Source: a virus. Taken from it: a stretch of 64,000 nt of DNA. Both the position numbers and the translations under genes were made by a program. The DNA is taken from the UHGV virus genome UHGV-1440165; one strand, given 5' to 3'. The notes beneath the pieces were generated by a model. It made no database searches, was not told where the DNA came from, and saw only the letters and a list, made by a program, of their open reading frames with translations. This document shows positions 1-64,000 of the stretch, piece by piece (positions within the stretch are counted from its first letter, which is position 1; every line of letters starts with the position of its first letter).

Positions 1-1481
1 TCAACGATCTCATCAGCCTGTTTGCGCATGGCGTCCAGTTCAGCATCCAACACAGCAATGTCCGCAACCAGCTTGTCGTCCTGAGCCTTATGGTCATCAA
101 TCAGGGCAGTGACTTCGGCGGTGACTTTATCCAACTGGTTTAACTTCGATTGCAGTTCCTGGATCTGAGGATTGTACTCGCTCTCAATGCGCGCTTTGGT
201 ATCGTCGGACACCAGCTGGGTACACGTCGGGCAAGTCCCCATGTCGTGGAAGCGCTTGATGGCTGACTGATGGCCGTCCATTTCTGTTTGGAAACGGATG
301 CGGAAGTTCTCACCCTGTTGGCGGCGCTGGATAGCAGCGTTCAGGGCGTCCAGGTTTGTGTTGCGCTCGGTGAGCAGAGTGTTTTTGCTTTCGGCTACTG
401 TAAAGGCGCGGTCACGCAGGACCTGAAGATCATGCTCAGCAGCAGAAACCTCGATGCGTTCATAATCGTCGGCCTTTTCCTGGGCGACATCCTTCACCGC
501 CTGGATCTTGGCATCAAAGTCTTTCTTGACAGCCTCGATCTCCACCATGGATTCATCATGCAGGCGGCTTTCTACCGTCTTCATTTCCTGGGTGGCTTCA
601 AACTCAACCGCAGTGAGGCGGGTGCGCTCCTCATTCTGTGCGGCGATGTCAGCGTCCAAGGACTTCAGGGCTTCCTGTTGCTGTAAAAGGATATCAGCCG
701 ACTGCTGCTGGATCAGGGCGTTGGATTGCTCAATCTGCTGCAGCTGCGTTTTCTTGTTCGTGTGGTCAACAACCTTCAGGGCGCACTCATTGGCGATCGT
801 GTCCAGCTTTTCGTTCGCTTTCTTGATGGACGCCTTGACATCTTCATTCATCAGGCTGAAGAAGCCCAAGTCCCAGATAGTCTCCACCATGGCGCGGCGG
901 TCGGCGGTGTACATCTCGGTGAACGGAATGAACTTCTCTTTACCCAGCACCAGAGAGTTCTCAAACATCTTCTGGTCCACTCCGATGAGGTTCACGATGT
1001 ACTTGTTCATGTCGGCTTTGGCTGCTTCGTTATCGATCTGCATCCATTTGCCGTCCACCATCTGATGGACTTCAACAAAGTCAGGCTTGATGCCACGACG
1101 AACCTTCCATTCGCTGCCACGGCAGGCAAACTCCACCTCACCCACACATTCCTTGCGGCTCTGTGAGTTCACCAGGCCTGCCTTCTTCTCCTTCTTGCTG
1201 TACGTGTCGTTGTACAGTACGAAGAACAACAGCCATACCAGCATCGTGGATTTACCCGCGCCGTTATCGTCAGACGTGACGAGGGTGGCCGGGTTGCGCT
1301 GGTAATCGATCTCCATGAACTGATTGCCGATGGAGCGGAAGTTCTTGGCGCGGCCTTTGCGGAAGGTCAGTTTGTGCGTAATGTTGTCACACACTTCAAA
1401 TGGGACTTCGACCTCAACCGGAGTGTCGGCTACCTTCAAAAGATTGCCAAATTTGGCCAGGATATCTGTGCTCTGAGTCAT
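1..1481 (-). CDS. SbcC/Rad50-like recombination ATPase (T4 gp46-like), partial; C-terminus lies beyond the window
   Basis: Minus-strand translation from ATG at 1481 gives MTQSTDILAKFGNLL... with Walker A NGAGKST; the rest encodes a Q/L/E-rich coiled coil. Start sits 1 nt after the SbcD-like stop. Absent from ORF track because truncated at the window edge. Confidence 0.8.
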   Translation of the reverse strand, partial: MTQSTDILAKFGNLLKVADTPVEVEVPFEVCDNITHKLTFRKGRAKNFRSIGNQFMEIDYQRNPATLVTSDDNGAGKSTMLVWLLFFVLYNDTYSKKEKKAGLVNSQSRKECVGEVEFACRGSEWKVRRGIKPDFVEVHQMVDGKWMQIDNEAAKADMNKYIVNLIGVDQKMFENSLVLGKEKFIPFTEMYTADRRAMVETIWDLGFFSLMNEDVKASIKKANEKLDTIANECALKVVDHTNKKTQLQQIEQSNALIQQQSADILLQQQEALKSLDADIAAQNEERTRLTAVEFEATQEMKTVESRLHDESMVEIEAVKKDFDAKIQAVKDVAQEKADDYERIEVSAAEHDLQVLRDRAFTVAESKNTLLTERNTNLDALNAAIQRRQQGENFRIRFQTEMDGHQSAIKRFHDMGTCPTCTQLVSDDTKARIESEYNPQIQELQSKLNQLDKVTAEVTALIDDHKAQDDKLVADIAVLDAELDAMRKQADEIV

Positions 1482-1482
1482 G

Positions 1483-2598
1483 TTATGCGTCCAATTTGTT
1501 CAGGCGTTGTTGGGCAGCATTGTAGAAATGCTCTGCCAGTTTACAGACGTTGTCAGGGCGCTGGATGTTGTTCCCGGCGCGGATATCCTTCTTCAGGACT
1601 TCCACCGCATCGGTCGCCACCATCTCTTCGGTGACCTCAACCTTCTCAGCCGCCACTGTAATCGTCCGGTCTATGAAGTTGTAGTCAATGCACTTGCAGC
1701 GCTTCATTGCATCACAGAACTTTTCATAATGCTTGGCGTTGTCACGGTTCTGTACGATAACCTTAACGATTTGCCCTTCAATACCCAAGCCTGTGTTCAG
1801 CCATTCCGGGTCGATCCAGTTGCCTTCTTCATCGGAGGACAACTTGGTGTAGTCATACTCCACGAACCGGAAGAGCGTCTGGTGCTCGGCGTTCGGGATA
1901 AAGATCTCGCCACCGCGCATGTCGTCTACATAGAAGCCCCGGTTGGTGCCGTCTTTGTAGTCTTCCCAGTTCAGGTGATACGGAGTCCCAATATACTGAA
2001 TGTTACCTTCCATCGAACGGGTATGGAAATGCCCTGTGTCGACCCGGTCAAACTTGGAAAGCAATGCAACGTCGATCTGACCGTGATCACAAGTAGAGGA
2101 CTGGTACATTTTGAACCCTGCCAGCTCCAGATGCGCAAAACAGTACTTGGCGTCTGTATCTTGTATCGCCTTAATAGACGCATCATAGTTCTCCTTGTTG
2201 ATCCACGGTAGGAGCAGGGTCTTAACGCCCTCGATCATTACTTCAGTCGGTTCACTGTAATAGTGATAGACATCTGGGTCGAGTTCGTTCAGGTAGGACG
2301 GCCAGTTGATGCGGTTGGACTCTTCCAGGGTGATGTCATGGTTGCCCACGATGCCATTCCACTTGATACCAGCAGCTTTCAGCGCAGGAGTGAGTTCGTC
2401 CTTCAGCCAGTCTTTGTCGCGCCCGTACATGAATTTGCGGACATCAAAGGTGTCACCAAACTGCCAGATCTCTTTGATGTCAGAGTCAACAAGCTCAGGG
2501 ATGAAGTAATTGATGAGATAGTTCTTTATGAAGTCGCGAACGTAACGGGAACCATTACGGCTCCCGATATGCAGATCGCCGATTTTAGCAATCGCCAT
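1483..2598 (-). CDS. SbcD/Mre11-like metallophosphoesterase nuclease (T4 gp47-like)
   Basis: 371 aa; calcineurin-like phosphoesterase motifs (GDLHIG, GNHD); directly upstream of the SbcC-like gene. Confidence 0.85.
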   Translation of the reverse strand: MAIAKIGDLHIGSRNGSRYVRDFIKNYLINYFIPELVDSDIKEIWQFGDTFDVRKFMYGRDKDWLKDELTPALKAAGIKWNGIVGNHDITLEESNRINWPSYLNELDPDVYHYYSEPTEVMIEGVKTLLLPWINKENYDASIKAIQDTDAKYCFAHLELAGFKMYQSSTCDHGQIDVALLSKFDRVDTGHFHTRSMEGNIQYIGTPYHLNWEDYKDGTNRGFYVDDMRGGEIFIPNAEHQTLFRFVEYDYTKLSSDEEGNWIDPEWLNTGLGIEGQIVKVIVQNRDNAKHYEKFCDAMKRCKCIDYNFIDRTITVAAEKVEVTEEMVATDAVEVLKKDIRAGNNIQRPDNVCKLAEHFYNAAQQRLNKLDA

Positions 2599-3326
2599 TA
2601 TTCTGTTTCTCCTTCGTTTTCGTCCAGATCGAATTGGGTGTTGCCGAAGTCTTGATCTGAATTGTCTTCGGCCTGCGCTGTTACCGTATTCTTACCTTGT
2701 GACATGTATTGAAGTATGCCTTTCGCGATCTTTTTGTTCGATTCGGCGGCTCGGGCGTTCTCTACCTTCTCCCGCTCCTTCTGTCTTTGGGCATCCTTCT
2801 TGTTTTCGAAGTTTCCGATGCGCTCGCGGAAGTCCATGCCAATCCCAGTGGCATCAACAAAGATCTCTTGTTGGAAGTCAGGATCATCGGCCAGGCCTGC
2901 AAATCCACCTGCCTCTTCAAAGGAACGCAGCTTGATGTATGTGTGCTCTTCTTCTATGTTCAGCTTGCGGGCAAATGAGCGGTCAGCGCACATGGTCACC
3001 CAGGAGAAGAAGTTGATCTTGCCTTTGCGCCCGACGTGACCAACATCGAAGGTGTGGAGATAGCGAAGGATGTTGACTACAGCTTCAGACACCATGTCAT
3101 CGCGGTACGGATAATCGCGGTAATTGTAGCGGGTGCTCATCTTGCTGATGATGCGCTGGACCTGGACTGCAACGTAGTTGGGGATCTTGGGGAGCGGTGT
3201 GCCTTCAGTTAATGCCTTCTTGCGAGCGGGGATCCAATCACGAAGGATACTGATGACACGCTCGTTATCTTCGTCCGTAAAATATTTGACGACATTCTCG
3301 CCACGATCAACATAATTCATACCCAT
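2598..3326 (-). CDS. gp55-like late-transcription sigma factor (putative)
   Basis: 242 aa, ATG start; N-terminal half resembles T4 gp55 in pattern and sits next to the gp47/gp46-like genes as in T4; acidic C-terminal tail. Confidence 0.45.
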   Translation of the reverse strand: MGMNYVDRGENVVKYFTDEDNERVISILRDWIPARKKALTEGTPLPKIPNYVAVQVQRIISKMSTRYNYRDYPYRDDMVSEAVVNILRYLHTFDVGHVGRKGKINFFSWVTMCADRSFARKLNIEEEHTYIKLRSFEEAGGFAGLADDPDFQQEIFVDATGIGMDFRERIGNFENKKDAQRQKEREKVENARAAESNKKIAKGILQYMSQGKNTVTAQAEDNSDQDFGNTQFDLDENEGETE

Positions 3327-3337
3327 TGTGGGAACCC

Positions 3338-3865
3338 TCAGATACCGATAAATTCATCAAAAGATCCAACAACCTTCTTCACAGAGATCTTGTCGTTCTC
3401 AATCAGGAAGTTGCTGTCGTTCTTGGCTGCGGTAGCCCATGTGTCCGCGAGTTCATTGCCTTCAACACCCGCATGACCTTTGACCCATTTTAGTTCAACT
3501 TCACAAATTGAACTAACGAGATCATATATTCTGAACAGATCTTTTATGAGTTCAACATTCTTTTCCGGGAACCCCTGATACTCCCACTTGGCTCGCCATT
3601 CGGTGACGCTCTTGATGGTGTATTGACTGTCAGACCAAATTGTTGCCTTTGGTATCCTGCGCTCACCCTTTCCCGAGAATGCCCACAGTAGCTTCAATGC
3701 GTTGGTCACACCCAACAACTCGGCGATGTTGTTGGTGGACGGAGGAGGTAGGTGGCCGAAGAACACCTTCCATTGCATACCCGATATCGGCCTGATGGCA
3801 AAAGCCCACCCTGCAGCCTGATTTGTCCGAGGGTTAGAACCCCCGTCAGAAAAGATTTCAATCAT
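3338..3865 (-). CDS. Ribonuclease H (type 1)
   Basis: RNase H motifs IFSDGGS, TNNIAELLGVTNAL, DSQY, KGHAGVEGNELAD. ORF track extends to 3961 via a non-ATG start; first ATG is at 3865 (MIEIFSDGG...). Confidence 0.8.
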   Translation of the reverse strand: MIEIFSDGGSNPRTNQAAGWAFAIRPISGMQWKVFFGHLPPPSTNNIAELLGVTNALKLLWAFSGKGERRIPKATIWSDSQYTIKSVTEWRAKWEYQGFPEKNVELIKDLFRIYDLVSSICEVELKWVKGHAGVEGNELADTWATAAKNDSNFLIENDKISVKKVVGSFDEFIGI

Positions 3866-3867
3866 GA

Positions 3868-3875
3868 TATAAATA
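3868..3875 (+). promoter_or_regulatory. T4-type late promoter box TATAAATA (plus strand)
   Basis: Exact TATAAATA about 36 nt upstream of the ATG at 3911; RBS AGAGGAA lies between. Confidence 0.5.
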
Positions 3876-3910
3876 TCCCAAACTGGTTTTATAGAAAGAG
3901 GAATGAAACT

Positions 3911-4678
3911 ATGGCACCCCGCGCATATCGTTTCAGTCTCACCGCCCCGCAGATTGAGCAATTGCTCCTTTCTATCAATGATGCTATCAAGTCAGAAGAT
4001 ATCATCTATGATTATGCTACAGGTGGGACTGTTGGGCAAGTCGCAGCAGCGTCTGCCGTCAAGAACATGTGGCTCAAGCTCAATGAGATGGTGACAGGCC
4101 AAGGCCTCAAAGACGCCATCAACAGTGCTGGCGACAGCAACGTGTTCACCGACTATTATAAGTCTCTTCTGGATCGCGAAGGCTGGAAATTTATTGGCTC
4201 CCCAGCAGATATCCTGGCTCGAGACGATATCGACACCACGAACTTCACGGGCGGCGAAGTCATTCTACTTCAGAAGAACGCCTCAGGCAACCCTGAGTTC
4301 CAATACTGGAAGCGAACTCCCGTCGCGGGTGGTGACCCTACCTTCGCCTGGGCTTCGGTCTATGAAGGGAACTCCAACGACTCAACAATCGAAATCCCGG
4401 TGATCGGCACGAGCGTCCTCAAAGACATTCCCAAGGCTCTCTTCCATATGGTGGAGTTCCGAGTTCATGTCTATGACGAAACGCTGGGGCACTGGCAGGA
4501 TACAGACGGCAAGGTCGGTTATCGTGGTGAGGATCTGTTCTACAGCACGTACAATCATGTGCAGACCAAACCGCTCGCCACCATTGACTTCAGCCAAGAC
4601 ACAGACAGCATGAAGATCTCCGTGACTTCCCTGGAGCCGAATGTCAAATGCCATCTGTCGTTTATCGCTGGTTACTAA
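3911..4678 (+). CDS. Hypothetical late protein on plus strand
   Basis: ATG at 3911 with AGAGGAA RBS and upstream TATAAATA; 255 aa with protein-like composition. ORF track (3752..4678) begins at a non-ATG codon. Confidence 0.55.
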   Translation: MAPRAYRFSLTAPQIEQLLLSINDAIKSEDIIYDYATGGTVGQVAAASAVKNMWLKLNEMVTGQGLKDAINSAGDSNVFTDYYKSLLDREGWKFIGSPADILARDDIDTTNFTGGEVILLQKNASGNPEFQYWKRTPVAGGDPTFAWASVYEGNSNDSTIEIPVIGTSVLKDIPKALFHMVEFRVHVYDETLGHWQDTDGKVGYRGEDLFYSTYNHVQTKPLATIDFSQDTDSMKISVTSLEPNVKCHLSFIAGY

Positions 4679-6393
4679 ACCTCAAACACGGCATCGGTAA
4701 ACCAGGCGGGGAAGAACTCTGGGTTGCGCATCATCAATGATTCAAAAGACGAATCAAGGATGTATGTCGCAGCCCAGTCATTCACACCCCTGACCGAACG
4801 CCCGCACATCTGAACGATACGCAGCACCGCCATCCTGAAGTACGCCGAAGGGTCTACACTGTTGACATGAGCTACAAGCGGGTCACCCAGGTAGTCATAA
4901 GGCACTTTGATCAGGATTTGGAAGCGGCTGTAATCGCCTTTGAAGTCATACCCCTCTTCCATAGCCGGACTGGCAATCACACAAGGCTGCTTGGTCCGGA
5001 ACGCATGTTCCATGATATCCATCAGGGCTTTGCGAGTACGAGGCACATGAATGATGTTCCGGTACTTGCTGAACTTCTGTAGAGCCAGGGCACGGTCATA
5101 GCTAACGGTGTGGATGATACCGGACTGGCCGGGATGAAATGCGATGATCTCGTCCACGTACTCAGCCAGCTTCTTCATCTCGTAGTCGCCCATGTTCGCC
5201 GTCATCTTCATGACGGGCATGTAGTTGACCTTGCGATTCTCAATCGGGATAGGGTTGCCGATCTGAATCTTGTGGTACTCGCCATCACGGATGCCCAGTG
5301 ACCGGGCGTACGAGTCGATCCCGCAGATGGTCGCCGACATATGAACATGGTAATCGCCCTTGCGAAACAGGCCGAACTGGGACACATCAGACGCGATGAC
5401 AGGCTTGAACTGAATCATGCCCTTGTCCTTCTCCTGAACGATGAAGGTGCTGGCGTTGGTCTGTCCCATGATGCCGCAGTAGTCGCTGAGGTTGTGAAGG
5501 GTGTCTATGATGTCCGACAGCTTCATCACCTGGGCTTCCGTCAGGCGCTCGTCCTCGACCAGTTCCTCAAGAGTTTCCAGCAGGGCTTCAACCTTATCAT
5601 GCAGGTCGTCAAAGATTGCATGCATCTCACCTGTCAGCGAGTACAGCTTGCCCAACTCATAGTTCTCTGTGCGGATTACGATATCTTTGATGATCTCCAC
5701 GATAGGCACTCCCTCGGGGATCGTAAGCAACCCTTCCACAGCCTTTATGCTGTATTCCATGATCGTGTGCTCTAGGAGCGTAGAGGGCATCTTATGGCAC
5801 TCGTCAAGGATCAACATATCGGCACGGTTTTCTGGCTTCATACAGATCGTCGTACACATCTCCACCATCATGGCGGCGTTGGTGCAGCGCAGGGAGGAGA
5901 CGTCTGTCCACTGACGTCGCGCCTGAACATATGGGCAACGATTCTTGCTGCAGTGGCCATCCCGGCATGCCATACGGCACTGGATGGCGTTGTAGTACAG
6001 GTCAGGGCTGATATGGCAACGATAGTTCTTCTTGCCTTTCAGGATGTCTATCACCACTGCCCTTTCAGCCGCATACTGATCTTGCAGCCCTTTGGTCGGT
6101 GTCGTAATAGACGTGCGGAACTGACCATATGGGTTGCGCTCAAGAACCAGGTGGCGAAGCACATTATGAATAGTAGTACCGATCAGGGATTTACCCACAC
6201 CAGTTGGAGCCTCAATGATCACGTGTTTGACCTTCTTGTTCACGAGGGCATCAACGGCTTCAACGATGCATTCCATCTGGCCGGGGTTGGCGGTGTCGTA
6301 TGGGAAGAACTCAGTAGCAAGAGACTTGATGCGGTCTATGCTGACTGGTCCGACGCCATCGAGCGCCTTGGTGTATTGGTTGAATGCTGTCAC
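4675..6393 (-). CDS. Rad3/XPD/DinG-family DNA helicase with Fe-S cluster motif
   Basis: 572 aa; Walker A APTGVGKS, DECH box (ILDECH), four-cysteine cluster CRMACRDGHCSKNRC; GTG start preceded by AGGAG. Confidence 0.7.
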   Translation of the reverse strand: MTAFNQYTKALDGVGPVSIDRIKSLATEFFPYDTANPGQMECIVEAVDALVNKKVKHVIIEAPTGVGKSLIGTTIHNVLRHLVLERNPYGQFRTSITTPTKGLQDQYAAERAVVIDILKGKKNYRCHISPDLYYNAIQCRMACRDGHCSKNRCPYVQARRQWTDVSSLRCTNAAMMVEMCTTICMKPENRADMLILDECHKMPSTLLEHTIMEYSIKAVEGLLTIPEGVPIVEIIKDIVIRTENYELGKLYSLTGEMHAIFDDLHDKVEALLETLEELVEDERLTEAQVMKLSDIIDTLHNLSDYCGIMGQTNASTFIVQEKDKGMIQFKPVIASDVSQFGLFRKGDYHVHMSATICGIDSYARSLGIRDGEYHKIQIGNPIPIENRKVNYMPVMKMTANMGDYEMKKLAEYVDEIIAFHPGQSGIIHTVSYDRALALQKFSKYRNIIHVPRTRKALMDIMEHAFRTKQPCVIASPAMEEGYDFKGDYSRFQILIKVPYDYLGDPLVAHVNSVDPSAYFRMAVLRIVQMCGRSVRGVNDWAATYILDSSFESLMMRNPEFFPAWFTDAVFEV

Positions 6394-6443
6394 TTGCTTC
6401 CTCCTATGGGATTCGCCTTTAGTTTAACCGATTCCCAAGAACG

Positions 6444-6476
6444 AAAAAGCCGGAGCGTTTGCCCCGGCTTTCTCTT
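6444..6476 (-). terminator. Putative intrinsic terminator downstream of the HU-like gene
   Basis: GC hairpin (AGCCGG...CCGGCT) followed on the minus strand by a T-run. Confidence 0.45.
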
Positions 6477-6521
6477 TTGCCATGCCCTGCGTTGCAGAGC
6501 CAGGCCGCGCGTCAGATAGAA

Positions 6522-6800
6522 TTACTTGCCGTTGGCAGCGTTCTTCAGACCTTCGCCCACTTTGAATTTCACAACGTTTTTCGCCGCGATCTGAATGGTC
6601 TGGCCGTTCAGAGGATTGCGACCTTCACGAGCTTCTTGTGCTTTAACTTCGAACGCGCCGAAGCCGACCAGCTGTACAGACGCGCCTGCAGCAACTGCAG
6701 TTTTAACGCCGTCGATAAAGGATGCCACTACTTTCTCCGCTTCGCCTTTGGTGATGTTCTGGGTCGAAGCAATGTGGGCAACAAATTCAGTACGATTCAT
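6522..6800 (-). CDS. HU/IHF-family histone-like DNA-binding protein
   Basis: Strong HU-like sequence (VQLVGFGAFEV...REGRNPLNGQTIQIAAKNV). ATG at 6800 (MNRTEF...) with GGAGA RBS; track start 6842 is an upstream extension. Confidence 0.85.
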   Translation of the reverse strand: MNRTEFVAHIASTQNITKGEAEKVVASFIDGVKTAVAAGASVQLVGFGAFEVKAQEAREGRNPLNGQTIQIAAKNVVKFKVGEGLKNAANGK

Positions 6801-6894
6801 CTGGATTTCTCCGTTTGGGTTAATGTTTACTTTCATGTTCACTACAAGAGGACTACAGCTTACCTAACAAAACATATTGAATAAAGCGAAATTA

Positions 6895-7143
6895 TTAGTT
6901 TTCCGCCATGACTTCATTCGTCATCGTTCCCCTGCACCTACAGTGTTCACAGACCACGGCAACGCAAGGCTTAAACTTCTGAACACTGGCGACGGGGACA
7001 TTCACCGCATTTGGAAAAACTGGAATCTCTCTGGCTTCAATCCGTTGCTCAGAGAGACGGTCTTCATCCAAGAAGGTGACTGTCTTGTGCGGACAACGCA
7101 TTGACGCTTCACCTTCCCAGGTGATTACTGTGTTTGAGGTCAT
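6895..7143 (-). CDS. Small Cys-rich protein (possible zinc ribbon)
   Basis: 82 aa, ATG start; CPH...C...CEHCRC cysteine pattern. Confidence 0.4.
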   Translation of the reverse strand: MTSNTVITWEGEASMRCPHKTVTFLDEDRLSEQRIEAREIPVFPNAVNVPVASVQKFKPCVAVVCEHCRCRGTMTNEVMAEN

Positions 7144-7427
7144 GATTCTACCTCCGATTTGGAGATGAATGATTCCATGTCTGACCGGGAAATAATCGTT
7201 TCTACACGATCTTCATCGATCAACATTTCGTTCAGAAGGTCATAGCCCAGCACTTGCACACCACGAACACCCCAAGACCTTTTCTTCAGCTCTGCCTCAA
7301 TACTCAGAACTCTCTGAACCGTTAGACCGCCGGAAGAGAATGGAACCGGATAGAAGGTGGAGCACATTTGCGCGCTGCCATTTAATCTATAGCGAACCAG
7401 CAGAACATCACACCATACACCAGCCAT
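7140..7427 (-). CDS. Hypothetical protein
   Basis: 95 aa ORF, ATG start; overlaps neighbours by 4 nt in operon style. Confidence 0.4.
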   Translation of the reverse strand: MAGVWCDVLLVRYRLNGSAQMCSTFYPVPFSSGGLTVQRVLSIEAELKKRSWGVRGVQVLGYDLLNEMLIDEDRVETIISRSDMESFISKSEVES

Positions 7428-7428
7428 G

Positions 7429-8091
7429 TTACACCTCCACCGCGTGGGACTTCAGGAGTTCGTCAATCGCTTTCTGTCCCATGTAGGAGAACGGGGTGCG
7501 CTGGTAGAACGCCCACAGTACCAGCTGAACAACGGCACGGGAACGGGTTTCAGCCGTCATCACCAGGTCACTGAAATGAGGAGACTCGGCTGTCCATTGG
7601 ATCACTTCGCCGAAGTCCTGATTGCAAGTCACAGAGATGCGGAACTTGTTGCACAGATCGTCGACTTCTTTGTAGGCATCGGTGGACACTCGGAGTTGTT
7701 CCGCATGCATCCAAGGGGTTGTGACGATCCTTTCACCCAATGTCTTGTCCGAAATGAACCATTCGACCGTTTTGTCAGATTTGGAGAATCCGTTGATGCG
7801 GTAGATACCGCCTTGTGACTCCATACTGCGCATGGCGTGATAGCGAGCATCGATTTCGTTGTTATGCATGGCATTGAAGTCAATGAACACGCGCCGCGCC
7901 AACACATCGTCCTCCGGCTGAAGAGCCAGGAAATCGTTCAGGCGGCTATAATGGAGGACATTGGAACCGTCGTGGCCATGTGTGCAATATGCGTAATAGC
8001 TGCCGATACGGGCGTGGGCAACATAAGACAACGGGGCGAAGAATAATCCGTCAGGATCAGGTCCGACGATGATAGAATAAAGTTTTTCCAT
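7429..8091 (-). CDS. Hypothetical protein
   Basis: First ATG at 8091 (MEKLYSII...); track start 8106 is a TTG codon. Upstream GC hairpin plus TTTCATTTGAGAGACTATATC leader. Confidence 0.5.
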   Translation of the reverse strand: MEKLYSIIVGPDPDGLFFAPLSYVAHARIGSYYAYCTHGHDGSNVLHYSRLNDFLALQPEDDVLARRVFIDFNAMHNNEIDARYHAMRSMESQGGIYRINGFSKSDKTVEWFISDKTLGERIVTTPWMHAEQLRVSTDAYKEVDDLCNKFRISVTCNQDFGEVIQWTAESPHFSDLVMTAETRSRAVVQLVLWAFYQRTPFSYMGQKAIDELLKSHAVEV

Positions 8092-8146
8092 GATATAGTC
8101 TCTCAAATGAAAGGCGGCCTTATGATAAGCCGCCCGAGATTATTGA

Positions 8147-9061
8147 TTATTGGAAATCGCCAACATACATGTTCAGCTTGTCATCCCACTCCACGACGAC
8201 GCGGATCGTTCCGGAATCTTCAGGGAAGGTCAGCTTAGAGCACATGGCGCGGTTGACATAAGTCCCGCTCTGGTTGACGTTGTAGTCCTTCCCAGCACAG
8301 ACACCGAAACGTTTGAAGTCACGGGTCACCATCATGTTCAGAGTTGTCCAAGGGAGTGCATCGCGCAGGGCTTTACACAGGATGATCTTTCCATCCGGTC
8401 TGAAGGAGACAAACATCTCATTGGCAACCCGGCGGCGAGCAGGCGGTTCAAGTTCGCGCAGGGAGATGAATTCAGAGGGATCATCCAAGGCACCCAAGGC
8501 ACCCAGGGCGACCATGTCTTCGCGAACTTTACTGACAACTTCAGTTACTGCGGACACGACTTCAACAGCCGGATTCGCCTTAAATGGTTCAACAGTCTTG
8601 GACATCTTGGATACAGACATCCCATCACCCTTGCGCTTCTCCGCATATTGCTCGACGGACTTGTCGCTCACCGGAGGCAGTTTGGTGGCAGGGGTTATAA
8701 CCGGGCTTGCATCTGGTTTCGACTTCGGGGTGCTACGAGCCAGGCGAAGATTTTCTTGGGCTTGCAGAATACGCTCTTGTCGTGTCTGTGGAGCCTTTGG
8801 TGAGATCTTCGTACTGAAGTCAGAAACACCGACCCAGTCACCCTGGTCATTGCGCTTGGCAACCAATGTCAGTTTGTGGATGATGCCCTGCAGCTTGCTT
8901 TCACGCAAATTGTCGGCATACCAGAACCTGGCGCCCATCTCGAACTTCTCGGCGAAGATGACACGAGCGTCTTCATGTACGAGCATCACTCGAGCCGCGT
9001 TGGGAGCGAACGTTTTGTTCTTTTCAATGATCGCCGCAGCGATAGTTTTCGTCAGGAGCAT
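8147..9061 (-). CDS. Hypothetical protein with low-complexity linker
   Basis: About 304 aa; ATG at 9061; central P/S/K-rich linker between two domains. Confidence 0.5.
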   Translation of the reverse strand: MLLTKTIAAAIIEKNKTFAPNAARVMLVHEDARVIFAEKFEMGARFWYADNLRESKLQGIIHKLTLVAKRNDQGDWVGVSDFSTKISPKAPQTRQERILQAQENLRLARSTPKSKPDASPVITPATKLPPVSDKSVEQYAEKRKGDGMSVSKMSKTVEPFKANPAVEVVSAVTEVVSKVREDMVALGALGALDDPSEFISLRELEPPARRRVANEMFVSFRPDGKIILCKALRDALPWTTLNMMVTRDFKRFGVCAGKDYNVNQSGTYVNRAMCSKLTFPEDSGTIRVVVEWDDKLNMYVGDFQ

Positions 9062-9111
9062 CACGATGTATTCCTATCGGTTCAATTGGAGGTTAAATTT
9101 TACCCTGAAAT

Positions 9112-9444
9112 CTATTTTGAAACGCCGACAAAGTCCTGGGCAATTCCCCGACAATACATCAGGTCGGTCTTCGTTTGTGGGCTGTTTTCTGCCGCCGACA
9201 TCATCATTGGCAGGTCCAGCGCATTCTCTATCTGGTCAACGCTGAACAGGTCAAGGCGCTTCAGCTCTCCCTCGAAGTCGGACAGGAGAATAGACGTGTC
9301 TTTGTCGTCCGGATGGAATTGCTGATACGTCTCCATCCAGGCAGCGCATGTATTCAGTTTGGACGGCGGGGCGGCATGTACCCCGCCGATATAGGCAACC
9401 ACGACAGCCAGGATTAACAAGAGGATGATTTTACGAGTCATCAT
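9112..9444 (-). CDS. Small secreted or membrane-anchored protein
   Basis: 110 aa; N-terminal MMTRKIILLLILAVVVAYIGGVHA reads as a signal peptide or signal anchor. Confidence 0.5.
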   Translation of the reverse strand: MMTRKIILLLILAVVVAYIGGVHAAPPSKLNTCAAWMETYQQFHPDDKDTSILLSDFEGELKRLDLFSVDQIENALDLPMMMSAAENSPQTKTDLMYCRGIAQDFVGVSK

Positions 9445-10127
9445 TCGTTCTCCTTCATCATGTTATCACAGTCGACACGAGTCTGTTGCAGCTCACGCGA
9501 CATACGAGGATCGTCGAGGTTCACACTCAGATTCGTGGCCAGATCTTTCAGGCCGTTCTGAACACGATCCTCATAATAGTGGTCGTTCTCAACCAGCCAG
9601 GCTCTGAGGCCAAGAGCGCGGGTACGCCATTGTTTCTTCAGAACACGGTCGGTTGTTTGTTCGGCACTGTACTCAAAGACCTTGATGCACTGGTTGCCAT
9701 CGTCGATAAGGTTCAGGTGACGGCGGCCAATCTGCACACCCTTCTGTAATGCCGGAGAAGGGAGCGAACGGCACTGTCTGACGGTCATGCGTCCTTGGGT
9801 GCCCATACGCCCAGTCATGATCAGATCGCTGGCCTCCATGCCTCCACGGTTAAATTCGTCGTCATTGAGGTAGCCCTTGAGGTTATAGGCTCCCTGTTTG
9901 TATCGGTTGAACTCAATCCCGGCATTGACAACAGCGGTGGAGACGTTGCCTGTGTTCCAGAGTTCAGCAAAGTTCTCTATGGATCCAGACTTATCGATTG
10001 CGACTGCCTGGGAGAACCCAGCGCAGTAGGAAAGATCAGACCACAGTTTGTCACCTGTGGTGTTCAGCTTGGCAGCGGCAGGGAGTGCCAGACCTGCAAG
10101 CACAACCCCAAGGATTAAACGTTTCAT
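9441..10127 (-). CDS. Secreted protein (signal peptide)
   Basis: ATG at 10127 preceded by AAGGAG; MKRLILGVVLAGLALPAAA is a signal peptide; mature part contains Cys residues. Track start 10193 is an upstream extension. Confidence 0.55.
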   Translation of the reverse strand: MKRLILGVVLAGLALPAAAKLNTTGDKLWSDLSYCAGFSQAVAIDKSGSIENFAELWNTGNVSTAVVNAGIEFNRYKQGAYNLKGYLNDDEFNRGGMEASDLIMTGRMGTQGRMTVRQCRSLPSPALQKGVQIGRRHLNLIDDGNQCIKVFEYSAEQTTDRVLKKQWRTRALGLRAWLVENDHYYEDRVQNGLKDLATNLSVNLDDPRMSRELQQTRVDCDNMMKENE

Positions 10128-10211
10128 GGTGATTCTCCTTATTTCATTGGATGAAATGATAGGCGGCTCACCATGCTGAGTAAAGGGTTTCAATAAACTA
10201 TCGTATTCAGA

Positions 10212-10661
10212 TTAGTACCGACTATCACTGACCGTCCGGTACTTCACACCCTTGAACTGCTTGGCAACCTTGACGAACTCCATCGCAGGCATGTCCACTT
10301 TGTAGACCTTGATGCGCTGACGGTCATCCATGTTCAGAGCAGCCACATAGCGGTGGGAGCCGTCGACCACATAGTTATCAGAAGACACCCAAACCCGACC
10401 CATGGGCTTCTTGTTTCTGATGTTCTTCATGATCTTCCAGACCTTCATCTTGTTGATTTCGTTCTGGGTGAGACGGAGCGATTTGATAGGAACCTGGCCA
10501 GCATCGATAGTGATGCCGAGTTCCTCCAGGTAGTCATGGAAGGCATCCTGTTTGTCATCGTCGATTTGTGGCATAGAAGAACGCGAAAGCCCGAGGTTTC
10601 CAACAGGAATCCTCAGGCCGTTGATAATGTTCAACCAGTCTATGAAGGAAGACATGAACAT
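10212..10661 (-). CDS. ParB-like nuclease domain protein (putative)
   Basis: Contains VVDGSHRYVAAL, resembling the ParB/sulfiredoxin-fold DGxHR motif; ATG at 10661 with GAGGTGA RBS (track start is GTG at 10670). Confidence 0.4.
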   Translation of the reverse strand: MFMSSFIDWLNIINGLRIPVGNLGLSRSSMPQIDDDKQDAFHDYLEELGITIDAGQVPIKSLRLTQNEINKMKVWKIMKNIRNKKPMGRVWVSSDNYVVDGSHRYVAALNMDDRQRIKVYKVDMPAMEFVKVAKQFKGVKYRTVSDSRY

Positions 10662-10804
10662 GAGATTCACCTCGGGATATGAATTATCCCTTAGTTAGTC
10701 GTGAAATGTCTTGGCGAGAAACCTCCCGACATATTCACAAAAGGCAATGATCACTAAACCCAATCCGCAACCAATAAGCCAACCCCAAAATTCAATGTCC
10801 ACCA

Positions 10805-11092
10805 TCACACCTCGTCTTCTTCAGGTCCACCGTCAATCAGGATACGAGCGGTGTCGAAAGTTTCCCCGCCCGTGTTCAGCAGCTTGGTCAGATCGTCAAG
10901 ATATCGGACCGTGCCAAGATCAGATGACCGCGTTATAAATTCCAGCATACCATACAGGGCTGATTTGAATCGGCTGTTGTCGATATCGTTCTTGATTTCC
11001 ATCAGGCGCAAGATGTTCTCTGACTGAGTATGGCCAACACACGCCTTGTCTCTGATCATCTCCTTGATAGAACTTCTCTCTGTTGGTGTCAT
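10805..11092 (-). CDS. Hypothetical protein
   Basis: 95 aa ORF, ATG start. Confidence 0.4.
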   Translation of the reverse strand: MTPTERSSIKEMIRDKACVGHTQSENILRLMEIKNDIDNSRFKSALYGMLEFITRSSDLGTVRYLDDLTKLLNTGGETFDTARILIDGGPEEDEV

Positions 11093-11466
11093 AACGAACC
11101 ACCCCCGACAGAGATCAAGAACTCTTCTTCAATGGTCGTGACCGGGCGGCGGTTGCGGGTTTCGATCATGAAGCCCCAGCCGCCGTCGGCGACGTTGCCA
11201 AAGGTCTTGACGCCAAAGGTCTTCTTCCCGTTGGAGCAGGCATAGAAGTCCAGGATGAACGGGCTACCCTGATTGTCGATCCCACGGTTTACGCCGTCCG
11301 CTACACAGCGCTCAATCATCTTCCCGTTCTTATACAGAACGAGGTCTTGGCCATACGCCTTGAAAGCATAAACGCCGTTGGTAGACACTCCGGTGATGAC
11401 AGGAGGAGCGGAAACAGCAGAGAAGGAAGCGCCCAGCAGGGCAACGGCGAGGATTAACTTTTTCAT
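11089..11466 (-). CDS. Secreted protein (signal peptide)
   Basis: ATG at 11466; MKKLILAVALLGASFSAVSA signal peptide; two Cys in mature part. Confidence 0.55.
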   Translation of the reverse strand: MKKLILAVALLGASFSAVSAPPVITGVSTNGVYAFKAYGQDLVLYKNGKMIERCVADGVNRGIDNQGSPFILDFYACSNGKKTFGVKTFGNVADGGWGFMIETRNRRPVTTIEEEFLISVGGGSL

Positions 11467-11490
11467 GATATAGTCTCTTGGTTTCAAATG

Positions 11491-11512
11491 GGCGGGGTAT
11501 GATTACCCCGCC
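11491..11512 (-). other. GC-rich hairpin (GGCGGGGTA-loop-TACCCCGCC) of a recurring intergenic element
   Basis: Perfect 9-bp stem; followed on the minus strand by CATTTGAAACC and the RBS/start of the 11466 gene. Confidence 0.5.
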
Positions 11513-11518
11513 GTGGGT

Positions 11519-12025
11519 TTATAGGGTAACAAGTGATACGGTAAAAACCATCGTCCCGTCAGTTGCCATTTTTCTTGAAACTGGTATGACGCGAGGCTGG
11601 CAGAATATCCATTCTTTCTCCATGGACGCCAAGTCCAGCATATCCATTTCTGATTCATCGCCTTTGTTCACAAATTTTTCTAGAGAACCATAGACATTAA
11701 GCCCCTCCGGGAGTCCGTTTCGATGTTTGTAACATATGCGGGCGACAGCTCTGGTTCCATACGATTTAGAAAATTGTTTGGCCACATGCTTCAGTTCACT
11801 GAAGCTAAGACAAGAATCCCATGTCTGAAACATGTCTCCTCGTTCAAACATCATCTCCAAACGCGCAACGTCCTCTTTAGGCAACCCGCGATAAAGTGTG
11901 GTCATCTGCGGTTCGCGTAATTCTCGCACCAGACCACGGATGGCAGGGGAAACAGTGCCAGGGCGCATGATGTGGGACTTATCATGGACGAGGTAAAATA
12001 AATCTTGAATTTGTTGATCGGTCAT
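11519..12025 (-). CDS. Hypothetical protein; possible ADP-ribosyltransferase-like
   Basis: 168 aa; ATG with GAAGGA RBS; candidate R / S-x-S / E-x-E triad (LYRG, DSCLSFS, EKE) is suggestive only. Confidence 0.35.
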   Translation of the reverse strand: MTDQQIQDLFYLVHDKSHIMRPGTVSPAIRGLVRELREPQMTTLYRGLPKEDVARLEMMFERGDMFQTWDSCLSFSELKHVAKQFSKSYGTRAVARICYKHRNGLPEGLNVYGSLEKFVNKGDESEMDMLDLASMEKEWIFCQPRVIPVSRKMATDGTMVFTVSLVTL

Positions 12026-12084
12026 GATGTATTTCCTTCATTTCAAATAGGCGGGGTAATCATACCCCACCCTAAGTTATAGAA

Positions 12085-12324
12085 TTAACTGATGTGCTTC
12101 AGAAGAGCGAAGAGGATCGCGGCCTTGGCTTTCACCTTTCCGACGACGCCTGTTTCGACATCGACTTCTTCGGCAACCCAATCTTTTCCCTTCTTGCTGA
12201 TGATAACATCGCGGCGCTGGGCATATACTTCTTTGGTCGCATACACACGGCGGAACCCTTTAGCGCGGAGCAAGCCCCAATTGCGATCAATCTCTACTGA
12301 AGTTTCGACCATTTTGTTCTTCAT
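12085..12324 (-). CDS. Hypothetical small basic protein
   Basis: 79 aa, ATG start, downstream of an early-type promoter. Confidence 0.4.
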   Translation of the reverse strand: MKNKMVETSVEIDRNWGLLRAKGFRRVYATKEVYAQRRDVIISKKGKDWVAEEVDVETGVVGKVKAKAAILFALLKHIS

Positions 12325-12375
12325 GATATAATCTTACCTTTCAACCTGGTGAACCCATCGTTCGCCAGTTATTGA

Positions 12376-12405
12376 ATAATAGGACATTCTTTAGAGGAAG
12401 TAAAC
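12376..12405 (-). promoter_or_regulatory. Sigma70-type early promoter (-35 GTTTAC, 18-nt spacer, -10 TATTAT)
   Basis: Minus-strand GTTTAC-N18-TATTAT immediately after a terminator hairpin; resembles the T4 early-promoter -35 consensus. Confidence 0.5.
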
Positions 12406-12415
12406 CCCTAAAAGT

Positions 12416-12440
12416 AAAAATCCCCAACAAACGTTGGGGA
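12416..12440 (-). terminator. Intrinsic terminator (TCCCCAAC-loop-GTTGGGGA + T-run)
   Basis: 8-bp GC stem followed on the minus strand by TTTTTA; lies downstream of the 12458..12682 gene. Confidence 0.6.
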
Positions 12441-12457
12441 TTTAATAAAAGTTATGC

Positions 12458-12682
12458 CTATTTAATTTCTCGGCTTGAATTTTCCAGTTCTAATTTTCTT
12501 ATAGCGGAAATTCTACCTTCATCAGTTGCGGGAAACTCCCAAACAGCACGACGTCCGTTGTGAGTATCACAACTTGCCAGCCAGAAGAAATTAGAGGGAT
12601 CTTTAAACAAGACCAATTTAGGGTTAGCAATATTGTTCAGGCAAAATGGGGCGAGGTCAACAACGCGTGATACAGCAGACAT
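12458..12682 (-). CDS. Hypothetical small protein
   Basis: 74 aa ORF, ATG start. Confidence 0.4.
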   Translation of the reverse strand: MSAVSRVVDLAPFCLNNIANPKLVLFKDPSNFFWLASCDTHNGRRAVWEFPATDEGRISAIRKLELENSSREIK

Positions 12683-12731
12683 AATATATACCTTCTTTCA
12701 ACGGACGGGAACGCCCCGCCCTATGAATTCA

Positions 12732-12761
12732 ATAATACGTATTTGCCTTATAGAAGTAAAC
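12732..12761 (-). promoter_or_regulatory. Sigma70-type early promoter (second copy of the GTTTAC-N18-TATTAT cassette)
   Basis: Near-identical copy of the 12376..12405 promoter. Confidence 0.5.
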
Positions 12762-12771
12762 CCCTAAAAGT

Positions 12772-12796
12772 AAAAATCCCCAACGTTTGTTGGGGA
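12772..12796 (-). terminator. Intrinsic terminator (second copy, loop inverted)
   Basis: Same TCCCCAAC/GTTGGGGA stem as at 12416..12440 with the loop sequence reverse-complemented; T-run on the minus strand; downstream of the ACP-like gene. Confidence 0.6.
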
Positions 12797-12802
12797 CTTC
12801 TG

Positions 12803-13126
12803 TTATTTGCGCAGGGCAACCACGAATTCAGCGAGTTCACCCATGGTCGGGTCATCGCCTTTACTGCCCAGCCAGCCGTCGTCTATTTCGACCTGAAACT
12901 CTTCTTCTAGTTCCATTACGATTTCGATAGCATCCAGTTCATCGCCGCCGAGGTCTTTCTTGGTGCGGAGGCCAGCCAGTTTGTCCAGGGCGTCTTCGTT
13001 TTGAGATGCCACGTCGTCCAGCAGTTTGCGCTTGTCATCGTCGCGCCACAGATCCATATTCAGATTCTCTGTAGCGTACTGAGCCAGGTGTCGCATCACC
13101 TCAACATATGTCGGTTTACTGCTCAT
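12803..13126 (-). CDS. Acyl carrier protein-like protein lacking the phosphopantetheine-attachment serine
   Basis: 107 aa; DLGGDELDAIEIVMELEEEFQVEIDD closely matches the ACP helix-II region [20 protein letters not shown], but the DSL serine codon is GAA (Glu); ATG with GGAGA RBS. Confidence 0.6.
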   Translation of the reverse strand: MSSKPTYVEVMRHLAQYATENLNMDLWRDDDKRKLLDDVASQNEDALDKLAGLRTKKDLGGDELDAIEIVMELEEEFQVEIDDGWLGSKGDDPTMGELAEFVVALRK

Positions 13127-13144
13127 GTCACTTCTCCCAAAGAA

Positions 13145-13162
13145 GGGCGGGTTGCCCCGCCC
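13145..13162 (-). other. GC-rich hairpin (GGGCGGG-loop-CCCGCCC) between vWA and ACP-like genes
   Basis: 7-bp perfect stem immediately after the vWA stop; terminator-like but weak T-run. Confidence 0.4.
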
Positions 13163-13168
13163 GTTGGA

Positions 13169-15370
13169 TTAGATTTTGATCTCTTTCTCTGCCAGTTCGG
13201 CAGTGACCTTGTACTTCACGCCATCCACTTCAACTTCCATGGTTGACTCTTCCAGGTCGAGGTCGGTGAACCAGCCATGGCCAGCAACGATACCATACAC
13301 CACTTTAGACAGCGTCTTGTTCAGGGCGCGGACTTCAGTGATGGCCGCCTTGGCAGCAGCGTCGATCCAGTTTTCGATCAGCTGTTTCTGTACGGCTTCA
13401 GGCACAGCAGTAATAGCCGGGGACTTCACGAATGCGTCGTATTCTTTCAGTGCATTGGCGATGAACATATCACCCGCATTGAGAGCCTTTTTATCAGCAA
13501 TCTTCTTCTGTACCGCAGCGATGGACGGCAGAGAAGACGCCCCGGCGATCTTAACGTTCAGCTCACGGCTCATGTAGACGTCCGTGGAGTCCTTCAGCTC
13601 GGTCTTCGGTGAGAAGCCATAATCGCGGATACCAACACTAGACAGGTATTCTGCGGCCGCAGCGCCGTACTGAATAGCCAGACCTTTGGCATTACCCTTA
13701 CCAACCAGGGCGTCGCGATAGAACTTCAGTACCTTCTGCTTGCCTTTCAGGGCTTCCAGGCGAACGTTGTCGGCAAAGAACTGTGCAGCACTGATGTTCT
13801 TGACCATCGCACGGTTGACCAGCGGTACGCTTTCCAGGTTCAGAATGAACACTTCCGGACCAACGAACACGTGGACGCCCATTTCGATCAACTTCTGCAC
13901 AACTTCGATATCAGCCTTGAACGGCAGGGTCTTCACATTGATGATGCCGTCTTTGACGATGGTGTAGTTGCGCCACTGGAATGTGTCCAATTCTTCGGGT
14001 AGACCGAACTTCTTCTGAGCGAATTCGGGCACCGCCACAGTTCCATGCTGGATTGTACGCACACTGATGTTCGGGCGCTCAGAGTTATAGACCAGGTCGC
14101 TGATTGAGATCACGCCCAGATCGTTAGCAGGTTCAAACGACGGTGTCCACTCTTCGTGCTCAGCCAGCTTGAGAGCGAGGGCTTTACGCTCTTCTTTGGA
14201 CTTGGCGTTCGCGATTTCTTCCGCCAGCTTGTCTTCGGTATCATCGGCTTTCTGCACAGTACCGCGACCAATGCTCTTGTAGGAGAACATCGGGTGCTTG
14301 GTGGCAACAGACACGCCAGCTTCGGCCAGGTACGTCAGCACATCAACGACAGTGGTCGCATCTTCAGCCGGAACCATATTGTAGTCGATACCGTCCACGC
14401 CGCGCAGCTGATCATCAACGATGGCCTGGGTCAGATCAACTTTGATGTTGGAGTAGTCCTGCTTGGTGAAGCAGTTGCTGTACTGTTTGATGAAGCGGAC
14501 GTCGCCCGTTTTCTTCAGCGCAGCCCACACCAGGTCGGCGTCCATGATGTGTACGCCGTAGAACGCCAGCACGTATGCTGCCTGGATGTCCGTCAGCGCA
14601 TCAAGCTGGTCGATCATGTTAGGGTTGACGACCCACAGCTTCGTGACGCTCTCAGGGATGCTCACGTGGCCGATAGGATGGTCTTCATCCGGCTGTACCG
14701 CCAGCACGGTTGCTACGCCGTTTTCAACGTAGATGGCGTGAGTGTACACCACAGGAACGTCAACACGAACCTTCGGCACCGAGGACTTCAACACGTTTTC
14801 CAGCTCAGTCTGATATTCAGTCTGTCCTTCGGCGAACACGTGAGTCGCGCCGGAACGCTCGGACATCTGGGCCAGGAGTTCGCGGTTACAGTACCAGCCG
14901 TATTCGATAAAGGTGATGTTATCGAAAACAAATGGCAAGGTTTCGGCGACGGCCAGGATTTCATTGGAGCGCCAGCAGTTGTCATAACCATCGGTCATGA
15001 ACGCCAGGTTGTTGACGTAGCCGGGTTTCTTCAGGCTACGCGCAGTATCTACCGCGAGACCCAGGGGTTCGACGAAGCCAGTGCAACCGGATGGTTGCAG
15101 GAAGCGGTCGATCAGTTTGTTCAGCTCGCTCAGGTCAGACGCAGCACTGACCTGGCGGCCAGCGAACACAGTACCAAAGTCGCCACGGGATGAGAAGTAC
15201 AGGAGGCTCACTGTGTCTTCCGGTTTCACCAGGGAAGGCAGGTTCTCCTTCAGGTGCTTACGGACTTCAGGGAGCGCCCGGTACATGGAACCGGAAATGT
15301 CCACAACGATTACATGGTTGGACGGGGCAGCAGTCGCAACCGCATTCTTAAACTCCAGGGATTCAATCAT
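13169..15370 (-). CDS. von Willebrand factor A (vWA) domain protein
   Basis: MIDAS-type motif VVDISGSM near the N-terminus and later TDGYDN; about 733 aa from ATG at 15370 (MIESLEF...). Track start 15433 overlaps a small upstream ORF. Confidence 0.65.
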   Translation of the reverse strand: MIESLEFKNAVATAAPSNHVIVVDISGSMYRALPEVRKHLKENLPSLVKPEDTVSLLYFSSRGDFGTVFAGRQVSAASDLSELNKLIDRFLQPSGCTGFVEPLGLAVDTARSLKKPGYVNNLAFMTDGYDNCWRSNEILAVAETLPFVFDNITFIEYGWYCNRELLAQMSERSGATHVFAEGQTEYQTELENVLKSSVPKVRVDVPVVYTHAIYVENGVATVLAVQPDEDHPIGHVSIPESVTKLWVVNPNMIDQLDALTDIQAAYVLAFYGVHIMDADLVWAALKKTGDVRFIKQYSNCFTKQDYSNIKVDLTQAIVDDQLRGVDGIDYNMVPAEDATTVVDVLTYLAEAGVSVATKHPMFSYKSIGRGTVQKADDTEDKLAEEIANAKSKEERKALALKLAEHEEWTPSFEPANDLGVISISDLVYNSERPNISVRTIQHGTVAVPEFAQKKFGLPEELDTFQWRNYTIVKDGIINVKTLPFKADIEVVQKLIEMGVHVFVGPEVFILNLESVPLVNRAMVKNISAAQFFADNVRLEALKGKQKVLKFYRDALVGKGNAKGLAIQYGAAAAEYLSSVGIRDYGFSPKTELKDSTDVYMSRELNVKIAGASSLPSIAAVQKKIADKKALNAGDMFIANALKEYDAFVKSPAITAVPEAVQKQLIENWIDAAAKAAITEVRALNKTLSKVVYGIVAGHGWFTDLDLEESTMEVEVDGVKYKVTAELAEKEIKI

Positions 15371-15533
15371 CGTTATTGCCTTCTTCAGGGTTGTCATCGG
15401 CCTCACCTTCCGGATTGACCAGCATGTGTTCAACGAATTCGCGATTCAGCTCAATCTGGCTCATCAGCGCATCCGTCGGAGTAAAGCGGCGGTCGAGGTT
15501 ATCGACACCCGCACGTTTAAATGGTTTGGACAT
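15363..15533 (-). CDS. Small hypothetical ORF (56 aa) between NAMPT-like and vWA genes
   Basis: ATG at 15533 with GAGG RBS; its TGA stop overlaps the vWA start (ATGATTGA); acidic C-terminus. Not in ORF track (under 60 aa). Confidence 0.4.
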   Translation of the reverse strand: MSKPFKRAGVDNLDRRFTPTDALMSQIELNREFVEHMLVNPEGEADDNPEEGNNDD

Positions 15534-15543
15534 TCCTCGACCT

Positions 15544-15567
15544 CAAAACAGGGGAGTTTCCTCCCCT
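15544..15567 (-). terminator. Putative intrinsic terminator after the NAMPT-like gene
   Basis: AGGGGAG-TTTC-CTCCCCT hairpin followed on the minus strand by GTTTTG. Confidence 0.5.
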
Positions 15568-15574
15568 TCAGTTA

Positions 15575-17239
15575 TTAGATTTGTGAGGCCAGTTCTGCCA
15601 CCAGAGGAGCAGCACGAACACGCGCATCTTCCAGAGTCTGAGTGTTGAAGAACTTGCCATCACGGTACACCAGTTGGTGTTGGTTGTCGGCGTCTTGCAC
15701 CTGATCAAAGGTGATGCCGTCAACCAACACTAGTTTACCCTGAGAGTCTTTAATGACTTTAAGGAAACCACGCGCAGACTTTTTAGTCCCGCCTTTGTCG
15801 GTCTTCGGCTCTTTGAAGATCTCGCGGAATTCACCGTTCACCTTACCAGCCGTCGCTTTCACTGCCGTTCCAGTACTGTCACGGGTGTTCATCTGGTAGG
15901 TGTAGGAACCAATACCGAAGACCACGTTAATGGAAGCGAAGTTCCGGCCAGCCAGACGACCAAAGATCTGGTCTTCACGTGCCAATGTGATAGAGTCACC
16001 GTAGATCAGACCGATGTGATCGTCCAACAGGAAGTGGCCAGTCTCAGTTTGAGTACCGCCAAAGATCTCCCACAGGCGCTGAATAGAGCCGACTGCTTCA
16101 GAACGGCTGATGATATTACTGTCGTCTGCCATCAGAGAGTTGATCGTACCTTCGCCTGTGATCAGGTGATAGGTGTTCGTCTCTTCGATGTGGATGACTT
16201 CGGTGCTGCTGGACACGCCGCTGATGTTCAGCATAGCGCGGTCTTTGAACCCCTCGATGCGGTAGCCGCCGACGATGTGAACTGGGTCGCCAGAGTCAGG
16301 GCGGATCACGACTTTGCCGTTGCGTGCCATGATAATGTCTTTCAGGCGAGGGAGATAGTCGTCGATGACCTGCCAATAGTCCCACGCATCCGACACAATG
16401 CTGACGATGCCATCAGGATACACGTCCTGCACCAGGCGACGGAAGGTTTCGAATTCTCCATTCTTCGTACCCATGCACATCACGGCGTGTTCGGTGGCTG
16501 CAACGGAGCCAGCAACGACATAGTCTTCATCGATATCCGCGCCGTAATACTCTTCAACGAAGTCCAGGGCAGGGTTGGTGTCAGTGCCTTTGAAGAACAC
16601 CAGATGGCCAGAACCGGAAGACGCCGCGTCATGCCATCCGCTCATACCACGGAAGGAGAAGTCGTGGCCTTGGTAATCGATGAACCAATGGTCCGGTGAC
16701 ACGCCTGTGGCGATAGCGGCTTTCACCATCAGTGCCTTGTAATGCAGGGCGATGGTGGCGTTCGTCATGGGCTTCCAGATCTCAGAGCTGAACACAGTCT
16801 CCAGATAGTTGGTCAGCCAGTAGAACTCCGGCAAGGTGTTGAACATCACATACACCGGAACGCCATACGGGCACATGGTGCCTTCGGGTAGAGCACGGAC
16901 TTCGATAGGCAGATAACCGAGGTCATGCAGGGCTTCGATATGCTCTGTGCCAACACGACCTGGACCCAGTACTTTGTTCATGCGACGGGCATACTTCTTC
17001 AACACCTTGGCCTTCGGGCGCTGGAAGAACGCTTCGTCAAACAGTTCGTGGAACCAGGTCATGAAACCCTGGATGCCCCAGACCACCACGCCGTTCTTCG
17101 GCAGGTGAGAGTTGAATAATTTGTTGGAACGCGGAGTCCCGTTGGAGAACACCAGCTCACTACCTTCAGGGAACTGATAGATGTGCCCTGATTTGTAGAA
17201 GTCGATTGCATGAATTGGGTCTAAGTGGCGCATGCTCAT
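15575..17239 (-). CDS. nadV: Nicotinamide phosphoribosyltransferase-family protein (NadV/NAMPT-like)
   Basis: 554 aa; NAMPT-type N-terminus with the DFYKSGH motif; ATG start overlaps the stop of the upstream Prs-like gene by 4 nt. Confidence 0.8.
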   Translation of the reverse strand: MSMRHLDPIHAIDFYKSGHIYQFPEGSELVFSNGTPRSNKLFNSHLPKNGVVVWGIQGFMTWFHELFDEAFFQRPKAKVLKKYARRMNKVLGPGRVGTEHIEALHDLGYLPIEVRALPEGTMCPYGVPVYVMFNTLPEFYWLTNYLETVFSSEIWKPMTNATIALHYKALMVKAAIATGVSPDHWFIDYQGHDFSFRGMSGWHDAASSGSGHLVFFKGTDTNPALDFVEEYYGADIDEDYVVAGSVAATEHAVMCMGTKNGEFETFRRLVQDVYPDGIVSIVSDAWDYWQVIDDYLPRLKDIIMARNGKVVIRPDSGDPVHIVGGYRIEGFKDRAMLNISGVSSSTEVIHIEETNTYHLITGEGTINSLMADDSNIISRSEAVGSIQRLWEIFGGTQTETGHFLLDDHIGLIYGDSITLAREDQIFGRLAGRNFASINVVFGIGSYTYQMNTRDSTGTAVKATAGKVNGEFREIFKEPKTDKGGTKKSARGFLKVIKDSQGKLVLVDGITFDQVQDADNQHQLVYRDGKFFNTQTLEDARVRAAPLVAELASQI

Positions 17240-18090
17240 TTTACACGTCCTGTATTTTCAGTTTTGAAAGGAAGACCGTCGGCGGTGATGTTCTCCCACC
17301 AGACAGTGTCGGCATACACAGCATCGTAGATCCCGTCGAAAACAGAGAGACCTTTGCTGAAGATGCCATGGGTAACGAAGAGCGTCATGTGCTTAGGCTT
17401 GTGCTTCTGAAGCTCTTTACCCAGCTCAACAAACGTGCGCCCACCGTCGCAGATATCATCAACCACAACCAGATAGCGGTCTTTGATCAGTTCAGGGTTT
17501 GTAATACTCACCCCAATGATTTCACCAGTCTTGGTGTCACGGTTCTTGTGTCCGTAGACAACAGGAACGCCATCCAATGACAGGCTGAGGGTTTCGGTCT
17601 TCTTCGCCGCGCCGCCGTCAGGGGCTACCAGCACAGCATTGTTCCCACGGATGAACCAGCCCAGATACTGGCGCACGATGTGATCTTGTGGGACCACATG
17701 GACGTTGTTGATCAGGGAAGACACAACATGGCTGTGAGGGTCTTTGATCGCCACGCGGTCAAAGTTCATGTTGTTGATGAACTCAGCCGCCCACTTCACG
17801 GACAGAGGCTCGCCGAAGTCGCAATGGCGGTCCTGGCGAGCATACGGGAAGTAAGGGATATACGCATGGAAGGTAGTCAGACGGTCCACGTTACCCAGGC
17901 CGCGCACGGCGTTTACCAGAAGCGCCAGCTCAATGAAGTCGGCTGATGATTTGATGTGAGCATCAATCACCACGTTCTGGACGTGACCGACAGGGATGCC
18001 AGCCTTTTGGATCTTGATATGTTCCTCACCACCTGGGAAGGTGAAGTGCTTGTAGAACACATCTTGGTCGTTCAATTTCAAACGAAACAT
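17236..18090 (-). CDS. Ribose-phosphate pyrophosphokinase-family protein (Prs-like)
   Basis: 284 aa; type I phosphoribosyltransferase/PRPP-binding motif VVVDDICDGGRT; ATG start with GAGG RBS. Confidence 0.75.
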   Translation of the reverse strand: MFRLKLNDQDVFYKHFTFPGGEEHIKIQKAGIPVGHVQNVVIDAHIKSSADFIELALLVNAVRGLGNVDRLTTFHAYIPYFPYARQDRHCDFGEPLSVKWAAEFINNMNFDRVAIKDPHSHVVSSLINNVHVVPQDHIVRQYLGWFIRGNNAVLVAPDGGAAKKTETLSLSLDGVPVVYGHKNRDTKTGEIIGVSITNPELIKDRYLVVVDDICDGGRTFVELGKELQKHKPKHMTLFVTHGIFSKGLSVFDGIYDAVYADTVWWENITADGLPFKTENTGRVK

Positions 18091-18200
18091 AATGTAGCCT
18101 CATGGTGTATTGTACAGCCGTATTATACTGTGATGCACAAATTGAAACGCCCAGCAAATATACCGGGCGTTATTGTTATTGAAGGAGTTTGCTGATTCAG

Positions 18201-18995
18201 TTATTTGTAGGAATCGACGATGGCCTTGAACAGCGCGTCCTTCTGATCAGTTGGGATATAATTCGCCGGAGCCAGCAAGAGTCGCCTTATGTGTTCACAG
18301 CAGTCTTTCTGTTCTTCAGCGCTCATCTTATCCCAGGTGACAGCATTGAAGTAGATCCCGCCCTTGTAAGCCGCCATGCACGTCTTGGCCAGGCGAACAA
18401 CGAGTTCGGAATACAGCTCATCGGGATGCATGTATGAACGCAAATATGCTTCCACTCCAGCTTGGGCTGTGCTGTTGTGTAGATCGTTGTATCGTTCATT
18501 GTCGGTGCGAACCAAGCCAGCAACGAACCCTCGACTCGGATCTCGTGGATGTCGGAACACGAAAGACTGGCCGTGGCCTTGTAGGAATTCCGCCCCAGCC
18601 ATCTGATTTATCGTCCCTCTTTCGGAGACATACTGGAAGATGTCTATCTTCGCATCGGCGGTAGCCACCTCCAGCATCTGCTTCTCTACGACGGCGCGGT
18701 AGGCTTCCAGTTCCCACAGCTGGGAAAAGGTCTTGTCATAGGCCAGCTTCTTACCCAACTCTTCATCAAAGTTGGCGGGGTCGATAGAGGTGGAGCTATT
18801 CTTACCCCAAACGACAAAGCCGTTGTCCATCTTGAAGTGGCAGGTTATAACGCGATGGCCGCCGACTTCACGGTCTTCATAGATGACTTCGGCAATGTGG
18901 GACTTCAGAAGATCTGGGGACAGCCTCAGACCTTCTCGAACAGATTTACCCTTCAGTTCCACACCTTTGGGTTCATTACGATTGATGGTTGCCAT
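18201..18995 (-). CDS. Hypothetical protein
   Basis: 264 aa ORF, ATG start; no recognisable motif. Confidence 0.5.
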   Translation of the reverse strand: MATINRNEPKGVELKGKSVREGLRLSPDLLKSHIAEVIYEDREVGGHRVITCHFKMDNGFVVWGKNSSTSIDPANFDEELGKKLAYDKTFSQLWELEAYRAVVEKQMLEVATADAKIDIFQYVSERGTINQMAGAEFLQGHGQSFVFRHPRDPSRGFVAGLVRTDNERYNDLHNSTAQAGVEAYLRSYMHPDELYSELVVRLAKTCMAAYKGGIYFNAVTWDKMSAEEQKDCCEHIRRLLLAPANYIPTDQKDALFKAIVDSYK

Positions 18996-19001
18996 AATAG
19001 T

Positions 19002-19026
19002 TTCCTCAGATAAAAGAAACCCCGCA
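19002..19026 (-). terminator. Intrinsic terminator
   Basis: CCCCGC-ACAAG-GCGGGG hairpin followed on the minus strand by TTTCTTTTA; downstream of the 19060..19431 gene. Confidence 0.6.
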
Positions 19027-19059
19027 CAAGGCGGGGTTACTCAGGCCGGAGCCGACAGA

Positions 19060-19431
19060 TTATTTCAGCAGCGCTTCCAGTTCTTCAACAGATTTGCCTT
19101 CCAACTCCTGCTGTTTCTTACGCTGGATCAGCTCCAGGATAACCTGGTTGTTCGCCTTACGCTCTGCCGCGTCTTTGCTGTCATCACGCTCTTTCAGCTT
19201 GACGCCGATGATGTGCTTGACAACGTCGAAGCGCAGCTGCAGTTCGGAGTCAACGTTGCTTTTGGTGCCGATGAAATCTTCTTCATCGGTTTCCGCTGCC
19301 TTCACCTGACGGCTCAGGCTTTTCGCCATTTCGTTCAGGGCAGTCAGGCTCAGGTCCCAAACCTGCTCAACAGACAGCAGACCTTTGTTAGACTCGAAGC
19401 GCAGTTTCAGACGGGTTACTTTATCAAACAT
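19060..19431 (-). CDS. Hypothetical charged/coiled-coil protein
   Basis: 123 aa, ATG start, E/K-rich C-terminal half. Confidence 0.45.
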   Translation of the reverse strand: MFDKVTRLKLRFESNKGLLSVEQVWDLSLTALNEMAKSLSRQVKAAETDEEDFIGTKSNVDSELQLRFDVVKHIIGVKLKERDDSKDAAERKANNQVILELIQRKKQQELEGKSVEELEALLK

Positions 19432-19477
19432 TTTACTATCCTCAATGATGAATGGGTTACAGTTTCAAATCAGGGTT

Positions 19478-21496
19478 TTAGAACACAACTTTCACAGTAC
19501 GGTTGAACGAGCCGCTCACCTTCACGAACACGTGGTTGCGTTGGGTGGTAGAGAAGCCCAGTCCGGACAGCTGCTCAGTGCTTGGCTGTACCTTAATCTT
19601 ACTACCTAACATTTCAAAAACCTTACGGTGTTTATCCAGTTCCGGCTTCAGATATTCGTTGTAGAAGCCACGGGTGCCGACCGGGTTGGCACAACCTTCC
19701 AGGATGAAGAACACGTGCTTGTTGCCCGTCTGCTCGCCGTCCCAATGGTTTGGTGAGTTCAGAACCAGTTGCACCTTCTGGAAGACTGAGGTCTTGATAC
19801 CCCAGATTTCCTGGGAGCGAGCGTCGTCTTTCAGGGTCGAACTGATGCCTGTCAATTGTCCAGCGCGGACGTGGAGCACAACAGCCAGGGTGCGGTCTTT
19901 ATGCTTCAGACCGGGATGTGAGAAGCGCTTGGTCTGCCCTTTGTATTCGACTTCAATTTCAAAGCCCATATCGCAGGTTTCACGCTGGCTGAAGTTGGTG
20001 ACATAGAACTCATAGTCGCCATCGCGCAGCTTGCGCTCATCGCTGAAGAAGATGTTCTCGACCGGGCGACGATTTGGATCAATACCGTCCATGCCGTTCA
20101 TGTCGATGTCCAGGGTTGCGCCAGTTGCTGAACGACGGTTGTGGTAATACACATGGTTGTGCAGCGGATCGTTCATGCTCAGGTCCAGGTCATCGTTGTT
20201 GTGCCAAGCCAGGGACACCCGGAGGAAGCTGTCAACGTTGCCACCAGCGGTCTTCACGCGCTCTTTGATGGAGTCAGCCACTTCACCGTTGTATGACCAG
20301 CTGAAGCCGTTGTTCCACTTGAACAGGTTAGGAGCGCCAGCGGTAGCCGGAGCAATCAGAGACATCAGGTTGCCAGTGTGGGAGTTCTCAACCAGCACTT
20401 CCAGGGAATGCGCCTTTGGCAGCACGTTCGTCAGGAAGTCATCGATAGTGATCTCTTCAACCTTATCCAGGGACTTGGTTGGAGTCTTCACTTCAGACGC
20501 CAGCTGAGCAAACGGGTCCATCTTCTTCTGAGCCGCCAGGTCGGCGAACAGAACGTTGTTGATGGTCAGATCGTCATACACGGCATAACGGCGACCCAGT
20601 GAATCGGTCAGACCCAGCGCTTCAACTTCTTTCTGCGCGTTTTCGATCATCGACTTGGTCACCAGCGCAGTTGGGCGCTTGTAGTTCGTCGGAGCTACTT
20701 TGGCTTCGAAAGACTTGACGGCGGTTTCCAGGTCGCGGCCTTCGTTGAGGTCTACCAACAGAGAGCCAATCACGGTATTACGAATGCCGTGAGGGGTATG
20801 ACCGTTCGCACGATAGCCAGTGCGCCAAGCCCACAGAGCGCGTTTCTCTTCTGCAGTCTGTTCGTACAGGGTCTTGTTCACCACGAACGCCTGCACTGCC
20901 GCCTTGTGCTCTTCACCGCGATACAGAGAATTCTGATCAATCAGTTCCAGGACGATTTCGGCCGATTCCAGAGACAGCTCACGCAGACCGCGCTCAAACA
21001 CTTCGATCGCCTGGCGGATTTCACCCTTCTTAGAAGCGATGCCATCAGCGCGCAGAACATAGCTGCCCAGCAGATCGGCATGGAAGTGGTTATAAGTGCG
21101 CACGTTGCCGTCTTTCATTTCGTGATTCGACTCAACGCCGACTTTCTTGGTGTCGTTGAAGTATACGTCGACGATTGCGTGCTGTTTAACATACGCCGAC
21201 AGCGCCGCCGCAACAACATCGTATTCGTTACCCAGCTGAATGCCGTCCCAGATAGTAATCATTTCGTAATCAGGGGTGATGGTGACCACGCCGCCGATGT
21301 TACGGATGAATTGTTTGCAGCAGGTGCAGTCGTGCTCGGTGCGCTCACGGTAAAGCGGGTTAGTGCCCGCAGGGAAAGAAGACAGATACAGATCCCACAG
21401 AGCATCTTTATCGGTGTTGGTCATGAACAGACCAGTTGCTGACATGGCCAGCACGTTGTTGTTTACGGCTACTGCGAAGGGCTTGAATTGTGACAT
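19478..21496 (-). CDS. Large hypothetical protein (672 aa)
   Basis: ATG start; long ORF with protein-like composition; contains HDCTCC and MKDGNVR segments but no confidently recognisable domain. Confidence 0.55.
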   Translation of the reverse strand: MSQFKPFAVAVNNNVLAMSATGLFMTNTDKDALWDLYLSSFPAGTNPLYRERTEHDCTCCKQFIRNIGGVVTITPDYEMITIWDGIQLGNEYDVVAAALSAYVKQHAIVDVYFNDTKKVGVESNHEMKDGNVRTYNHFHADLLGSYVLRADGIASKKGEIRQAIEVFERGLRELSLESAEIVLELIDQNSLYRGEEHKAAVQAFVVNKTLYEQTAEEKRALWAWRTGYRANGHTPHGIRNTVIGSLLVDLNEGRDLETAVKSFEAKVAPTNYKRPTALVTKSMIENAQKEVEALGLTDSLGRRYAVYDDLTINNVLFADLAAQKKMDPFAQLASEVKTPTKSLDKVEEITIDDFLTNVLPKAHSLEVLVENSHTGNLMSLIAPATAGAPNLFKWNNGFSWSYNGEVADSIKERVKTAGGNVDSFLRVSLAWHNNDDLDLSMNDPLHNHVYYHNRRSATGATLDIDMNGMDGIDPNRRPVENIFFSDERKLRDGDYEFYVTNFSQRETCDMGFEIEVEYKGQTKRFSHPGLKHKDRTLAVVLHVRAGQLTGISSTLKDDARSQEIWGIKTSVFQKVQLVLNSPNHWDGEQTGNKHVFFILEGCANPVGTRGFYNEYLKPELDKHRKVFEMLGSKIKVQPSTEQLSGLGFSTTQRNHVFVKVSGSFNRTVKVVF

Positions 21497-21611
21497 GATG
21501 TAGTCTTCCTGTTTCAGTTCAAATGTGCGCCCCGTTTGCCAGGGCGCTTCGTTTAAGTGAGGTCAATAATACGTTGAAAAGAGTTATTGAAGAATGAAGT
21601 AAAGGGAATCT

Positions 21612-22865
21612 TTATTCAGGTTTCTTCAAACGATCAAGGAGATTGACAGAGCTGCGACCGAGCACAACTTCATCACAGCGCTTCTTGTAAGCACCACTTC
21701 CGTCATAACCGACCTTACCCCGAGGCTTATCTCCCCGTTGAACGGCTTCTACGCAGCGGGTGTACTTGCTCAGTTCACAGAACATGTTCTCCAGCTGCAT
21801 GACGTTCATACACTGATCTTCCGGGGCTTCAGCCGACCAGAACTGCTCCCGGACATAACCATAGTCCCCGTAAATCGAATCCTGGTGGTCACGCAGCCAG
21901 AAGATACATTCTTCATGCGTCATGCCGTCCTTGTTCAGGAACAACAGGTCGATCCCAGCGCGGCAACCCGGTCCAGCGATAGTGAAATGGTTCTCACTGA
22001 ACGGATACTCAGGAATGTACGTGAAGTCCACCCAGATCTGATAGGCCAGGAATGGACCCAAGCCTTCGATTTCGTCGTACATGGCCTGGTAGACTTCATC
22101 CGGAGATTCGCATTCCAGCAGCCGCTCGAAGTAATCAGGGTGCTTGTTGACGAATGCCCTCAGAGAACGGATGACGCGCATCGGCATGTACGGTTCCCAA
22201 CCCTCAATGGTGTAGAAGTCCGGCTCTGCTTCAGCAATTGCCTTCGCTTCTTTATAATCCATATTCTGGGTTGAACCGTCTTTGCAGATCAGATTCACCA
22301 TCATCCCACCGAAGCGCTGCTCCTTGTGGTTGACAACCAGCTCAGGGAAAGCCAGGCATTGCTTCAGGCCGCCCGTGTTGAAAGCATTGGTGAAGACTTT
22401 GCCGCCGTTGGCCTCGAACTTCTGTAAACGTTCGCGGGTCGCGTCAAGGTTGATCTTGGCGAAGTCGGAGATCGTCATCGCGCCGCCGATAGCCTGGATC
22501 GGATCCCAGAGGTTAAACATGCGGAACAACACGCAGTTGAACATCTTATCCGGCATAGACAGCGCATCGTTGTTAACGATGTTGTTGATTAGGTTGAGAG
22601 ACTGCCTGTCGTGCTCTCTCCGGACGTTGCAGAACTTGACCTGCCGTAGTATGGCATTATCCGTCCAAGGAGCAGGAAGACGCTGGACGTCCTTCTTAAC
22701 GTGGATCTTGTATCGCTCGCTCATCCATTCGTAAGAAAGACGACGATGAAACGGACTGAGCACGGGCTTGGCGGACTTGATTTTATCTTCGCGGACACCA
22801 CAATAAGGGATGTCACGGGCTTTATCTTTCATGGTATCCTCACAGAATACGAAAACAGAGGCCAT
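21612..22865 (-). CDS. Hypothetical protein (417 aa)
   Basis: ATG at 22865 (alternative ATG at 22832 with GAGGA RBS); no recognisable motif. Confidence 0.5.
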   Translation of the reverse strand: MASVFVFCEDTMKDKARDIPYCGVREDKIKSAKPVLSPFHRRLSYEWMSERYKIHVKKDVQRLPAPWTDNAILRQVKFCNVRREHDRQSLNLINNIVNNDALSMPDKMFNCVLFRMFNLWDPIQAIGGAMTISDFAKINLDATRERLQKFEANGGKVFTNAFNTGGLKQCLAFPELVVNHKEQRFGGMMVNLICKDGSTQNMDYKEAKAIAEAEPDFYTIEGWEPYMPMRVIRSLRAFVNKHPDYFERLLECESPDEVYQAMYDEIEGLGPFLAYQIWVDFTYIPEYPFSENHFTIAGPGCRAGIDLLFLNKDGMTHEECIFWLRDHQDSIYGDYGYVREQFWSAEAPEDQCMNVMQLENMFCELSKYTRCVEAVQRGDKPRGKVGYDGSGAYKKRCDEVVLGRSSVNLLDRLKKPE

Positions 22866-22901
22866 TATAAGCCTCTGCTGTTTAGTGAATAACTGGTTGT
22901 C

Positions 22902-23774
22902 TTAATCGATACGGGTCAGCTGGGTGATCGATGGAGTGATCGGAGTAGCGACGAACACGCGGACGTTAGCTTTCCATTTACCCCAGATCAGTGGCACGTC
23001 TGGCATGTTCTCTTTGTCAAACACAAACACCGGAACATAGCTTTCCATCGCTGTATCAGCATGCGCCTGGAAGCCAGGTTCCATGTACTGCATGATAGAA
23101 CGGACGAAGTCGAATGGGGCGAACCCGACACCAGCTTGTTCGTTGAAGCCGATCTGACCAGAATCGGCAGTGGCGGTCAGGATGATCTCAGTGATCTGAT
23201 GCTTAGGGGTAGCCGTCAGCATATCGGAGAAGTCAGGCTCTTTGAAGGTGGCCATGTTCTTCAGGAACTTCCCAGCCGGGTACTCTTTACCGTCGACGGT
23301 GATGGTGTCAACCACCTTGATGCAAGCCTGAGGGAATTCGCCTTCGATGCGCAGACTTTCACGTGGGAAGCCTTTATCGTAATAGTAGTCCAGCGCTGGC
23401 ACAACTTCATCCATGCTGCGGACGAACTTGCTCATGTTAGAGGCATACACGCGCTGTAAGCATTCATCGCCGTCGAAACCAGCAATGTGCGCCACGCCGT
23501 CGTTGACAGTTGTGATGTCGCCCTGGGCATCCATGATCTGGCGCATGATGTCTTTGGTGTCTACGATGGCAGGGGCGTCGCTCGGCTTAGGATTGACCGT
23601 CAGAGTCAAAGTCACATCGTGGTCAAAGAACGCCGCTTCCAGCAGTTCACGAGTTTCTTCCAGCACCAGTTTGGCCTGGTTGCGGATCTTTGCGAAGTTG
23701 GGCGACGTCACATCGCCCTTTGCATTACCGAAAGCCAGATTCAGTTTCACGTTCTTGTCAAATGTAGTTGTCAT
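22902..23774 (-). CDS. Hypothetical protein
   Basis: ATG at 23774 (MTTTFDKNV...) with GGAG RBS; track start 23861 is an upstream extension. Confidence 0.5.
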   Translation of the reverse strand: MTTTFDKNVKLNLAFGNAKGDVTSPNFAKIRNQAKLVLEETRELLEAAFFDHDVTLTLTVNPKPSDAPAIVDTKDIMRQIMDAQGDITTVNDGVAHIAGFDGDECLQRVYASNMSKFVRSMDEVVPALDYYYDKGFPRESLRIEGEFPQACIKVVDTITVDGKEYPAGKFLKNMATFKEPDFSDMLTATPKHQITEIILTATADSGQIGFNEQAGVGFAPFDFVRSIMQYMEPGFQAHADTAMESYVPVFVFDKENMPDVPLIWGKWKANVRVFVATPITPSITQLTRID

Positions 23775-23790
23775 AATATAGCGACTCCAG

Positions 23791-24255
23791 TTATTCGCTT
23801 TTGGCCTTCGTAGGCCGGATGATGTATTTTGGAACCAGCTTCCATTCAGGAACCTGATCATGTTTGACCACTTTGATGCGAGACATATCGGCGGCCTCAG
23901 TGATCTGCTCAGGGTTCAGAACCTTCAACATGTTCCACTGCTCCAGCAGCTTGATGATGCGGTTCATTCGCAGGATGTCCTCACGGTTGAAGCCGTTGTA
24001 GTGGCCATCCAGCATGAACAGATGCTTGAAGTGAACGATATAATACTTGCCATACTTATGAAGAATATGACAAGTCTGGTACAGAGTATTCGGCTCTTGG
24101 CGCGTGTTTACCCCAATTCGGCTCAGTGTTTCCTTGATCCCCAGGAAGATCCCTGGCCGATCTTGGTTCAATTGAACTTCAACCATACAATCAACGATGC
24201 TGGCCTCATCGTTGACGGCTGAAATGTTCAATATGTCTAGCGTATTGCGCGCCAT
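23791..24255 (-). CDS. regA: RegA-like translational repressor
   Basis: 154 aa; KETLSRIGV...LYQTCHILHKYGKYYIVHFK and EWKLVPKY match T4 RegA; sits next to the clamp-loader genes as in T4. Confidence 0.7.
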   Translation of the reverse strand: MARNTLDILNISAVNDEASIVDCMVEVQLNQDRPGIFLGIKETLSRIGVNTRQEPNTLYQTCHILHKYGKYYIVHFKHLFMLDGHYNGFNREDILRMNRIIKLLEQWNMLKVLNPEQITEAADMSRIKVVKHDQVPEWKLVPKYIIRPTKAKSE

Positions 24256-24284
24256 GACTTATTCCCCTTTTACAATAGTTTGAA

Positions 24285-24707
24285 CTACTTAGCCTTGCGC
24301 GGTTTCGCTTTGGCGTTCAACTCAGTACGTCCCATCTTCTCGCGTATCTCGGCCAGGACTTCCTGCGGCAAGAAACGGACGTACTCGGATGCCTTCTCCA
24401 TACTGATGTAGAAGTATTCGGACAGCATCTTCACATCAGGGTCTACAGCGCCCTTCTTAGACCATTTGTCATAACGTTTACGCGCCGGAATGGAATGAAA
24501 GGCGTATGACCATTGCATCCATGGAGTGATAGCATGCAGCTTATTCATCTGCTGTGCAAACACCAGAGTATCTTTGCTCTGGGCGAGACCACGCCGCGTC
24601 ATGAACGGGTCGAACCCCTTCTGCACTTCCGGATCATCGGTTTGCAGAAGGTTCTCTTTGCTGCTGTTCAGGGCAGACAGATAATCGAACAATCCAGGTG
24701 CGGCCAT
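24285..24707 (-). CDS. Clamp loader small subunit (gp62-like)
   Basis: 140 aa immediately downstream of the gp44-like gene; IPARKRYDKWSKK resembles T4 gp62 VPRGKRYGKWAKL. Confidence 0.55.
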   Translation of the reverse strand: MAAPGLFDYLSALNSSKENLLQTDDPEVQKGFDPFMTRRGLAQSKDTLVFAQQMNKLHAITPWMQWSYAFHSIPARKRYDKWSKKGAVDPDVKMLSEYFYISMEKASEYVRFLPQEVLAEIREKMGRTELNAKAKPRKAK

Positions 24708-24711
24708 AGTA

Positions 24712-25701
24712 TCACTTCCACTTGATGTTGAGCATGATGTTGGTCAGGAAGTACACGGCATGCAGCCATACGTCCCCAACCTGACGGTGCTCAATTTGAG
24801 ACTGACCGCAGACACAGACAAGGTCAGGGATAGACTCAGTCTGTACAGACATCGGCTTCTCTTTGTCCTGTGGTACACAGAACTGGAAGAAGCGGGAATA
24901 GAAGTCTTCGGTGATGTAGTTCTGATTGTCAGTCACCCACTGCTTCATGCCAGCCCAGTCATTGGCTTTCAGCATGCCGACCAGAGTGCCGAGGTCAGCC
25001 GCTTTCAACACAGCCAGGGCGCGTTCGTCAATCTTACCGAACGTGGTGACGTTGTCCTGCAGCGTACCCATGATGCGGCGGTTGTCGGGGAAATGGCGCT
25101 TAACGATAGCAGCCAGAACCTGTGGAACGAATTCAACGTTTTCGGCTCTGAGGATTTCAACGCAGCGCAGACAGAATTTACCCTGAACTTCCAGCGCTTC
25201 CTGCTCGTTCCAGATGAAGTCGATCTCACGGCAACGCGAGCGCAGAGGTTCGTTGACACGCTGCTTGGCGTTCGTGGTCAGGATAAAGGAGCAGTTCTTT
25301 GAGACCTTCTCTACGATACCCTTCAGGGATTCCTGCGCCGACATAGACAGGCGCTCAACTTCGTCGAGGATAACGACTTTGCGGCCGCCGAAGACGCTCA
25401 CGCCCGTAGAATACTGAATGACGCGATCACGGATAACATCGATGCTGTTGTCCAGGGATGCGTTGATAAACAGAGGTTGCTTACAACCGATCTCATTACA
25501 CACGGCCAGAGCAGTAGTGGTCTTGCCCGTACCCGGCTGAGGGGAGTAGAACAGCATGGACGGGATGTTGCCGCTGCCGCTGGTAATGTACCCATGGATT
25601 TTAGCGCGGACGTCCTGAGGGATGATGATCTCATCGAGGTTGTCAGGTCTGTACTTGTTCTCCCACGCATATTGGTCGGACACGATAGTGATATTGGACA
25701 T
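24712..25701 (-). CDS. Clamp loader large subunit (gp44-like, RFC-type AAA+ ATPase)
   Basis: Walker A PQPGTGKTT, Walker B VVILDEVE, SRC motif (RSRC); ATG overlaps the upstream stop (TAATG). Confidence 0.85.
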   Translation of the reverse strand: MSNITIVSDQYAWENKYRPDNLDEIIIPQDVRAKIHGYITSGSGNIPSMLFYSPQPGTGKTTTALAVCNEIGCKQPLFINASLDNSIDVIRDRVIQYSTGVSVFGGRKVVILDEVERLSMSAQESLKGIVEKVSKNCSFILTTNAKQRVNEPLRSRCREIDFIWNEQEALEVQGKFCLRCVEILRAENVEFVPQVLAAIVKRHFPDNRRIMGTLQDNVTTFGKIDERALAVLKAADLGTLVGMLKANDWAGMKQWVTDNQNYITEDFYSRFFQFCVPQDKEKPMSVQTESIPDLVCVCGQSQIEHRQVGDVWLHAVYFLTNIMLNIKWK

Positions 25702-26357
25702 TATGAATTCCCATGATATAGTTTACAGAATAGAACCCAAGCACTGTCATTATATGGGTTCCAACCTTCTTTGAATTTGTTTATCATACTCATTGCAGTG
25801 TTCTCTTTTATTGAGAACAAACGAGCAATTTTACGACAACCATCTCCGGTTTTCAACCAATGTAAGTAAACATCGCCCGATTTCAACCACATTGGTCTAG
25901 TGTTATGCAACAACGCAGCCCCTGTGTCCCAAGGGTTTATACCGAACACCGGATGAGAAGAACCTTTCCTACCGTTCATCGGATGTTCTTTCCCTTTCTT
26001 TCCTTTTAGCCAACCAGGCTTTCCCCTTCTGTGATGGTTTGGTCCTGCTGCTCTTCCGTTAGCCACAGAACACCCTTCCGGTTGAAACATCAAGTTTAAA
26101 CAGAGAGGATTTTGTGAATGTTCTGAAATGAGTTTCTGTTCTTTCCAATATGCATCTTCTGGAGAGTCGAACAATTCTACAAATATCACATCAAAGAAAT
26201 CAGAACCTTTCTTAGATATGATTTCCTTGACCGTTTGTGAAGAAGTGAAATACGAAGTGAACAATTGTAAAGGATGCGCACCCAATTTCGTTCTAGAACC
26301 AAAATAGAAAGAACCATCCTTTCCTAACAAATGATATACAAACGGTTGGTTCCTCAT
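25701..26357 (-). CDS. Putative GIY-YIG-type homing endonuclease (freestanding)
   Basis: VYHLLGKDGSFYFGS (GIY...YIG-like), downstream conserved E and N, basic C-terminal region; ATG at 26357 with AGAGG RBS; inserted between gp45 and gp44. Confidence 0.45.
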   Translation of the reverse strand: MRNQPFVYHLLGKDGSFYFGSRTKLGAHPLQLFTSYFTSSQTVKEIISKKGSDFFDVIFVELFDSPEDAYWKEQKLISEHSQNPLCLNLMFQPEGCSVANGRAAGPNHHRRGKPGWLKGKKGKEHPMNGRKGSSHPVFGINPWDTGAALLHNTRPMWLKSGDVYLHWLKTGDGCRKIARLFSIKENTAMSMINKFKEGWNPYNDSAWVLFCKLYHGNS

Positions 26358-26388
26358 TTCAGCCTCTTGTAGAAGAATCATTTCAAAT

Positions 26389-26407
26389 GGGCGGGAAAGC
26401 CCCGCCC
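26389..26407 (-). other. GC-rich hairpin (GGGCGGG-AAAG-CCCGCCC) of the recurring element
   Basis: Perfect 7-bp stem followed on the minus strand by ATTTGAAATG; a TATAAT hexamer lies just upstream. Confidence 0.45.
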
Positions 26408-26436
26408 ACACATTATAGCATCAGGCTGGAGATTGA

Positions 26437-27105
26437 TTACTCAATCTGCGCGCCGACGAAGTAATTGATCGTCGCGTCGGAGGACTGGAAGTTAACCATC
26501 TGCAGTTCAGCACAGGCACGGAGCGTGTAGTTGCCTTCGATCATCTTCAGGTTGGCAACGTCCAGAGGCATAACAAAGTCGCTCATGGCGGTTTCGCCCA
26601 GCTCTACGGTGTAGTTGTTGGAGTTGTCCAGGCCAGTAGTAGTCGCCACCATGCGGGTTTTGCCACCCTGAGCAACCAGGCGAACTGTTTTGTGGCCGAG
26701 GGTAGAACACGCACGAGTCAGTTCTTTCATCTTCTCTGGAGTGATGATCGCTTCAAAGTCGACGGAAGGCAGTTCGATGGTGTCAGCCGGGACCACAGTC
26801 AGTTCTTTGGCGGAACGCCAGAACTGCAGTTGAGAGCTTTCGCCTTTCAGCAGGATGTAGTCCTGATGGAATTCGGCTTTCGCGCCTTTAAAGGAAGGCA
26901 GACGCTGAATGGCCAGCAGCTTGGTCAGGTCCAGAATAGGGAATTCAAACGGGAAGTCTTCTTCGATCTGCGCAACGGCGATCACAGTAGAAGAATCGTT
27001 GATGCTGCGCAGCATTTTACCCGGTGTCAGAACGATAGAAGGGTTGATGGTCTCAAAGTTGGCCAGCAACTGAAGTGTACGTTCGGAGAGAGTGATCTCT
27101 TGCAT
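26437..27105 (-). CDS. Sliding clamp (gp45-like)
   Basis: 222 aa; N-terminus LQLLANFETINPSIVL resembles T4 gp45 ALLKNFATINSGIML; position upstream of clamp loader. Confidence 0.7.
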   Translation of the reverse strand: MQEITLSERTLQLLANFETINPSIVLTPGKMLRSINDSSTVIAVAQIEEDFPFEFPILDLTKLLAIQRLPSFKGAKAEFHQDYILLKGESSQLQFWRSAKELTVVPADTIELPSVDFEAIITPEKMKELTRACSTLGHKTVRLVAQGGKTRMVATTTGLDNSNNYTVELGETAMSDFVMPLDVANLKMIEGNYTLRACAELQMVNFQSSDATINYFVGAQIE

Positions 27106-27447
27106 TTATGTATCCTCAAAATATAGTGGGGGTTCAAGTCATGTTCGACGCAATCTAGTATCGCTGTGTTGTGCTTATAGAACAAGTGGCAAATTGCGCT
27201 ACGCGTTATAATAAATGCCTTCGGCATTTATGGACTTTATTAAAGATAATAACCTTTATTATTCCTATTCGCTTCGCTCATAAAACAAATACTCGTTGCT
27301 CGTTAACACTCACAACTCGTATAATACCACGCCAGATGTTCAACAAGAAAGCAGTTTTTATTCAACAGCAAAATTAATTTAATTTGGTCTAAACATGTAC
27401 GCGAAATAATATGTATGTCAGGTTAACCCAACACACGAGAGTAATAT
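27106..27447. promoter_or_regulatory. AT-rich divergent regulatory region with sigma70-like promoter elements and a stem-loop
   Basis: 342 nt without convincing ORF; plus-strand TTGCTC-N18-TATAAT near 27296..27325; second TATAAT near 27207; AAATGCC-TTC-GGCATTT hairpin near 27213..27229. Confidence 0.45.
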
Positions 27448-27825
27448 ATGAAACAGTTCGTAGGATTGTACGCAGTGGGATGCAGCAAGCCAGATGCTAT
27501 CCTCACCGCAGGGGAATTTGTTACAGGAACACCAGTGTATCTGTCACAGCTGGCGTCTGATAAGAACTTACCATCGGAACCGCGCTTTGTGCCACTTGGC
27601 CTGATGACAGGCATGAAAGTTGGCTTGTACATTGGTGTCGTTACCTTCAACGATGGTATCGAAGCGAAGGTGCTGCCATTCCAACTCAACAGTGAGCAAA
27701 CACTGAAAGAAACGATTGCTGAGCATCTGAATCCTCAGTGCCTGGCTTCCCTCGATAAATTGTTCGGCGCGGCGGGAGATGAAGGCGAGGCCACCCCCGC
27801 CTATGTGAATCAAGATCAATCGTGA
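27448..27825 (+). CDS. Hypothetical protein on plus strand
   Basis: 125 aa, ATG start, protein-like composition; the overlapping minus-strand ORF 27423..27689 looks non-coding. Confidence 0.45.
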   Translation: MKQFVGLYAVGCSKPDAILTAGEFVTGTPVYLSQLASDKNLPSEPRFVPLGLMTGMKVGLYIGVVTFNDGIEAKVLPFQLNSEQTLKETIAEHLNPQCLASLDKLFGAAGDEGEATPAYVNQDQS

Positions 27826-29324
27826 TTCCCGAGCGCCACCTTCATGAATTCCACGGGGTGACGCTCTGTTAGATAGAATTTGTATCGCTCTTGAGAATGC
27901 CTCACAGCGTGGTTCTGGGATCCTTTGTACGATGCATTGTCGACTAAGTCCCAGATCCATGCAACATCCTTAGAGGAGTGCTGGCGCATCAGACGGCCTA
28001 ATGTCTGTATGACACGGATGTATGACTTGCTCGGGTGAGCCAGTACCAGGTGATGTAGCTTTTTGATAGACACGCCCTGCTGCATTGTGCCATACGATGC
28101 CAACAGCGTGATATCCTCGCCATCTTCCATCGCTTTCTGAATACGCCGACGATCCTCGATCTTCACTTCACCGTTGATGACGAACACGTTGGGTTTCACC
28201 GCGCTCAACATCTCGTACACCACCATCATGTGGGCATCAATACGCTCAAACATGACAGCCACGTTCCCATTGAGGTTCAGTGCCATCTTCGCAATCACTT
28301 CGTTTCGTGACTGATGGGTGATGAGGTATTCAATTTCCTTGCTGTATTCCCCGTCCAGTGTCATTGCGTCGGCGATGGTATGCCTCAGCTCAATCATCTT
28401 GACTTTGATGTCAGTGGCGTAGCCCAGATTAATGAGGTCGCGAGCCGTGATGATCTTGTGATAGGTGCCGAAGTGAGCGACAACCTGCAGCCCAGCAACC
28501 TTCGTGTTCGCAAGCGTACCTGTCACGCCCAGACGCTGGTCGGCATAGATGCAGTTGTTGAGGATGTAGGACAGCTTCTCCGACTTGGAGGTGTGAACTT
28601 CGTCCACCACGATATCACCGAACTGATGGAACCATTCCTTCGGCTGATCTTGTATGCCCTGCCAGGTGCTGATTACAATCGGCTTGGTGATGTTTTTAGT
28701 CGCGCCCTCAAAGATCAGCTGAGTGTTGACAACAGGCTTCCAATCAGTCCCGTGGGAGTATTCTTCGAAGTTGTCATACAGCTGCGTAACCAGGTGGATT
28801 GACGGCACCACGATAAGCGTCCTCAGATTGCTTTCCAGAGCTTCTCTGCGTTGCCTGTAGTACCGCGCCATGACATACAGAACAAAGGACTTCCCGGCAC
28901 TCGTAGCCAGCTCACAGACGCATCTGGTCTGACGCATCGCCTTGGCTATCGTGTCAAACTGGTAATCACGGGTGATCGCATCGATGTACTCATGATTCTC
29001 TGTCCGGACTTTGGCATGCAGGCTGTTGATGAATTCGTGTATCTCTTCATCAGGAATGTTCTGAACGTATTTCAGCGCCGGGTCCAGCTCAATAGTGTAG
29101 CCGTTCTGTTTGCAGAACTTGAACACCTCGAACAACAGGCCGATGTCGATAAGGCCGGAAGATTTGGTGAACAGACGGACAATCCCATCCCATTTAGAGA
29201 ACGGGTTCGGAGTGTAGTTTGGGTCTTCGAATTTGAAGTAATCGTTCAGCTCTTCCCTGATAGAAAGATCTGCGATGCATCGCATGCGGACTTCGTTAAC
29301 CTTAACAATCTGAACGTCTGCCAT
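27816..29324 (-). CDS. uvsW: UvsW-like SF2 DNA helicase
   Basis: N-terminus FKFEDPNYTPNPFSKWDGIVRLF resembles T4 UvsW; Walker A TSAGKS, DEVH box. ATG at 29324 (MADVQ...); track start 29417 is an extension. Confidence 0.8.
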   Translation of the reverse strand: MADVQIVKVNEVRMRCIADLSIREELNDYFKFEDPNYTPNPFSKWDGIVRLFTKSSGLIDIGLLFEVFKFCKQNGYTIELDPALKYVQNIPDEEIHEFINSLHAKVRTENHEYIDAITRDYQFDTIAKAMRQTRCVCELATSAGKSFVLYVMARYYRQRREALESNLRTLIVVPSIHLVTQLYDNFEEYSHGTDWKPVVNTQLIFEGATKNITKPIVISTWQGIQDQPKEWFHQFGDIVVDEVHTSKSEKLSYILNNCIYADQRLGVTGTLANTKVAGLQVVAHFGTYHKIITARDLINLGYATDIKVKMIELRHTIADAMTLDGEYSKEIEYLITHQSRNEVIAKMALNLNGNVAVMFERIDAHMMVVYEMLSAVKPNVFVINGEVKIEDRRRIQKAMEDGEDITLLASYGTMQQGVSIKKLHHLVLAHPSKSYIRVIQTLGRLMRQHSSKDVAWIWDLVDNASYKGSQNHAVRHSQERYKFYLTERHPVEFMKVALGNHD

Positions 29325-29349
29325 ACAAAATCTCCCAAGATATATGGGA

Positions 29350-29356
29350 TATTTAG
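29350..29356 (-). promoter_or_regulatory. Late-promoter-like motif (minus strand CTAAATAT)
   Basis: CACTAAATATCCC about 26 nt upstream of the UvsW ATG. Confidence 0.4.
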
Positions 29357-30099
29357 TGGTTCGGCCATACTCCGTTCTGTTCTTTGTCCATACGATGGTA
29401 CAGGCGGACACGCTCAAACATCTTGCTCAGGATGTCATCACGGTGGAACTCGATGATGGTTGGGTTCAAAGAGGATTCGTTGGCGATGACGTTTATCAAC
29501 CGGGTGATCTTTACGCCAAACATCTGCTGGAACATGACCGAGTACAGGCAAAGCTGAATGCTGTAGTCCTCGATCATTCCGCGAGTCTTGATGGTATTGG
29601 AAGTCTTGAAGTCAATGATGGCTGGTTTACCCTCATACACCCCGATGAGGTCTACGCGCCCAGCGAGGCCAAGGACTTCGCTATATAATGGGATCTCCTG
29701 AGCATAGATCTTGCTCATCTTGTTCAGGTAAGGGAAGAGTTGCTTGAACATGAACATGTATTCGCCAGCCGCCTCAAGCACTTCTTTCATCGGGCGATTC
29801 TTCAAATACAGTTCACAGGCGAGGTGCAACTTCTCACCACGGTCGGCACACCGCATGGTCTCTAAATCGGCGGCCTCGTGTCCTAGCTTGTCCCTCCAGG
29901 CTTCTAGCCATTCATGGTCCCCAGTACGCCCAAGCATCGTCGTGACCGAAGTCAGTTTGACGCCAGTTGGTGAGACGTAGTGGCGACCATTCTCCGTCGT
30001 GACACATTCCAGTTCTTTGTATGGGAGTTCATACTGCTGGAATGTGTGGTGACGATTTTCGAAGTCGTTCAGCTTACGAAGAGCCTGGAGGGATGCCAT
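29353..30099 (-). CDS. PD-(D/E)XK family nuclease (RecB/Cas4-like fold)
   Basis: 248 aa; motif RVDLIGVYEGKPAIIDFKTS fits D...(D/E)xK nuclease core. Confidence 0.55.
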   Translation of the reverse strand: MASLQALRKLNDFENRHHTFQQYELPYKELECVTTENGRHYVSPTGVKLTSVTTMLGRTGDHEWLEAWRDKLGHEAADLETMRCADRGEKLHLACELYLKNRPMKEVLEAAGEYMFMFKQLFPYLNKMSKIYAQEIPLYSEVLGLAGRVDLIGVYEGKPAIIDFKTSNTIKTRGMIEDYSIQLCLYSVMFQQMFGVKITRLINVIANESSLNPTIIEFHRDDILSKMFERVRLYHRMDKEQNGVWPNH

Positions 30100-30114
30100 T
30101 ATATATGATCCTTG

Positions 30115-30567
30115 TTATGCACCATCAAGATATTTTCTCCATTCAATAGCGTTCTTCACTTCGTAGCCCAGCTTGTTCAGGCGGTCCAAACAGCTTTCGA
30201 TAAATTTCACTTTGGCTTTCTGTTCCTGAAGCAGGATAGACAGTTCGACGTAATCTTCGTCGGCCTTGATCCACACATCGATCTCTGACTTCAGAGGACG
30301 GACTTTCAATGGACGCTCGGCATAGATGTTGGGTGGTAACTCCCCGGCGTAATAGCGACGCAGGTAAAGATCAATCTGTCGGAAGCGCCCATTGAGGAAT
30401 TCCAGATAGCGCCCTTCACGCAGGTAATGGCGCTGCACGACCATCCATGAGCGCCCGACCTTCAGTGAGATCTGATCGAGGTTCATGTCTTCTGGGTTCA
30501 CCGCAACCAGCGGCTCCAGCTCATCCATGATGTCCTCGGTCTTCATTGTTTGTAGTTGCTCTGTCAT
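30115..30567 (-). CDS. UvsY-like recombination mediator (putative)
   Basis: 150 aa; similar size, YYAG segment (compare UvsY YYSG) and genomic position near UvsW as in T4. Confidence 0.4.
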   Translation of the reverse strand: MTEQLQTMKTEDIMDELEPLVAVNPEDMNLDQISLKVGRSWMVVQRHYLREGRYLEFLNGRFRQIDLYLRRYYAGELPPNIYAERPLKVRPLKSEIDVWIKADEDYVELSILLQEQKAKVKFIESCLDRLNKLGYEVKNAIEWRKYLDGA

Positions 30568-30609
30568 AACATATCCCAGCTTGTCAATGTCATAAAATTA
30601 TACCGCACA

Positions 30610-31110
30610 TCACGGATTAGAATCTATCTCACGGCCCACAATGGTGGGGACCATCTCCTGGAACTTGAACGTCACAGTTGAAACCAGCTGAGGAACAGCA
30701 GCGTCCACGTCGACCAACACGTTGTCAAGAGCCGTCGGGCGGGAGTCTTGTAACACCAGAGTCAGGCCAATCGGGCGGTTCAGGTTGTCCAGCAGGTCAA
30801 TGGTGATATCCTTGCTCACAGGCAGATCCTTCCCGACGTTGGAGCGAATCCAGTTGTGTAACATCAGCCACGTTTTCCAGTCCTCATCGATTACGAAAGT
30901 AAATACGACGGGGTCATATGTGATACGTTCCGACGGGATGGAAACGAGAACGTCACCAGGTGATGGACCGTCGATGCCCTCGGAATACAAGCCTGGAATG
31001 CTGAAGTCATGGATGTTACGGGATACAAGTACAAGGTCTCCGATAGATAAACGCCACTTATCGGACGCCGCAAAATTAGGGTTTTCGTTTTTGAATTGTA
31101 CATCAGACAT
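30610..31110 (-). CDS. Hypothetical protein
   Basis: 166 aa ORF, ATG start. Confidence 0.45.
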   Translation of the reverse strand: MSDVQFKNENPNFAASDKWRLSIGDLVLVSRNIHDFSIPGLYSEGIDGPSPGDVLVSIPSERITYDPVVFTFVIDEDWKTWLMLHNWIRSNVGKDLPVSKDITIDLLDNLNRPIGLTLVLQDSRPTALDNVLVDVDAAVPQLVSTVTFKFQEMVPTIVGREIDSNP

Positions 31111-31139
31111 AATAGCACCTTTTGCTGTGGAGATATTTT

Positions 31140-31790
31140 GTGACCCTGATGCGCGGGATCAGTAGATTGATGTTGGCATGTGCGATGCTCTTACTCACGA
31201 GCTGTCGCATCTTTGTCACGCCGATCATTTCTGTTTCCGAATTGTGGAACCCGGAAGTGCGCACCCTACCAGTCACCATATCGGCTAATGTCCAGACTTG
31301 CAACAAAGGAATCTTGGACGGCATCGTCCAAGAGTTCCAGAACTTCCAGAAGCTCGTGCCCCTGGGTTGCTTCGAGGAGAACACCAACACCCTCAAACCG
31401 TATTGGAAGACAACCATTCCACTTCTGCGCCGGGGCGATGAAGGGAAGATACCTTACCTGTCTGCCAGTATTTATTACTCCCAGAACAACAGCATCATCA
31501 TCACATTCAATCCATCATTCTATAAAAAACTGAAGCAGCACACTGTGGGGCGTGTTGATGTTGGATCAGAAGTGATTGTTACATTCAAGATCGTGAACGA
31601 CACAGGCAAGCCCGTCCGGATCGCAACTCAGGGCGTGTTCGTCAACAATGATGCCGTTGGGAATGAGATGAACATCTTTGAAGTGAAGCCAGAGGGAACG
31701 ATCTGGGTCAGACTGAGCAATGTGGGAGTGAACTCCCTACTGTTGGATGGCATCGAACCAGTGGGAGTTCTTCCGGCGCGGGAGCGCTGA
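31140..31790 (+). CDS. Putative lipoprotein on plus strand
   Basis: GTG at 31140 preceded by GGAGA (ATG at 31149 also in frame); basic n-region, hydrophobic LMLACAMLLL, lipobox LTSC; convergent with 31791..32519. Confidence 0.5.
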   Translation: MTLMRGISRLMLACAMLLLTSCRIFVTPIISVSELWNPEVRTLPVTISANVQTCNKGILDGIVQEFQNFQKLVPLGCFEENTNTLKPYWKTTIPLLRRGDEGKIPYLSASIYYSQNNSIIITFNPSFYKKLKQHTVGRVDVGSEVIVTFKIVNDTGKPVRIATQGVFVNNDAVGNEMNIFEVKPEGTIWVRLSNVGVNSLLLDGIEPVGVLPARER

Positions 31791-32519
31791 TTACTTCAGG
31801 GCGCTCTTCAGATTATCGGAACCGATGTTGTTGATGACGCCTCCGGCACACAGATCTTTAGCCCACTCGGACAGAACATTGGCAAACGAGAAGTTCAGAC
31901 ACTTGCTGACCATGTCTTGGATGTGGGCTAACTCTGCAGCAATACCATTGGCGATGTCTTGACCGATTTGTGCCACCTGAGCAATAGCAGTATTGATGTA
32001 CCCGGTAACTTCGGCGGCCAGTGCCTGGATCTTTGCCAGGCCAGCGCTCACGCCCTGCGCAACTAACTCAGCCAATTCGGCCATCTTGGCAGTAACAGTG
32101 CTGAGAGCGCTCTCCATAGCCCCGATCCACTGGCGGCCAAGAGTCTGTATGACACCGAAGGCATTGTTGATCAGATCACAGTTAGTCGGCTCTCGCTGGA
32201 TCGACTTCAGGCCGGATTTATACGACACGGAAGTCCCGATGCGGGAATAAGCCTCATTGACGGTCTGGTCGCCGTAATTGTTCAGAGTGGTGAGGCTGGT
32301 GTCGGCAGAGGTGAACATCGTGTTTGTTTCGTTGAGTTTGGCCGTGGTTAGCCCACCTGCCGTCAGAGCGCCCTGGATTTGCGTATCGCCAGTGTTAGCC
32401 AATGAGGCTGTAGTCGCCTTGCCACTGGTGATTAAACCATGAGACGTGCTGCTGAGGGACGGGAGAGGATTGTTAAATGCGTTACCCTGCTCAAGGGCGT
32501 CATAGATCTGTGCGTTCAT
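31791..32519 (-). CDS. Hypothetical late protein (Ala/Thr-rich)
   Basis: 242 aa, ATG start; preceded by a late-promoter-like motif. Confidence 0.5.
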   Translation of the reverse strand: MNAQIYDALEQGNAFNNPLPSLSSTSHGLITSGKATTASLANTGDTQIQGALTAGGLTTAKLNETNTMFTSADTSLTTLNNYGDQTVNEAYSRIGTSVSYKSGLKSIQREPTNCDLINNAFGVIQTLGRQWIGAMESALSTVTAKMAELAELVAQGVSAGLAKIQALAAEVTGYINTAIAQVAQIGQDIANGIAAELAHIQDMVSKCLNFSFANVLSEWAKDLCAGGVINNIGSDNLKSALK

Positions 32520-32547
32520 AAGAAAATACCCCCATGGATGATGGGGG

Positions 32548-32554
32548 TATTTAG
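32548..32554 (-). promoter_or_regulatory. Late-promoter-like motif (CCCTAAATACCCCC)
   Basis: About 29 nt upstream of the 32519 start; embedded in a CCCCCA...TGGGGG inverted repeat. Confidence 0.45.
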
Positions 32555-32766
32555 GGATCAGGGTAGTTTGTAAACGAAGTTGGACCAGAACTTCTGAGCG
32601 AACTTCTTGGCATAGACCTTCCGGCTGACGTACTCGCCATCCTTCAGATCGTTGTATGTCTCGTGCGCTACTGCGGCAAGGAAGTACGCCGTGAAGATAT
32701 AGCAGAACAGATTGATGACAAACATGATGTATCTCCGCTGTGTGGACTCAAATTATTTATGACAGG

Positions 32767-33189
32767 TTACAAAAGGCGCTTGGTTTTGGGTTTACCCATT
32801 AGAGTGATATCCACAGGGAGACCTGCCTTCTTCAGCCTGTTTATCATGTCCAGGGTGCCAGTGGACGAACCATCCCACATCGCAATCGGATACACTTCCA
32901 GCTTGGTCTGCCTGGCGAGTTCCAATGCCTTGTCTAACATGTCCTGATTGCGTTTGTTGCCCATCCCTTTGCCATATTTCTCATAATAGCCGTCCGGGAT
33001 TGGCATAGGAGTGACATCAACATAATTGATTTCAGCCCAATCACGACAAATCGTGTCGACGCCCGTGGCTTCGCCCTCGATCAACGTATAGACTTCATGA
33101 GGATCGAGGAGTTCATCCAGCTTGGCGAAGACCTTATCCCGCTCGGTAATTGAGCGGGAACCAGTGATGACAACGATATACTTCTTCAT
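32767..33189 (-). CDS. Rossmann-like SLOG/DUF2493-type protein (putative)
   Basis: KKYIVVITGSRS near the N-terminus resembles the SLOG/DprA-like GSR motif; first ATG at 33189, RBS weak (track start 33234). Confidence 0.35.
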   Translation of the reverse strand: MKKYIVVITGSRSITERDKVFAKLDELLDPHEVYTLIEGEATGVDTICRDWAEINYVDVTPMPIPDGYYEKYGKGMGNKRNQDMLDKALELARQTKLEVYPIAMWDGSSTGTLDMINRLKKAGLPVDITLMGKPKTKRLL

Positions 33190-33194
33190 AGAAC

Positions 33195-33539
33195 TCACAG
33201 CACCCCAAGATTGCCGATGACATACAGGGAGCACAGGGGAGCCCCTGACGAACGGGGTTCGATTGTCATCCCGCTCAGGCGGATCAGTTCCAGCAAGCCG
33301 TCGGTGGTCTGATACCCGCGTGTCGAACCGTTCGGACGGTATAGCTCCAGCTCGGTTCGCCCTTCCTTTAATGCGTTACGGATGCGAGTGAACACACTGT
33401 GGCCGCCGAACTTCTGTTTCAGAAGATCCAGCTTGGTGACCAGGCGGCGCGTTTTGCGTGGCTTACGCTCGCTCGGCTTTTCGAATTTGACGATGTGGGG
33501 GATCTCCACGGATTTGTTCAGTTTGGTGTCTACTGCCAT
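33195..33539 (-). CDS. Hypothetical basic protein
   Basis: 114 aa ORF, ATG start. Confidence 0.4.
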   Translation of the reverse strand: MAVDTKLNKSVEIPHIVKFEKPSERKPRKTRRLVTKLDLLKQKFGGHSVFTRIRNALKEGRTELELYRPNGSTRGYQTTDGLLELIRLSGMTIEPRSSGAPLCSLYVIGNLGVL

Positions 33540-33608
33540 GGTAAAGTCCTCTATTTGTAGGGGATAGGGTATGAGTTTAACATACCCCGTTCAAAGGTTT
33601 AGAACAAA

Positions 33609-33905
33609 TCAAGCACCAAGCAATTGGGTGACATAACCCTTTTCACCACGTTTGTACGGCTTGCCCGCATTGATGCGACCCAGAATGTCAGTCGCGAATT
33701 TGGTAGCATCAGCGATAGCCTGCTTTTTGGTATAGCGCTCGTTCACGCCGTGCTCGTTCTTGGAGCCGTCGATGCCGAGGCAAGAAACATAAGTGTCACC
33801 GACATAAAGGGAATACACATATGAGTTTTGGCTGTTGGCCCATGCTTCAACGATAAAGCGAGAATCGATTACCAGAGCAGTTTTGGTGGTTGGCATATTG
33901 TTCAT
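33609..33905 (-). CDS. Hypothetical protein
   Basis: 98 aa ORF, ATG start; preceded by an early promoter embedded in a hairpin. Confidence 0.45.
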   Translation of the reverse strand: MNNMPTTKTALVIDSRFIVEAWANSQNSYVYSLYVGDTYVSCLGIDGSKNEHGVNERYTKKQAIADATKFATDILGRINAGKPYKRGEKGYVTQLLGA

Positions 33906-33954
33906 GGTGTAGTTCCTTCATTTCAGAGTCAGTGTTGTGCTGCTTATGGAATGA

Positions 33955-33986
33955 AGTATACGGGGTTTATTGAAGAAGTAAACCCC
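33955..33986 (-). promoter_or_regulatory. Early promoter (GTTTAC-N17-TATACT) overlapping a terminator-type hairpin
   Basis: Hairpin GGGGTTTA-loop-TAAACCCC (about 33962..33986); the -35 GTTTAC is part of the stem; -10 TATACT at about 33955..33960 on the minus strand. Confidence 0.5.
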
Positions 33987-34007
33987 GTTTATTGAATTAT
34001 TTTAAGA

Positions 34008-34244
34008 TTATTTGAATCGGTCAGGAAGGGTGTCGTGCAGTTCAGCTGACATGACTAAGAACTTGCCGTCTTTGGTCGGAAAGCAATAGTCTTTCTTCAC
34101 GATCTTCAGGTGCTCTGCGGTGGCCCGAACACACTCATCGGTGATGTCGGTCTTATTACCAACCCACATGGACTTGACCGTGTCTAGAGTGCCCTGGTAA
34201 ATGGTTCCACCCAATGGGCTTGCGCCGATAGTTTTGATTCTCAT
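34008..34244 (-). CDS. Hypothetical protein
   Basis: 78 aa ORF. Confidence 0.4.
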   Translation of the reverse strand: MRIKTIGASPLGGTIYQGTLDTVKSMWVGNKTDITDECVRATAEHLKIVKKDYCFPTKDGKFLVMSAELHDTLPDRFK

Positions 34245-34252
34245 GGTTGACC

Positions 34253-34690
34253 TCAGTTAATACGGAACAAATGTGGATAACCGCCAGGATGACCTTCCCC
34301 GGTGACAAATACTTCGAACTTCGAACCCTTGATTAGGCCAGGCAGATTGCCAGAGTCCAGCAGTTCTCGGATCTGATCCATCGCCAGCATCCAGTTCTTG
34401 GCAGGTTCGGCCTCTGCCTCCCCACGGTTGATTTTGATCACACCCTCTGAATAATACTTCCCGCTGTCTTTCATGTAGTACAGCTTGATGTGGATATACT
34501 GAGGGGAAGGGACCAAGCGCCAGCCTTCATCAATCAGATCCTGACGATCATTGTCCAGCGACTGGTAATCGATATCACCGGATGCCAGGCCGTAGCTGCG
34601 CATGTAGCGGAACTTCTCGACGCGGTCTTTCACATCGGAGATAAAGAACTCCTTCGTGGCCGGACTGATGAAGATGTATTTCTCTGCCAT
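34253..34690 (-). CDS. Hypothetical protein
   Basis: 145 aa ORF. Confidence 0.45.
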   Translation of the reverse strand: MAEKYIFISPATKEFFISDVKDRVEKFRYMRSYGLASGDIDYQSLDNDRQDLIDEGWRLVPSPQYIHIKLYYMKDSGKYYSEGVIKINRGEAEAEPAKNWMLAMDQIRELLDSGNLPGLIKGSKFEVFVTGEGHPGGYPHLFRIN

Positions 34691-34702
34691 AATATAGATC
34701 CT

Positions 34703-34960
34703 TCAGTTCAAAATGGGATGTTCGTCGATGTCGGACTGTGTTGCAATCTCCCAGCGGACGATATTTTCGGGTGTGATGAAATCACGGTTCAGGTGAGAGG
34801 ATGGCACATACACCATTGTGTTGACCATGAAGTAACGCTGCTCGTTGTTCCAGGAGTCAACATAAGCCTCAATAAGGCATACTTCGATCACTTCGCCTTT
34901 CGGCTTCTTCACAATCTTTTTCAGGTACATGACACAGCCCTCGGATAGTAGACGGGGCAA
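34703..34960 (-). CDS. Hypothetical protein
   Basis: 85 aa ORF. Confidence 0.4.
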   Translation of the reverse strand: MPRLLSEGCVMYLKKIVKKPKGEVIEVCLIEAYVDSWNNEQRYFMVNTMVYVPSSHLNRDFITPENIVRWEIATQSDIDEHPILN

Positions 34961-34990
34961 TAATACCTCTCGCCCCGTTATTGAAAACTG

Positions 34991-35302
34991 TTAGTCTTTA
35001 GCAGGATCTTCGCAGTCTGGATGATAGAAGCTACCCAGCTTGCTGTGGATAACGTTCAGATGGTTGGTGATAGCTTCAATGATATCGTCCTGGGAGGACT
35101 GGATATCAATGATGGCACCGATCAGACCCGGCATAGGCTGTTGTGACAATTTGTCTGGATTCGCTGTCGGGAAATCACCGTCCAGTTGAACGCGGATACC
35201 CTTGATGTCGGCGAGGACATCGTACAGCCGCTCTTTCTGGGTACGAGCGTTTTTCAGGATTTGGGATACAGACTGCTCTGTTGATACGAGGTTACTTGAC
35301 AT
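34991..35302 (-). CDS. Hypothetical protein
   Basis: 103 aa; ATG at 35302 with AGGAG RBS that lies inside an 11-bp-stem hairpin. Confidence 0.45.
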   Translation of the reverse strand: MSSNLVSTEQSVSQILKNARTQKERLYDVLADIKGIRVQLDGDFPTANPDKLSQQPMPGLIGAIIDIQSSQDDIIEAITNHLNVIHSKLGSFYHPDCEDPAKD

Positions 35303-35310
35303 GATTTATA

Positions 35311-35348
35311 CTCCTGTTGTATGGTTGACTGTATAAGCATACAACAGG
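35311..35348 (-). other. Strong hairpin (CCTGTTGTATG...CATACAACAGG) that includes the RBS of the downstream gene
   Basis: 11-bp perfect inverted repeat with a 14-nt loop; one arm contains the AGGAG of the 35302 gene. Confidence 0.5.
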
Positions 35349-35402
35349 TGGGTGTATTGAACAACGCGGGTATTAAATCGACACGATAAAGGAATTAACT
35401 CG

Positions 35403-36875
35403 TCAGACCAAGACGTATTTTATCAGGCCACAGTTCCAAATCCTGACCAGACCTGCTTCAGATGCCAGTTGACTCTCCGTTTTACCTTCGACGTCATACC
35501 CCATGCGAGCAAATGAACCTTTTCTGAAACCGAATTTGTGCTCACGCATAAATGTCCCTGGTTTGTGGTATTTGTAGTCTGGCTTCTGCACTTCCTCTTC
35601 TACGAATCCGTGGGATAGGTAAATGTTGGACAATCTGCTTACAACACACCTATCCCCAAAGGAATAGATTGTGGTGTCGATAAATTTTCTTCTGAAGTGT
35701 GAAAGAAGTTTACTGAATGCCCCGTGACAGTCATGGGAAGCAAATCTGACCAATTCCAGGCCATCTTTCCTTTTAGTGAACAGCATCACGGCTTGTATGA
35801 CCCCACTCTTGTCAATTAACGACAAATGGTAGGTGGAAGAAACGGAACCTTGTATGTGGTGTTTGTCTAAAAACTCCCTCAAGCCATTTATATTTCCCCA
35901 AACGACTTTGTGTTGGCGAGCATATGACGCAGGCGTTTTAATGCCAAGTTTAGCTTTCAGAAGAGATTCGACCACTTCCTGTTTCTCAACCCATTCATCT
36001 TCCCAGATGTGGATCAACTGGATACCCTGAGTTTCACATATTTCAGTCTTTTCCAGGTGATAATGTTTCTCTTTAAAAACTTCTGAATGCCAGTACAGGC
36101 CATTAAATTCAATCGCCAATTTATGTTCATGGCAATAGATATCTAGTTGTTTACCGGATAATATGCTGTAATCAGAAACAGTGTTCACAACTCCCATTGA
36201 GGTGAGAAACTCAGATATTTCCTTTTCATAAGAAGATTTCTTGTTCCTGATAGAACCATTGCTGAACAACGCACGTTTTAGTATGGTCGAGTTTTTCATA
36301 GGGTTGTCAACACCGTAACGTTCTTGTAACGTTGCCAACGCCTTCTCCCTCACACCAGGTAATTGTAGTGTGGAGCAGCTTCCGTATTTGGATATATTCG
36401 AAGTCTCTATGGCTTTACGACCAATCCCACCTTTACACATAGAAACCTGATAACATTCTTCAGAACAATATGTTCTGTAATCTTTATCATTGATGTAAAA
36501 GTTGGTTTCCTTGGAACACACCGGGCATATTTTCACGGTCCTATTGTGTAGCCAAGCTGTGACTTTACAAGCCAAATCTTGTAGGGTGTTGTGGGCATTG
36601 GCGAACACTAAAAGGTCTACATTGATGTGCTTCATAAGCAGTTCAGATTTGCATTTTTGGATATCCAATTTGTTGTTCTTGGTAAACATATTTTTATAGA
36701 AAAATTGGCGATATGATTCCTCATCAGACAATGTCTTCACTGCTTCAAGGAAACCTTCCGGGAGGTTCTTTAGGGTGTTCGATGCGAAGGTCTTGCAAGC
36801 ATCTGAACAAAATTTCTTGTCTTTCCTGGCAGATTTAAATTGTTCATGGCAGATACCACAGATTACCTGATACAT
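35403..36875 (-). CDS. Putative freestanding homing endonuclease (zinc-finger + PD-(D/E)XK-like nuclease domain)
   Basis: 490 aa; N-terminal Cys clusters (CGICHEQF...C..C; CPVCSKE); DIYCHEHKLAIEFNGLYWH fits a D...E-x-K nuclease motif; inserted just downstream of the major capsid gene. Confidence 0.4.
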   Translation of the reverse strand: MYQVICGICHEQFKSARKDKKFCSDACKTFASNTLKNLPEGFLEAVKTLSDEESYRQFFYKNMFTKNNKLDIQKCKSELLMKHINVDLLVFANAHNTLQDLACKVTAWLHNRTVKICPVCSKETNFYINDKDYRTYCSEECYQVSMCKGGIGRKAIETSNISKYGSCSTLQLPGVREKALATLQERYGVDNPMKNSTILKRALFSNGSIRNKKSSYEKEISEFLTSMGVVNTVSDYSILSGKQLDIYCHEHKLAIEFNGLYWHSEVFKEKHYHLEKTEICETQGIQLIHIWEDEWVEKQEVVESLLKAKLGIKTPASYARQHKVVWGNINGLREFLDKHHIQGSVSSTYHLSLIDKSGVIQAVMLFTKRKDGLELVRFASHDCHGAFSKLLSHFRRKFIDTTIYSFGDRCVVSRLSNIYLSHGFVEEEVQKPDYKYHKPGTFMREHKFGFRKGSFARMGYDVEGKTESQLASEAGLVRIWNCGLIKYVLV

Positions 36876-36930
36876 AATTATTCTCCTCTATATGGTATCT
36901 AGTATAACCCATTTGATAATATGAACAAAT

Positions 36931-36956
36931 AAAAACCCCGCCGAAGCGGGGTTTTA
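36931..36956. terminator. Strong intrinsic terminator (bidirectional architecture) after the major capsid gene
   Basis: AAAAA-CCCCGC-CGAA-GCGGGG-TTTT. Confidence 0.7.
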
Positions 36957-36980
36957 ATACGTAAGATGTTGTTTTAATTA

Positions 36981-38312
36981 TTAAAACAAACCTTTTATTA
37001 ACCCTTTACGGAAATACACGTTGCTGTCCTGGGCGATACCATCTGCAGTCACATAGACCTGCGGATCCTGGTTCGCTGGGATCTGAACGAATGGGTTAGC
37101 GCACAGGCCGTAGCGGGTCTTGAACGCCATACGTGGGCTGAAGGTGGTTTCACCCTGGGTGCGGTACATTTCCAGCGGCACATACGGCGCGAAGAAGATA
37201 CCAGCATCCAGCGCGGTCGCGCCTTTATATGCCAGGGTGATGTACTCTGCTACTGCATACGGGTCGATGTAAACGCGCATGCCGTTAGACAGAACACCAG
37301 CGAAGGTCTGGCCAGTTGGGTCGATCGCCAGCTTGGTGTTTTCCTGCAGCGCTGGAGCATAATCCAGCATACCGGACATTGCCAGAGCAGATGCTACGTT
37401 CGGAGAACACAGAACACGGTTGCCTTTACCACGACGGGTGTCAACACCGATGCCGTTCGCTTCGACTTCCAGCATGAAGGTCATGTACTTCCATTTTTCC
37501 AGCGCCCAACGACCGGAGATATCGGTAGAGATATCCACGATGCCGTTTGCACCGAATTTTTTGAAGCGTACTGCGCTGAAGTTCATGGTGCGGATAAACT
37601 CACGGTTCATCTCGGCCTGAATCTCAGTGACCATTACGTCAGACAGGATGCTGTCCACGTCTTCGCCGTGAATCGCCATCATGTCCTGACGCAGCTCATG
37701 GCTGTAGTCAGCGTACAGGCCGCGAGACTTCGCAGTCACGGTGGCTTTCTGCACGGTGATACCAACACGCGCCCATGGGTTTGCGGAAGTACCCAGCAGT
37801 TCAGCGTCGGTGCTTGGCATACCTTTACCGATGGTGGTCACGCCAGCGCCGGAACCTTCGATCTCAGCCTGGGTAAAGCCAGATGGGTCACCAGCCTGTA
37901 CAGTACCGTCACCGGAGTAGCCAGAATCAGCTTCCTGCATGAACAGTTCTTTACGAGACTGTGCGGTGTTGGAGCCGTCTGCAACGCCCTGGCGAGCACG
38001 CAGTGCGAAGATCTGACCGTCAGGACCAGACAGCGGCTGAACGCCGAAGAAGTCCATAGCGATGTTGATCGGCGCCAGACGTTTAGCCATGTCGATCAGA
38101 ACTGGCTGCCATTTACCAACAGTGTTGTTCAGAGAGCCAGGGGCTTCGGATTCGCCCAGGTTTTTGGCGTTCCATTCAGCCTGGTTTTGCAGCAGGCGGA
38201 CGGCAACGTTTTCGGCAGACAGCGGCTGAATCTGTTTGGACTCTTCAGAGAGTACTGGCAGCCACTCTTTGCGCATTTCTTCGGTAACAAGTTTCTTAGC
38301 CATGGTGGTCAT
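36981..38312 (-). CDS. Major capsid protein (putative, T4 gp23/gp24-like position)
   Basis: 443 aa; follows prohead protease and scaffold genes in canonical order; followed by a strong terminator. No motif-level confirmation. Confidence 0.65.
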   Translation of the reverse strand: MTTMAKKLVTEEMRKEWLPVLSEESKQIQPLSAENVAVRLLQNQAEWNAKNLGESEAPGSLNNTVGKWQPVLIDMAKRLAPINIAMDFFGVQPLSGPDGQIFALRARQGVADGSNTAQSRKELFMQEADSGYSGDGTVQAGDPSGFTQAEIEGSGAGVTTIGKGMPSTDAELLGTSANPWARVGITVQKATVTAKSRGLYADYSHELRQDMMAIHGEDVDSILSDVMVTEIQAEMNREFIRTMNFSAVRFKKFGANGIVDISTDISGRWALEKWKYMTFMLEVEANGIGVDTRRGKGNRVLCSPNVASALAMSGMLDYAPALQENTKLAIDPTGQTFAGVLSNGMRVYIDPYAVAEYITLAYKGATALDAGIFFAPYVPLEMYRTQGETTFSPRMAFKTRYGLCANPFVQIPANQDPQVYVTADGIAQDSNVYFRKGLIKGLF

Positions 38313-38394
38313 TCCTTACATTGATATTCAGTTAAGTTGAAATTACTTAGTAGTTCAAAATCAAGCCCCCTTTCGAGGGCTGTGGCTGCTAAAA

Positions 38395-39273
38395 TTAGCC
38401 GTTGATGCCGTACTTCGCACGATAAGCTGCAGTCTGACGACGGATCGATTCTTTCAGCTCTTTGTCTGTTTCATCTTCGTCATCGTCGTTATCGTTGTCG
38501 TCATCACCTTCTTTTTTCGGTTTCTTGCCTTCGTCGACTTTGTCTTTGTCGCCTTTGCCTTTACCGTCGTTGTCATCATCGCCGTCTTTACCGCCGACTT
38601 TGTCCTGGAAGTCATCGTCGTCACCTTCTTTCTTGGTGGACTTACCTTCTACCAGGTTACGGAAGGTGTGAACACGAGAAGCGAATTCGCTTTCGGTGGT
38701 GAACTGAACCGCTTCCAGCAGACCAACGACGGTCGCTTTCTTGGTGTCCACCATACCTTCACAGATACGAGCAATGACAGAATCACGCAGAGTTGCATTC
38801 GCAGCTTCTTTGATCTGACGGTTTTCACTTTCAGCCGCAGCAGCGCGTTGTTCTGCTTCAGTCAGGCGAGCAGTCAGCGCAGCGATCTGGCCGTTTTCGT
38901 CGGTAGCAAAGTTGATGCCAGCTTCTTTCAGAACGCCAGTCAGGCCAGTCAGCAGGTTTTCAGCCGCTTCGCGCTTGATCTGAGCATCGATCGCAGGAGC
39001 GTTCTTGTTAGCCCACTCTTCTACAACCGCGTTCAGGAAGCCGTCGACTTTGACAGCCAGCTCTTGCATGTGAGACTCTTTCAGCTGAGCAATTTCAGCC
39101 TGGTGAGACTCAACGAGGCGCAGGCGCTCAACGTTGGCAGCGTTTTCGGTTTCTTGGATAGCAGTCAGGCGAGCGGCTTCTACTTTAGACTCCAGCAGGC
39201 CGGACACTTTATCCAGGAAGTCAGTGTTGAGGCCGTTAACGCCCTCAAACAGTTTTTGCAATTCAGGTTTCAT
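38395..39273 (-). CDS. Prohead scaffold protein (gp22-like)
   Basis: 292 aa, coiled-coil A/E/Q-rich, highly acidic D/E/K-rich C-terminal third; position between protease and capsid genes. Confidence 0.65.
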   Translation of the reverse strand: MKPELQKLFEGVNGLNTDFLDKVSGLLESKVEAARLTAIQETENAANVERLRLVESHQAEIAQLKESHMQELAVKVDGFLNAVVEEWANKNAPAIDAQIKREAAENLLTGLTGVLKEAGINFATDENGQIAALTARLTEAEQRAAAAESENRQIKEAANATLRDSVIARICEGMVDTKKATVVGLLEAVQFTTESEFASRVHTFRNLVEGKSTKKEGDDDDFQDKVGGKDGDDDNDGKGKGDKDKVDEGKKPKKEGDDDNDNDDDEDETDKELKESIRRQTAAYRAKYGING

Positions 39274-39300
39274 GATTATTTCCTTCTGAACGATTTTCAG

Positions 39301-39307
39301 TATTTAG
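39301..39307 (-). promoter_or_regulatory. Late-promoter-like motif (CACTAAATACTG)
   Basis: About 28 nt upstream of the scaffold gene start. Confidence 0.45.
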
Positions 39308-39318
39308 TGAGGCTGAAT

Positions 39319-39987
39319 TCAGCCCAGATGTTTCAATGCGATATCAAGGCGGCGCAGGAAGTCGTCTTCGAATTGAATATTGGTTTTCACCAATGAATCG
39401 ACCACCTGCCCCTTAATGTCTTTAGGAACCCAAATTCCTGAAGATTCATCAAGCTGCCATTCCACAGATTCGCTCACAGCCTTTACATAACAAACTTGTC
39501 CAGAAGGACGGTCGACTGCATCAACAGCAGTGAGCATGAAGCCAGGTTGAACGTCATCATAACCATTCACTGACTTGGTCTCACCAAGGCCACGTGTAGA
39601 CACGGCCAGGTTGAAGTCTGCTTCAGCCAGAGCACGAATGATCTGACCTTTCGGTGTATTTAGGATCCGCGCTCGACCGATAGCGTTGGTGCCTTCCCAG
39701 CGCATGGATTCGGTTTTGAGCGCAGCGTGTTCGATATCGGGGAAAGGATAATCCGGATGCTTGAGTTCACCGATTGCGCGACGATCCTGGATATACTCTT
39801 TGTCGTATGCTTCGACAGCAGGGATACCCACTTTCTGGAGATCGTAGTTGCGGCCATTACGGTTCACCTGGTTACACATCACGAATGGACCTTCGATGTA
39901 CATGGCTTTGCCGCCAGTAGCCGTGGCCGCTTCACCAATCTGAAGGTCTTTCCCTATCGCAGTGATCTCACGCAACAGTTTCATCAT
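39319..39987 (-). CDS. Prohead core protein/protease (gp21-like)
   Basis: 222 aa; position upstream of scaffold and capsid as in T4. Confidence 0.6.
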   Translation of the reverse strand: MMKLLREITAIGKDLQIGEAATATGGKAMYIEGPFVMCNQVNRNGRNYDLQKVGIPAVEAYDKEYIQDRRAIGELKHPDYPFPDIEHAALKTESMRWEGTNAIGRARILNTPKGQIIRALAEADFNLAVSTRGLGETKSVNGYDDVQPGFMLTAVDAVDRPSGQVCYVKAVSESVEWQLDESSGIWVPKDIKGQVVDSLVKTNIQFEDDFLRRLDIALKHLG

Positions 39988-39994
39988 TCGCTCC

Positions 39995-40300
39995 TTAACT
40001 CAGCCCCATCATACGACGGAACTTCATCGCTTTCTTCTTACGACGCTCGATTTTCCGCTGGTAGCCCATGCCCATGCGTTTCTTGGCTCGGATTGCCTTG
40101 CGGTTGCCCAGCTTGCGAGTACGGCGCTCACTGGCGACCATTACCTCACAACGAGAACCATCCGCAGACAGTTTGAAACCAGGAGCACACTGCAGGCGGC
40201 GACGGCGTTTGCCTCTTGCGTTCACCTTGTCAATGACTTTCTGCTCGTCCATGCGGGAAGCCAGGAAATCAGCGAACGTTGCAACTTCTTCGATTTCCAT
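39995..40300 (-). CDS. Basic prohead core/internal protein (putative)
   Basis: 101 aa, extremely R/K-rich C-terminal half; between portal and protease genes. Confidence 0.45.
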   Translation of the reverse strand: MEIEEVATFADFLASRMDEQKVIDKVNARGKRRRRLQCAPGFKLSADGSRCEVMVASERRTRKLGNRKAIRAKKRMGMGYQRKIERRKKKAMKFRRMMGLS

Positions 40301-40312
40301 GATACATTCCTC

Positions 40313-40483
40313 TTACTGGTCGTCGTCAACAGGACCCATGTCTTGGCTCAGGGAGTCCAAGACATATGCAGTACCCTGCTGCACCAGTTCTTGGGCGCGA
40401 GCAGACAGTTCAGTTTCACACTCAGCTACAGCAGCATCGGTGTCACCAGCGATGATTGCCTTTACCAGATCGATTGCGGCCAT
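40313..40483 (-). CDS. Small acidic protein (56 aa), possible prohead core component
   Basis: ATG at 40483 with AGAGGA RBS; MAAIDLVKAIIAGDTDAAV...; not in ORF track (under 60 aa). Confidence 0.35.
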   Translation of the reverse strand: MAAIDLVKAIIAGDTDAAVAECETELSARAQELVQQGTAYVLDSLSQDMGPVDDDQ

Positions 40484-40521
40484 GTTCGTATCCTCTAAAA
40501 TGTTTTCTATACTTAGTTGAA

Positions 40522-42219
40522 TTATTCTTCACCACCAGGCGGGGTAGGCGCTGGGATGACGTTAGGTCTGAATTTCAGTGGGCTGACTTCCCCGCCGCCG
40601 CCGAAGCCGCCGGATTCATCTGCCTGCACTTCAGGATATTTGCCTTCTTTCTTCTCTTTCGCGATCTTCTCTTGCTGATCTTTGATGTCTTCGTCAGACA
40701 TGCGCAGCAGATTGCGTTGAGCATAATCGATAGAGAAGAGAGTGCCGATGTACGGTTCAATCTGACCAAGAGCCGCCATACGCTGTGACAAGATTTCATT
40801 CTCTTGTTGTTCACGGATGAAGCTGTCTGAAGTGAATTCGAACTTGACAAACGGCTTGATCTTTTCGTTCCAGTCGGCCTGATCTGTAATGCCTTTCAGT
40901 ATCAGCTGGCGACGCAGAAGTTCCAGGAAGATACCAGAAGAATAACGGCGGCGCAGGCTGGCGCAGAACTTGTTGAAGCGCAGTTCTTCCTGAGTAATCT
41001 CAGCCAGATTGGAGCCACCAATGTTGATGGAACCTTCCTCTTGTAGACGCCCTTTCGGGATCATCAGGGACTCGTACAGCTTCTCACGGAAGTAGTTCAC
41101 GTGATCCATCTGGCCAAGCTGATCACCGCCGCCGACGTTGGAGATCTCGGTTGCGTTCTGCCCTTCACGACGCGGCAGCCAGTAGTCTTCAGCGATACCC
41201 ATGAGATGGGTGTTGCCAGCAACCTTACCTGTTGTGCGGTCATATGCCAGACGGTTTTTGAATTTACCCATCATGGCTTGCATGTATTCTTCTGCCGACT
41301 TCTTACCCAGCGTACCCACGTCGAGGTAGAACGCTCGCTTCTCAGGAGCACGCGTGATCGCATAGATGACCGTTGCATCCTCGGTTGTAACAAGGTTGTT
41401 CAGGGGACGGATAGCCGGGTTCAGCAGGCCTGGTACAACCCCATTTGCCAGAGGCTCTTCGCCGCTGTCCAGGTACACAATACTCTCATCGTCGAACACC
41501 AGTTCTTGTTGTGACGGCTGGAAGTTCTGAGACGTACCGGACTGACCAGTGAACTGGTTGCGGTTGTAGTTCGGGTTGTAATAGTATTGGAGTTTGACTT
41601 CGCTGATGACTTCGATGCCGTCACGCATTTCCTTTTGTACGATGTACACAGGACGGATACAGCGTGAGTCCATCATGATGAGTTTGGCGATACCCGCTTT
41701 CTTGTTCTTCGGGTCCACCACGACGTGATAAGCCTGGCGACCTTCAACATACCATTTGCGGATCTTCTGATACGCAGTGTTGTCGAAGTCAAGGAGATGC
41801 ATGATCTCTTTGAATGCGTCAGTGATCTTCTCTTTGACTTCGTCTGTGACGCCCTCTACCTTCTCCAGGTTGATGGATACAGGAGTCTCGTCCTCTTCAC
41901 AGGTGACGACGTCGTTGACAATGATATCCACAGCCTTACGAATCTCAGGCTGCTGGGCCATGGACTGGTACTCTTCGACCAGCTGTTTGACGTTGAGCAA
42001 CTCACTCTCAACACCAACGAAATTGAATGTGTTCGCGCCGCCCTGGAGGATGATGGAACCATCCTGAGCATCGTCCAGCGCAACAACAGTCGCTTTTGAA
42101 AGCAACTTCTCTTCTTGGTTCGTGACCAACTTGTCGGTATCAATCGGCGCTTCTACTTTGCCGCCGCTACCGAACAGGCCGAAGAACCCGTTTCCGAATG
42201 CACCATTACCGAATGCCAT
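40522..42219 (-). CDS. Portal protein (gp20-like)
   Basis: 565 aa, ATG start, glycine-rich N- and C-termini; lies between tail tube and prohead core genes as in T4. Confidence 0.7.
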   Translation of the reverse strand: MAFGNGAFGNGFFGLFGSGGKVEAPIDTDKLVTNQEEKLLSKATVVALDDAQDGSIILQGGANTFNFVGVESELLNVKQLVEEYQSMAQQPEIRKAVDIIVNDVVTCEEDETPVSINLEKVEGVTDEVKEKITDAFKEIMHLLDFDNTAYQKIRKWYVEGRQAYHVVVDPKNKKAGIAKLIMMDSRCIRPVYIVQKEMRDGIEVISEVKLQYYYNPNYNRNQFTGQSGTSQNFQPSQQELVFDDESIVYLDSGEEPLANGVVPGLLNPAIRPLNNLVTTEDATVIYAITRAPEKRAFYLDVGTLGKKSAEEYMQAMMGKFKNRLAYDRTTGKVAGNTHLMGIAEDYWLPRREGQNATEISNVGGGDQLGQMDHVNYFREKLYESLMIPKGRLQEEGSINIGGSNLAEITQEELRFNKFCASLRRRYSSGIFLELLRRQLILKGITDQADWNEKIKPFVKFEFTSDSFIREQQENEILSQRMAALGQIEPYIGTLFSIDYAQRNLLRMSDEDIKDQQEKIAKEKKEGKYPEVQADESGGFGGGGEVSPLKFRPNVIPAPTPPGGEE

Positions 42220-42286
42220 GATTAAGTCCTCAACATTTTCTTGTAATTAGTGAGGGGGAATAAAGATTCCCCCAGCACCGAGGACA

Positions 42287-42820
42287 TTAGAGAGACTTGT
42301 CGGAGATGGCCTGGAAGTAACGCAGGTCAACAGTGAACTGAGTATAAGAGTCCATTGCAGACATGTCCAGTTCCAGCTGGCCGAGGTTCTGTGGCCAGGT
42401 GCCCTGAAGGGTCCAGGTCTTGGTGACGTTATCGTTCGCATCCAGAAGTTCCATGATCACGTCACGGAAGTAATCGTCCGGATTTGCAGACGCACGGTTG
42501 TTGTTGCTACCGTTAATGTACTGCTGCCAGACTTCGAATGCGTTGTAAGGGGCGTTGTCCACGACGTTGATGAACGTCACAGGCAGAGCCTCAAAACGAC
42601 GGTCACCAGGGAATGGAAGTTCACGTCCACCCCATGGGACAAGGATCTCACCCAGCTGGCCAGTCGGGGTGTTGGTTGTTACAGCCAACAGAGACACATC
42701 ACGAATGGTGTCTGAACCCGCCACGAAAGCTGGGAATGGAATGGTTACACGCCAGCGGTGTTGACGTTGTACGCCACCACCACGGGACATGGCACCACGG
42801 AATTCGTTTACTGTAGCCAT
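42287..42820 (-). CDS. Tail tube protein (gp19-like)
   Basis: 177 aa; follows the sheath gene. Confidence 0.65.
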   Translation of the reverse strand: MATVNEFRGAMSRGGGVQRQHRWRVTIPFPAFVAGSDTIRDVSLLAVTTNTPTGQLGEILVPWGGRELPFPGDRRFEALPVTFINVVDNAPYNAFEVWQQYINGSNNNRASANPDDYFRDVIMELLDANDNVTKTWTLQGTWPQNLGQLELDMSAMDSYTQFTVDLRYFQAISDKSL

Positions 42821-42840
42821 TATAGATTCTCCAGAAAGAG

Positions 42841-43554
42841 TTACACAATTCTATTTAGCTGCCAACCAGTCGTATTCAAACGTTCAATGGTCGCAGTTTT
42901 CCTATGATACACAGACGGCGGTGGAACTGGAATACCCTTGTCGATATAGTCATACAATGCTGAATATTTAAGCCCGAGTGTTTCTACATACTCGCGGCAA
43001 TTGCCATGGATGAAGTATTCTTCACCTGATGGAGAAATCAACTTGAACTTCTTGGCGTGTCCGTTGTTTTTGCCCTTCCGAATGCCAGTCTCCACACAAG
43101 TTTTACTGAATAAAGATTTGTCTTCATCTGACCATACTATGCCTGTACGGCAACTAACAATCTCGCCAGTCTTCCAACGCGGGTCATCACAACTGACAAG
43201 ACCCAAACTTTTCCCGGTGATGGGGTCTTTAGCTCCATGTTTCCCTATGAAAGCGGCTCCGTCTCCGCCTGTGGTCTTGTTGTACCCTTTCTGTAGTGAC
43301 ATATGGGTGCCATGTTGCTCGATTAGGATGATTTCTAAATCTTTGAGGTCTTCGGGGGTTTTGGTCTGGGCTATGACCTGGAATGAGAAAGACTCTTCAC
43401 CATATTTGCGTATAGCCTGATGAATGAAGAAATCAGAACCATTCTTGGCACTGTTACAGTGCTCCCACCAGCGATGGTTTGGGTCTCTGGCTGTTATCCC
43501 GATGTACGCTTTCTGATTTACGAGATTCGTGATTTTGTATACGCTTCCGATCAT
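42841..43554 (-). CDS. GIY-YIG homing endonuclease (freestanding)
   Basis: N-terminus VYKITNLVNQKAYIGIT...R...WEH with downstream conserved E/N is a classic GIY-YIG signature; inserted between sheath and tube genes. Confidence 0.7.
   Translation of the reverse strand: MIGSVYKITNLVNQKAYIGITARDPNHRWWEHCNSAKNGSDFFIHQAIRKYGEESFSFQVIAQTKTPEDLKDLEIILIEQHGTHMSLQKGYNKTTGGDGAAFIGKHGAKDPITGKSLGLVSCDDPRWKTGEIVSCRTGIVWSDEDKSLFSKTCVETGIRKGKNNGHAKKFKLISPSGEEYFIHGNCREYVETLGLKYSALYDYIDKGIPVPPPSVYHRKTATIERLNTTGWQLNRIV
42852..42858 (-). promoter_or_regulatory. Late-promoter-like motif (GCTAAATAGAA)
   Basis: About 32 nt upstream of the tail tube ATG, inside the 3-prime end of the GIY-YIG gene. Confidence 0.4.
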
Positions 43555-43634
43555 TTCGATGCTCTCTTAGTGAAATCGATCTATTGTAACTCGCAAGAGA
43601 TCATTGAAATGCCCTCCGGAGAGGGCATGTGTAT

Positions 43635-45530
43635 TTAAGATGCTGCGACGATACCGCCGCCAGTTTCGATCTCGGAGAACTCCATGTCCGGTCGAACGGA
43701 AGCAAAGTCAAGATACACCCAATTTATGCTGTACTCTGGCTTCAACCAGATACCCGCAACCATCTGGTTGGCAGCGATGACGTCGGCGGTGTTGTTGTCA
43801 GCATCACACTTGACTTTACCGTCATAGATCGCACCCATGTTCGCCAGCTGGCGGATGTATGGGCGTACAGCGTTGCTGAACAGGCTGCGAGTGAACTCAT
43901 CGTTGTTCTCACCAAGGTAGTATTTGGCGATGGCAGCGATGTTCTGCTCGGCCATGATGAACAGGCCACGAACGTTGATGCGGTCAAACGCAGATGGACG
44001 AGTCAGGCCAGTCTTGTCGCCGTACAGCACGATGCCTTCGTTGGAGAAGGTAACGATGCTGTTGACCTGATTGCGATAGAGTACAGCACGCTCATCAGAA
44101 GACGCAGACCAGGCCATGCGATTGTAGTTGTTGTATTTGCCACGGTTGTGGAACGCTGGAGACTTGTAGATACCAGCCAGCTCAATGCTGCGTGCCCAAA
44201 CACCTGCCGTACCACCACACGCCGGGATCCAGCGCATCTTGTCGTTGTACTTGTCGTACACATACGCCCAGTTGTCGTCCATGAAGAAGTAGGAGGAGTC
44301 GCGCACCAGGCTTTCGCGCCAGGCAACAACATCATCCATCTCACGCCCACGGTTGCCAACGACATTGTCACGCAGTGGAGATACGAAAGACACGGTGTCT
44401 TTACGCTCGGTAGACAGATCAATCAGCGCCTGTTGCTCGATGAGTTCTTCACAGAAACCGAACACTGGCTTGGCGTCATACGCTTCAGCGTTGTTCAGCG
44501 CCTGGATAGCCGCCACGCGGTTCCCAGTGTAATCGTCCACACCACCTTCGAGTTCAGTAACACCAGCGGCCAGGGTGGTGGCGAAGGTGTACACCCAATT
44601 GGAGGTGTCGTTGATCACATCTTTGAAGTACGCGTTGGAGCCATCGGATTTCTTAGAACCCTGAGTGGTCTGCATCAGTTCATACTTCTCGATGATCGTA
44701 CCGGAAGCGCCGACAGTGGTGATGACAGCGGTAGCAGTCAGACCATTGGCGTCTGGAACAATCGCAGTCACAGCCTGAGGACCGATGGCTTTATGGGTAA
44801 CGATGACGGTGTTGGACTTCACAACAACAGAAGAATACACGTCAGTCAGAGCCGTCAGCGCAGTGCCGATCTTGGTCGCCAGAGTCGCCGGAGTATCAGT
44901 GTCGGTGTACGCCACGTCTTCACCAGCAACAGAGATGGAGCCAGCAGCTGTTGCAGTACCGGAAACAGAGATACGGTCAACCTGACCAACAGCACCAGAA
45001 GAGTCGGTGATGCGACCCACTTTGTCAACGATGACGATGTGGTATTCACCCGGCTGTGGAGCATATGCGAAGTTGTTGCGGAATTCCCAAGTCGGGAACA
45101 GCGCAGCATCACAGATGTTCACAGCGATATCGTTACCCAGGGTGCCAGCATAGCGGCCAGTCCAGGTAATAGACGCAGACGGGGTTGCCGCTTCGAAGTC
45201 CAGCTTGTTGCGGATCAGGATGGCGGTCTGGCCTTTGGTGACGGAGTTACGCGCCGCCGGACCAACCACACGAGTTACCCAAGCCACAGAGCTGTAGGAC
45301 AGGAAGTCAGCAACAACCAGAAAGTCGGTTGCAGTTGCGTCGTTCGGTTTGAAGAATTTCTTCACAAGGCCAGTTTCACCACCAGTAACAAGCACTGGGA
45401 GTTCAGCTTCACCCCATTGGAATTTACCAACGGCTGCACCCTGTACAACAACGGATGGAGACGTCTGAAGCGTGGCATCACGCTCCGTCCACTGTACGGA
45501 CGGCGCGACGCTGAAGCTTTGAGTTGCCAT
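43635..45530 (-). CDS. Tail sheath protein (gp18-like)
   Basis: About 631 aa from ATG at 45530 (MATQSF...) with GAAGGA RBS; immediately downstream of the large terminase gene as in T4. Confidence 0.7.
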   Translation of the reverse strand: MATQSFSVAPSVQWTERDATLQTSPSVVVQGAAVGKFQWGEAELPVLVTGGETGLVKKFFKPNDATATDFLVVADFLSYSSVAWVTRVVGPAARNSVTKGQTAILIRNKLDFEAATPSASITWTGRYAGTLGNDIAVNICDAALFPTWEFRNNFAYAPQPGEYHIVIVDKVGRITDSSGAVGQVDRISVSGTATAAGSISVAGEDVAYTDTDTPATLATKIGTALTALTDVYSSVVVKSNTVIVTHKAIGPQAVTAIVPDANGLTATAVITTVGASGTIIEKYELMQTTQGSKKSDGSNAYFKDVINDTSNWVYTFATTLAAGVTELEGGVDDYTGNRVAAIQALNNAEAYDAKPVFGFCEELIEQQALIDLSTERKDTVSFVSPLRDNVVGNRGREMDDVVAWRESLVRDSSYFFMDDNWAYVYDKYNDKMRWIPACGGTAGVWARSIELAGIYKSPAFHNRGKYNNYNRMAWSASSDERAVLYRNQVNSIVTFSNEGIVLYGDKTGLTRPSAFDRINVRGLFIMAEQNIAAIAKYYLGENNDEFTRSLFSNAVRPYIRQLANMGAIYDGKVKCDADNNTADVIAANQMVAGIWLKPEYSINWVYLDFASVRPDMEFSEIETGGGIVAAS

Positions 45531-45572
45531 AATATTATTCCTTCTCGGTAGAGTTTCGCTCAATTTGAAAGA

Positions 45573-45579
45573 TATTTAG
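45573..45579 (-). promoter_or_regulatory. Late-promoter-like motif (CACTAAATATCTT)
   Basis: Between the terminase stop and the sheath gene, about 43 nt upstream of the sheath ATG. Confidence 0.45.
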
Positions 45580-45582
45580 TGA

Positions 45583-47793
45583 TCACCGTCTCAACCATTC
45601 TTCCATAGACATGCCGGAACGTTCGTCATAAACCTGGATTCCACCAAAGCCTGGCACGTTCTCTATGGAGTGTGGATCAGGGGCAGACAGCACTCCCCCG
45701 AATGGCATCATCTGTGATTCTTCCATCGCAGACAAACGTCCCCTCATGTCCACTGAGATGCTTGAGTTGGTGAGATCACTAAACCATTCTTGTTTCACCG
45801 CCCATGCATAGAGCACGAGAGGCATTACACAGTCATCATGACAACCATCGTCGGCTTCATACCTTGTCCCAGTCCATACGAATGTACTGAGTTCATCGAT
45901 TGTGTCCTGATCGTCGATAACCAACATCTCACGTTCGATGAGAGCCTTGAGGTTGGCACAACCATTCGAACGCACTTTCTTGTTGGTGTTGATACCAGGT
46001 TCAGGGCGGCGGCCACCAATTCGTTTACCAGTGCCCTTCGCATCTGTCGTGGTGAAGATGATCTCTGGATATTCAATTTCCTGATATAGAATTGTGATTA
46101 CCTGGCCACCCACGTCGTTGTTGGTTTCAACCAGCATCGGGCACGTGCCATACTTCTCGCCCATATCGGCGATAGTGTATGCATACATCATTGGAGGTAT
46201 CGTGTTGTTTCGATACTTGGCCGCAATCTTGTGAGGATAATCTGTGATGTCCAAGATGGTCAGAACAGAGTAATCCCCCTCCACTCCCTTGCCTGTATCG
46301 GCGATACCCATGTAGATGCGCTTCGGATCGTAATCGTGATAGATCTTGGTGAACTCGTTTGGCTCCTGATAGAGCTTCGAGGTCATCTTGTCTAAACACT
46401 TCGCCGGGATCAATGAGCCGACAGAACCACGGAACTTGATACCGAATTCCTGATCGAAACGTGCATCGCCCAGCTTCGCCCTCTGTTTGGATTCCCAGTT
46501 TGGATCTTTGGTGTACGTTGGAACGCGATACCATGGGACCTCTGTGAGTTTGAAGTCGTTGTACTGAGGATGCTCTGGGTTCGCCTTGGTGACGATGTCG
46601 TAGAACAACCCGCGCTGGCCTTTCGGTGTACTGGTCAGGATACAACGTGAAGTCTCTGCAGATGCAATCGCGGGGAATGTAGACTCCCAGAATTCAAAGT
46701 CGTTTTCAATGAACGCCACTTCGTCCACATATAGGAGCGATACAGATCGACCACGGATGGAGTCGGATGATGTCGCATAGGCGTAGATCTTCGAACCGTT
46801 TTCGAACTCGATAAGCGTGGAGCCGAACTTCTCACAACCCTGTTGGAGGAAGAATGGCAGATCCTGATACGCCTTGCGGATACGGTCCAGGATTTCAATC
46901 GCCTGCTTCTCTTTGTTCGCCAGTACCGCGATCTCTTTGTCGGAGTGGAACATCGCATACCAGAGGAGGAACGCTGCCACGACTGTCGTGTTATGGCTGA
47001 GGAACCCACCTGTGTAATAACGCTGATCACTCGACTTGACTTGCAGGTCGAACATGTGATGCATTTCACCAGTCTGCCAGACCTCGGCCACTTCTTCTAA
47101 ACCATCTTCGGTCTGAAGGTAAGACCCGGCCTCCAGGTCTTTGGCGAACACTTCCTTCATGTTGCTATTGAAGAACATGTGATCGTCGGCAACGTGAATG
47201 CGTCGACCTGTGGTGGTGACAACCACATACTCCTGATACTGCTTCGTCTTGTGCGCTGCAATAACCGGAACCCAGCCTTTGTCGCAACGAACAAAATAAC
47301 GCTTGCCGAAGCGGCTGTCTACGAACTTATCGTGCTTGCCAAAGGCATTCAGTGGCTCAGCGTGATTCGGTCCCTCGAAGCGGCTGTGAAGCTCCTCGAT
47401 GGTGATGCTGAACTCTTCCTGGCTGACAGTGTCATACACAGTGATGTAAGTGTCGCCCTTCACACACTTACCAGACTGACGCGCCTGCACGACTGCATTG
47501 AAGCGGTGATCCTGAAAGTCGTGGAACAATTGCTTCTGATAATCGTGCATATCGAAGAGGATGAAGCCCTTATCGATTGTCGTGATCTTGTAGTAGTTGG
47601 CAGCGAAGTAATGGGCGTCCATCGCACACTCGACGAACTCAGATTCCTGTTCATCAGTCAGCATCAACTCTACACGAGGAGCACGCACAGACGGCTTGCG
47701 CATGAACGTCTGGTCCATACGCAATCTGACGTCTTCGATTTTGAACCCCGTCTTTATCGGGGCGTATTCGATATCACGCTTCTGATACGCCAT
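45583..47793 (-). CDS. Terminase large subunit (gp17-like) interrupted by a mini-intein
   Basis: ATG at 47793 with GAAGGTGA RBS (track start 47802 is GTG). Removing the insert restores the Walker A motif ARQSGK-TT. Confidence 0.8.
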   Translation of the reverse strand: MAYQKRDIEYAPIKTGFKIEDVRLRMDQTFMRKPSVRAPRVELMLTDEQESEFVECAMDAHYFAANYYKITTIDKGFILFDMHDYQKQLFHDFQDHRFNAVVQARQSGKCVKGDTYITVYDTVSQEEFSITIEELHSRFEGPNHAEPLNAFGKHDKFVDSRFGKRYFVRCDKGWVPVIAAHKTKQYQEYVVVTTTGRRIHVADDHMFFNSNMKEVFAKDLEAGSYLQTEDGLEEVAEVWQTGEMHHMFDLQVKSSDQRYYTGGFLSHNTTVVAAFLLWYAMFHSDKEIAVLANKEKQAIEILDRIRKAYQDLPFFLQQGCEKFGSTLIEFENGSKIYAYATSSDSIRGRSVSLLYVDEVAFIENDFEFWESTFPAIASAETSRCILTSTPKGQRGLFYDIVTKANPEHPQYNDFKLTEVPWYRVPTYTKDPNWESKQRAKLGDARFDQEFGIKFRGSVGSLIPAKCLDKMTSKLYQEPNEFTKIYHDYDPKRIYMGIADTGKGVEGDYSVLTILDITDYPHKIAAKYRNNTIPPMMYAYTIADMGEKYGTCPMLVETNNDVGGQVITILYQEIEYPEIIFTTTDAKGTGKRIGGRRPEPGINTNKKVRSNGCANLKALIEREMLVIDDQDTIDELSTFVWTGTRYEADDGCHDDCVMPLVLYAWAVKQEWFSDLTNSSISVDMRGRLSAMEESQMMPFGGVLSAPDPHSIENVPGFGGIQVYDERSGMSMEEWLRR
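46990..47466 (-). mobile_element. Mini-intein inserted in the terminase P-loop
   Basis: 159 aa insert beginning with Cys (GK|CVKGDTYI...) and ending ...GGFLSHN|T (His-Asn then Thr). Confidence 0.65.
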
Positions 47794-48481
47794 TGTCTTC
47801 ACCTTCTTCCTTCGGCTGCGGCTCCGCCTGAACGTCGATTACATCTTCTTCAGGAGCAGGTTCTTTGGCCGCAGATTTCGCAGCAGCACGCTCGTCAGCC
47901 CGTCTTTTAGCATCTTCAATAGTCTTCAGCAGATCACGCGAAGACCTGGCCTGTTTGCCGACGTTGACTGTTGTTGTGCCATCAGGAGATGTCGTGACTT
48001 CAACAGTCGTTTCATCACCAGGAGGCGGCTCTCTGTCCCCTGTGACAGCCTTGATGGTTTTTTGGTTCTCCATCAGGTCTTTGTTCAGGCCGCGCATGAG
48101 TTCACCCAGCTCTTTGAAGACTGTGAACGCGCGGGGCGCTTCTGTCGTCGTCGCGAGTTTGGCCGCCTGTCCCATCATGAACATGGTGGCCTCTTGCATC
48201 GCATAGGTCGTGTCACGGATGCGTTTGTAGTCGGTGGTGGCATCAGTGTCTTCGAAGTCTGGAACTTTAGACTCCTTGGACTTCAACTCTTCCGGGTCCA
48301 GGGATGGCGGGAACACCACAGGCTCGTACCCTGCAGGCTTTTCACCCAGCCACTCACCTGTATCTGGATCGTAATCCACACCAGCCTTTGGAGTTGTTTT
48401 CTCCATGACCTCTTGAGCGACTTCATCCCTTGCATGGATAGCATCAAGAGTGCTCAGCAAACGTTCCGACATGTTACTCAT
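47774..48481 (-). CDS. Putative terminase small subunit (by position)
   Basis: ATG at 48481 with GGAGA RBS; 3-prime end overlaps the terminase large subunit start; charged, low-complexity C-terminus. Confidence 0.4.
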   Translation of the reverse strand: MSNMSERLLSTLDAIHARDEVAQEVMEKTTPKAGVDYDPDTGEWLGEKPAGYEPVVFPPSLDPEELKSKESKVPDFEDTDATTDYKRIRDTTYAMQEATMFMMGQAAKLATTTEAPRAFTVFKELGELMRGLNKDLMENQKTIKAVTGDREPPPGDETTVEVTTSPDGTTTVNVGKQARSSRDLLKTIEDAKRRADERAAAKSAAKEPAPEEDVIDVQAEPQPKEEGEDNGVSEA

Positions 48482-48483
48482 AA

Positions 48484-49179
48484 TCAATCTCCAGGATGAT
48501 GTACACCGTCTTTGTCAACACGGAACCACTCAGGCAGTTCCGACCACGGCGTTTTCAAATCATTAGACATTTCAATAATTATCTCTTTGATTCCGTTCGG
48601 ATCTCCGCCGCCACCCTGGTCCACCCAATAATCGTAGCCATAGATGAACCCACTGAGCACGAAGGTGAACGTGCAGTCGACGTGTGGAGATTCGCTGGCA
48701 TCCCCTTCCCAGTTGTCGGACATCTGGTGCCCGGTCAGCTGGATCTTGATCTTCTGATCTTGCTGAAGAGTGTCGTTGTCCTTGATGGCACAATCCAGAG
48801 AAGGAGTGTACACAGAATAAATCTGCTCCAGCACCTGCAACATCTCCACCAGTTTCTTGGTCCGGATATTGTACTCGAAATCGATGTTGACTGGGATTCG
48901 CTGTTTTGCCCCCGCCGTCTGTGTTGTTTGACGGTTGTGGAAGGACTTGGTCACGCTCTTATTCGGTTCGAATTGCCCAAAGCTGAAGGTTGCGAACGGC
49001 AGCATATTGGACGGCACGTTCCTGTTGAGGTCATTGCGCCGCCCGATTGCCATATGCAGGGGGACTTCCATCAGGCCACGTTCTGTGTTCACCTTCAGGT
49101 CCGACATGATGGTGGCAAACAGATTGATGTACTTCAGGAACGACTCGTGATAGAAGTATTTTTCAAATGGTCTGGCCAT
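48484..49179 (-). CDS. Putative tail completion/sheath stabiliser protein (gp15-like by position)
   Basis: 231 aa ORF, ATG start, in the slot that T4 gp15 occupies. Confidence 0.35.
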   Translation of the reverse strand: MARPFEKYFYHESFLKYINLFATIMSDLKVNTERGLMEVPLHMAIGRRNDLNRNVPSNMLPFATFSFGQFEPNKSVTKSFHNRQTTQTAGAKQRIPVNIDFEYNIRTKKLVEMLQVLEQIYSVYTPSLDCAIKDNDTLQQDQKIKIQLTGHQMSDNWEGDASESPHVDCTFTFVLSGFIYGYDYWVDQGGGGDPNGIKEIIIEMSNDLKTPWSELPEWFRVDKDGVHHPGD

Positions 49180-49181
49180 GG

Positions 49182-49832
49182 TTAGTCTCCGAAGTCAATC
49201 TTCAGTTTGTCTAGCGCGAGGTCTTGTTCTAACACATCGGCCTGCGCATTATCAGTCTGAAGAGACGAATCTTTGTACACACCCGGATCCCCTTCTTCGT
49301 CCAGGATAGACAGACGCTTATCAATGTCGTCGATCTCTGGTACGCCAGTGTCGAAGTTCTCGTTGCCGTACTGGAACAACGTGCATGGCAGGGAATAGGT
49401 GTGCCACTTGCCGAACTGCATGAAGTCTTCGTCATTGTTCGGGTTGTTCACTTTGAAGATCTTGTTCGCCAGCGGCAGGTAAATCAAATCACCTTCCTGT
49501 GGCTGTTGTTCGAGGCCGACACCGTTGCCAATGACCTCTGCGAATCGACGACGAGAAATAGAGAACGTGACCTCGTCCTGCAGCTGGATACCCCCGAACT
49601 TCTCCCACATCTGGGTGTTGAAGCCCTGGTAGTCCTGCATGTACGCTTCGATGTCGAACGCCTGGTCGAATCTGTGGTTGGCATCGTTGGTGATAGGAAA
49701 TTTTTCAACGATGGAACGTGGTATATACTTGATGTCTATCCCACGCAACTCAATCATTTCCTGTACCAGGTCATCAATCAGCTTTTGGGTGCCGTTGTGT
49801 CCGGTGTAGTTGAAATATTTTGAAGTGGCCAT
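49182..49832 (-). CDS. Putative neck protein (gp14-like by position)
   Basis: 216 aa, ATG start; preceded by a late-promoter-like motif. Confidence 0.35.
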   Translation of the reverse strand: MATSKYFNYTGHNGTQKLIDDLVQEMIELRGIDIKYIPRSIVEKFPITNDANHRFDQAFDIEAYMQDYQGFNTQMWEKFGGIQLQDEVTFSISRRRFAEVIGNGVGLEQQPQEGDLIYLPLANKIFKVNNPNNDEDFMQFGKWHTYSLPCTLFQYGNENFDTGVPEIDDIDKRLSILDEEGDPGVYKDSSLQTDNAQADVLEQDLALDKLKIDFGD

Positions 49833-49856
49833 ATCAATACCCTCAATTTTGAAGGT

Positions 49857-49863
49857 ATTTAGT
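49857..49863 (-). promoter_or_regulatory. Late-promoter-like motif (GACTAAATACCTT)
   Basis: About 25 nt upstream of the 49832 start. Confidence 0.45.
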
Positions 49864-49891
49864 CGAAGTTTATTCTTTTGAGGAATAGCTC

Positions 49892-50104
49892 ATGCAAGTG
49901 GAAGACATCAAAGAAACGCGCGATGGTCGCCGGGTTCGTATTATCTGTATTGATGCGAAGATTGGCGGTGGGGTTTACAATACTGTTGGGCTGGTGAAAG
50001 AACCTGATGGCACCGACTTCATTGAGTGGTGGAACATCACTGAAATGACAGAAGACGGTCTTGTGCGAGGCAGTGGGGACGGCAGTTTAGATCTCAAGCT
50101 GTAA
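49892..50104 (+). CDS. Small hypothetical protein on plus strand
   Basis: 70 aa, ATG with GAGGAA RBS; followed directly by a canonical intrinsic terminator. Confidence 0.45.
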   Translation: MQVEDIKETRDGRRVRIICIDAKIGGGVYNTVGLVKEPDGTDFIEWWNITEMTEDGLVRGSGDGSLDLKL

Positions 50105-50131
50105 AAGAAAGCCGGGGAAACCCGGCTTTTT
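50105..50131. terminator. Intrinsic terminator, bidirectional architecture
   Basis: AGCCGGG-GAAA-CCCGGCT followed by TTTTT on the plus strand and by a T-rich run on the minus strand. Confidence 0.65.
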
Positions 50132-50132
50132 G

Positions 50133-50885
50133 TTATCCCATGTAGAAGTCGATAGGGTACTGCTGACCAGTACGCAGTTCTTCCTCCAACCGCTCGATCT
50201 CCGCTTCGGCCTCGCTGAACATAGTATCACCATCCAGCTCGATACCGCCAGGGAGACGGATGCCTCTTGCCTTCTTCAGCACCTCTGCCCAACGGCGTTT
50301 GACCAACGCTGTCGCATATGCCTTCAGCCACATGTCATTCCATGCTTCTTCATTGCCCTCTACCTCTGGGTCAATGTTCTGGAAACATTTGAACGCCAGA
50401 GCCTCGTCCTTCGTCAGGGCGAATTGAGGGTAGAGCCTGCGTTGGAATTTCTTGTACACGAAGGTGCGCTTCACATTCAGCACACTGGTGATGTCAGACA
50501 GGCGCTGCTGCATGGACACGTAGTCAATCAGGCGGATGGAGACCAGAGCCGACTTCGGCACCAACATGGCCTGCGCCATCTGCCACTGAGGGGTTGCCCA
50601 GTTGCCGATAGATTCGATCGGCGGACCAGGAATTACTTCGGTCACGTCATCGATGTCTTTGGGGAATTCGATGTAGCCGTTGGTGATGGTTTCTTCAGTC
50701 ACAACATGGACGAAGAAAGCGTCTTGGCTGCCATCGCGGTGATACTCCCAGAATTTCTGTAGAGCATCATCGACAGCGTCTGACACCTGTGATGGGTCGA
50801 GGTTGATCTGAATTACAGGTGCCCCCAATTTTTTGAGGATGTAATTCATAAACCCCTTGCGGTCTCTGATGGAATTAACGGACAT
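50133..50885 (-). CDS. Putative neck protein (gp13-like by position)
   Basis: ATG at 50885 with AAGGGGA RBS (track start 50903 is GTG). Confidence 0.35.
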   Translation of the reverse strand: MSVNSIRDRKGFMNYILKKLGAPVIQINLDPSQVSDAVDDALQKFWEYHRDGSQDAFFVHVVTEETITNGYIEFPKDIDDVTEVIPGPPIESIGNWATPQWQMAQAMLVPKSALVSIRLIDYVSMQQRLSDITSVLNVKRTFVYKKFQRRLYPQFALTKDEALAFKCFQNIDPEVEGNEEAWNDMWLKAYATALVKRRWAEVLKKARGIRLPGGIELDGDTMFSEAEAEIERLEEELRTGQQYPIDFYMG

Positions 50886-51213
50886 TGGTGTTCCCCTTAC
50901 CACTCTGGAGATCAGATACTGTAATCCGCAGAGTTCGCACGTCGTCGGACAGACTGCTGCTATTGAGTTTTAATTCAGCAACATTCTGCTTGACGTAGTT
51001 GACGTCTGTGTTCAACACAGCGATCTTCTCACTCATATCGTTGACTTTCACAAGGATCTGGTCAACCTTGTTAGAATCTCGCTCAACCACGTCAAGTCGA
51101 TTCTCGAACTTGCCCATCATCCAAACAACAGAGCCGACGGAGACTATCGCCGCCGTCAGCACCCCGGTGAGGATCGCTTTCACATCGATCACGCTGTTAG
51201 TTTGAGTTGTCAT
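50875..51213 (-). CDS. Membrane-anchored coiled-coil protein
   Basis: ATG at 51213 with AGGAGG RBS; N-terminal hydrophobic helix AILTGVLTAAIVSVGSVVWMMG followed by coiled-coil-like sequence. Confidence 0.5.
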   Translation of the reverse strand: MTTQTNSVIDVKAILTGVLTAAIVSVGSVVWMMGKFENRLDVVERDSNKVDQILVKVNDMSEKIAVLNTDVNYVKQNVAELKLNSSSLSDDVRTLRITVSDLQSGKGNTNVR

Positions 51214-51445
51214 CTTGACCTCCTGACGGGAGTTCGATCCCGAGGTGTTCTGCCAACATCTGGACAGTACTGTTAAGACGCTCAATCTGGGCAGCCTGGT
51301 CAACGATGACTTGTTCTCTGGTCTCTTGTTGCTGGCGTGCACGTAAGGCCGCCAACCCCGCCGCATAGTCTGTATTGACGATTGCGCCAGGGCAAGAGTT
51401 GCTTCTCATCATTGATGCGTGCCCCTGAACTTTTACTCCACGCAT
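51197..51445 (-). CDS. Hypothetical protein
   Basis: 82 aa, ATG start; overlaps the downstream gene start by about 17 nt. Confidence 0.4.
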   Translation of the reverse strand: MRGVKVQGHASMMRSNSCPGAIVNTDYAAGLAALRARQQQETREQVIVDQAAQIERLNSTVQMLAEHLGIELPSGGQDDNSN

Positions 51446-51496
51446 AATCTTATCCTCTAGGTTGTGGCGGGGTTGCCCCCGCCTTTACATTTCTAT

Positions 51497-54400
51497 TTAC
51501 GCCAGAGCAATCAGGCGGAAATCCTTGAACGATGGAGGAGCCACACGGTTGCCACGAACCAGCGCTCTCACCTTCACGGCAACGAACGGATTCGTCGCGC
51601 TCACAGTCTTGTCGTACTCGTACTCGAAGAATGTGGATCCATCGTTCACCAGAGGCGACAGAGGTGTCACGGTTTCCCATGCCACGCTATCCATATCTTG
51701 ACCTGCACGGAGCAGTTTGACCTGCACGGCCATGGTTGACTGCGACGGCAGCATTGCACCAAAGTATAGCTTAATGGTCGAACATGGGTTATCAAATCCG
51801 ACGTCTTTGGTGATGTAGCGGAACACGTCTTCAAATGGATCAACCCCGAAGGTGTTGAAGACCACTGTGAAGTCGTCTCCGTCAACCATTGGCGCAACGA
51901 AGTTGTTGGACTCACTGCGCGTCATGGTAGCCCGAACCTGGAAGTCGCCCACCTGACGATAGATGCCCTCTGTTGGGAGGTACACGTTCGTCTCGGATTC
52001 GAACTCAATCCAATCGGACATTGAATTGGAGGTCGCATCACGGTAGCGGTATTCCAGTTTTAGAATTGAACCTTCCAGAGCCGAGTTCGTGGCGCTGCCA
52101 TAGAACATATCGACCAGATAGTTCCCCAGGTACGAAGCGTCATCACCACCAATTTGTCCGCTGGAGGTAGCCGCCGCGCCCACATCGATGGTGAAGTTGC
52201 TGAACGCAGCATCAGTCACGACATGTGTTTTGTTCAGTTGCTCTGGAGTAAACCCACAGCCGCCTGTCAGGCCGGACAGGGTCACACTGTTGCCCGCAAC
52301 CAGACCGTGGCCAATCGCATCGATCACGATTGTTGAAGCGCCCGAGGTGCAGTTCAACTCATTCAGACCCAGAGGGCGAGGCTTCGGACCAGCTTTCACA
52401 TCGAAGGTGACGATGTTTGCACCAGCATTGAAGTTCGCGCGATACACACGGAATTTCAGGTCTGCCATCTGGTTTGGAGACCAGGTGCTTCCGTTTGAAG
52501 ACGTGAAGAACACGCCAGTGTACGGCTGCTTGGCGATATACTCGTTGGACAGAAGGTTCTTCTTGCCCATCTCTGCGATATATGCGTTGTAGTCCTGAGT
52601 GTTCGCCAGCAGAACGATAGCGAATTCAGTACCAGCCTGCAGATACACAGGGTAATCGAACGTGAACTTCGTAGCCGTCTCAGAGTTGTTGGAGACATTC
52701 ACCTGGTCCGGAGTCAGCGTCTTACGAGTGATCACGCTGTTAGACGGCAGACCGTTGGACATCTCGCGGATCTCCAGTGTGATCGGCACATCACGCGATT
52801 TCGTGGACAGGAAGACTTCCACACCTTCGATGTACTCACCACCGACACTGCTCTGCACCATGAAGGACTGAGCAATCGGGTCTTTCCACTTCTTGATCAG
52901 TTCAGTGTTAGAAGTGGTTTCAGTACTGGAAGACGCGGTGTAACCCAGAACACGGGTGTTCAGATAAGTCTTCTGGATACCCTGTTTCTTGCCGAAAGAT
53001 TTGTGAACAATTTCGGCATTGGTCAGAGTGTCATCGGCAGACTTGCTGTCAACCGGGCTATCCGTCAAACGGAACACGTTATCGCCAGTGTTGAAGCGGT
53101 CTGTTTCTGTCACAGGCACACGGAACACACCTTTGACAGTACCGCTGGCATCTGTCATCAGGGGATCGCCGAAGTTACCAGACTCAGGCTTACAGAACGC
53201 ACTGACAGCACGATTTGAGAAGAACGCATACATCTGGGTGAACGGACGCAGGCCGCTGCCTTCAAACGCGATGTCAGACTGACGCATATACGGGATGACC
53301 TGAGTCTCCACAATCTGCTCGCCAGTCATGGTCGTGGTTGTTGTATCAGTGTACGTGTAAGTGATCACATCACGGGTAGACACTGTGGTGCGGTAGCGGT
53401 AGCCCCACTTGCCGACCTGGGTCTGGTATTCGGTTGTAGAAGAAGTCTTCCACGTACCGTAAACGGAACCCGGCTGGATAGCCCCACGAGTGTTGATCGT
53501 TTCGTTGATCACACGCGGTGCGACATAATAGTTCTCAAACCAGTAGTCGGTGGTCGGGTTCAGTTTGATGTAGCCTTCCCAGTTGAACACGGCGTATGGG
53601 TTCACGTTGATGGTGGTAGTCGCATATTCCTGATTCACAGAGATTTCAGGAGTGTAACGACACACAACCATTCCATCCATAACCTTATCCCAGTTCACTG
53701 GAGTCAGGTCAACGGCATTCTGCTGAGTGAACGGGCGTAGACGACCATTGTCGGTATCAACAGAGCCCATCCAGTCGGAAGACAGATCGTCAATCAGACG
53801 GAAGTCTTTGAACGGGTCGGCGGCGATACCATTTTTGAATCGTGGGTTGCCAGTGATAGGGTCGAACACCTGCTGGGTCATGGCTGATGATTCCAGCTGA
53901 GACAGGGAGGTGTAATATTCGACGTTAGAAATACGCGTCTCCAGCTTCCCGATATCACGCATCGTGTAGCGGCGGTTGTCGACAGTGCGAATCTGGATAT
54001 CGTCGATGTCAGCCGTATACGGCGGGATCAGCATCTCATACAAGCGCATGGCGTTGTCTGGGATAGCCGGGGCTGCCAGGTTGTTGGAGCTGATACCACG
54101 AGCGATGTTGAACACGCCGTTTTCTGCCAGGTACACAGCATCAATTCGAGGCAGATAATACTCTGTGTCCAGGATTACAGCCGTGTTCGGGCGCACCATA
54201 TCGGTATCTGAAGTCCCGTTGGCAATCTTCGGACGGAAATCCAAAGAATCTGCCAGGCTGTACACGGTCCCAGAAGTGCGGGATGTGTAGGTCGGGATAT
54301 CCTGGTAGTCGATAGAGGAGTACGAGTCCGCGGAGAAGAAGTCCCCGGCGCTGTGAGCGAAGTATGAGTACACCACTGTGAAAGTGCCTGAGATTGCCCC

Positions 54401-56320
54401 TGCAGCGGAATTCAACGTGGATGGATAGTAACCCGCATCGCGCTGCCCGCCGTCCAGGGTAAATCTGTTGGTCACATCGGCGCCAGTAGAGTCTTTCACA
54501 CTGATAAGTTTGTACCCGTCCAGGTTAGTCAGAGCCACAGACGTGGAAGAAGTGAAGGTCACTGTTTGAGTCACTTCAGTCACTGTCTTGGTTTTGATGT
54601 TTGCCGTCGTGCGCACCATCATCGCCAGAAGGCTGATCGTCTGGTTGGCATAACTCGCACCCAAGGAAATCTGCAGAGCAGAACCCACCGGAGTACCAGT
54701 CAGTGCCAGGCCAGAGGAAATGTCGAACTGAGCTGTCGTGCCGTCTGCTTTTGCTGCAGAGTACAGAGAAAATTCAGGACTGAAGCTGTATCCCAGAGGA
54801 GCAGAAATCGAACCGGAGCCAGTTGCGCCCAGAGTAACCTTGTAGGTGCGCAGAACCGAATAGTTGATGTCGATCACACCGCTCGGAGCAAGGGTCTTAA
54901 CACCGCTCACAGGCAGAGGGAACACCAGATCGATTGAAGAACTCTGAGAGAACTGGTTCGACTCCAGGTCTGCAGAGAACATGGTTGTGCCACTTTCTTC
55001 ATAAGCGATCTTGGTCACAGTGGACATGTCACCAGTCACCGTCAGGTCACGCAGGTAAAGTTTGAATTCTGTACCAGTACGTTCGGCCGAGATACACAGA
55101 GCAGTTGCCTGAAGGACGCTGGAGGCGTTCAGGAGCTTGTAACGGATAGTGCGTGAGATAACCGGGACGCCCTTGGAGTTCTTGGACACCAGATAGTTCC
55201 CGGTTGCCACAGCCACAGGCGTGTTGTTCAGTACTTCAGTGTCACGGGCTTTGTCGACGTTCACCAGGACTTCACCCAGGTTTTCGATACGACGACCACG
55301 AACATAGGAGACCCCCGGCTTCATAACAGCCACGAACTTGCTTGAATCACCACCTTCGGCTGGGGTATACACGCCGCCGTTGTTGTTCTGTTTCAGGTGT
55401 TCGCGCAGGTCGATCTGGTGCGGAGAAACGTTGTAGTCACCTGATTCTTCATAGGTGCGCTGCGCCATCGTGTCTTCGAGGATATTGTAGGTGGACTGTG
55501 TCACCATGGACTGAATACGCCCATCTTTGACCTTAGCCAGTTCCACAAAGTCCGGCACTTGTTCATCGTAGCCGAAAGCCTGGAGAACCATATCGATACG
55601 GAGACGATGCGCGCCCGGCGCTTTGGAGTTCGGAGTACCCTGAGCATTGGAGTACAAACTCTCATCTTCTGCTTCGGTGACGATGGTCTCGGTTACTTTG
55701 AACCCAACTCGATGTGAAGACGTGTTGGATGTCTTGTCCACGATTAGAGTTGCTGGCTCAACGTCCAGGAACATACCACGAACAAAGTACACGCCACGAG
55801 TCATGCGCGCAACAATAGAACCGCCGACAGTGGCAGCAACACCATAACCGATGCGAATAAAGTTATTGTTGACGTCATAGGTGTTGAAGTACAGGTTGTC
55901 ACCAGCTTCGAAGCCGTCAGAGTTCCCGCTTTCGGTCATCTCCAGAATGGCGTACATCGTGTCTGGTTCAGTAACATAGCGCTCCAGGGACAAGACGCGA
56001 GCCTTCGCATTGTTGTCCTTACCCAGGACATACAACTCCGGGATGTTTTCCAGATCAGTGAATTCAGTACCGCCTGCCAGAGTGAACTTCATGGATACCG
56101 CAGAGTTCGTGATCGTCAGGCCGCCGGGGATAACCATTGATCCGTCTTTGAACAGATGATTCCCAAGTTTCTCCAACTGGTCTTGGAAGATGGTCTGCAT
56201 CTGGTTCAGTTCGCGAGTCTGGATTTTGACCGGAGCTGGACGGAATAAGATGCGTGAAAAACGCTTCTCAGGGTTCCAGTCATCCCAGTATGGGCGACGG
56301 TTTAGATTCATTTCTTGCAT
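51497..56320 (-). CDS. Giant virion structural protein (1607 aa), putative tail/baseplate or adhesin component
   Basis: Single uninterrupted ORF with ATG start and upstream late-promoter-like motif; T/S/G/N-rich composition typical of fibre or baseplate proteins; no specific motif recognised. Confidence 0.55.
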   Translation of the reverse strand: MQEMNLNRRPYWDDWNPEKRFSRILFRPAPVKIQTRELNQMQTIFQDQLEKLGNHLFKDGSMVIPGGLTITNSAVSMKFTLAGGTEFTDLENIPELYVLGKDNNAKARVLSLERYVTEPDTMYAILEMTESGNSDGFEAGDNLYFNTYDVNNNFIRIGYGVAATVGGSIVARMTRGVYFVRGMFLDVEPATLIVDKTSNTSSHRVGFKVTETIVTEAEDESLYSNAQGTPNSKAPGAHRLRIDMVLQAFGYDEQVPDFVELAKVKDGRIQSMVTQSTYNILEDTMAQRTYEESGDYNVSPHQIDLREHLKQNNNGGVYTPAEGGDSSKFVAVMKPGVSYVRGRRIENLGEVLVNVDKARDTEVLNNTPVAVATGNYLVSKNSKGVPVISRTIRYKLLNASSVLQATALCISAERTGTEFKLYLRDLTVTGDMSTVTKIAYEESGTTMFSADLESNQFSQSSSIDLVFPLPVSGVKTLAPSGVIDINYSVLRTYKVTLGATGSGSISAPLGYSFSPEFSLYSAAKADGTTAQFDISSGLALTGTPVGSALQISLGASYANQTISLLAMMVRTTANIKTKTVTEVTQTVTFTSSTSVALTNLDGYKLISVKDSTGADVTNRFTLDGGQRDAGYYPSTLNSAAGAISGTFTVVYSYFAHSAGDFFSADSYSSIDYQDIPTYTSRTSGTVYSLADSLDFRPKIANGTSDTDMVRPNTAVILDTEYYLPRIDAVYLAENGVFNIARGISSNNLAAPAIPDNAMRLYEMLIPPYTADIDDIQIRTVDNRRYTMRDIGKLETRISNVEYYTSLSQLESSAMTQQVFDPITGNPRFKNGIAADPFKDFRLIDDLSSDWMGSVDTDNGRLRPFTQQNAVDLTPVNWDKVMDGMVVCRYTPEISVNQEYATTTINVNPYAVFNWEGYIKLNPTTDYWFENYYVAPRVINETINTRGAIQPGSVYGTWKTSSTTEYQTQVGKWGYRYRTTVSTRDVITYTYTDTTTTTMTGEQIVETQVIPYMRQSDIAFEGSGLRPFTQMYAFFSNRAVSAFCKPESGNFGDPLMTDASGTVKGVFRVPVTETDRFNTGDNVFRLTDSPVDSKSADDTLTNAEIVHKSFGKKQGIQKTYLNTRVLGYTASSSTETTSNTELIKKWKDPIAQSFMVQSSVGGEYIEGVEVFLSTKSRDVPITLEIREMSNGLPSNSVITRKTLTPDQVNVSNNSETATKFTFDYPVYLQAGTEFAIVLLANTQDYNAYIAEMGKKNLLSNEYIAKQPYTGVFFTSSNGSTWSPNQMADLKFRVYRANFNAGANIVTFDVKAGPKPRPLGLNELNCTSGASTIVIDAIGHGLVAGNSVTLSGLTGGCGFTPEQLNKTHVVTDAAFSNFTIDVGAAATSSGQIGGDDASYLGNYLVDMFYGSATNSALEGSILKLEYRYRDATSNSMSDWIEFESETNVYLPTEGIYRQVGDFQVRATMTRSESNNFVAPMVDGDDFTVVFNTFGVDPFEDVFRYITKDVGFDNPCSTIKLYFGAMLPSQSTMAVQVKLLRAGQDMDSVAWETVTPLSPLVNDGSTFFEYEYDKTVSATNPFVAVKVRALVRGNRVAPPSFKDFRLIALA

Positions 56321-56353
56321 TTTGATGCTCCATCGATAGGTGCCATTATAGAG

Positions 56354-56360
56354 ATATTTA
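56354..56360 (-). promoter_or_regulatory. Late-promoter-like motif (TACTAAATATCTC)
   Basis: About 34 nt upstream of the giant ORF start. Confidence 0.45.
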
Positions 56361-56416
56361 GTATACAGCCAACCGAGGAATAGAAAGAAATAAGCCCTCC
56401 GAAGAGGGCTTAGTTT

Positions 56417-56896
56417 TCATGTCGTACTCCATTGAGACACCCTGATAAGCCATGCAGACACACCCAAACCTCCGGTGGTGGTGGGCGTTTGTCCTGGGTC
56501 GACTGTCTTTGGAAGTGAGCCGCCCCAACGATATAAAGAAGTTCCGTCGCTGACGACTTCGTTTTTCACGCGAATGGTGAATCCAGAAGTGAAATCTTCA
56601 GTCAGAACCACGAACTCTTCCCGAAGCACGGCGAGTGCTCCGAGATCTATAGTTCCTGCAGAGTGCACAAGAACTCCATCTATCAGGCTGGTGATGGTAG
56701 CGCCAGCGGGCAGGTTAGAAGGCAATGCATAGGAGCGCTGAGACACCTTATCGTAGATCACCTTGTAACCAGTCAGGGTGGATCCTGGTTTAGCATACAG
56801 AACCTCGGACTTCTTGCACCCGAACTTGCGTGCAATAGAGTCCTTGTTGGTCTCTTTCGAGACCGCACCTTTCGGCTGTGAAAATTGCGGATTCAT
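56417..56896 (-). CDS. Hypothetical structural protein
   Basis: 159 aa, ATG start; between tailspike genes and the giant ORF. Confidence 0.4.
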   Translation of the reverse strand: MNPQFSQPKGAVSKETNKDSIARKFGCKKSEVLYAKPGSTLTGYKVIYDKVSQRSYALPSNLPAGATITSLIDGVLVHSAGTIDLGALAVLREEFVVLTEDFTSGFTIRVKNEVVSDGTSLYRWGGSLPKTVDPGQTPTTTGGLGVSAWLIRVSQWSTT

Positions 56897-57058
56897 AACG
56901 AATCTCCTGTTGTTCTCAATATCGTGAATGATAACTCATTAATGTGTAAAACTCAAATGCGAAACGCCGGACTACGGCAGCAACGTGACGCGGCGAATGC
57001 ACAACTGGATTTTATTCTAAGTAAAAGTACAGAGCCGTAGCCCCGTACTTTGAATTGT

Positions 57059-59497
57059 TTACCAAGACCAAAGATTACCATTGGTATCACAGTTTCCAGT
57101 AGCAACAACCTTAGTCAGACCAGAACCACCCCTAGTCTGGAAGATGTTACCAGTAAGGTTAACAAGTGAGGTGTTTCCATAAGATATATTAATATCTTCA
57201 GAATACCCATAAACTATATTAGCTGACACAGTTGCAATTGCACGGCTATCCGAGTTTGTATTATCCAACCTGATACCATACTGACCAGGTGATACTGATG
57301 CATGTACAATCTGGTTGTTACTGATATTAACGTTACCAACGCTGCGAATATTACCAACAGTAAGAGCGGTATATGCCCCAGGAGTTGGTGCAGTAAACAG
57401 CATTTGATTGCCATTAAAGGAAAACCACCGCAAGCCTTGGGTTGTTGTGGTATTGGTAGTTGTTGTAACTTGGATGTTTTCAAACTGGTTATTATCAATC
57501 TTAACAGTTGCACAGGATTTAATGTGCAGAATTGCCTGCTTATTAAATGAAGTAAACTTGTTATTGACAAAGCTAACTGAAGTTAGTACATCTTGGTCTT
57601 GTTCATAATAAATACCACCAATTGATGTATACTCTGATGGGTTATTAAGAACAGCCGTGTTACCATCAAAGATAACACCCTTGCAAAGACCAATAGCAAC
57701 TAAGCAACCATTTAGTGCATCCTTGGTGTTATTACCTACAGCTACAGAATCAGTACAACTCTCAAAGTCAATGCACACATCTTTGCAGCCATCAACAGCG
57801 TTGCCAGTGATAGTAACCCTATCACCCATAGCACCCCAAATGCCACCTACGGCATTACGTACAGTGTTACCAGAGATTGTTACGTCATTACACTTACGAG
57901 GCTTAGTCATGTCATAGCCCTCATCTGCTTTAAGTGCATCTCCACCAACGAACTGGATACCTTCCTTGTGACCATCAATGTAATTACCGCTAATACGCGC
58001 CATCTTTGCATATGCAGTATAGATTGCAGCTGGTCTGAATGGCGCCCCAAGCACACCATCACCACTACCATAAGACTGACAGTTTACAACTTCAATGTTA
58101 GTACAGTAATCTGCATCCGTTGTAATAAGTGGATATGCACTACCAGCACCAAATCCAATATCATGTGCAATCATGGGGTTTGGACACTTACGAGACTTAG
58201 TAGAGAATAGCGCCATTATCACAGAGACACAGTTACGCATTGAAACATTGTTACAGGAGACTAAGTTAACAGCTGGTGCAAGTGATACACTAGATGCGGC
58301 ATCAAACCTAAGACCTTTAAAAACTATGTTAGATTTCTCAATACCTGTAAATACAGCTTGCCCCTCTTTATCAAGCGTCACCTTGATAATGGCATTATTA
58401 CCACTATGTATCTGGTTAGATTCGAGCATAAGTACACCAGAGTCAACAAGATAAGTACCAGCTGGGTAATCTATCTTGCGTGCACCAGATAATATTGCAG
58501 ATTGAAGGGCTGCGGTATCATTTGTAACACCATCACCGATAGCCCCAAAGTCACGAATGCTGATCGTCTCCAGTAGTTTGTCATGAACTGTACGTGAGAC
58601 GGCACTTGCTAACGGCTGTTTCATCCCTATCAGGGCATCACCTAATACAACGTTAGTAGTGTCCACAAGGTCGTCGCGTAGGTTAGGGTCAGTTTGCGGA
58701 ATCCAATCCGCAGTACCGACCGGGTTAGCCCCTGCGGCTATGACGTGCGGCAACGTCCCGGCCCATGAGTACCACGTCTTACTCACAGGGTCATACACTA
58801 CCTTATTACGGTCGTTAACACCGAGTGTACCTCCAGTATAGAATGTAAACCCAGCGTCAGTGTAGCCATTTTCAATCGCCCAATTAAGTTTTAATTTAAC
58901 CAAGTCAGTATCAATATCATTAAGTTCTTCCTGTACAGTTTGACCGGAAGACGTACCAATCAGACTTGCGCCTCCATCGGAAGAGAGCGCCAGGTAATTC
59001 TGCTTAATGGACATTTCTGCCACGACCCAAACTCCAGCCGCAGGCGAACCTGTGAGGAAACTCACAACTCCTGTTGTGCTGTTGTAGCTGTAGTTGACGC
59101 CAGGAACCTGGAACCGCCCATCGACGTACAGGGACTGCACCCCATAAGATGTGAAGTCTGGGGTGAATGAGGTCTCGTTGCCAACGGCCTGGAATTTGTA
59201 GATGCGGATCCCGTTTTCATAATCTTCTGGGGACAGGATCTTGTCAAACAGACAGTACACTACATCATCAGCCTCCAGCGCTCGACCGAGGTTGACTGTG
59301 TTGCCATCGATTTCGTAATTGTCTACGGGAACCTGAACTCCACCATTGATGGTGATGAAGCCTGTAACGGGATAGAACGGGAGGGAGATAAACGTCTCTC
59401 CACCCGTTGCTGTGTAAGTGTATGGAATCTGGTGCGGGGCTGTTACAACCGCTCCAAAGATGCTCTCGACGTTTCTGGTCATTTGAAGATACCCCAT
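57059..59497 (-). CDS. Tailspike protein with pectate-lyase-type right-handed beta-helix (putative depolymerase)
   Basis: 812 aa; IRDFGAIGDGVTNDTAALQSAI (about 58493..58558) is the hallmark N-terminal motif of pectate-lyase-superfamily beta-helices; N/T/G-rich repeats downstream. Confidence 0.7.
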   Translation of the reverse strand: MGYLQMTRNVESIFGAVVTAPHQIPYTYTATGGETFISLPFYPVTGFITINGGVQVPVDNYEIDGNTVNLGRALEADDVVYCLFDKILSPEDYENGIRIYKFQAVGNETSFTPDFTSYGVQSLYVDGRFQVPGVNYSYNSTTGVVSFLTGSPAAGVWVVAEMSIKQNYLALSSDGGASLIGTSSGQTVQEELNDIDTDLVKLKLNWAIENGYTDAGFTFYTGGTLGVNDRNKVVYDPVSKTWYSWAGTLPHVIAAGANPVGTADWIPQTDPNLRDDLVDTTNVVLGDALIGMKQPLASAVSRTVHDKLLETISIRDFGAIGDGVTNDTAALQSAILSGARKIDYPAGTYLVDSGVLMLESNQIHSGNNAIIKVTLDKEGQAVFTGIEKSNIVFKGLRFDAASSVSLAPAVNLVSCNNVSMRNCVSVIMALFSTKSRKCPNPMIAHDIGFGAGSAYPLITTDADYCTNIEVVNCQSYGSGDGVLGAPFRPAAIYTAYAKMARISGNYIDGHKEGIQFVGGDALKADEGYDMTKPRKCNDVTISGNTVRNAVGGIWGAMGDRVTITGNAVDGCKDVCIDFESCTDSVAVGNNTKDALNGCLVAIGLCKGVIFDGNTAVLNNPSEYTSIGGIYYEQDQDVLTSVSFVNNKFTSFNKQAILHIKSCATVKIDNNQFENIQVTTTTNTTTTQGLRWFSFNGNQMLFTAPTPGAYTALTVGNIRSVGNVNISNNQIVHASVSPGQYGIRLDNTNSDSRAIATVSANIVYGYSEDINISYGNTSLVNLTGNIFQTRGGSGLTKVVATGNCDTNGNLWSW

Positions 59498-59518
59498 AGA
59501 GGATTTGCCAATATGGGG

Positions 59519-59525
59519 TATTTAG
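59519..59525 (-). promoter_or_regulatory. Late-promoter-like motif (GACTAAATACCCC)
   Basis: About 22 nt upstream of the 59497 start. Confidence 0.45.
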
Positions 59526-59549
59526 TCTAAAGAACGATTTGTAGATTTA

Positions 59550-62504
59550 TCAAATTATGCAATAACTAATAACCCCAATTGCTGTAGATGCGGCATCATT
59601 TGCATTCATTGCAATCATCACATTAAGTCCAGAACCTACGTTCTCTCGGCTCAGTATTACTTCACCTTCTCGCCCAAAATCGCTTTTTATAACAACAGGC
59701 GAGGATGGGTTATTTACATTGTTGATGGTTATTGAAGCGCTTACTTGTGTGTTTCCTGATGCAGCATTTGTCGGTACGGACACAATGTTATATTTAATGT
59801 AACATTGATGTCCATATGGAACGTTGAAAAAACCAACGTTCTTAGAGACATCACCAGTAACAGCTGTGTTTAATGTAACCTTCCCATCTTCTTTGAAGCC
59901 ATTGTAACCTTTCCAATCTGATTCAATCATACTGAAAGGAACTGGTCCGAGTTTTCCATCAGTACCAGAGTAACAGTTACTGCTAGAGAAGATGAACTGG
60001 CGTGAGTCAAATTCAGCAGGTCCAGTAGGTGCCTGGATATATAGAACCTTATTTTTAGTTTGAGCGAATCCATTACCAGTAATTAACAGTGGGAATGGGA
60101 AACCTCCACTTAGTGCTGTTGTTGATTTCTGCACCCAGATATCATATCCATTGAACAGGAAGCAGTTACCAATAATGGTCTTAGAGCCTTCTGAGGCCGG
60201 ATTGCCCACAGATGCCGGGATAGTGAAGTTAACCCCAATAGGGTTATTTTCAATCTGTGAACCACTCATATAGAAACTGGTATTCCACCCCGCAACAATA
60301 CCCACTGTTGTGTTTTCTGAAATGGTGCAGCCAATAATCGACTGAGAGCCAGCAAAGGAAAACTCGCTGAGTGATAAGCCACGACCGTTAAGAACGAACT
60401 CACACCCAAAGAAACGGTTTTGGTCAGAACCACCTTCGGCAGAGCCATCTACCTTATCGATGTTACAGCCCGTGGAGCACCACAGGGCGTGCACGTTATA
60501 GAAGTTGTTGAGGTAAACAACACCCGCTAACTTAATACCAAAATCAAAATAACGGATATGAAGACCACTGAAGTTGTTCTCACGAACATGGAAAACTCCG
60601 GCATTCACCGTTTCGTCAACAGATACCCCACAGTACCCATTAACGTTAAGATCTGGCCCCTCTAACATCAAATCCTGTATTTTTACACCAGTTATCCCAT
60701 AATCGAATCGATATCCATCTAGCACAGGCACCAGTTTAAAAATGTCATTATGACCCACTGCCTTAAAGCATGGCATCTGTTTACGAGCTACGGTGGATCC
60801 GCCGTCACCAACAATTTTGATTGGCTTGTTGATGGTGATCGCAGATGAAATCTTATACATAGACTTTGGTGTAGGCACGATGAGCGTACCACCCCACGGG
60901 GTAGCATCAACAGCAGCCTGGGTTGCTGCCGTATCATCAGTACTACCATCACCAGTGGCAAACCAACCAAGGTTAACAGCACCAACTGTTTGGCGTTTCC
61001 AACGTAAACCTGTAGTGTCTACTAAGATGGTCCCCCCATTATCAGCAGAAGTCGCATCAGTGGGGTCGGATTCAAAGATACCAAATCCGCCATCGTATTT
61101 ATTAACCTTTCCTAGACTGTAAACTCGACCATTAACTGGATTTGTATTGGCACGAACATCTGCATAATTGGCAGCACCAATCAAACCAAACCCCAATTTT
61201 CCTGCCAGATTTTTTCTCAACTCGGTTGCCGAGTCGGCAACATCCAAAAGAGTGACTGTCGTGTTCGTACTGCCAACGACATATGTCAGCTGATTACCAG
61301 AGACACTCACAATAGATGCCGTGGTTGGGATGCCCGCTGGGAGTCCCCAAGATTTCTGCGCGACCACGTCATAGATGACGGTCTTACCATTCAGCTTGGT
61401 GATCGTATCAGAACTGAGGATCACCTGAGAGACAGGCACGTTAGCTGCCCGAGCAACTTCATTTGGGGTACGGTCAATCTGGTTGTACAGGGTCGGATCA
61501 CCGTTGATGACAACAACCACTTCATCACCCGCATCCAGCTCATCCGCAAGTGTGATCAGCTTCGTCGTGGAATTATACTGGAACCCAAGATTCTTTTGCT
61601 GGCGTGTGCCGTTGATAAAGATCTCAGACACTTCTTCTGCGTCGACGTCCAGTGTAATTGTTGTCTCGCCGCCTACCGCCGAGCCAGAGTTGTACACCCA
61701 AGTGATGACAGTACCGCCGCCGGAACCACTACCGCCTGCTCCGAGTTGGATAGGGACATACTGGATGATCTGCAATTCTGAACCAGAGGTCAGAGCTGGG
61801 CTGAAATTAACATTGTAGCCATCCAGGGAATACTTGGAATCCAGCAGGCGCTTGCCATCGACGTAGACATCAACGATAGATGGCTGGGTCGCCAGCGTCA
61901 CCTGAGTCGTGTCGGTGGCCAGGGTTGTGGTGAAGATTGTACGGCTGTACACGCGCCCTTGCCCCAGACCAACTCCAGCAGTGACGATCCAACCACGAGC
62001 ATCACCAGACCAGGTGAAAGTGGCAGACACGCTATCCGTGGATAATGTCATCGGTTCAGTAGAACCATAGATGGCATAACCGTTCGGATCGATGGTGAGA
62101 GGATAGACGGAGAATTTACCGTACAGGTCGCATACAGTAACAGAGTCGCCAACGCGCGTAGGATCCGGAAACACCACCGTAGAGACGCCGGAAGAGTTAT
62201 CCACCAGATAGCCCCGCCCTTCAGCCAAAGTTGCCGTAGAGGCATGAGGAAGCACTTCCCAGCGGATACCTCCACCACCCAGAGGTAGCCAACCCCCGTT
62301 CTCGTAATAACCTTCGAATTCGTCGGACGCAGAATTGTATCGAACAGCGGAAGGAAGACCATCCACAGCATCACCTTCAGGGACGGTCATCACCGCATCC
62401 GGTCCATGTTCGATGATACCAGTGTTGAGGACACCAGCCAGTTTAGATTGCTCAGCAGTTTCAAGCCCGAGAGGGAAAATCGGCTGTGTTGGTTTGTTAG
62501 CCAT
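59550..62504 (-). CDS. Tailspike protein with pectate-lyase-type beta-helix (second, distinct)
   Basis: 984 aa; VNLGWFATGDGSTDDTAATQAAVDA motif mid-protein; long N-terminal region preceding the beta-helix. Confidence 0.7.
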   Translation of the reverse strand: MANKPTQPIFPLGLETAEQSKLAGVLNTGIIEHGPDAVMTVPEGDAVDGLPSAVRYNSASDEFEGYYENGGWLPLGGGGIRWEVLPHASTATLAEGRGYLVDNSSGVSTVVFPDPTRVGDSVTVCDLYGKFSVYPLTIDPNGYAIYGSTEPMTLSTDSVSATFTWSGDARGWIVTAGVGLGQGRVYSRTIFTTTLATDTTQVTLATQPSIVDVYVDGKRLLDSKYSLDGYNVNFSPALTSGSELQIIQYVPIQLGAGGSGSGGGTVITWVYNSGSAVGGETTITLDVDAEEVSEIFINGTRQQKNLGFQYNSTTKLITLADELDAGDEVVVVINGDPTLYNQIDRTPNEVARAANVPVSQVILSSDTITKLNGKTVIYDVVAQKSWGLPAGIPTTASIVSVSGNQLTYVVGSTNTTVTLLDVADSATELRKNLAGKLGFGLIGAANYADVRANTNPVNGRVYSLGKVNKYDGGFGIFESDPTDATSADNGGTILVDTTGLRWKRQTVGAVNLGWFATGDGSTDDTAATQAAVDATPWGGTLIVPTPKSMYKISSAITINKPIKIVGDGGSTVARKQMPCFKAVGHNDIFKLVPVLDGYRFDYGITGVKIQDLMLEGPDLNVNGYCGVSVDETVNAGVFHVRENNFSGLHIRYFDFGIKLAGVVYLNNFYNVHALWCSTGCNIDKVDGSAEGGSDQNRFFGCEFVLNGRGLSLSEFSFAGSQSIIGCTISENTTVGIVAGWNTSFYMSGSQIENNPIGVNFTIPASVGNPASEGSKTIIGNCFLFNGYDIWVQKSTTALSGGFPFPLLITGNGFAQTKNKVLYIQAPTGPAEFDSRQFIFSSSNCYSGTDGKLGPVPFSMIESDWKGYNGFKEDGKVTLNTAVTGDVSKNVGFFNVPYGHQCYIKYNIVSVPTNAASGNTQVSASITINNVNNPSSPVVIKSDFGREGEVILSRENVGSGLNVMIAMNANDAASTAIGVISYCII

Positions 62505-62541
62505 TTCAAATACCCCTAAATGTGTTCATGTCATCTAGGGG

Positions 62542-62548
62542 TATTTAG
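62542..62548 (-). promoter_or_regulatory. Late-promoter-like motif (AACTAAATACCCC)
   Basis: About 38 nt upstream of the 62504 start; overlaps an ACCCCTA...TAGGGGT inverted repeat. Confidence 0.45.
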
Positions 62549-62556
62549 TTTTCATT

Positions 62557-63726
62557 TTAGAAAGAAGCGACCAGATTGTAGTCTACTGTGCACGCTGTTG
62601 ATGTGTTCGCATTCGTTATTATCAGACGAAGTTTTGAAGCTACAACCGAACCCGCAAATGTGATTGTTCCAGAAGTTGATTTCTGAATCAGTAACTCAGT
62701 CTTAATAGTTCCGTCTCGAGTGATCGTGACACGATACGTATCGACAACGTTACCAGTGCCCCATTGGGCTGCAACCAATACCTGGCAAAGGTTCACCAGG
62801 TTGAAATCAGGCAATGCCGTGTTACCTGAAGCAGCGATGGTGATACCGCTCGGGTTCGTCTTACCAATCGTCACACGGGCAGCATCAGCCGCATCCAGCG
62901 CCGCCATCTTGGTGTTGTAGGTTGAGGTGTCCACCTTAGCAGCGATGCTGGCATCCAAAGACGTCATCTTCGTATTGTACGTGCTGACATCCACTTTACC
63001 GGAAGTCAGGCTAGCAATACTCGCGTCCAGTGAAGTCATCTTGGTGTTGTAGGTCGATGTGTTGACCTTGGCAGCCAGAGTTGTGTTCACAGTGTTGAAC
63101 TGAGACTGAATATCCAACATATCCGCGTCATAGTCAACAACTTTCACGTAATCATTGAATCTGTTGTCTGCAAACACGGCGTTGAAAAATGCTGTGGTAT
63201 CATACTTGACCGTGTCAACACCACTGGTCATCAACATCTGCGCTGGGGCACCAGAACCGGAATATGATGGCAAGTTGGTCCCATCGATTAAGAGTTTGTT
63301 GTACCCTCCAGGGAGCAATTCGATCCGCAGGCCGGAATTAGATCCAGCAGTGTCTTCGCTAACACCGTGTTTGCGCAGCATTGAAAGGTTGACACCATCG
63401 GTGGAATCAATCGGTTCATCCGTGATGGTCAGTTTCTTCCCCGTGGGGACACTGACACCTCCGAAAGCCCTGATCTCAGCCGCAAAGGTTTTACGACCAT
63501 TGATCGTTTGCTCGCCGCCATCAGTTCTGATAACCTTGGTGCTCAGGGTATCATTGATGGTGTCCACCGCAACCTTGAGCTGATATGTCAGATGCGAAGA
63601 TGCGGGGAATAGAGCATCATCCACCGCGAAATCGTTGGTTATATCGTTCTTGCTCACCTTCTCGTCAACAGACCCAAGAATCTGATCAATCTGCTGACCT
63701 GTGTAACGACTCAGGAAATCGGCCAT
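62557..63726 (-). CDS. Tail fibre-like protein with internal tandem repeats
   Basis: 389 aa; three tandem 21-aa repeats (STYNTKMTSLDASIA...) in the middle; T/S/N-rich. Confidence 0.5.
   Translation of the reverse strand: MADFLSRYTGQQIDQILGSVDEKVSKNDITNDFAVDDALFPASSHLTYQLKVAVDTINDTLSTKVIRTDGGEQTINGRKTFAAEIRAFGGVSVPTGKKLTITDEPIDSTDGVNLSMLRKHGVSEDTAGSNSGLRIELLPGGYNKLLIDGTNLPSYSGSGAPAQMLMTSGVDTVKYDTTAFFNAVFADNRFNDYVKVVDYDADMLDIQSQFNTVNTTLAAKVNTSTYNTKMTSLDASIASLTSGKVDVSTYNTKMTSLDASIAAKVDTSTYNTKMAALDAADAARVTIGKTNPSGITIAASGNTALPDFNLVNLCQVLVAAQWGTGNVVDTYRVTITRDGTIKTELLIQKSTSGTITFAGSVVASKLRLIITNANTSTACTVDYNLVASF
62878..63072 (-). repeat. Three tandem 63-bp in-frame repeats inside the fibre gene
   Basis: Near-identical nucleotide repeats encoding V(N/D)TSTYNTKM(T/A)(S/A)LDA... 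Confidence 0.7.
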
Positions 63727-63728
63727 TT

Positions 63729-63980
63729 TTAGCTCCTCGAACTTTCCAGGAATACAGTAAACCCAGCAGGATGGAAATGCTGACGGAAGACACGCTCAAA
63801 CACGCCTTCAAAATCAGATACTTCGCCAGGAACTCTTATCACGTATGTGAATTCATCATAGTAATAGTCATCGCGCATACCAGTTGCGCCATCACATTCA
63901 AAGTTGTCATCAAGTCCACCGATAACTTCCTTCGGGTAATACACGTTCACTGGGCAACCAAAGTAAATCCAGAAGAACAA
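63729..63980 (-). CDS. Hypothetical protein, possibly N-terminally incomplete at window edge
   Basis: 83 aa ORF ending 2 nt before the fibre gene start; true start may lie beyond 64000. Confidence 0.3.
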   Translation of the reverse strand: MFFWIYFGCPVNVYYPKEVIGGLDDNFECDGATGMRDDYYYDEFTYVIRVPGEVSDFEGVFERVFRQHFHPAGFTVFLESSRS

Positions 63981-64000
63981 CTCTATCGCTTTCTTTGTCC

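What the first reader, a model, noticed from the sequence alone, without database searches (positions are those of the whole stretch)
9112..11466. Cluster of small secreted or membrane-anchored proteins in the early region
Three ORFs (9112..9444, 9441..10127, 11089..11466) begin with clear signal peptides and two contain paired cysteines. Early-expressed periplasmic proteins in virulent phages are uncommon and may act in superinfection exclusion, envelope remodelling or inhibition of periplasmic host factors.
Basis: partly seen in the sequence, partly recalled or inferred. Interest (0 to 1): 0.5.

Follow-up and report, generated by a model that had tools for sequence, protein, structure and literature searches.

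The report
Exported phage proteins mislabelled as spanins
Three conserved genes of this Vi1-like (Ackermannviridae) phage do encode proteins sent to the space between the host's two membranes. Two of them form a gene pair that databases call "spanins" (outer-membrane lysis proteins), but here they lack the membrane anchors that define spanins, so their real job is unknown.

Summary
ORFs A (9112..9444), B (9441..10127) and C (11089..11466), all on the minus strand, start with classical n-h-c signal peptides. They are the only such genes I found among about 62 coding-strand genes in the 64-kb window. All are under strong purifying selection, and all their cysteines are invariant (A has 2, B has 4, C has 2).

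The window is an Ackermannviridae genome. B and A are a translationally coupled pair (4-nt overlap) found in every family member examined. Public records label them i-spanin and o-spanin. That label traces to one bioinformatic call in phage Marshall, whose A ortholog has a lipobox.

- **Lipobox:** only 3 of 21 genomes have one; this window does not.
- **B:** it has a cleavable AXA-type signal rather than a transmembrane anchor.
- **A:** it folds confidently (pLDDT 87) into an acidic five-helix bundle, unlike proline-rich o-spanins.
- **Homology:** no Pfam, NCBIfam, PADLOC or PDB match was found for any of the three, and no fold match for A (the only one modelled usably); the family is restricted to Ackermannviridae.
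- **Promoters:** a conserved sigma70-like promoter precedes B, and the late-promoter-like motif is absent from this part of the genome.

My best reading is a periplasmic binding or inhibitor module, possibly for superinfection exclusion. The function is untested.

The parts
9441..10127 (-). Gene B: 228-aa exported protein. Signal peptide is residues 1-19 (nt 10071..10127, MKRLILGVVLAGLALPAAA|K). The mature protein is 209 aa, hydrophilic (pI 6.2), with four invariant Cys. It is labelled 'i-spanin' in Marshall, ChubbyThor and UniRef.
   Evidence: 86% mean column identity over 30 clusters; distant homologs all carry AXA signals; dN/dS 0.05-0.07; SignalP note in LIMEstone1. The AF2 model is unusable (pLDDT 41.6).
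9112..9444 (-). Gene A: 110-aa exported protein. Signal or possible signal-anchor is residues 1-24 (nt 9373..9444, ...GGVHA|AP). The mature protein is 86 aa, acidic (pI 4.3), a five-helix bundle with invariant C33 and C98. It is labelled 'Rz-like spanin' or 'o-spanin' (phrog_3843). This phage has no lipobox.
   Evidence: pLDDT 86.8; no informative fold match; lipobox in 3 of 21 genomes.
9441..9455 (-). Translational coupling of B and A. B's stop codon overlaps A's start (ATGA, 4 nt), and A's Shine-Dalgarno sequence AAGGAG (9450..9455) lies inside B's last codons (..KENE*).
   Evidence: The 4-nt overlap is kept in 20 of 21 IMG/VR genomes and in the distant contig L005; in distant contig L004 the overlap is a single base.
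10156..10184 (-). Sigma70-like promoter candidate for the B-A operon: TTTACT-N17-TATCAT.
   Evidence: 4 matches against 0.45 expected, all intergenic on the coding strand. The leader is conserved across Kuttervirus, Agtrevirus, Limestonevirus and Taipeivirus. The same type is annotated 'putative early promoter' in LIMEstone1. Its function is inferred, not shown.
10125..10175 (-). RNA stem that pairs B's Shine-Dalgarno sequence and AUG with a 5' arm lying upstream of the -10 box. Only read-through transcripts from upstream would carry the arm and be masked.
   Evidence: inverted repeat I15; MFE -20.4 kcal/mol, z = -4.5, 0 of 200 shuffles fold as well. No covariation support, because the leader is nearly identical in close relatives and differs in Menlow.
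11089..11466 (-). Gene C: 125-aa exported protein. Signal peptide is residues 1-19 (nt 11410..11466, ...SFSAVS|APP). Invariant C54 and C77; composition suggests a beta-rich fold. It is an accessory gene: present in Agtrevirus, Limestonevirus and Taipeivirus, truncated in Marshall, absent from CBA120.
   Evidence: (phrog_5474, unknown function).
10805..11092 (-). 95-aa acidic protein with no signal peptide, overlapping C's stop by 4 nt (phrog_4458, unknown function). It is co-transcribed with C.
10695..10808 (-). 37-aa single-pass membrane peptide ORF (MMVDIEFWGWLIGCGLGLVIIAFCEYVGRFLAKTFHD), overlapping the previous gene by 4 nt. It would be a fourth envelope-targeted product of the cluster.
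   Evidence: An ortholog is found in MK-13. Small 'membrane protein' genes are annotated at the same place in Marshall and Menlow.
10212..10670 (-). 152-aa protein lying between C and B, with no signal peptide. It has a weak ParB-like hit, and its LIMEstone1 ortholog is annotated as a virion protein confirmed by mass spectrometry.
11490..11512 (-). G+C-rich hairpin between the ADP-ribosyltransferase-like gene and C. It is part of a 57-nt leader repeat (11463..11519 and 12022..12078).
   Evidence: D1, I2.

Best explanation
B and A are a co-transcribed, translationally coupled pair of Sec-exported, disulfide-stabilised, hydrophilic proteins that work together in the periplasm of the infected cell. 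C is an accessory third exported protein, and a 37-aa membrane peptide lies in the same cluster.

Shown or strongly supported:
- The genes are real and under strong constraint.
- Each has a classical signal peptide.
- The B-A pairing holds in every family member examined.
- A is a compact acidic helical bundle.
- Neither protein in this phage carries the anchors of a spanin.

Inferred:
- Expression comes from B's own host-type promoter before or independently of late genes.
- The cysteine pairs form disulfides.
- A and B form a complex.

Mechanism I commit to (about 0.3 on its own): the pair is a periplasmic binding or inhibitor module. It neutralises an activity that reaches the periplasm, most plausibly the tail-associated lysozyme or the ejection machinery of superinfecting sibling phages. 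That would make it a functional analogue of T4 Spackle. This would fit three observations: very high sequence conservation (because the target is conserved), indifference to whether A is soluble or lipid-anchored, and a location in a region that in relatives holds other envelope and exclusion genes.
For: **Signal peptides and conservation boundary:**. Independent SignalP notes appear in the LIMEstone1 record.

**Distant homologs:** distant B and A homologs (31-48% identity) keep AXA signals and the overlapped B-then-A order.

**Selection:** dN/dS is 0.05-0.2.

**Core-gene status:** both are listed among 114 core genes (PMC10892097). A is present in 282 phage records.

**Structure and chemistry:** the A model has pLDDT 86.8, with 5 helices. 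Mature A has pI 4.3 and 5.8% Pro; B has GRAVY -0.69.

**Anchor lability:** a lipobox is present in 3 of 21 genomes, a Ser replaces the Cys in one close variant, and the others have signal-peptidase-I-type (SPase I) signals. From my own knowledge, lysozyme inhibitors likewise exist both as soluble PliC and lipoprotein MliC.

**Promoter evidence:**

**Neighbourhood in relatives:** a P22-type 'superinfection exclusion' gene, a Band_7 lipoprotein, a LysM protein and small membrane peptides. The family also encodes a tail lysozyme.
Against: - B has no usable model.
- Exclusion genes are usually accessory and fast-evolving, whereas B and A are core and slow-evolving. That pattern fits an essential life-cycle step such as lysis better.
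- No expression, localisation or interaction data exist.
- A's h-region in this phage is long (17 very hydrophobic residues), so it may stay tethered to the inner membrane instead of being released.
Confidence: 0.45

Rival explanations
1. The database annotation is right in substance: B and A are an atypical two-component spanin, or another outer-membrane-disruption device, used at the last step of lysis.
For: - The gene order, overlap and periplasmic cysteines match the 'separated/overlapped' spanin architecture. Marshall and MK-13 orthologs of A carry a lipobox.
- Core-gene status and strong constraint fit an essential step.
- Kongari et al. list Vi01, CBA120, SFP10, Maynard, AG3, PhaxI and RC-2014 as spanin-less, and my scan of the MK-13 genome found no canonical spanin. 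The family therefore needs some means of breaching the outer membrane.
- COILS found a coiled coil in the LIMEstone1 B ortholog.
Against: - The lipobox is absent in 18 of 21 genomes, including this window.
- B has a 13-16-residue h-region followed by AXA, i.e. a cleavable signal rather than a transmembrane domain. The same holds in all distant homologs.
- In SpaninDB the Marshall pair is an outlier: a singleton family with the longest periplasmic length, 0 coiled coils, and an o-spanin that is 56% helical.
- A is a folded acidic bundle with 5.8% Pro.
- Two soluble proteins cannot bridge and fuse two membranes.
- There is no late-promoter-like motif nearby. In MK-13 the holin is about 10 kb away and the endolysin about 21 kb away.
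Confidence: 0.17
2. The proteins manipulate a host periplasmic or envelope component for the phage's own benefit, unrelated to exclusion or lysis. Examples would be inhibiting periplasmic nucleases, proteases or autolysins, or altering O-antigen or capsule export so that progeny are not trapped on debris.
For: Near-invariance of A and B across phages of Salmonella, Escherichia, Klebsiella, Dickeya and Serratia suggests a target conserved across Enterobacterales. These phages bind surface polysaccharides through several tailspikes.
Against: Neither protein shows an enzyme signature or a match to any domain family. No host homologs were found among 1.8 billion representative proteins.
Confidence: 0.2
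3. A and/or B regulate lysis timing from the periplasm, in the manner of the T4 antiholin RI, which senses superinfection.
For: The family encodes rIIA and rIIB. A is a small exported helical protein of similar size to RI (the comparison with RI is from my own knowledge).
Against: The annotated holin is 53 aa and has no periplasmic domain for such a protein to bind. A's signal is strongly hydrophobic, unlike a SAR (signal-anchor-release) domain of the kind RI uses. No similarity to RI was found in the PDB searches.
Confidence: 0.08
4. The hydrophobic N-termini are coincidental and the proteins stay in the cytoplasm, or the ORFs are not expressed.
For: No experimental localisation exists, and no dedicated predictor could be run here.
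Against: The n-h-c/AXA layout is kept through complete sequence turnover of the signal region. Cysteine pairs are invariant. SignalP calls were made by other authors. Purifying selection is strong.
Confidence: 0.03

Closest known systems
Two-component spanins (lambda Rz/Rz1, T4 PseT.3/PseT.2), the current database label
   Same: Two adjacent, overlapping genes with the larger one first. Both products are directed to the envelope and both have periplasmic cysteines. A minority of A orthologs carry a lipobox.
   Different: This phage has no lipobox, nor do 18 of 21 relatives. B has a cleavable signal rather than a type II transmembrane domain. A is a folded acidic helix bundle rather than a short proline-rich chain. 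The combined periplasmic length is the longest in SpaninDB, and no coiled coil was predicted there. There is no functional test.
T4 Spackle (Sp, gp61.3), periplasmic superinfection-exclusion protein (properties from my own knowledge)
   Same: A small, signal-peptide-bearing, all-helical, disulfide-containing periplasmic protein of a virulent myovirus that has a tail lysozyme. It sits among replication genes.
   Different: No sequence or detectable fold similarity. Spackle acts alone, whereas A always comes with B. The function of A-B is untested.
PliC/MliC-type periplasmic lysozyme inhibitors (properties from my own knowledge)
   Same: One family occurring both as a soluble periplasmic protein and as an outer-membrane lipoprotein. 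This is the same anchor lability seen for A.
   Different: Those are beta-barrel proteins with defined motifs. No Pfam match was found for A, B or C.
Type II secretion pilotins PulS/OutS
   Different: The scores are in the noise range for four-helix bundles, and there is no sequence similarity.

Membership tests
Two-component spanin: i-spanin (for B) | N-terminal uncleaved type II transmembrane domain anchoring the protein in the inner membrane | tested here: not met
   B has a hydrophobic run of 13-16 residues (L4-A19) ending in P-A-A-A|K. The distant homologs end in TANA|G, PVHA|R, STSA|W and HASA|A. SignalP in the LIMEstone1 record called a signal peptide and no transmembrane domain. My test is rule-based only, because no predictor could be run here.
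Two-component spanin: i-spanin (for B) | Periplasmic domain dominated by coiled-coil helices | tested here: inconclusive
   SpaninDB reports 0 coiled coils and 35% helix for the Marshall ortholog. COILS gave a 'coiled coil present' note for LIMEstone1 ORF100. The AF2 model is too poor to judge (pLDDT 41.6); only residues 144-227 look helical.
Two-component spanin: o-spanin (for A) | Lipoprotein signal with a lipobox [LVI][ASTVI][GAS]C | tested here: not met
   The window sequence is ..AYIGGVHAAPP, with no Cys before residue 33. A lipobox is present only in Marshall-type (LIAGC) and MK-13-type (LMAGC) variants: 3 of 21 IMG/VR genomes and a minority of the 37 protein clusters.
Two-component spanin: o-spanin (for A) | Short, proline-rich, largely unstructured mature chain | tested here: not met
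   Mature A is 86 aa with 5.8% Pro and pI 4.3. It is a five-helix bundle with pLDDT above 90. The Marshall ortholog has the highest helicity (56%) among the separated o-spanins shown in the retrieved part of the SpaninDB table.
Two-component spanin (pair) | Adjacent, overlapped or embedded genes with the i-spanin first | tested here: met
   There is a 4-nt overlap with B first, conserved in 20 of 21 genomes.
Two-component spanin (pair) | Required for outer-membrane disruption; complements lambda Rz/Rz1 defects | not testable with these tools
   No experimental report was found. The label comes from CPT annotation of Marshall and from SpaninDB, and was then spread through PHROGs and RefSeq.
T4 Spackle-like exclusion protein (for A) | Sequence or fold homology to Spackle | tested here: not met
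T4 Spackle-like exclusion protein (for A) | Binds and inhibits the tail lysozyme; blocks superinfection | not testable with these tools
   This needs binding and plating assays.
Sec-exported periplasmic proteins (A, B, C) | n-region with positive charge, h-region, c-region with small residues at -3 and -1, and no further transmembrane segment | tested here: met
   For A in this phage, a retained signal-anchor cannot be excluded: the h-region is 17 residues, and LIMEstone1 carries a 'signal peptide and transmembrane domain' note.

The most novel reading that the evidence does not exclude
Ackermannviridae, which lack canonical spanins, use the core B-A pair as a new, anchor-independent periplasmic system. 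It would either breach the outer membrane or control when it is breached. Examples are soluble proteins that accumulate and detach or destabilise the outer membrane once the endolysin has removed the cell wall. If so, the occasional lipobox would be an optional tether, not a requirement.
Probability: 0.12. Interest if true: 0.8.

Novelty: new variant of a known kind. Interest (0 to 1): 0.4.

Why it matters
**Annotation.** The 'Rz-like spanin' and 'i-spanin' names now attached to hundreds of Ackermannviridae genomes rest on a lipobox present in a small minority of them. The names are repeated in papers and in phage-therapy genome descriptions as if the lysis system were understood. It is not.

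**Biology.** A core, strongly constrained pair of exported proteins with no relatives outside the family marks an unstudied step of the infection cycle at the cell envelope. These phages are widely considered for biocontrol of Salmonella, E. coli O157, Klebsiella and Dickeya. If the pair mediates exclusion, it bears on cocktail design. If it mediates lysis, it would help answer how 'spanin-less' phages open the outer membrane.

Tried and rejected
1. **A as a paralog of B.** A first hhalign run aligned both cysteine pairs of A with B's N-terminal domain (E = 0.054). With more diverse profiles the signal vanished (E = 0.16 over 8 columns). Rejected.
2. **Fold of B.** The AF2 model was unusable (pLDDT 41.6), so no fold search was run on it. 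Both AF2 jobs are spent.
4. **Family libraries.** Pfam, NCBIfam and PADLOC gave nothing for A, B or C. PHROGs gave only the family's own clusters.
5. **Wider homologs.** The word-index search, the exhaustive profile search of 1.8 billion representatives and an IMG/VR scan found only Ackermannviridae-type contigs.
6. **L005's third exported protein as a C homolog.** No similarity was found.
7. **T4 late promoter TATAAATA.** There is one chance-level hit, so it is not the late motif here. CTAAATA is the better candidate.
8. **Expression or functional data in the literature.** Literature searches found no transcriptome for this family and no functional test of these genes.
9. **Canonical spanin elsewhere in a complete relative (MK-13).** None was found.
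Full report
**What the window is.** The region 8,000-13,200 matches 278 phage records, nearly all Ackermannviridae (Vi1-like myoviruses of Salmonella, Escherichia, Shigella, Klebsiella, Dickeya and Serratia). The best matches are Salmonella phage pSal-SNUABM-02 (93%) and Shigella phage MK-13 (90%). All genes between 7.4 and 15.4 kb lie on the minus strand. The neighbours are a DinG-like helicase, an HU-like protein, an Alt-like ADP-ribosyltransferase, an acyl carrier protein and a vWFA protein.

**Checking the observation.** The three ORFs are present as described. I call them A (9112..9444, 110 aa), B (9441..10127, 228 aa) and C (11089..11466, 125 aa).
- Each chosen ATG has a Shine-Dalgarno sequence. 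The longer TTG-initiated forms run into conserved non-coding leaders.
- Each protein begins with two or three basic residues, a hydrophobic core, and small residues at -3 and -1: A ..GGVHA|AP, B ..LPAAA|K, C ..SAVS|AP. No other hydrophobic segment follows.
- No signal-peptide predictor is available here, so I used three indirect tests.
  1. In 39 orthologs of A, the first 20-30 residues change freely in sequence and length yet keep this layout. Near-invariance starts at the predicted cleavage site.
  2. The most distant homologs of B (E = 1e-38 and 2e-33 in the profile search) and the A-type proteins encoded next to them (27-31% identity to A) have unrelated but equally canonical signals.
  3. 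The LIMEstone1 authors ran SignalP and TMHMM. They annotated the A ortholog 'putative signal peptide and transmembrane domain' and the B ortholog 'putative signal peptide'.
- All cysteines are conserved: two in A, four in B, two in C.
- dN/dS is 0.05-0.2 against saturated synonymous divergence.
- A rule-based scan found no other signal-peptide gene on the coding strand of the window. The clustering probability is 0.015, or 0.0014 genome-wide.
- A 37-aa membrane peptide ORF (10695..10808) sits between C and B.

**What public records say, and where that comes from.** PHROGs files A under 'Rz-like spanin' (phrog_3843). RefSeq records repeat this. B is called 'i-spanin' in Marshall, ChubbyThor and UniRef.
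- The source is the Texas A&M annotation of phage Marshall and the SpaninDB survey (PMC6139136). Its supplementary tables list exactly the B and A orthologs as a 'separated' two-component spanin.
- In that survey the Marshall pair is an outlier throughout. It is a singleton family with the longest combined periplasmic length (300 residues), no predicted coiled coil in the i-spanin, and an o-spanin that is 56% helical.
- The same paper lists Vi01, SFP10, Maynard, SJ2, SJ3, AG3, CBA120, ECML-4, PhaxI and RC-2014, all of which I know to be Ackermannviridae, as 'spanin-less'.
- No experimental test was found.

**Testing the spanin label.**
- Marshall's A ortholog reads MMKCKILLLMVLIAGC|VNAAPP, a perfect lipobox. 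MK-13 has LMAGC.
- This window has AYIGGVHAAPP. CBA120 has SFQVVA|TP, RC-2014 AGAYA|AP, Menlow SNALA|VP, phiMAM1 GAAQA|AG and Bue1 TASA|QP. One close variant has AGS in place of AGC.
- Among 21 complete IMG/VR genomes, 3 have a lipobox and 18 do not. B lies immediately upstream, with a 4-nt overlap in 20 of the 21.
- B's hydrophobic run is 13-16 residues followed by AXA in every lineage. That describes a cleavable signal, not a membrane anchor.
- AlphaFold2 models A with high confidence (mean pLDDT 86.8, mature domain above 90) as five helices. The mature chain is acidic, at pI 4.3, with 5.8% proline.
- Of the defining spanin features, only gene adjacency is met. Two soluble proteins cannot join and fuse two membranes. 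The canonical mechanism therefore does not apply to this phage or to most of its relatives.

**What else can be said about the proteins.**
- None of A, B or C matches Pfam, NCBIfam, PADLOC or any PDB sequence.
- B could not be modelled (pLDDT 41.6).
- An exhaustive profile search of 1.8 billion representatives found ten B-type proteins, all from phage-like contigs.
- In phiMAM1 and Bue1, B is only 126-165 aa, corresponding to the N-terminal domain with the motif SYCAGF...GG(M/R)...C. The conserved core is therefore that domain plus A.
- At the deepest divergence A keeps C33, W36, Y40 and H44, which are spaced to lie on one face of helix 1. It also keeps E58, K62, D77, T91 and C98.
- A suspected A/B paralogy did not survive better profiles.
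- C is accessory: absent from CBA120 and truncated in Marshall.

**Expression signals.**
- The 84-nt leader before B is almost identical in Kuttervirus, Agtrevirus and Limestonevirus and is recognisable in Taipeivirus. It contains TTTACT-N17-TATCAT.
- This pattern occurs four times in the window against 0.45 expected, always intergenic on the coding strand. The copy at 12376..12404 is the element annotated 'putative early promoter' in LIMEstone1.
- A different motif, CTAAATA, occurs ten times (3.1 expected), always on the coding strand and only from 29,350 onward. Most copies lie directly upstream of structural genes. It is a good candidate for the late promoter of this gp55-encoding phage, and it is absent near A, B and C.
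- The leader also folds (-20.4 kcal/mol, z = -4.5) so that B's Shine-Dalgarno sequence and AUG pair with a segment upstream of the -10 box. Transcripts reading through from upstream would be masked, while those from B's own promoter would not. From my own knowledge, this recalls the arrangement at T4 gene e.
- All of this is inference. No transcriptome exists for the family. The LIMEstone1 paper says early, middle and late genes are interspersed. Two neighbours (the 152-aa protein and the vWFA protein) are annotated as confirmed structural proteins in the LIMEstone1 record, whose paper identified structural proteins by mass spectrometry.

**Genome context.**
- In MK-13 the annotated holin lies about 10 kb from the pair and the endolysin about 21 kb away. 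No canonical spanin is found elsewhere.
- In relatives, the stretch between the vWFA gene and the HU/helicase genes also carries a P22-type 'superinfection exclusion' gene, a Band_7 lipoprotein, a LysM protein and small membrane peptides. It is thus a region rich in envelope-directed functions.

**Interpretation.**
- Secure: A, B and C are exported. B and A are a coupled, family-wide, strongly constrained pair. In this phage they are not canonical spanins.
- Most likely mechanism: a periplasmic binding or inhibitor module. One reason is that the function evidently tolerates A being either soluble or lipid-anchored. Another is that extreme conservation across hosts implies a conserved partner.
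- I favour exclusion of superinfecting relatives by blocking their tail lysozyme or DNA entry, as T4 Spackle does. I put this at only about 0.3.
- Its weakness is that core, slowly evolving genes fit an essential step better. That keeps a lysis-related role alive: about 0.17 as some non-canonical outer-membrane device, and 0.08 as a timing regulator.
- A host-directed role is also possible (about 0.2).

**Novelty and interest.** The genes themselves are catalogued, so this is not a discovery of new ORFs. What is new is the evidence that the widely propagated spanin label does not hold, and that the family has a core exported pair with no characterised relative. I rate it a new variant of a known kind (phage periplasmic effector pairs) with moderate interest (0.4). 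Interest would rise sharply if the pair proved to be how these 'spanin-less' phages deal with the outer membrane.

Noticed in passing
window 29350..62548, minus strand (29350, 32548, 39301, 39657, 42852, 45573, 49856, 56355, 59519, 62542): The motif CTAAATA occurs 10 times against 3.1 expected. All copies are on the coding strand, and most lie just upstream of structural genes. None lies in the 1-29 kb replication block. It is probably this phage's late-promoter core, replacing T4's TATAAATA, which has only one chance-level hit.
   Followed up: partly
window 12397..12443 and 12753..12799; promoters at 12376..12404 and 12732..12760: A 47-nt cassette is repeated at 89% identity. It consists of a hairpin terminator (TCCCCAAC..GTTGGGGA, with the loop inverted between copies) fused to a TTTACT-N17-TATTAT promoter, and it sits in front of two small genes. 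A fourth promoter of this type is at 33955..33982.
   Followed up: partly
window 11463..11519 and 12022..12078: A 57-nt leader is repeated at 74% identity. It consists of a G+C-rich hairpin (again flipped between copies), then YATTTGAAA, a Shine-Dalgarno sequence and ATG. It sits in front of gene C and of the ADP-ribosyltransferase-like gene. There is no T-run, so it may be a processing or stability element rather than a terminator.
   Followed up: no
window 31140..31790, plus strand: A 216-aa ORF lies on the strand opposite to all its neighbours. It has a good lipoprotein signal (MTLMRGISRLMLACAMLLLTSC|R) and is annotated as a real gene in MK-13 (gp168). It has no C-terminal transmembrane domain, so it is not a unimolecular spanin. 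PADLOC gave no match.
   Followed up: partly
window 10212..10670, minus strand: This 152-aa protein has a weak ParB-like N-terminal hit and matches part of a 740-residue PHROG profile. Its LIMEstone1 ortholog (ORF101) and the vWFA protein (13169..15433) are annotated as virion proteins confirmed by mass spectrometry. The region is therefore not purely 'early'.
   Followed up: no
window 11519..12025, minus strand: This 168-aa protein matches only the C-terminal catalytic part of the T4 Alt-type RNA polymerase ADP-ribosyltransferase profile (phrog_832, positions 1270-1425 of 1480).
   Followed up: no
L002 (Shigella phage ChubbyThor) 3630..4460: A NUMOD3 homing-endonuclease gene is inserted immediately upstream of the B ortholog, displacing the conserved leader. 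In that record B is annotated from the longer upstream start.
   Followed up: no
L005 2745..3077 (metagenomic Ackermannviridae-like contig): A third signal-peptide protein with two cysteines directly follows the B-A pair. It is unrelated in sequence to C. This hints that extra exported proteins are repeatedly recruited next to the pair.
   Followed up: partly
window 9441..9455: The invariant C-terminus of B (..MMKENE) is under double constraint, because these codons contain the Shine-Dalgarno sequence and start codon of A.
   Followed up: yes

Follow-up and report, generated by a model that had tools for sequence, protein, structure and literature searches.

A stand-alone ParB/sulfiredoxin-fold gene of an Agtrevirus-like phage as a candidate virion-packaged, NTP-binding enzyme

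Among proteins with a ParB/sulfiredoxin (Srx) fold, sulfiredoxin itself contacts ATP phosphates by way of residues K61, H100, and R101. Phages too encode domains with this fold. These include the DdrB-like ParB/Srx domains, which occur both as solo proteins and within polyvalent proteins and which are packaged in the heads of phage P1 (Iyer et al. 2017, PMC5512222). Polyvalent phage proteins have been argued to be packaged and then delivered upon invasion, with their ParB domains argued to sense or hydrolyze NTP soon after infection begins (PMC5512222). Considered here is a gene whose product would seem to be of this same general sort.

The gene is found in a 64,000-nucleotide stretch of viral DNA (UHGV virus genome UHGV-1440165), which in its entirety is referred to here as the window, and which is that of an Agtrevirus-like Ackermannviridae phage. 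Over the 3.5 kb around the gene, identity is 93% with Salmonella phage pSal-SNUABM-02 and ~92% with Shigella phage MK-13, and between the gene and its pSal-SNUABM-02 counterpart it is 100%. It is a real, 149-aa gene. The ATG start codon lies at 10661-10659 of the minus strand as per the ORF listing, the orthologues all display this same start methionine along with the same length, i.e., 149 aa, and an upstream GTG, at 10670, serves as start in none of them. The product has a computed mass of 17.3 kDa and is basic, with a computed pI of 9.6. Features are located in Table 1.

Table 1. Positions in the window of the ParB-like gene, its ribosome-binding sequence, and the segments of its product.
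Feature	Position	Strand	Basis or remark
CDS, solo ParB/Srx-fold protein (predicted), 149 aa	10212..10661	minus	ORF listing and sequence; stop included, at 10212
Shine-Dalgarno GAGG	10670..10673	minus	8 nt 5' of the ATG at 10661; read from sequence
VVDGSHRYVAAL, residues 98-109	10335-10370	minus	segment flagged by the preliminary description
D100-G-S-H-R104 signature, b3/a2 junction	10350..10364	minus	aligned to Srx GGCHR and SerK DGHHR
N-terminal extension specific to the family, residues 1-50 (helices 2-14 and 35-47, with a conserved loop between them)	10512..10661	minus	deeper AF2 model
Loop motif R27-S-S-M-P-Q32	10566..10583	minus	family consensus GNLGIxRxxMPQI
ParB/Srx core, residues 51-140	10242..10511	minus	
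L64-T-Q66-N-E68 loop, following strand 1	10458..10472	minus	Q66 invariant in alignments A1, A2, and A3

A preliminary description of this DNA had ascribed a ParB/Srx fold to the protein, and modeling bears this out, i.e., the protein is predicted to possess that fold. An AF2 model built from 18 orthologues has a pLDDT of 83, and one built from 70 diverse relatives has a pLDDT of 93 and a pTM of 0.86, with secondary structure unchanged between the two. The core elements are strand b1 (residues 52-58), helix a1 (71-82), strands b2 (90-92) and b3 (97-100), helix a2 (102-111), strand b4 (116-122), and helix a3 (126-134). Foldseek matches in the PDB are led by the pNOB8 ParB N-domain, sulfiredoxin of human and plant origin, Noc, and ParB of M. 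xanthus, each with a probability of 1.0. Further PDB matches are SbnI, SerK, Atu1540, and PadC, and KorB is also found among the structural matches. These PDB ParB/Srx matches cover 81-95 residues, leaving out the N-terminal extension, which is modeled with a pLDDT of 80-95 in the deeper AF2 model. It is viral family members which instead cover that extension (BFVD matches, TMq 0.7-0.94 over 121-148 columns). The first ~50 residues thus are family-specific, as matched solely by viral relatives rather than by PDB ParB/Srx structures.

The preliminary description had based its call on a DGxHR signature, and this too holds. In an hhalign comparison of the family profile with human sulfiredoxin (a sequence identical to that of PDB 1yzs), K73 is paired with K61, and D100-G-S-H-R104 is paired with G97-G-C99-H100-R101. 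HMMER aligns the same DGSHR stretch with the DGHHR of free serine kinase (SerK). As the predicted fold, hhalign, and HMMER all place DGSHR at the equivalent position, and as D100, G101, and H103 are invariant and R104 is at least 90% conserved over 70 diverse family members, the motif call is right and DGSHR is not a chance match. The L64-T-Q66-N-E68 loop, in turn, presumably corresponds by position to the SerK ‘PHEQ’ segment, around Glu30, as well as to the ParB NPxQPR box.

Direct comparison with curated models is less productive. A Pfam scan of the protein returned no family even at E up to 10, NCBIfam returned nothing meaningful, and PADLOC, with the protein scanned directly, returned no similarity. 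Searches of PDB sequences, whether with the single sequence or with two profiles, gave either noise or matches confined to the motif, these being to SerK and 1vk1 (E 0.6-1.3). A ParBc HMM search, proposed by the preliminary description as a check of its call, came up empty, with none of PF02195, PF08857, and PF18763 matching the window protein and PF02195 matching none of the 18 orthologues either. It was the other proposed check, structure prediction, that recovered the ParB/Srx fold, and with it the outcome named beforehand as refuting the call, an absence of that fold, did not come about. The nearest Pfam model is PF08857, for which distant relatives score 20.8-22.6 bits versus a gathering threshold of 23.6; the window protein itself does not match that model at E up to 10, and one of the 18 orthologues does so with an E of 0.081. 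Among PHROGs the protein falls in phrog_2859 (annotation: unknown function; 4e-45), and PHROGs annotated as ParB-like partition protein are matched weakly (E 1.6e-4 to 1.6e-2).

Membership in the DdrB-like ParB family (PF18763) was considered and rejected. P1 DdrB matches that model at 2e-39, and the window protein along with 82 multi-domain relatives do not match it at all. Further tests of kinship with DdrB gave an E of 0.13 for the family HMM search and a probability of 0.1-0.3% with hhalign. Because these ddrB-ParB tests are negative, and because the nearest Pfam model, ParBc_2, is missed as well, the family to which the window protein belongs would appear to be a sister of DdrB-like ParB, one lacking a curated model and with the window gene as a solo member.

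That family is large. Searching 1.84 billion cluster representatives with a profile identified 4,545 proteins at E <= 1e-3, including 1,609 at E <= 1e-10. The best 150 of the 4,545 representatives consist of 68 solo proteins (<= 200 aa) and 82 longer ones, 10 of which exceed 1,000 aa. Two copies of the domain are present in 13 of these 150, tandem arrangements which fit with the manner in which ParB N-domains sandwich nucleotides as dimers. Residues R27, P31, Q32, Q66, D100, G101, and H103 do not vary over 70 diverse solo members, with M30, K73, D95, R104, and A107 conserved in at least 90% of them, and the pattern of conservation is similar in the 82 multi-domain members. Over the 163 domain copies of the best 150 representatives, the signature most often is DGHHR (110 copies), with DGSHR the second commonest version (21). 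In Ackermannviridae, a serine occupies the signature position at which the family consensus has histidine, a change which could alter activity.

Family members occur in Ackermannviridae, in phages PhiW-14, RSP15, and ACP17, and in Vibrio, Aeromonas T4-like, Stenotrophomonas, and Tenacibaculum phages. Ralstonia and Pseudomonas phages, too, encode the domain, there as part of giant proteins. In Pseudomonas phage Itty13 (NC_070969), a ParB-like tblastn match falls within a 345-aa ORF (8493-9530, plus strand) lying opposite an annotated 970-aa CDS (6703-9615, minus strand), so that one of the two may be mis-called.

Consider next the longer relatives. Ralstonia phage Eline gp53, a giant protein, carries the family domain at residues 1083-1201 (E 5e-31), and over the 4,192 aa covered it also has SLT, Eco57I-type methylase, helicase C, and LPD3 domains. 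This protein is annotated as ‘DarB-like antirestriction’ and is encoded downstream of internal virion protein genes. Another relative, P0145, combines Mu portal, GNAT, family, and Zeta toxin kinase domains. When the 82 multi-domain representatives were surveyed with Pfam, the domains were Zeta_toxin (7), AAA_33 (5), CTP_transf_like (4), RelA_SpoT (2), and PT-HINT (2), along with one each of Portal_Mu, PolyA_pol, ADPrib_exo_Tox, ART-PolyVal, Acb1, and GNAT. BFVD matches similarly place the domain inside proteins of 900-1,290 aa. These associations are the same repertoire as that of the polyvalent phage proteins described by Iyer et al. (2017). The family domain, in other words, is fused to effector domains in large proteins that are encoded along with virion genes, as is seen with polyvalent modules, and the window protein would thus seem to be a stand-alone copy of a module carried inside giant polyvalent phage proteins. 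An anti-restriction or modification context, as raised by the preliminary description, is plausible only indirectly, that is, by analogy with homologous domains of DarB-like polyvalent ejected proteins.

Evidence for a virion location comes from orthologues. Those of LIMEstone-type Dickeya phages share 96.6% protein identity with the window protein (93.8% nucleotide identity for LIMEstone1), and the LIMEstone1 orthologue is labeled in GenBank as ‘unknown structural protein; confirmed structural protein’. Table 2 of the LIMEstone1 description lists a structural protein of 17.31 kDa as detected by mass spectrometry, with 5 unique peptides covering 35.6% of it (PMC3296691). The numbering of that table indicates ORF 102, but computed masses are 17.30 kDa for GenBank ORF101 and 9.45 kDa for ORF102. 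The entry therefore is the orthologue, as the mass of ORF101 matches and that of ORF102 does not. All 12 of the 12 unknown structural proteins of LIMEstone1, moreover, have structural counterparts in phage ViI (PMC3296691). In Sajous1 the orthologue is gp192 (GenBank MW021757), which is 84% identical over all 149 residues and which was detected by mass spectrometry of CsCl-purified virions with 11 spectra (PMC10892097), a modest number, with the source paper warning that low counts may represent contamination (PMC10892097). The virion proteome papers for phiD3 and for phiPD10.3/23.1 hold no usable entry for this protein.

Packaging thus is known from the LIMEstone1 and Sajous1 orthologues and by homology would extend to the window phage. 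With orthologues found in virions, the protein therefore should be present during particle assembly. On inspection by eye, neither a T4-type capsid-targeting signal nor a nearby L/I-x-E site was recognized at the N-terminus, whose helix 2-14 is kept within Ackermannviridae though not across the wider family. Placement of the gene ‘among early genes’, as in the preliminary description, is unsupported, since mass spectrometry has found the orthologue in virions; the gene resides as well in a minus-strand cluster which includes a spanin gene.

That cluster is tightly packed. In order, it consists of genes for an acyl carrier protein, a 79-aa protein, an ART-like 168-aa protein, a 132-aa secreted protein, a 95-aa protein, a 36-aa TM peptide, the ParB-like protein, a 228-aa secreted protein, and an Rz-like spanin. 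Of the T4-type late promoter, TATAAATA, the window has a single copy, away from the ParB-like gene; with scans for sigma-70 promoters and for terminators, shuffled sequence scored equally well; and a literature search for Ackermannviridae transcriptomics gave nothing relevant. The 36-aa hydrophobic peptide, MVDIEFWGWLIGCGLGLVIIAFCEYVGRFLAKTFHD, is encoded at 10695-10805 (minus strand), directly upstream of the ParB-like gene. The peptide's ATG shares sequence with the TGA that ends the 95-aa ORF before it, and one relative has a ‘membrane protein’ annotated at this position.

The 168-aa protein (11519-12025, minus strand) matches phrog_832, ‘RNA polymerase ADP-ribosylase’ (1e-14), and does so over the C-terminal part of that 1,480-column profile, making it a solo ART-like domain, with its gene three genes upstream of that for the solo ParB-like protein. 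In LIMEstone1 and Sajous1 this slot is occupied instead by denV, i.e., a pyrimidine-dimer glycosylase gene, and as a result the slot looks like a swappable cassette. The acyl carrier protein gene (12803-13126, minus strand) adjoins that of a 754-aa protein (phrog_2426; 13169-15433, minus strand), which is the orthologue of the vWA-containing ORF108 of LIMEstone1, itself a virion protein as confirmed by mass spectrometry. Further along, genes at 15575-17239 and 17236-18090 (both minus strand) correspond by position and size to the MK-13 nicotinamide phosphoribosyltransferase and ribose-phosphate pyrophosphokinase genes. If that correspondence is true, then an NAD+ salvage pair lies within a few kb of the ART-like and ParB-like genes. 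In Shigella phage ChubbyThor (OL615013), a putative homing endonuclease gene with a NUMOD3 motif is annotated beside or overlapping the orthologue region, suggesting a local mobile-element insertion.

Neighbors of more distant family members differ. A dCMP deaminase gene is found near the family member in PhiW-14, genes for a nucleotide pyrophosphohydrolase (MazG-like) and a 5'-3' deoxyribonucleotidase are found near that in RSP15, and a thymidine kinase gene is found near that in AS-sw. These three phages share no common neighbor of the family member, displaying only a loose nearness to nucleotide-metabolism genes, and that nearness may be a coincidence of gene-dense large phages. Since neighbors differ in this manner between distant phages, a partner or pathway cannot be read from context.

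What might such a protein do? Our preferred reading, to which we assign a probability of about 0.5, is that it is a packaged, NTP-binding enzyme, ejected along with phage DNA, which hydrolyzes or transfers phosphate in the course of early takeover or counter-defense. The protein would be synthesized during particle assembly and then packaged in the virion, the latter as seen with orthologues, and presumably would enter the cell together with the phage genome. There, NTP would be bound in a pocket consisting of Q66, K73, D95, and D100-G-x-H103-R104. The R27/Q32 loop probably would be part of that pocket as well, with the protein probably acting as a dimer, though the placing of R27 and Q32 there is conjecture. 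Phosphate then would be hydrolyzed or transferred, with the protein serving as an enzyme whose substrate is a nucleotide or some small molecule, or instead as an NTP-gated switch acting on nucleic acid. The outcome presumably would be help over the first minutes of takeover or counter-defense.

A bolder version of this idea, which we think rather improbable, is that the family represents an injected, nucleotide-directed effector of a new kind, i.e., a distinct branch of ParB/Srx proteins as characterized by DGHHR, an invariant glutamine, and an N-terminal Arg/Pro-Gln loop. Were this so, then a host immune signaling nucleotide or essential nucleotide pool, for example, could be phosphorylated or hydrolyzed over the first seconds of infection, and the fusions to Zeta/AAA_33, cytidylyltransferase-like, RelA/SpoT, ART, and Acb1 domains would together represent one nucleotide-centered counter-defense function.

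These possibilities must be weighed against readings in which the protein acts on DNA or in the cytoplasm. The preliminary description suggested a nuclease. This would be a metal-dependent, largely sequence-nonspecific ParB-like DNase or nickase, perhaps NTP-regulated, which might nick or degrade host or rival DNA or otherwise aid in the start of phage replication. The fold as predicted, the basic character of the protein (pI 9.6), and the conservation of acidic residues D95 and D100 are all compatible with this, and nuclease or nicking activity has been reported for Osa, for a ParB-methylase, and for others (summarized in PMC5512222). The same authors, however, prefer NTP sensing or hydrolysis for polyvalent-protein ParB domains (PMC5512222), and what is conserved here is the set of nucleotide-phosphate-binding residues common to Srx and to the kinases SerK and SbnI. 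Nothing nuclease-specific was found beyond the generic superfamily signature, fusion partners mostly are nucleotide-using rather than DNA enzymes, and a DNase lacking specificity, if packaged together with phage DNA, would require an inhibitor or gate. We consider a DNase to be unlikely. ‘Nuclease’ is simply what the domain has historically been called, and the residues retained are those which bind nucleotide phosphates. The kinship to serine kinases can be read in yet another way, as the DGHHR consensus that is common to SerK and SbnI could imply a cytoplasmic enzyme of nucleotide metabolism or of DNA hypermodification, e.g., a SerK/SbnI-type kinase acting on a precursor or on 5-hmdU, with presence in virions then adventitious. 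The DNA of PhiW-14 and of Ackermannviridae contains hypermodified thymidines. The family is found in PhiW-14, RSP15, and ACP17 besides Ackermannviridae, with the dCMP deaminase, the MazG-like pyrophosphohydrolase and deoxyribonucleotidase, or the thymidine kinase nearby in distant phages, and virion preparations can carry along basic proteins that bind DNA. Against mere co-purification, the protein was seen in two independent virion proteomes, and its 35.6% coverage in LIMEstone1 exceeds what that table gives for several genuine baseplate proteins (PMC3296691). Homologous domains, too, sit in portal-fused and internal-virion giant proteins, neighbors are not conserved, and many unrelated phages possess a family member, including Vibrio, Aeromonas T4-like, Tenacibaculum, and Stenotrophomonas phages and podoviruses or siphoviruses, none of these being tied to a modification pathway. 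A cytoplasmic enzyme accordingly strikes us as quite unlikely.

A further possibility is a non-enzymatic decoy or inhibitor, that is, an injected ParB_n-like domain which would poison ParB-fold defense proteins of the host, e.g., the GmrS/DUF262 type IV restriction enzymes by which modified DNA is attacked, through heterodimerizing with their NTPase domains. Hypermodification of Ackermannviridae DNA is in keeping with such a role, as are the dimerization of ParB N-domains and the presence of tandem copies in 13 of the 150 relatives. There is precedent as well in the injected internal proteins of T-even phages, which inhibit GmrSD, a system whose N-terminal domain is ParB-like (PMC12373910). 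Yet the invariant or conserved Q66, D100, G101, H103, and R104 point to an active site rather than to a mere surface, and PADLOC found no similarity, so that we view a decoy as very unlikely. Of lowest standing is a partition or centromere-binding ParB, i.e., a CTP-dependent DNA clamp for segregation of the phage genome or of a plasmid. Chromosomal ParB, Noc, and KorB are indeed among the structural matches, as are ParB-like partition PHROGs, weakly, among the sequence matches. At 149 aa, however, the protein has neither an HTH nor a C-terminal dimerization domain, it possesses DGSHR where a GERRxRA box would be expected, annotations around orthologues include no ParA, and no Pfam ParBc match was obtained. 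It is also, going by its orthologues, a virion protein, and Ackermannviridae are virulent. Identity as a partition ParB is effectively ruled out by domain content, and we give it almost no credence.

The preferred reading, of a packaged, NTP-binding enzyme, comes with a domain assignment that is already public, both as UniProt-derived names and in one paper. UniRef names for several orthologues, along with BFVD entries, thus read ‘ParB/Sulfiredoxin domain-containing protein’, and virion association of an orthologue was published in 2012. In GenBank, the orthologues in PQ306799, PP889490, and MH523359 are named instead as ‘cytidyltransferase’ or ‘PLxRFG domain-containing protein’. Either name seems to have been transferred in error, with the former probably derived from relatives which are fused to a cytidylyltransferase-like domain (4 of the 82 representatives; BFVD A0A6J5M804). 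The remaining value therefore lies with the family, that is, with ~4,500 cluster representatives which have no curated model and which repeatedly are either packaged in virions or fused to counter-defense enzymes. To establish its chemistry would be to fill a gap in the catalog of proteins that phages deliver with their DNA, and would correct the misleading GenBank names ‘cytidyltransferase’, ‘PLxRFG domain-containing protein’, and ‘nuclease’.

Compared with known systems, the family resembles P1 DdrB and the polyvalent ddrB-ParB domains (PF18763) in its manner of use. In both cases a ParB/Srx module occurs either solo or in giant phage proteins, is virion-packaged, and lacks a ParA partner, and the two overlap in terms of the domains with which they associate, i.e., kinases, ART, GNAT, RelA/SpoT, methylase-helicase, lysozyme, and portal/MuF. 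They differ in their signatures, which are DG[HS]HR in the window family versus ESGNGR in DdrB (hhalign lines these up), and in the ~50-residue N-terminal extension, with its invariant R, P, and Q, which is the window family's own. ParBc_2 (PF08857, e.g., Atu1540, PDB 2hwj), SerK, and SbnI share with the family both the DGHHR type of signature and a polar residue after strand 1, which here is part of TQ. SerK and SbnI, however, possess an extra C-terminal domain as well as a catalytic Glu where the window family has its invariant Gln, and they are cellular metabolic enzymes rather than virion proteins.

With sulfiredoxin (PDB 1xw4, 3cyi, 6ky4), the likeness is one of phosphate-contacting residues, with K61, H100, and R101 aligning with K73, H103, and R104 of the window protein. 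The catalytic Cys99, though, is Ser102 in the window protein and His in the family consensus, peroxiredoxin context is absent, and the N-terminal extension is extra. With chromosomal and plasmid ParB, Noc, and KorB, what is shared is the fold of the N-domain and a nucleotide pocket at the b3/a2 junction. Unlike those clamps, the window protein comes without GERRxRA box, HTH, C-terminal domain, ParA partner, or parS, and in its orthologues is virion-associated. The internal proteins of phage T4, along with Alt, offer a parallel of a different sort. They share no sequence or fold relationship with the window protein, whose ejection we infer. Like it, however, they are small and non-structural, are found in the particle of a T4-related myovirus, and presumably are delivered with the DNA.

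Follow-up and report, generated by a model that had tools for sequence, protein, structure and literature searches.

The window analysed here is a 64,000-nucleotide stretch of the virus genome UHGV-1440165 and derives from an Ackermannviridae phage; the region described below shares 88-94% DNA identity with pSal-SNUABM-02, vB_EcoM-ZQ1, MK-13, ChubbyThor and others. The minus strand carries, in order, an ACP-like gene, a 74-aa ORF, a 79-aa ORF, a 168-aa ORF that is a candidate ADP-ribosyltransferase (ART) gene, a 125-aa ORF, small ORFs and a spanin gene. AAGGAAA provides a ribosome-binding site a few bases 5' of the ART start codon, and no earlier in-frame start exists upstream. The features surrounding this gene are as follows.

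12418 to 12443, minus strand: strong intrinsic-terminator-like hairpin, an 11 bp stem followed by TTTTTACTTTT, immediately 5' of the promoter-like site
12376 to 12405, minus strand: sigma-70-type promoter-like site, GTTTACTT-N16-TATTAT, 5' of the 79-aa gene
12085 to 12324, minus strand: 79-aa ORF, probably co-transcribed upstream of ART
12050 to 12072, minus strand: hairpin copy A, GGGTGGGGTATGATTACCCCGCC then TATTTGAAAT and AAGGAAA, separating the 79-aa gene from the ART start
11519 to 12025, minus strand: 168-aa ORF with an ATG start, the candidate ModB-like ART with R-S-E motifs
11491 to 11512, minus strand: hairpin copy B, GGCGGGGTAATCATACCCCGCC then CATTTGAAACC, between the ART stop and the 125-aa ORF
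ATG at 11466, minus strand: 125-aa ORF, the next gene after ART, with a signal-peptide-like N-terminus, MKKLILAVALLGASFSAVSA

Comparison of the window with Cba120, PhiSH19 and SKML-39 revealed that the promoter hexamers are invariant in all four phages despite two different spacer sequences, suggesting a functional sigma-70-type promoter, and the site at 12405-12376 is the probable promoter of a unit made up of the 79-aa gene and ART. The 79-aa ORF is 99-100% conserved in phages with either of two ART alleles and in phages that lack ART, and it is therefore no dedicated partner of the enzyme. Judging by its N-terminus, the product of the 125-aa ORF is possibly a secreted protein or lipoprotein.

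Both hairpin copies consist of the palindrome GGCGGGGTA-loop-TACCCCGCC, then T or C and ATTTGAAA, and the loops of copies A and B are mutual reverse complements (TGAT, ATCA). Where 0.08 occurrences of the string GGGGTANNNNTACCCC would be expected in the 64 kb, there are exactly two, and they flank the start and stop of the ART gene. Copy A is stable and has no proper U-tract, so transcription would be expected to read through it; from its position upstream of ART it could attenuate transcription into the gene.

We then compared this arrangement with related phages. About 53 Kuttervirus-type records encode the ART protein at 95-98% identity, among them Cba120 orf140/gp110 (97.6% identical). By tblastn the total came to about 78 records, of which about 67 are Kuttervirus-type and 11 are Erwinia jumbo phages with an identity of 28-29%, whereas the surrounding locus matched 280 records. 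The locus itself (10212-12324) is a mosaic, with ART-flanking genes that are 94-99% identical to those of the Agtrevirus SKML-39 as opposed to 39-85% identical to those of the Kuttervirus Cba120, where the 125-aa ORF is absent. SKML-39 lacks ART although its flanking genes are 99% identical, and a single hairpin marks the exact junction. PhiSH19-type phages encode an ART allele only 54% identical to that of the window beside a 79-aa protein that is 100% identical, and the DNA from the 79-aa stop codon through the ART ATG is also identical. Together, these observations establish ART as an accessory, exchangeable cassette bounded by two hairpin copies, a structure that is new in the present analysis, and a modulatory or arms-race role therefore fits the gene better than that of a core transcription switch.

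The diverged PhiSH19 allele (NC_019530, locus L007, 2501-3013) is unannotated in RefSeq, where its 3' end runs into an annotated CDS (locus 2961-3311), and the orthologue in vB_EcoM-ZQ1 is unannotated too. Further upstream in the window, a 47-nt terminator-plus-promoter repeat (hairpin, TTTTTACTTTT, GGGGTTTACTT) is found on the minus strand at 12397-12443 and at 12753-12799. These copies flank the 74-aa ORF (12458-12682), which has no counterpart at the locus in Cba120, SKML-39 or PhiSH19, and the ORF with its repeats looks like a second repeat-bounded small-gene cassette, which calls to mind the shuffling of promoter-early stem-loops (PeSL) in T4-type phages. At 12803-15433 on the same strand, the ACP-like gene (107 aa, PP-binding) adjoins that of a 742-aa protein bearing a vWA domain at its N-terminus, a pair conserved across Ackermannviridae.

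The earlier note had proposed an ART on the basis of an R / S-x-S / E-x-E arrangement in the 168-aa ORF, which is indeed present as LYRG at residues 44-47 (R46), DSCLSFS at 70-76 (S74, S76) and EKE at 136-138 (E136, E138). The note called this observation weak and motif-only, rightly so, as the loose pattern R...Sx[ST]...ExE arose in 13.6% of shuffles of the protein and occurs in 13 of the window's 167 stop-to-stop segments that reach 100 aa or more; the motif as first written, taken alone, is weak evidence for an ART. A fuller form, [YFW]RG...Sx[ST]...ExE[WVIL], appeared in 0.08% of shuffles, and within the window it is confined to the 168-aa ORF.

To place the ORF in a sequence family we relied on profile methods. 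PHROG 832, named 'RNA polymerase ADP-ribosylase', matches residues 2-159 with E = 1.1e-14 through profile positions 1270-1425 of 1480. The ORF matched nothing in Pfam or NCBIfam; T4 ModA and ModB likewise lack matches in these libraries, so the blank result counts for little. Searches of PDB sequences with the protein or with A1, a shallow alignment of 10 close homologues, were insignificant (E only about 1), and a word-indexed protein search recovered nine close clusters only. Exhaustively searching 1.84 billion cluster representatives with a profile yielded 59 proteins at E <= 1e-3, most of them small and among them the ModB-like representative P0056. Fifty-one small ones, of about 160-220 aa, were aligned with the window ORF to give A2, an alignment of 52 sequences. 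Weak Pfam matches among the 52 A2 members were to ADPrib_exo_Tox (10/52), DRAT (9/52) and ART (5/52), and two homologues carry a precomputed assignment to PF26816. Searching IMG/VR for related loci with A1 retrieved three isolate genomes only.

Two larger proteins from these searches have composite architectures. The metagenomic P0013 (763 aa) combines a family ART domain at residues 10-146 (E = 7.7e-10) with a topoisomerase IB part of bacterial type (Pfam Topoisom_I, 8e-21), and P0035 (959 aa) contains repeated ART domains together with a weak, sub-threshold WW match.

When the shallow 10-sequence alignment was compared with T4 ModA and ModB by hhalign, the probability was just 54-58%, which is suggestive; the addition of distant representatives, from 10 to 52 sequences, made the comparison decisive. 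The A2 profile matches T4 ModB full-length over 163 columns (probability 99.0%, E = 3.3e-18) and T4 ModA somewhat less strongly (97.8%, E = 1e-12), and a T4 ModB query directly matches many family members. T4 Alt gave a probability of 0.2-0.3%, such that homology to Alt is undetectable pairwise. The resemblance to T4 Alt/ModA/ModB-type enzymes suggested in the earlier note thus stands for ModB and ModA and falls for Alt. The alignment with ModB pairs LYRG with LYRG (R73), SFS with SFT and EKEWI with EQEWM; mutation of ModB R73 abolishes both ADP-ribosylation and RNAylation (PMC10468400). Conservation across the family follows the same residues: R46, G47, S74, E77, E136, E138 and W139 are invariant in the 10 close sequences, and in the 52 sequences of A2 the counts are 51/52 for R46, 52/52 for G47, 50/52 for S74, 52/52 for S/T76, 51/52 for E136 and 52/52 for E138. 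A family-specific N-terminal motif, H14-D15-K16-x-H18, is kept in 46-51 of the 52 members; just its Lys aligns in ModA/ModB, and the specificity of this ART may therefore differ from that of the T4 enzymes.

Structure prediction led to the same family. AF2 modelled the ORF with a pLDDT of 80 and pTM of 0.74 from the 10-sequence alignment and with a pLDDT of 94 and pTM of 0.89 from the 52-sequence alignment, for which all five models reached at least 90, and both models have an identical topology and order of secondary-structure elements. R46 is predicted on a strand at 44-47 (L44-Y45-R46-G47, an aromatic-R-G context) and S74-x-S76 on a strand at 72-76 that is followed by a helix at 79-88, while E136-x-E138 (E136-K-E138-W) is placed where helix 124-136 meets strand 138-142; in the predicted fold, this layout of R46, S74/S76 and E136/E138 is canonical R-S-E. 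Fold searches of the PDB (Foldseek) and of BFVD used only the first, lower-confidence model (pLDDT 80). Foldseek returned 55 PDB matches at E <= 1e-3, and all 50 of the 50 listed are R-S-E ARTs, including HopU1 (7e-8), C3 exoenzymes, Tre1, ExoS/T, Plx2A, XopAI, Vis, Certhrax and CDTa. Apart from the orthologue, the top BFVD hits (E about 1e-10, TM about 0.7) were unnamed phage proteins and ADP-ribosylases of the ModA/ModB type from T4-like phages. The comparison with ART folds that the earlier note had proposed as a check thus returned an ART-like fold of the R-S-E clade.

These results bear directly on the explanation that the motif arose by chance in an unrelated or non-coding ORF, or that it marks a catalytically dead ART-like protein. 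The frequency of the loose pattern in shuffles and the silence of Pfam and NCBIfam would both be compatible with it; however, the ORF is conserved in the Kuttervirus-type records and the Erwinia jumbo phages, its catalytic residues are kept across 52 diverged sequences, and the evidence from homology and fold is strong, leaving this explanation extremely improbable and its chance-motif form refuted. Collectively, the profile, profile-profile and fold evidence upholds the ART reading, and we conclude, with a probability of roughly 0.78, that the ORF is a compact stand-alone R-S-E mono-ADP-ribosyltransferase of the T4 Mod family that is closest to ModB. That the window ORF encodes a competent ART is, in our estimation, highly probable. 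The Mod family is listed among the commonest viral ART families (Iyer et al., PMC9503650).

Given this identity, a catalytic route can be proposed by homology. NAD+ would be held by R46 on strand 1 and S74/S76 on strand 2, E138 of the E-x-E, at the junction of the ARTT loop and strand 5, would promote release of nicotinamide and formation of an oxocarbenium ion, and E136 would direct transfer of the ADP-ribose onto the side chain of an arginine in at least one host protein. Arginine would be the likely recipient, because the third motif has the E-x-E form characteristic of arginine-specific ARTs (PMC10468400). Unmodified host RNA polymerase would most likely start at the 12405-12376 promoter and transcribe the gene together with the 79-aa gene; early expression is plausible given the sigma-70-type promoter and the analogy to T4 modA/modB. 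Made before replication, the enzyme would act as a host-takeover or host-modulation factor. A literature search on Kuttervirus/Cba120 transcriptomics, studies of this ART, and expression or biochemistry of any orthologue found nothing specific.

The database record already names a target. Cba120 orf140 and many orthologues are labelled 'RNA polymerase ADP-ribosylase' in RefSeq and in several recent GenBank entries, having been hypothetical proteins in the original submissions; the ART has thus already been captured by homology-based annotation, and as such it is fairly ordinary and no new kind of system. The RefSeq label, taken over from the PHROG name, is over-specific for the evidence, because the closer T4 relative, ModB, is reported to target S1, EF-Tu, trigger factor and L2 and because the target is unreadable from sequence. 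Taken at face value, the label implies a ModA/Alt-like enzyme that specifically modifies R265 of the RNA polymerase alpha subunit and redirects transcription to phage promoters. The PHROG 832 name, the RefSeq label on orf140 and its many orthologues and the homology to ModA are consistent with such a function, as is a gap it would fill: according to the 2011 Cba120 paper, the ViI-like phages lack alt/modA homologues as well as MotA/AsiA and other known early regulators (PMC3184105). We nevertheless consider it unlikely, as ModB is the closer match (3e-18 versus 1e-12) and its reported targets do not include RNA polymerase, specificity for a target is not legible in the sequence, and ART is missing from many Ackermannviridae with the same locus (280 records versus about 78) and therefore cannot be the family's general early-transcription switch. 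Our confidence in any one particular target of the ART is low.

The earlier note had also linked the ORF to an NAD module elsewhere in the window, which comprises the following two genes.

17236 to 18090, minus strand: Prs-like gene, 284 aa, overlapping the start of the Nampt-like gene
15575 to 17239, minus strand: Nampt/NAPRTase-family gene, 554 aa, 3.5 kb upstream of ART on the same strand

On this view the ART would be functionally coupled to the module, and the NAD+ consumed in host takeover would come from it. The proximity of the two genes on the ART strand speaks for coupling, and Salmonella phage Se-G has both the ART and the NAD genes. About 86 Ackermannviridae records contain the module with an identity of >= 90%. 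However, the distributions of ART and module proved independent: Prs-like and Nampt-like homologues are absent from the whole 157-kb genome of Cba120 although its near-identical ART is present, and Gloob and Ag3 carry the Nampt-like gene in the absence of ART. Moreover, a mono-ART uses one NAD+ per modified residue and frees no ADPR. The order of a Prs-like gene followed by a Nampt-like gene instead matches NARP1, in which Adps and Namat convert ADP-ribose and nicotinamide back into NAD+ and so defeat defences that deplete NAD+, and in which 97% of Adps-clade genes adjoin a Namat (bioRxiv 10.1101/2024.02.11.579819). By its gene order and pairing, the module looks like a NARP1 anti-defence operon. 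The proposed link between ART and module is therefore largely refuted by the independent distribution, and we regard it as very improbable.

The neighbourhood and the pattern of variation bear on a different account, in which the ART is a counter-defence or niche-specific effector that acts on a defence component or other non-core target, or that RNAylates with NAD-capped RNA, and serves no general takeover. Tre1, which modifies FtsZ, exemplifies an ART with a target outside core takeover. The cassette is accessory and is absent precisely at the hairpin in SKML-39, its alleles are 54% identical beside a 79-aa protein that is 100% identical, a pattern typical of arms-race genes, and it sits in a hypervariable region adjoining the NARP1-like anti-defence operon; ModB, the closest characterised relative, also RNAylates. 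Yet T4 modA and modB are likewise non-essential and variable and are not anti-defence genes, and we hold this account to be doubtful.

Returning to the reading of the ORF as a Mod-family enzyme closest to ModB, we tentatively suggest, as a possibility that falls short of an even chance, that the Kuttervirus ART represents a distinct compact Mod branch, one marked by the H-D-K-x-H motif and carried as a hairpin-bounded mobile cassette with diverged alleles, whose target may be a component of defence or translation, possibly modified via RNAylation, and not RNA polymerase. If this is true, the ViI-like phages would have in this ART their first identified host-modifying enzyme. The ViI-like (Ackermannviridae) phages are widely used candidates for biocontrol and therapy, and a ModB-like enzyme in a subset of them offers a concrete, testable host-modification factor. 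The two 54%-identical alleles, together with phages that lack ART at an otherwise identical locus, form a natural comparison set, and the product name 'RNA polymerase ADP-ribosylase' emerges from our analysis as over-specific.

Among characterised ARTs, bacterial R-S-E effectors and toxins (Certhrax, HopU1, C3 exoenzymes, Vis, Tre1, VIP2, ExoS/T) are 7-17% identical to the window protein; unlike these, the window ART is phage-encoded and intracellular and has no secretion, translocation or immunity partners. Alt (NP_049811, 682 aa) shares the R-S-E ART superfamily and PHROG 832 with the window ART; however, Alt is a 682-aa protein that is packaged in the capsid and injected, whereas the window ART is a 168-aa stand-alone domain that spans essentially the entire protein and carries no packaging or delivery domain. 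Neither the window nor the complete Cba120 genome contains an Alt homologue by phmmer, or a second ART or Mod-family paralogue. ModA (NP_049635, 200 aa) has the R-S-ExE motifs and falls into a similar size class, with the window ART 30-40 residues shorter than ModA/ModB; it is the weaker match of the two, and its specificity for R265 of RNA polymerase alpha is not transferable to the window ART. ModB, which is reported to target S1 and L2 and RNAylates with NAD-capped RNA (PMC10468400), and for which the T4 RefSeq note gives S1, EF-Tu and trigger factor, is the closest known system. The window ART is about 40 residues shorter than ModB (NP_049636, 207 aa), chiefly at the N-terminus and in the region before ExE, and identity over the hhalign alignment is about 17%; both are nonetheless small stand-alone R-S-ExE ARTs that share LYRG, SF[ST] and E-x-EW[IM], and each is encoded within a small-gene cluster of a T4-related myovirus.

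Follow-up and report, generated by a model that had tools for sequence, protein, structure and literature searches.

The DNA analysed here (the window, 64,000 nt) comes from an Agtrevirus-like phage of the Ackermannviridae (ViI-like, T4-related), with 95.5% identity to Salmonella phage pSal-SNUABM-02, and is matched by 244 Ackermannviridae records. The phage is virulent. Downstream of vWA/ACP genes, the minus strand carries two copies of a short cassette, each placed before a small gene, and further on a 168-aa gene framed by hairpins of another type (H2). In minus-strand order, the features are the following, copy A being the upstream and copy B the downstream cassette.

12772..12801, minus strand: predicted copy A terminator hairpin, core TCCCCAAC-AAAC-GTTGGGGA at 12777-12796, stem extended to 13 pairs via flanking AGAAG/UUUUU
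12785..12788, minus strand: copy A loop AAAC, the commoner orientation in relatives
12761..12776, minus strand: copy A T5-ACTTTTAGGGG block, predicted terminator U-tract and putative AT-rich UP-like region of the next promoter
12732..12760, minus strand: copy A predicted sigma-70-type early promoter, TTTACT at 12755-12760, 17-nt type A spacer, TATTAT at 12732-12737
12703..12721, minus strand: 5'-UTR hairpin GGGCGGGGCGTTCCCGTCC just upstream of the 74-aa gene RBS (-16.9 kcal/mol, z -2.6)
12458..12682, minus strand: 74-aa optional gene, PHROG 22629 of unknown function, no Pfam match, 41.8% GC
12418..12443, minus strand: predicted copy B terminator hairpin, core TCCCCAAC-GTTT-GTTGGGGA at 12421-12440, stem extended to 11 pairs via AAA/UUU
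12429..12432, minus strand: copy B loop GTTT, flipped relative to copy A
12405..12420, minus strand: copy B T5-ACTTTTAGGGG block, identical to that of copy A
12376..12404, minus strand: copy B predicted early promoter, TTTACT at 12399-12404, 17-nt type B spacer, TATTAT at 12376-12381
12085..12324, minus strand: 79-aa gene, PHROG 804 of unknown function, family-wide, with the predicted copy B promoter in front
12041..12071, minus strand: H2 upstream copy, GGTGGGGTA-TGAT-TACCCCGCC then TATTTGAAA, between the 79-aa and 168-aa genes
11519..12025, minus strand: 168-aa optional gene, RNA polymerase ADP-ribosylase-like (phrog_832, E 1e-14), bracketed by the H2 copies
11482..11512, minus strand: H2 downstream copy, GGCGGGGTA-ATCA-TACCCCGCC then CATTTGAAA, its loop being the reverse complement of the upstream copy's

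The window has a GC content of 50.3%, and the neighbours of the 74-aa gene range from 50 to 54%. According to PHROGs, the local proteins are of 'unknown function' except the 168-aa (RNA polymerase ADP-ribosylase-like) and 107-aa (ACP) products, and Pfam gave no matches for the 74-, 79-, 168- and 132-aa proteins. Rfam and tRNA scans of the 11.0-13.4 kb interval gave no matches either. The H2 upstream hairpin folds at -18.8 kcal/mol, and the downstream H2 copy was flagged by the repeat finder as an inverted repeat.

The initial annotation had described a duplicated cassette of about 75 bp, and this duplication is real. Indeed, the repeat finder returned a direct repeat of 47 nt (12397-12443 and 12753-12799, spacing 356 bp) in which 42/47 positions are identical and the loop accounts for four of the five differences. 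The repeat extends to ~75 nt, over which 56 positions match; one block of matches runs from the hairpin to the -35 box, another covers the -10 box, and a divergent spacer lies between them. In both copies, the minus-strand order is TCCCCAAC-loop-GTTGGGGA, T5 and TTTACT-17-TATTAT. Promoter-like boxes do stand at both copies, as first proposed, although the motif given as GTTTAC-N18-TATTAT is better read as TTTACT-N17-TATTAT. Similarly, the loop was rightly seen to be reverse-complemented between the copies, but it is a tetramer and not a pentamer: 'GTTTG versus AAACG' takes in the first base of the 3' stem, and these pentamers are not reverse complements, whereas AAAC (copy A) and GTTT (copy B) are exactly so, with the stem unchanged.

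The 64-kb window contains exactly two instances of the hairpin pattern, against 0.28 expected, and exactly two of the 24-nt T-run/-35 segment (0.00 expected, 100 shuffles). A search for further copies had been proposed genome-wide; run on the 64-kb window with up to three mismatches for the hairpin and the T-run/-35 block, it found only these two, and a custom scan of the same 64 kb for any terminator hairpin followed by a sigma-70-like promoter found only this pair. Thus, the cassette is not a dispersed family. In complete relative genomes, it occupies 2-3 places at most. Pattern scans of IMG/VR and metagenomes added few loci (4, 13, 6 and 1), and 9 of the 13 stem matches were unrelated contigs that were left out. 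Note that the GenBank phage records were far more informative than these scans.

The hallmarks of an intrinsic terminator are a GC-rich stem (5-14 bp), a small loop (3-8 nt) and a U-tract that directly follows the stem on its 3' side, and the cassettes offer an 8-bp stem with five G-C pairs and a tetraloop, followed by UUUUUACUUUU. RNA folding gave -18.5 kcal/mol (z -6.2) for the copy A hairpin and -16.3 kcal/mol (z -4.7) for that of copy B, no shuffle being as stable, and the difference between the copies comes from the flanks and not from the loop. A terminator scan of the minus strand lists copy B and not copy A, because the copy A stem absorbs the T-run. The downstream boxes (TTTACT-17-TATTAT) display 9/12 matches to the sigma-70 consensus with optimal spacing in both copies, an agreement at consensus level only, with 4/6 positions matched in the -35 box and the TGn element absent; promoter-like matches are not rare in this region (9 found, 4.2 expected). 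In addition, the T5-ACTTTTAGGGG block may form an UP-like region, as suggested by its position (about -41 to -56), which parallels T4 early-promoter architecture (PMC2988021). In T4, ADP-ribosylases belong to the early class (PMC2988021). The ADP-ribosylase-like 168-aa gene lies downstream of the cassettes, which was counted in favour of the early-promoter reading.

The record of Dickeya phage LIMEstone1 annotates the orthologous single cassette as a 'putative factor-independent terminator' and a 'putative early promoter', the site orthologous to the copy B promoter being given as -35 and -10, and the accompanying paper counts it as one of five putative early promoters (HE600015; Adriaenssens et al. 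2012, PMC3296691). In the same record, H2 (as putative) and a further hairpin (hairpin 3) are annotated as terminators. The terminator and promoter reading of the initial annotation is consistent with the folds, the U5, the TTTACT-17-TATTAT boxes and this independent annotation, all of them in silico. Our literature search for Ackermannviridae transcriptomes, transcript-end or reporter data found none, and promoter and terminator activities are taken here as predictions. The T-run of the upstream copy is degraded to CTTCTAC in Det7, so that, judging from this allele, termination at that copy cannot be essential there. It had also been proposed that each small gene has its own promoter and terminator; this fits the 74-aa gene, with both signals predicted, but downstream of the 79-aa gene stands another type of hairpin, whose U-tract is weak.

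The cassette before the conserved 79-aa gene is present throughout Kuttervirus, Agtrevirus and Limestonevirus, and a second copy, before the AT-rich 74-aa ORFan, is found in a minority of genomes, the window included. Thirty-two phage records contain the 74-aa gene, each at a single locus with unchanged surroundings (the ACP gene on one side, the 79-aa gene on the other), and most relatives lack it. Relatives that lack it have a single, chimeric cassette, and the crossover lies at two or more different points. As an example, fGh-Ecl02 and A221 lack exactly one 356-bp period, and in the alignment the one cassette left combines the copy A left flank with the copy B spacer and right flank; in Marshall, the copy A spacer is joined to copy B downstream sequence, i.e., the crossover point is different. 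Moreover, LHE287 and SJ3 carry a downstream copy with the copy A spacer, indicating gene conversion between the copies. Since the copies are direct repeats, the gene can be deleted between them: homologous recombination or replication slippage would remove the gene together with one repeat period (356 bp) and leave one chimeric cassette, and gene conversion between the copies also takes place. This main evolutionary consequence, in which the copies are recombination joints for the loss of the 74-aa gene, was missed by the initial annotation. The idea that mismatched loops shield the bracketed gene from deletion was considered and is unsupported: matched and mismatched loop pairs are both common in two-copy genomes, and 32 nt of uninterrupted homology persist right of the loop.

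In the more distant Klebsiella phage Magnus (Taipeivirus), a homolog of the 74-aa gene lies directly before the 79-aa gene with no second cassette, and the 5'-UTR hairpin GGGCGGGGCGTTCCCGTCC is conserved upstream of it; this hairpin belongs to the 74-aa gene module and not to the repeat. The Taipeivirus arrangement suggests that the gene is ancestral and, taking this single outgroup genus as reference, the indel would run in the direction of loss. Regarding a possible moron-type origin, the low GC (41.8%) favours a foreign gene, whereas the Taipeivirus arrangement and the single conserved locus favour ancestral presence and repeated loss.

Like the 74-aa gene, the 168-aa gene is bracketed by a hairpin cassette, of the H2 type; A221, LHE287, CAU_YEP3, pertopsoe and Marshall lack this gene and possess one hybrid H2. 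The H2 loop reads TGAT in 228 records and only rarely ATCA (about 4 records); the window shares the ATCA allele of the downstream H2 with ZQ1, and pSal-SNUABM-02 and fGh-Ecl02 have TGAT there. Gene content past the cassettes differs among relatives (168-aa gene, denV, 132-aa gene and other inserts).

Both loop orientations of the cassette hairpin (H1) are widespread: the AAAC allele was found in 76 GenBank phage records (85 places) and the GTTT allele in 45 GenBank records. The copy B loop of the window (GTTT) is flipped with respect to the same copy in pSal-SNUABM-02, SW16-7 and ZQ1, and all four upstream/downstream combinations exist among relatives, i.e., AAAC/AAAC (ZQ1, SW16-7, pSal02), AAAC/GTTT (the window, LHE287), GTTT/AAAC (CAU_YEP3, pertopsoe) and GTTT/GTTT (Det7). 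A 5-nt form of the loop likewise exists both ways round, as GGTTT and as AAACC. For 21 genomes, trees of the neighbouring 260-320 nt imply a minimum of 4 orientation changes in one case and of 5 in the other. These minima presuppose that recombination stays more than about 100 nt away from the loop; were conversion tracts very short, a single old flip at each hairpin might in principle suffice to produce the mosaic. Hairpin 3 has a 7-nt loop, which reads TACAATG in 26 records and CATTGTA in 21. The Dickeya phages Ds16CZ and Ds5CZ differ at 22 of 6,042 nt (99.6% identical), and the inverted 7-nt loop accounts for five of these 22, a stretch of about 330 nt around it holding just one more SNP. 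When all 43 perfect hairpins of the window were scanned against the fetched relatives, multi-base flips were found only at H1 and H2. A candidate at 44386-44402 (CGG against CCG) is a single-base change and was dropped.

Loop inversion is recognised by an exact reverse-complement loop with loop length and both stem halves unchanged (PMC8794818), and this was found at H1 (4- and 5-nt loops), H2 (4-nt) and hairpin 3 (7-nt). By these allele distributions, the loop flip is recurrent and is not specific to the H1 cassette. The initial proposal of a local inversion within a palindrome is thus borne out by exact reverse-complement loops of 4, 5 and 7 nt in otherwise identical contexts in many relatives, and the same recurrence favours inversion over point substitution. 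The alleles are best explained by a recurrent, probably neutral hairpin-loop inversion, most likely of the template-switch type; template switching cannot be distinguished here from other routes of hairpin inversion. Note that the flip need not have arisen in the window genome, because both alleles circulate in the family.

Other origins of the loop difference deserve different degrees of credit. Four independent point substitutions that happen to resemble a reverse complement would profit from loops being unconstrained and able to evolve quickly, but all four loop positions (4/4) carry the exact reverse-complement base when the rest of the repeat is 42/43 identical (a rough probability of about 1.6e-7 per site at 6% divergence), the exact reverse complement recurs in the 5-nt, the 4-nt H2 and the 7-nt loops, and there are no intermediate loop sequences among the 21 genomes, so that this origin is effectively already refuted. 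A sequencing or assembly artefact at the palindrome is extremely unlikely: palindromes can confuse assemblers, and several GenBank records start right at the repeat, yet reads and assembly k-mers far exceed the 8-13 bp of the stems, dozens of independent assemblies from different laboratories show each allele, and the asymmetric flanks leave the strand unambiguous. Recurrence of the flip, with both states common, might recall a programmed functional switch, i.e., phase variation of termination and read-through, possibly by a site-specific invertase. We consider this very unlikely, as a 4-nt segment is far below the sizes of known invertase systems (we know of none that acts on so small a segment), an invertase gene is absent nearby, stem and U-tract are unchanged with predicted stability differences coming from the flanks and not from the loop, AAAC and GUUU both fall outside the special tetraloop classes, and unrelated hairpins flip too, which points to a general mutational process.

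Two further alternatives concern the history of the locus. The cassette and its gene could form an actively mobile module that inserts at new sites, as a MITE, a homing cassette or a PeSL mini-circle might, in which case the 74-aa gene would have been gained and not lost; the gene is AT-rich compared with its neighbours (41.8% against 50-54% GC), is flanked by direct repeats and is patchy across genera, and PeSL mini-circles are documented in T4-like phages (PMC2839356). However, no genome has it at more than one place, its neighbours are always the ACP and 79-aa genes, cassette copies do not exceed 2-3 per genome, Taipeivirus has the gene without a second cassette, and neither a transposase nor a homing endonuclease adjoins it, which makes active mobility improbable. 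More credible, although we would still bet against it, is that the loop alleles are old polymorphisms and that recombination or short-tract conversion with another phage paired a GTTT copy B with an AAAC copy A. Indeed, each allele is spread widely over the genera, the region is plainly a mosaic (three spacer types, converted spacers in LHE287 and SJ3), and the copy B SNPs 'ctaaAgaat' and 'caccAgg' are common to GTTT (maane) and AAAC (LIMEstone1) relatives. Against this, the origin of the alleles still demands an inversion, the local trees need at least 4-5 changes with the 5-nt loop also in both orientations, and the Ds16CZ/Ds5CZ pair displays a clean flip with one other SNP in about 330 nt. 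Such a history does not conflict with the main explanation, from which it differs only in the place of the event.

The repeat, its fold, the consensus matches, the indel junctions and the allele distributions are direct observations, and the whole is best explained, with a probability of about 0.72, by stop-then-start cassettes combined with recombinational gene loss and recurrent loop inversion. In this explanation, each ~75-nt cassette would act as a compact minus-strand 'stop-then-start' signal: an intrinsic terminator (8-bp GC-rich stem extendable to 11-13 bp, tetraloop, U5) would end transcription coming from the vWA/ACP genes, and a host sigma-70-type early promoter directly after it would restart transcription, the T-rich tail of the terminator occupying the UP-element position. 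The 74-aa gene would thus receive its promoter from copy A and its terminator from copy B, and the 79-aa gene would be transcribed from the copy B promoter. The loop would be inverted within its own palindrome, leaving the stem and presumably the function unchanged, most likely through a short template switch in replication, the growing strand taking its loop sequence from the complementary arm.

These observations leave the current understanding of transcription and recombination unchanged, and they account for a concrete part of the differences in gene content within a family of phages that find wide use in biocontrol and therapy (with Salmonella, E. coli O157, Shigella, Dickeya and Klebsiella as targets). 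Moreover, through loop flips, clusters of 4-7 apparent SNPs are single events and can mislead SNP-based typing or phylogeny of near-identical phages; conversely, the flips are natural, presumably neutral markers for gauging template switching at hairpins. A bolder idea, tentative and rather unlikely, is that the loops of intergenic terminator hairpins in Ackermannviridae are hypermutable 'flip-flop' sites that change orientation far faster than point substitutions build up and are perhaps mixed within one lysate. If so, the T4-like replication and recombination machinery of these phages would extrude hairpins or switch templates unusually often, the template-switch rate could be read by counting loop orientations, as a reporter built into the genome, and the flips would be a systematic source of homoplasy and also of broken homology between the repeats that delete accessory genes.

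Compared with known systems, an annotated counterpart is the orthologous LIMEstone1 cassette, likewise read as terminator plus early promoter. It differs by being single-copy without the 74-aa gene, and its annotation, also purely in silico, is silent on duplication, recombination and loop orientation. As for the flip, template switches that invert hairpin loops, usually 4 nt long, have been documented in rRNA and miRNA hairpins (Monttinen & Loytynoja 2022, PMC8794818), and chloroplast DNA shows small inversions at hairpins (Kim & Lee 2005, as cited in PMC12928735). Those cases share with ours an exact loop reverse complement between perfect inverted repeats, typically of 4 nt and with the stem untouched, and recurrent 'flip-flop' events that confound phylogeny; they differ in their setting (rRNA/miRNA genes and plastid spacers there, predicted phage terminators here), and the chloroplast stems quoted are 11-24 bp against 8-13 bp here. 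Our literature search for loop inversion in phage or bacterial (intrinsic) terminators found none.

The 74-aa gene also recalls morons in the sense of Hendrix and Juhala: genes that sit, each with a promoter and a terminator of its own, as insertions between two genes that are neighbours in related phages. The definition comes from temperate lambdoid phages, and morons are generally taken to be gains. Indeed, the 74-aa gene lies between genes adjacent in most relatives, with its own predicted promoter upstream and terminator downstream, and its base composition deviates from that of its neighbours. In contrast, the present phage is virulent, the outgroup suggests an ancestral gene being lost, and the signals of the 74-aa gene are duplicates of its neighbour's and not imported.

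In organisation, the cassettes further resemble the PeSL (promoter-early stem-loop) cassettes of T4-like phages (Arbiol et al. 2010, PMC2839356; Comeau et al. 2014, PMC4122927). Both combine a stable stem-loop terminator with a sigma-70-like early promoter and an AT-rich stretch upstream of the -35 box (predicted here), both are intergenic and precede small ORFans in a region of variable gene content, and in both an ORFan between two cassettes is replaced in a close relative by a single chimeric cassette with varied crossover points, the cassette-bounded indels here falling into two crossover classes. However, PeSLs are a multi-copy family of ~50 dispersed per genome in T4-like Straboviridae, with most copies gathered in several hyperplastic regions, against two copies at one locus in an ackermannvirid; their mini-circles and their promoter and terminator activities were shown by experiment, whereas the activities of the present cassettes are predicted, and loop flipping is not part of the PeSL description. 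Our literature search for PeSLs outside T4-like phages found no mention of them. The PeSL idea, in which repeated cassettes serve as both expression punctuation and recombination joints for the gain or loss of accessory genes, is extended here beyond T4-like phages, and altogether the case is a tidy example of known processes and not a new kind of element.

The cassette region showed 95.5% identity to Salmonella phage pSal-SNUABM-02 (Agtrevirus) with megablast, and 244 records matched it, from phages of Salmonella, Escherichia, Shigella, Dickeya, Klebsiella and others; judged by sequence, the region belongs to the Ackermannviridae (ViI-like, T4-related myoviruses). Its genes and the two pairs of hairpin cassettes (H1 and H2) are arranged as follows:

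13169-15433, minus strand: vWA-domain protein, 754 aa
12803-13126, minus strand: ACP-like protein, 107 aa (acyl carrier protein by PHROGs and Pfam)
12732-12801, minus strand: H1, upstream copy (copy A)
12458-12682, minus strand: 74-aa ORF (PHROG family, function unassigned; no Pfam match)
12376-12443, minus strand: H1, downstream copy (copy B)
12085-12324, minus strand: 79-aa ORF (PHROG family, function unassigned; no Pfam match)
12041-12071, minus strand: H2, upstream copy, GGTGGGGTA-TGAT-TACCCCGCC then TATTTGAAA
11519-12025, minus strand: 168-aa ORF (RNA polymerase ADP-ribosylase resemblance, PHROGs E 1e-14; no Pfam match)
11482-11512, minus strand: H2, downstream copy, GGCGGGGTA-ATCA-TACCCCGCC then CATTTGAAA
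11089-11487, minus strand: 132-aa ORF (PHROG family, function unassigned; no Pfam match)

Five small proteins (107, 168, 74, 79 and 132 aa) were scanned against PHROGs and Pfam, and a scan of the region for Rfam families and tRNA found none. With a GC content of 41.8%, the 74-aa ORFan lies below its neighbours (50-54%) and the window as a whole (50.3%); the 168-aa gene is likewise low (46%).

The repeat finder located a 47-nt direct repeat (12397-12443 and 12753-12799, 356 bp spacing, 42/47 identical); when stretched to 75 nt, 56 positions match, and two conserved blocks (from the hairpin to the -35 box, and the -10 box) enclose a divergent spacer. On the transcribed strand, both copies read TCCCCAAC-NNNN-GTTGGGGA, TTTTTACTTTTAGGGG, TTTACT, 17 nt and TATTAT. 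Across the 64-kb window, two matches each were obtained for the H1 hairpin pattern (0.28 expected) and the 24-nt T-run/-35 block (0.00 expected). The upstream loop is AAAC (12785-12788) and the downstream loop GTTT (12429-12432), which are exact reverse complements. The initial annotation, which had described a duplicated terminator-promoter cassette with an inverted hairpin loop, was correct in essence: the duplication and its reverse-complemented loop are confirmed, and only the loop 'pentamer' has to be amended, as a tetramer plus one stem base.

Using RNA folding, copy B reached -16.3 kcal/mol (z -4.7) and copy A -18.5 kcal/mol (z -6.2), with 0/200 shuffles folding as stably as either hairpin, and U5 lies directly 3′ of both. 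The consensus scan found TTTACT-17-TATTAT in both copies, with 9/12 consensus matches and optimal spacing, and called copy B terminator-like; copy A was missed because the stem absorbs the T-run in that tool, and was recovered by a separate custom scan, in which the H1 copies were the window's only terminator-like hairpins with a sigma-70-like promoter within 90 nt downstream. We predict that the H1 cassettes are terminator-promoter units. Both calls are already known from the Dickeya phage LIMEstone1, whose GenBank record annotates the orthologous single cassette as a 'putative factor-independent terminator' followed by the -35/-10 of a 'putative early promoter'; the prediction for that genome lists just five early promoters, of which this is one (PMC3296691). 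T4 early promoters are strong and show a UP/-35/TGn/-10 architecture (PMC2988021); unlike these, the H1 promoter has no TGn element, and its T-rich terminator tail would sit in the UP-element position. An early transcription unit fits with the downstream gene resembling an ADP-ribosylase. Our literature search found no transcript mapping for Ackermannviridae.

In the Det7 group (L041 1290-1345, minus strand), the U-tract of the upstream cassette is degraded (GGGGACTTCTAC), the stem growing to 13 perfect pairs and the terminator tail being gone, and the downstream copy carries a stem mismatch (TCCACAAC); therefore, termination at H1 sites may be dispensable. Note that nearly all small genes of the region have another, GC-rich hairpin just 5′ of the RBS, often followed by ATTTGAAA (12703-12721, 12346-12368, 13145-13162, 26388-26408 and about 62470-62510). 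Several of these are annotated as terminators in LIMEstone1, yet a proper U-tract is missing; roles in attenuation, RNA stability or RNA processing are conceivable.

The relatives' coverage of the 3-kb region falls into four classes (100%, 91%, 83% and 74%), a pattern suggesting gene gain or loss. In a five-genome alignment, fGh-Ecl02 and A221 are shorter by precisely one repeat period, and their single cassette combines the copy A left flank with the copy B spacer and right flank. Among the 21 genomes tabulated, two copies with the 74-aa gene were found in the window, pSal-SNUABM-02, SW16-7, ZQ1, LHE287, CAU_YEP3, pertopsoe, SJ3 and Det7, and the majority arrangement is one cassette with the copy B spacer. 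Marshall has one cassette whose copy A spacer is joined at the -10 box to copy B downstream sequence, a second crossover class. In LHE287 and SJ3, the upstream copy's spacer is present in the downstream copy, and the copies are nearly identical over about 75 nt except for the loop, which indicates gene conversion between them. The H1 cassette occurs in about 220 records, with two copies in about 28; the 74-aa gene occurs in 32, each time as a single copy flanked by the ACP and 79-aa genes. The GenBank records of SenALZ1, selz (several), SeTs-2 and SenASZ3 start 14-400 nt from the cassette, and the repeat is probably where their assemblies broke or were opened.

In Klebsiella phage Magnus (L043 780-1440; Taipeivirus), the most distant carrier, the 74-aa gene follows promoter-like sequence, and only 5 nt separate the homologs of the 74-aa and 79-aa genes, which are packed into a single operon; neither a second cassette nor the TCCCCAAC hairpin was found at this locus. 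Since Magnus has the gene without a second cassette, the 74-aa gene would be ancestral; the cassette would then have been duplicated in the Kuttervirus/Agtrevirus/Limestonevirus lineage, and direct-repeat recombination would later have deleted the gene, repeatedly. Less probably, the gene was gained through the reverse reaction. Taipeivirus is a useful outgroup for ordering these events.

The H2 pair flanking the 168-aa gene behaves like the H1 pair. Its common form is GG[C/T]GGGGTA-loop-TACCCCGCC then [C/T]ATTTGAAA, both copies fold at about -18.5 kcal/mol, relatives without the 168-aa gene carry a single hybrid H2, and the gene after H2 varies from phage to phage. Its loops, TGAT upstream and ATCA downstream, are again reverse complements, which explains the repeat finder's listing of the two copies as inverted repeat I2. 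Records number 228 for TGAT and about 4 for ATCA, and the latter include ZQ1, which has this allele in common with the window. The ATCA form also appears, at 93% identity, as an Ackermannviridae H2 hairpin in OR844945.1 ('Enterococcus phage Efm 3-10', 7.9 kb), a record that is likely to be mislabelled or to stem from contamination.

With stringent short-query BLAST, the H1 loop AAAC was found at 85 places in 76 phage records and GTTT in 45 records, and all four upstream/downstream combinations exist among two-copy genomes. A 5-nt loop variant in the same context also occurs in both orientations (GGTTT at five loci, AAACC at one STML-13-1-like locus). In neighbour-joining trees, the 320 nt directly adjoining H1 on the ACP side imply no fewer than 4 orientation changes and the 260 nt on the 79-aa side no fewer than 5, with flipped alleles placed beside near-identical unflipped sisters. 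A third hairpin, bidirectional, terminator-like and unrelated to H1/H2, lies between HU-like and helicase genes (window 6449-6468, compared with L008, L012, L044 and L045), and its 7-nt loop reads TACAATG in 26 GenBank records of relatives and CATTGTA in 21; the window's loop there, CAAACG, is a further variant. Around this hairpin, two Dickeya phages, Ds16CZ and Ds5CZ, have 99.6% identity over 6 kb; the flipped loop makes up 5 of their 22 differences in 6,042 positions. Loop flipping is genuine, has happened repeatedly and extends beyond a single hairpin.

Independent substitutions cannot account for the flips, their chance being about 1.6e-7 per site (rough estimate), and intermediate loops were not seen; assembly error is unlikely, the stems being 8-13 bp, the flanks asymmetric and each allele present in dozens of independent assemblies. 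The window's GTTT copy may have arisen in its own lineage or been imported by recombination. The flip would be neutral, because the stem and U-tract are unchanged and neither loop is of a special tetraloop type. The loops may be hypermutable flip-flop sites, though this is less likely than not. Replication template switching has been recognized by a loop-inversion criterion, mainly in 4-nt loops of rRNA hairpins (PMC8794818), and the changes at H1, H2 and the third hairpin are of the kind this criterion describes. They also resemble the 'flip-flop' micro-inversions that accompany hairpins in chloroplast DNA (Kim & Lee 2005, cited in PMC12928735). Our literature search found no report of loop inversion in phage terminators.

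Three known phenomena, namely terminator-promoter punctuation, repeat-mediated accessory-gene loss and hairpin loop inversion, are joined here, and they had not previously been put together in Ackermannviridae. The descriptive definition of a moron, an accessory phage gene with its own promoter and terminator, fits the 74-aa gene; despite this, the gene was probably not acquired by insertion. The closest known system, functionally and evolutionarily, is the PeSLs of T4-like phages, cassettes of a stem-loop with an early promoter that are found on either side of ORFans in hyperplastic regions and whose mutual recombination deletes or shuffles genes, leaving a chimeric cassette (PMC2839356, PMC4122927); mini-circle formation is a further PeSL feature. 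Our literature search for cassettes of this type in Ackermannviridae returned no report. Four PeSL features are found in the H1 cassette, but PeSLs are dispersed, with about 50 copies per genome, whereas H1 has two copies at one locus, and we therefore call it PeSL-like, not a PeSL proper.
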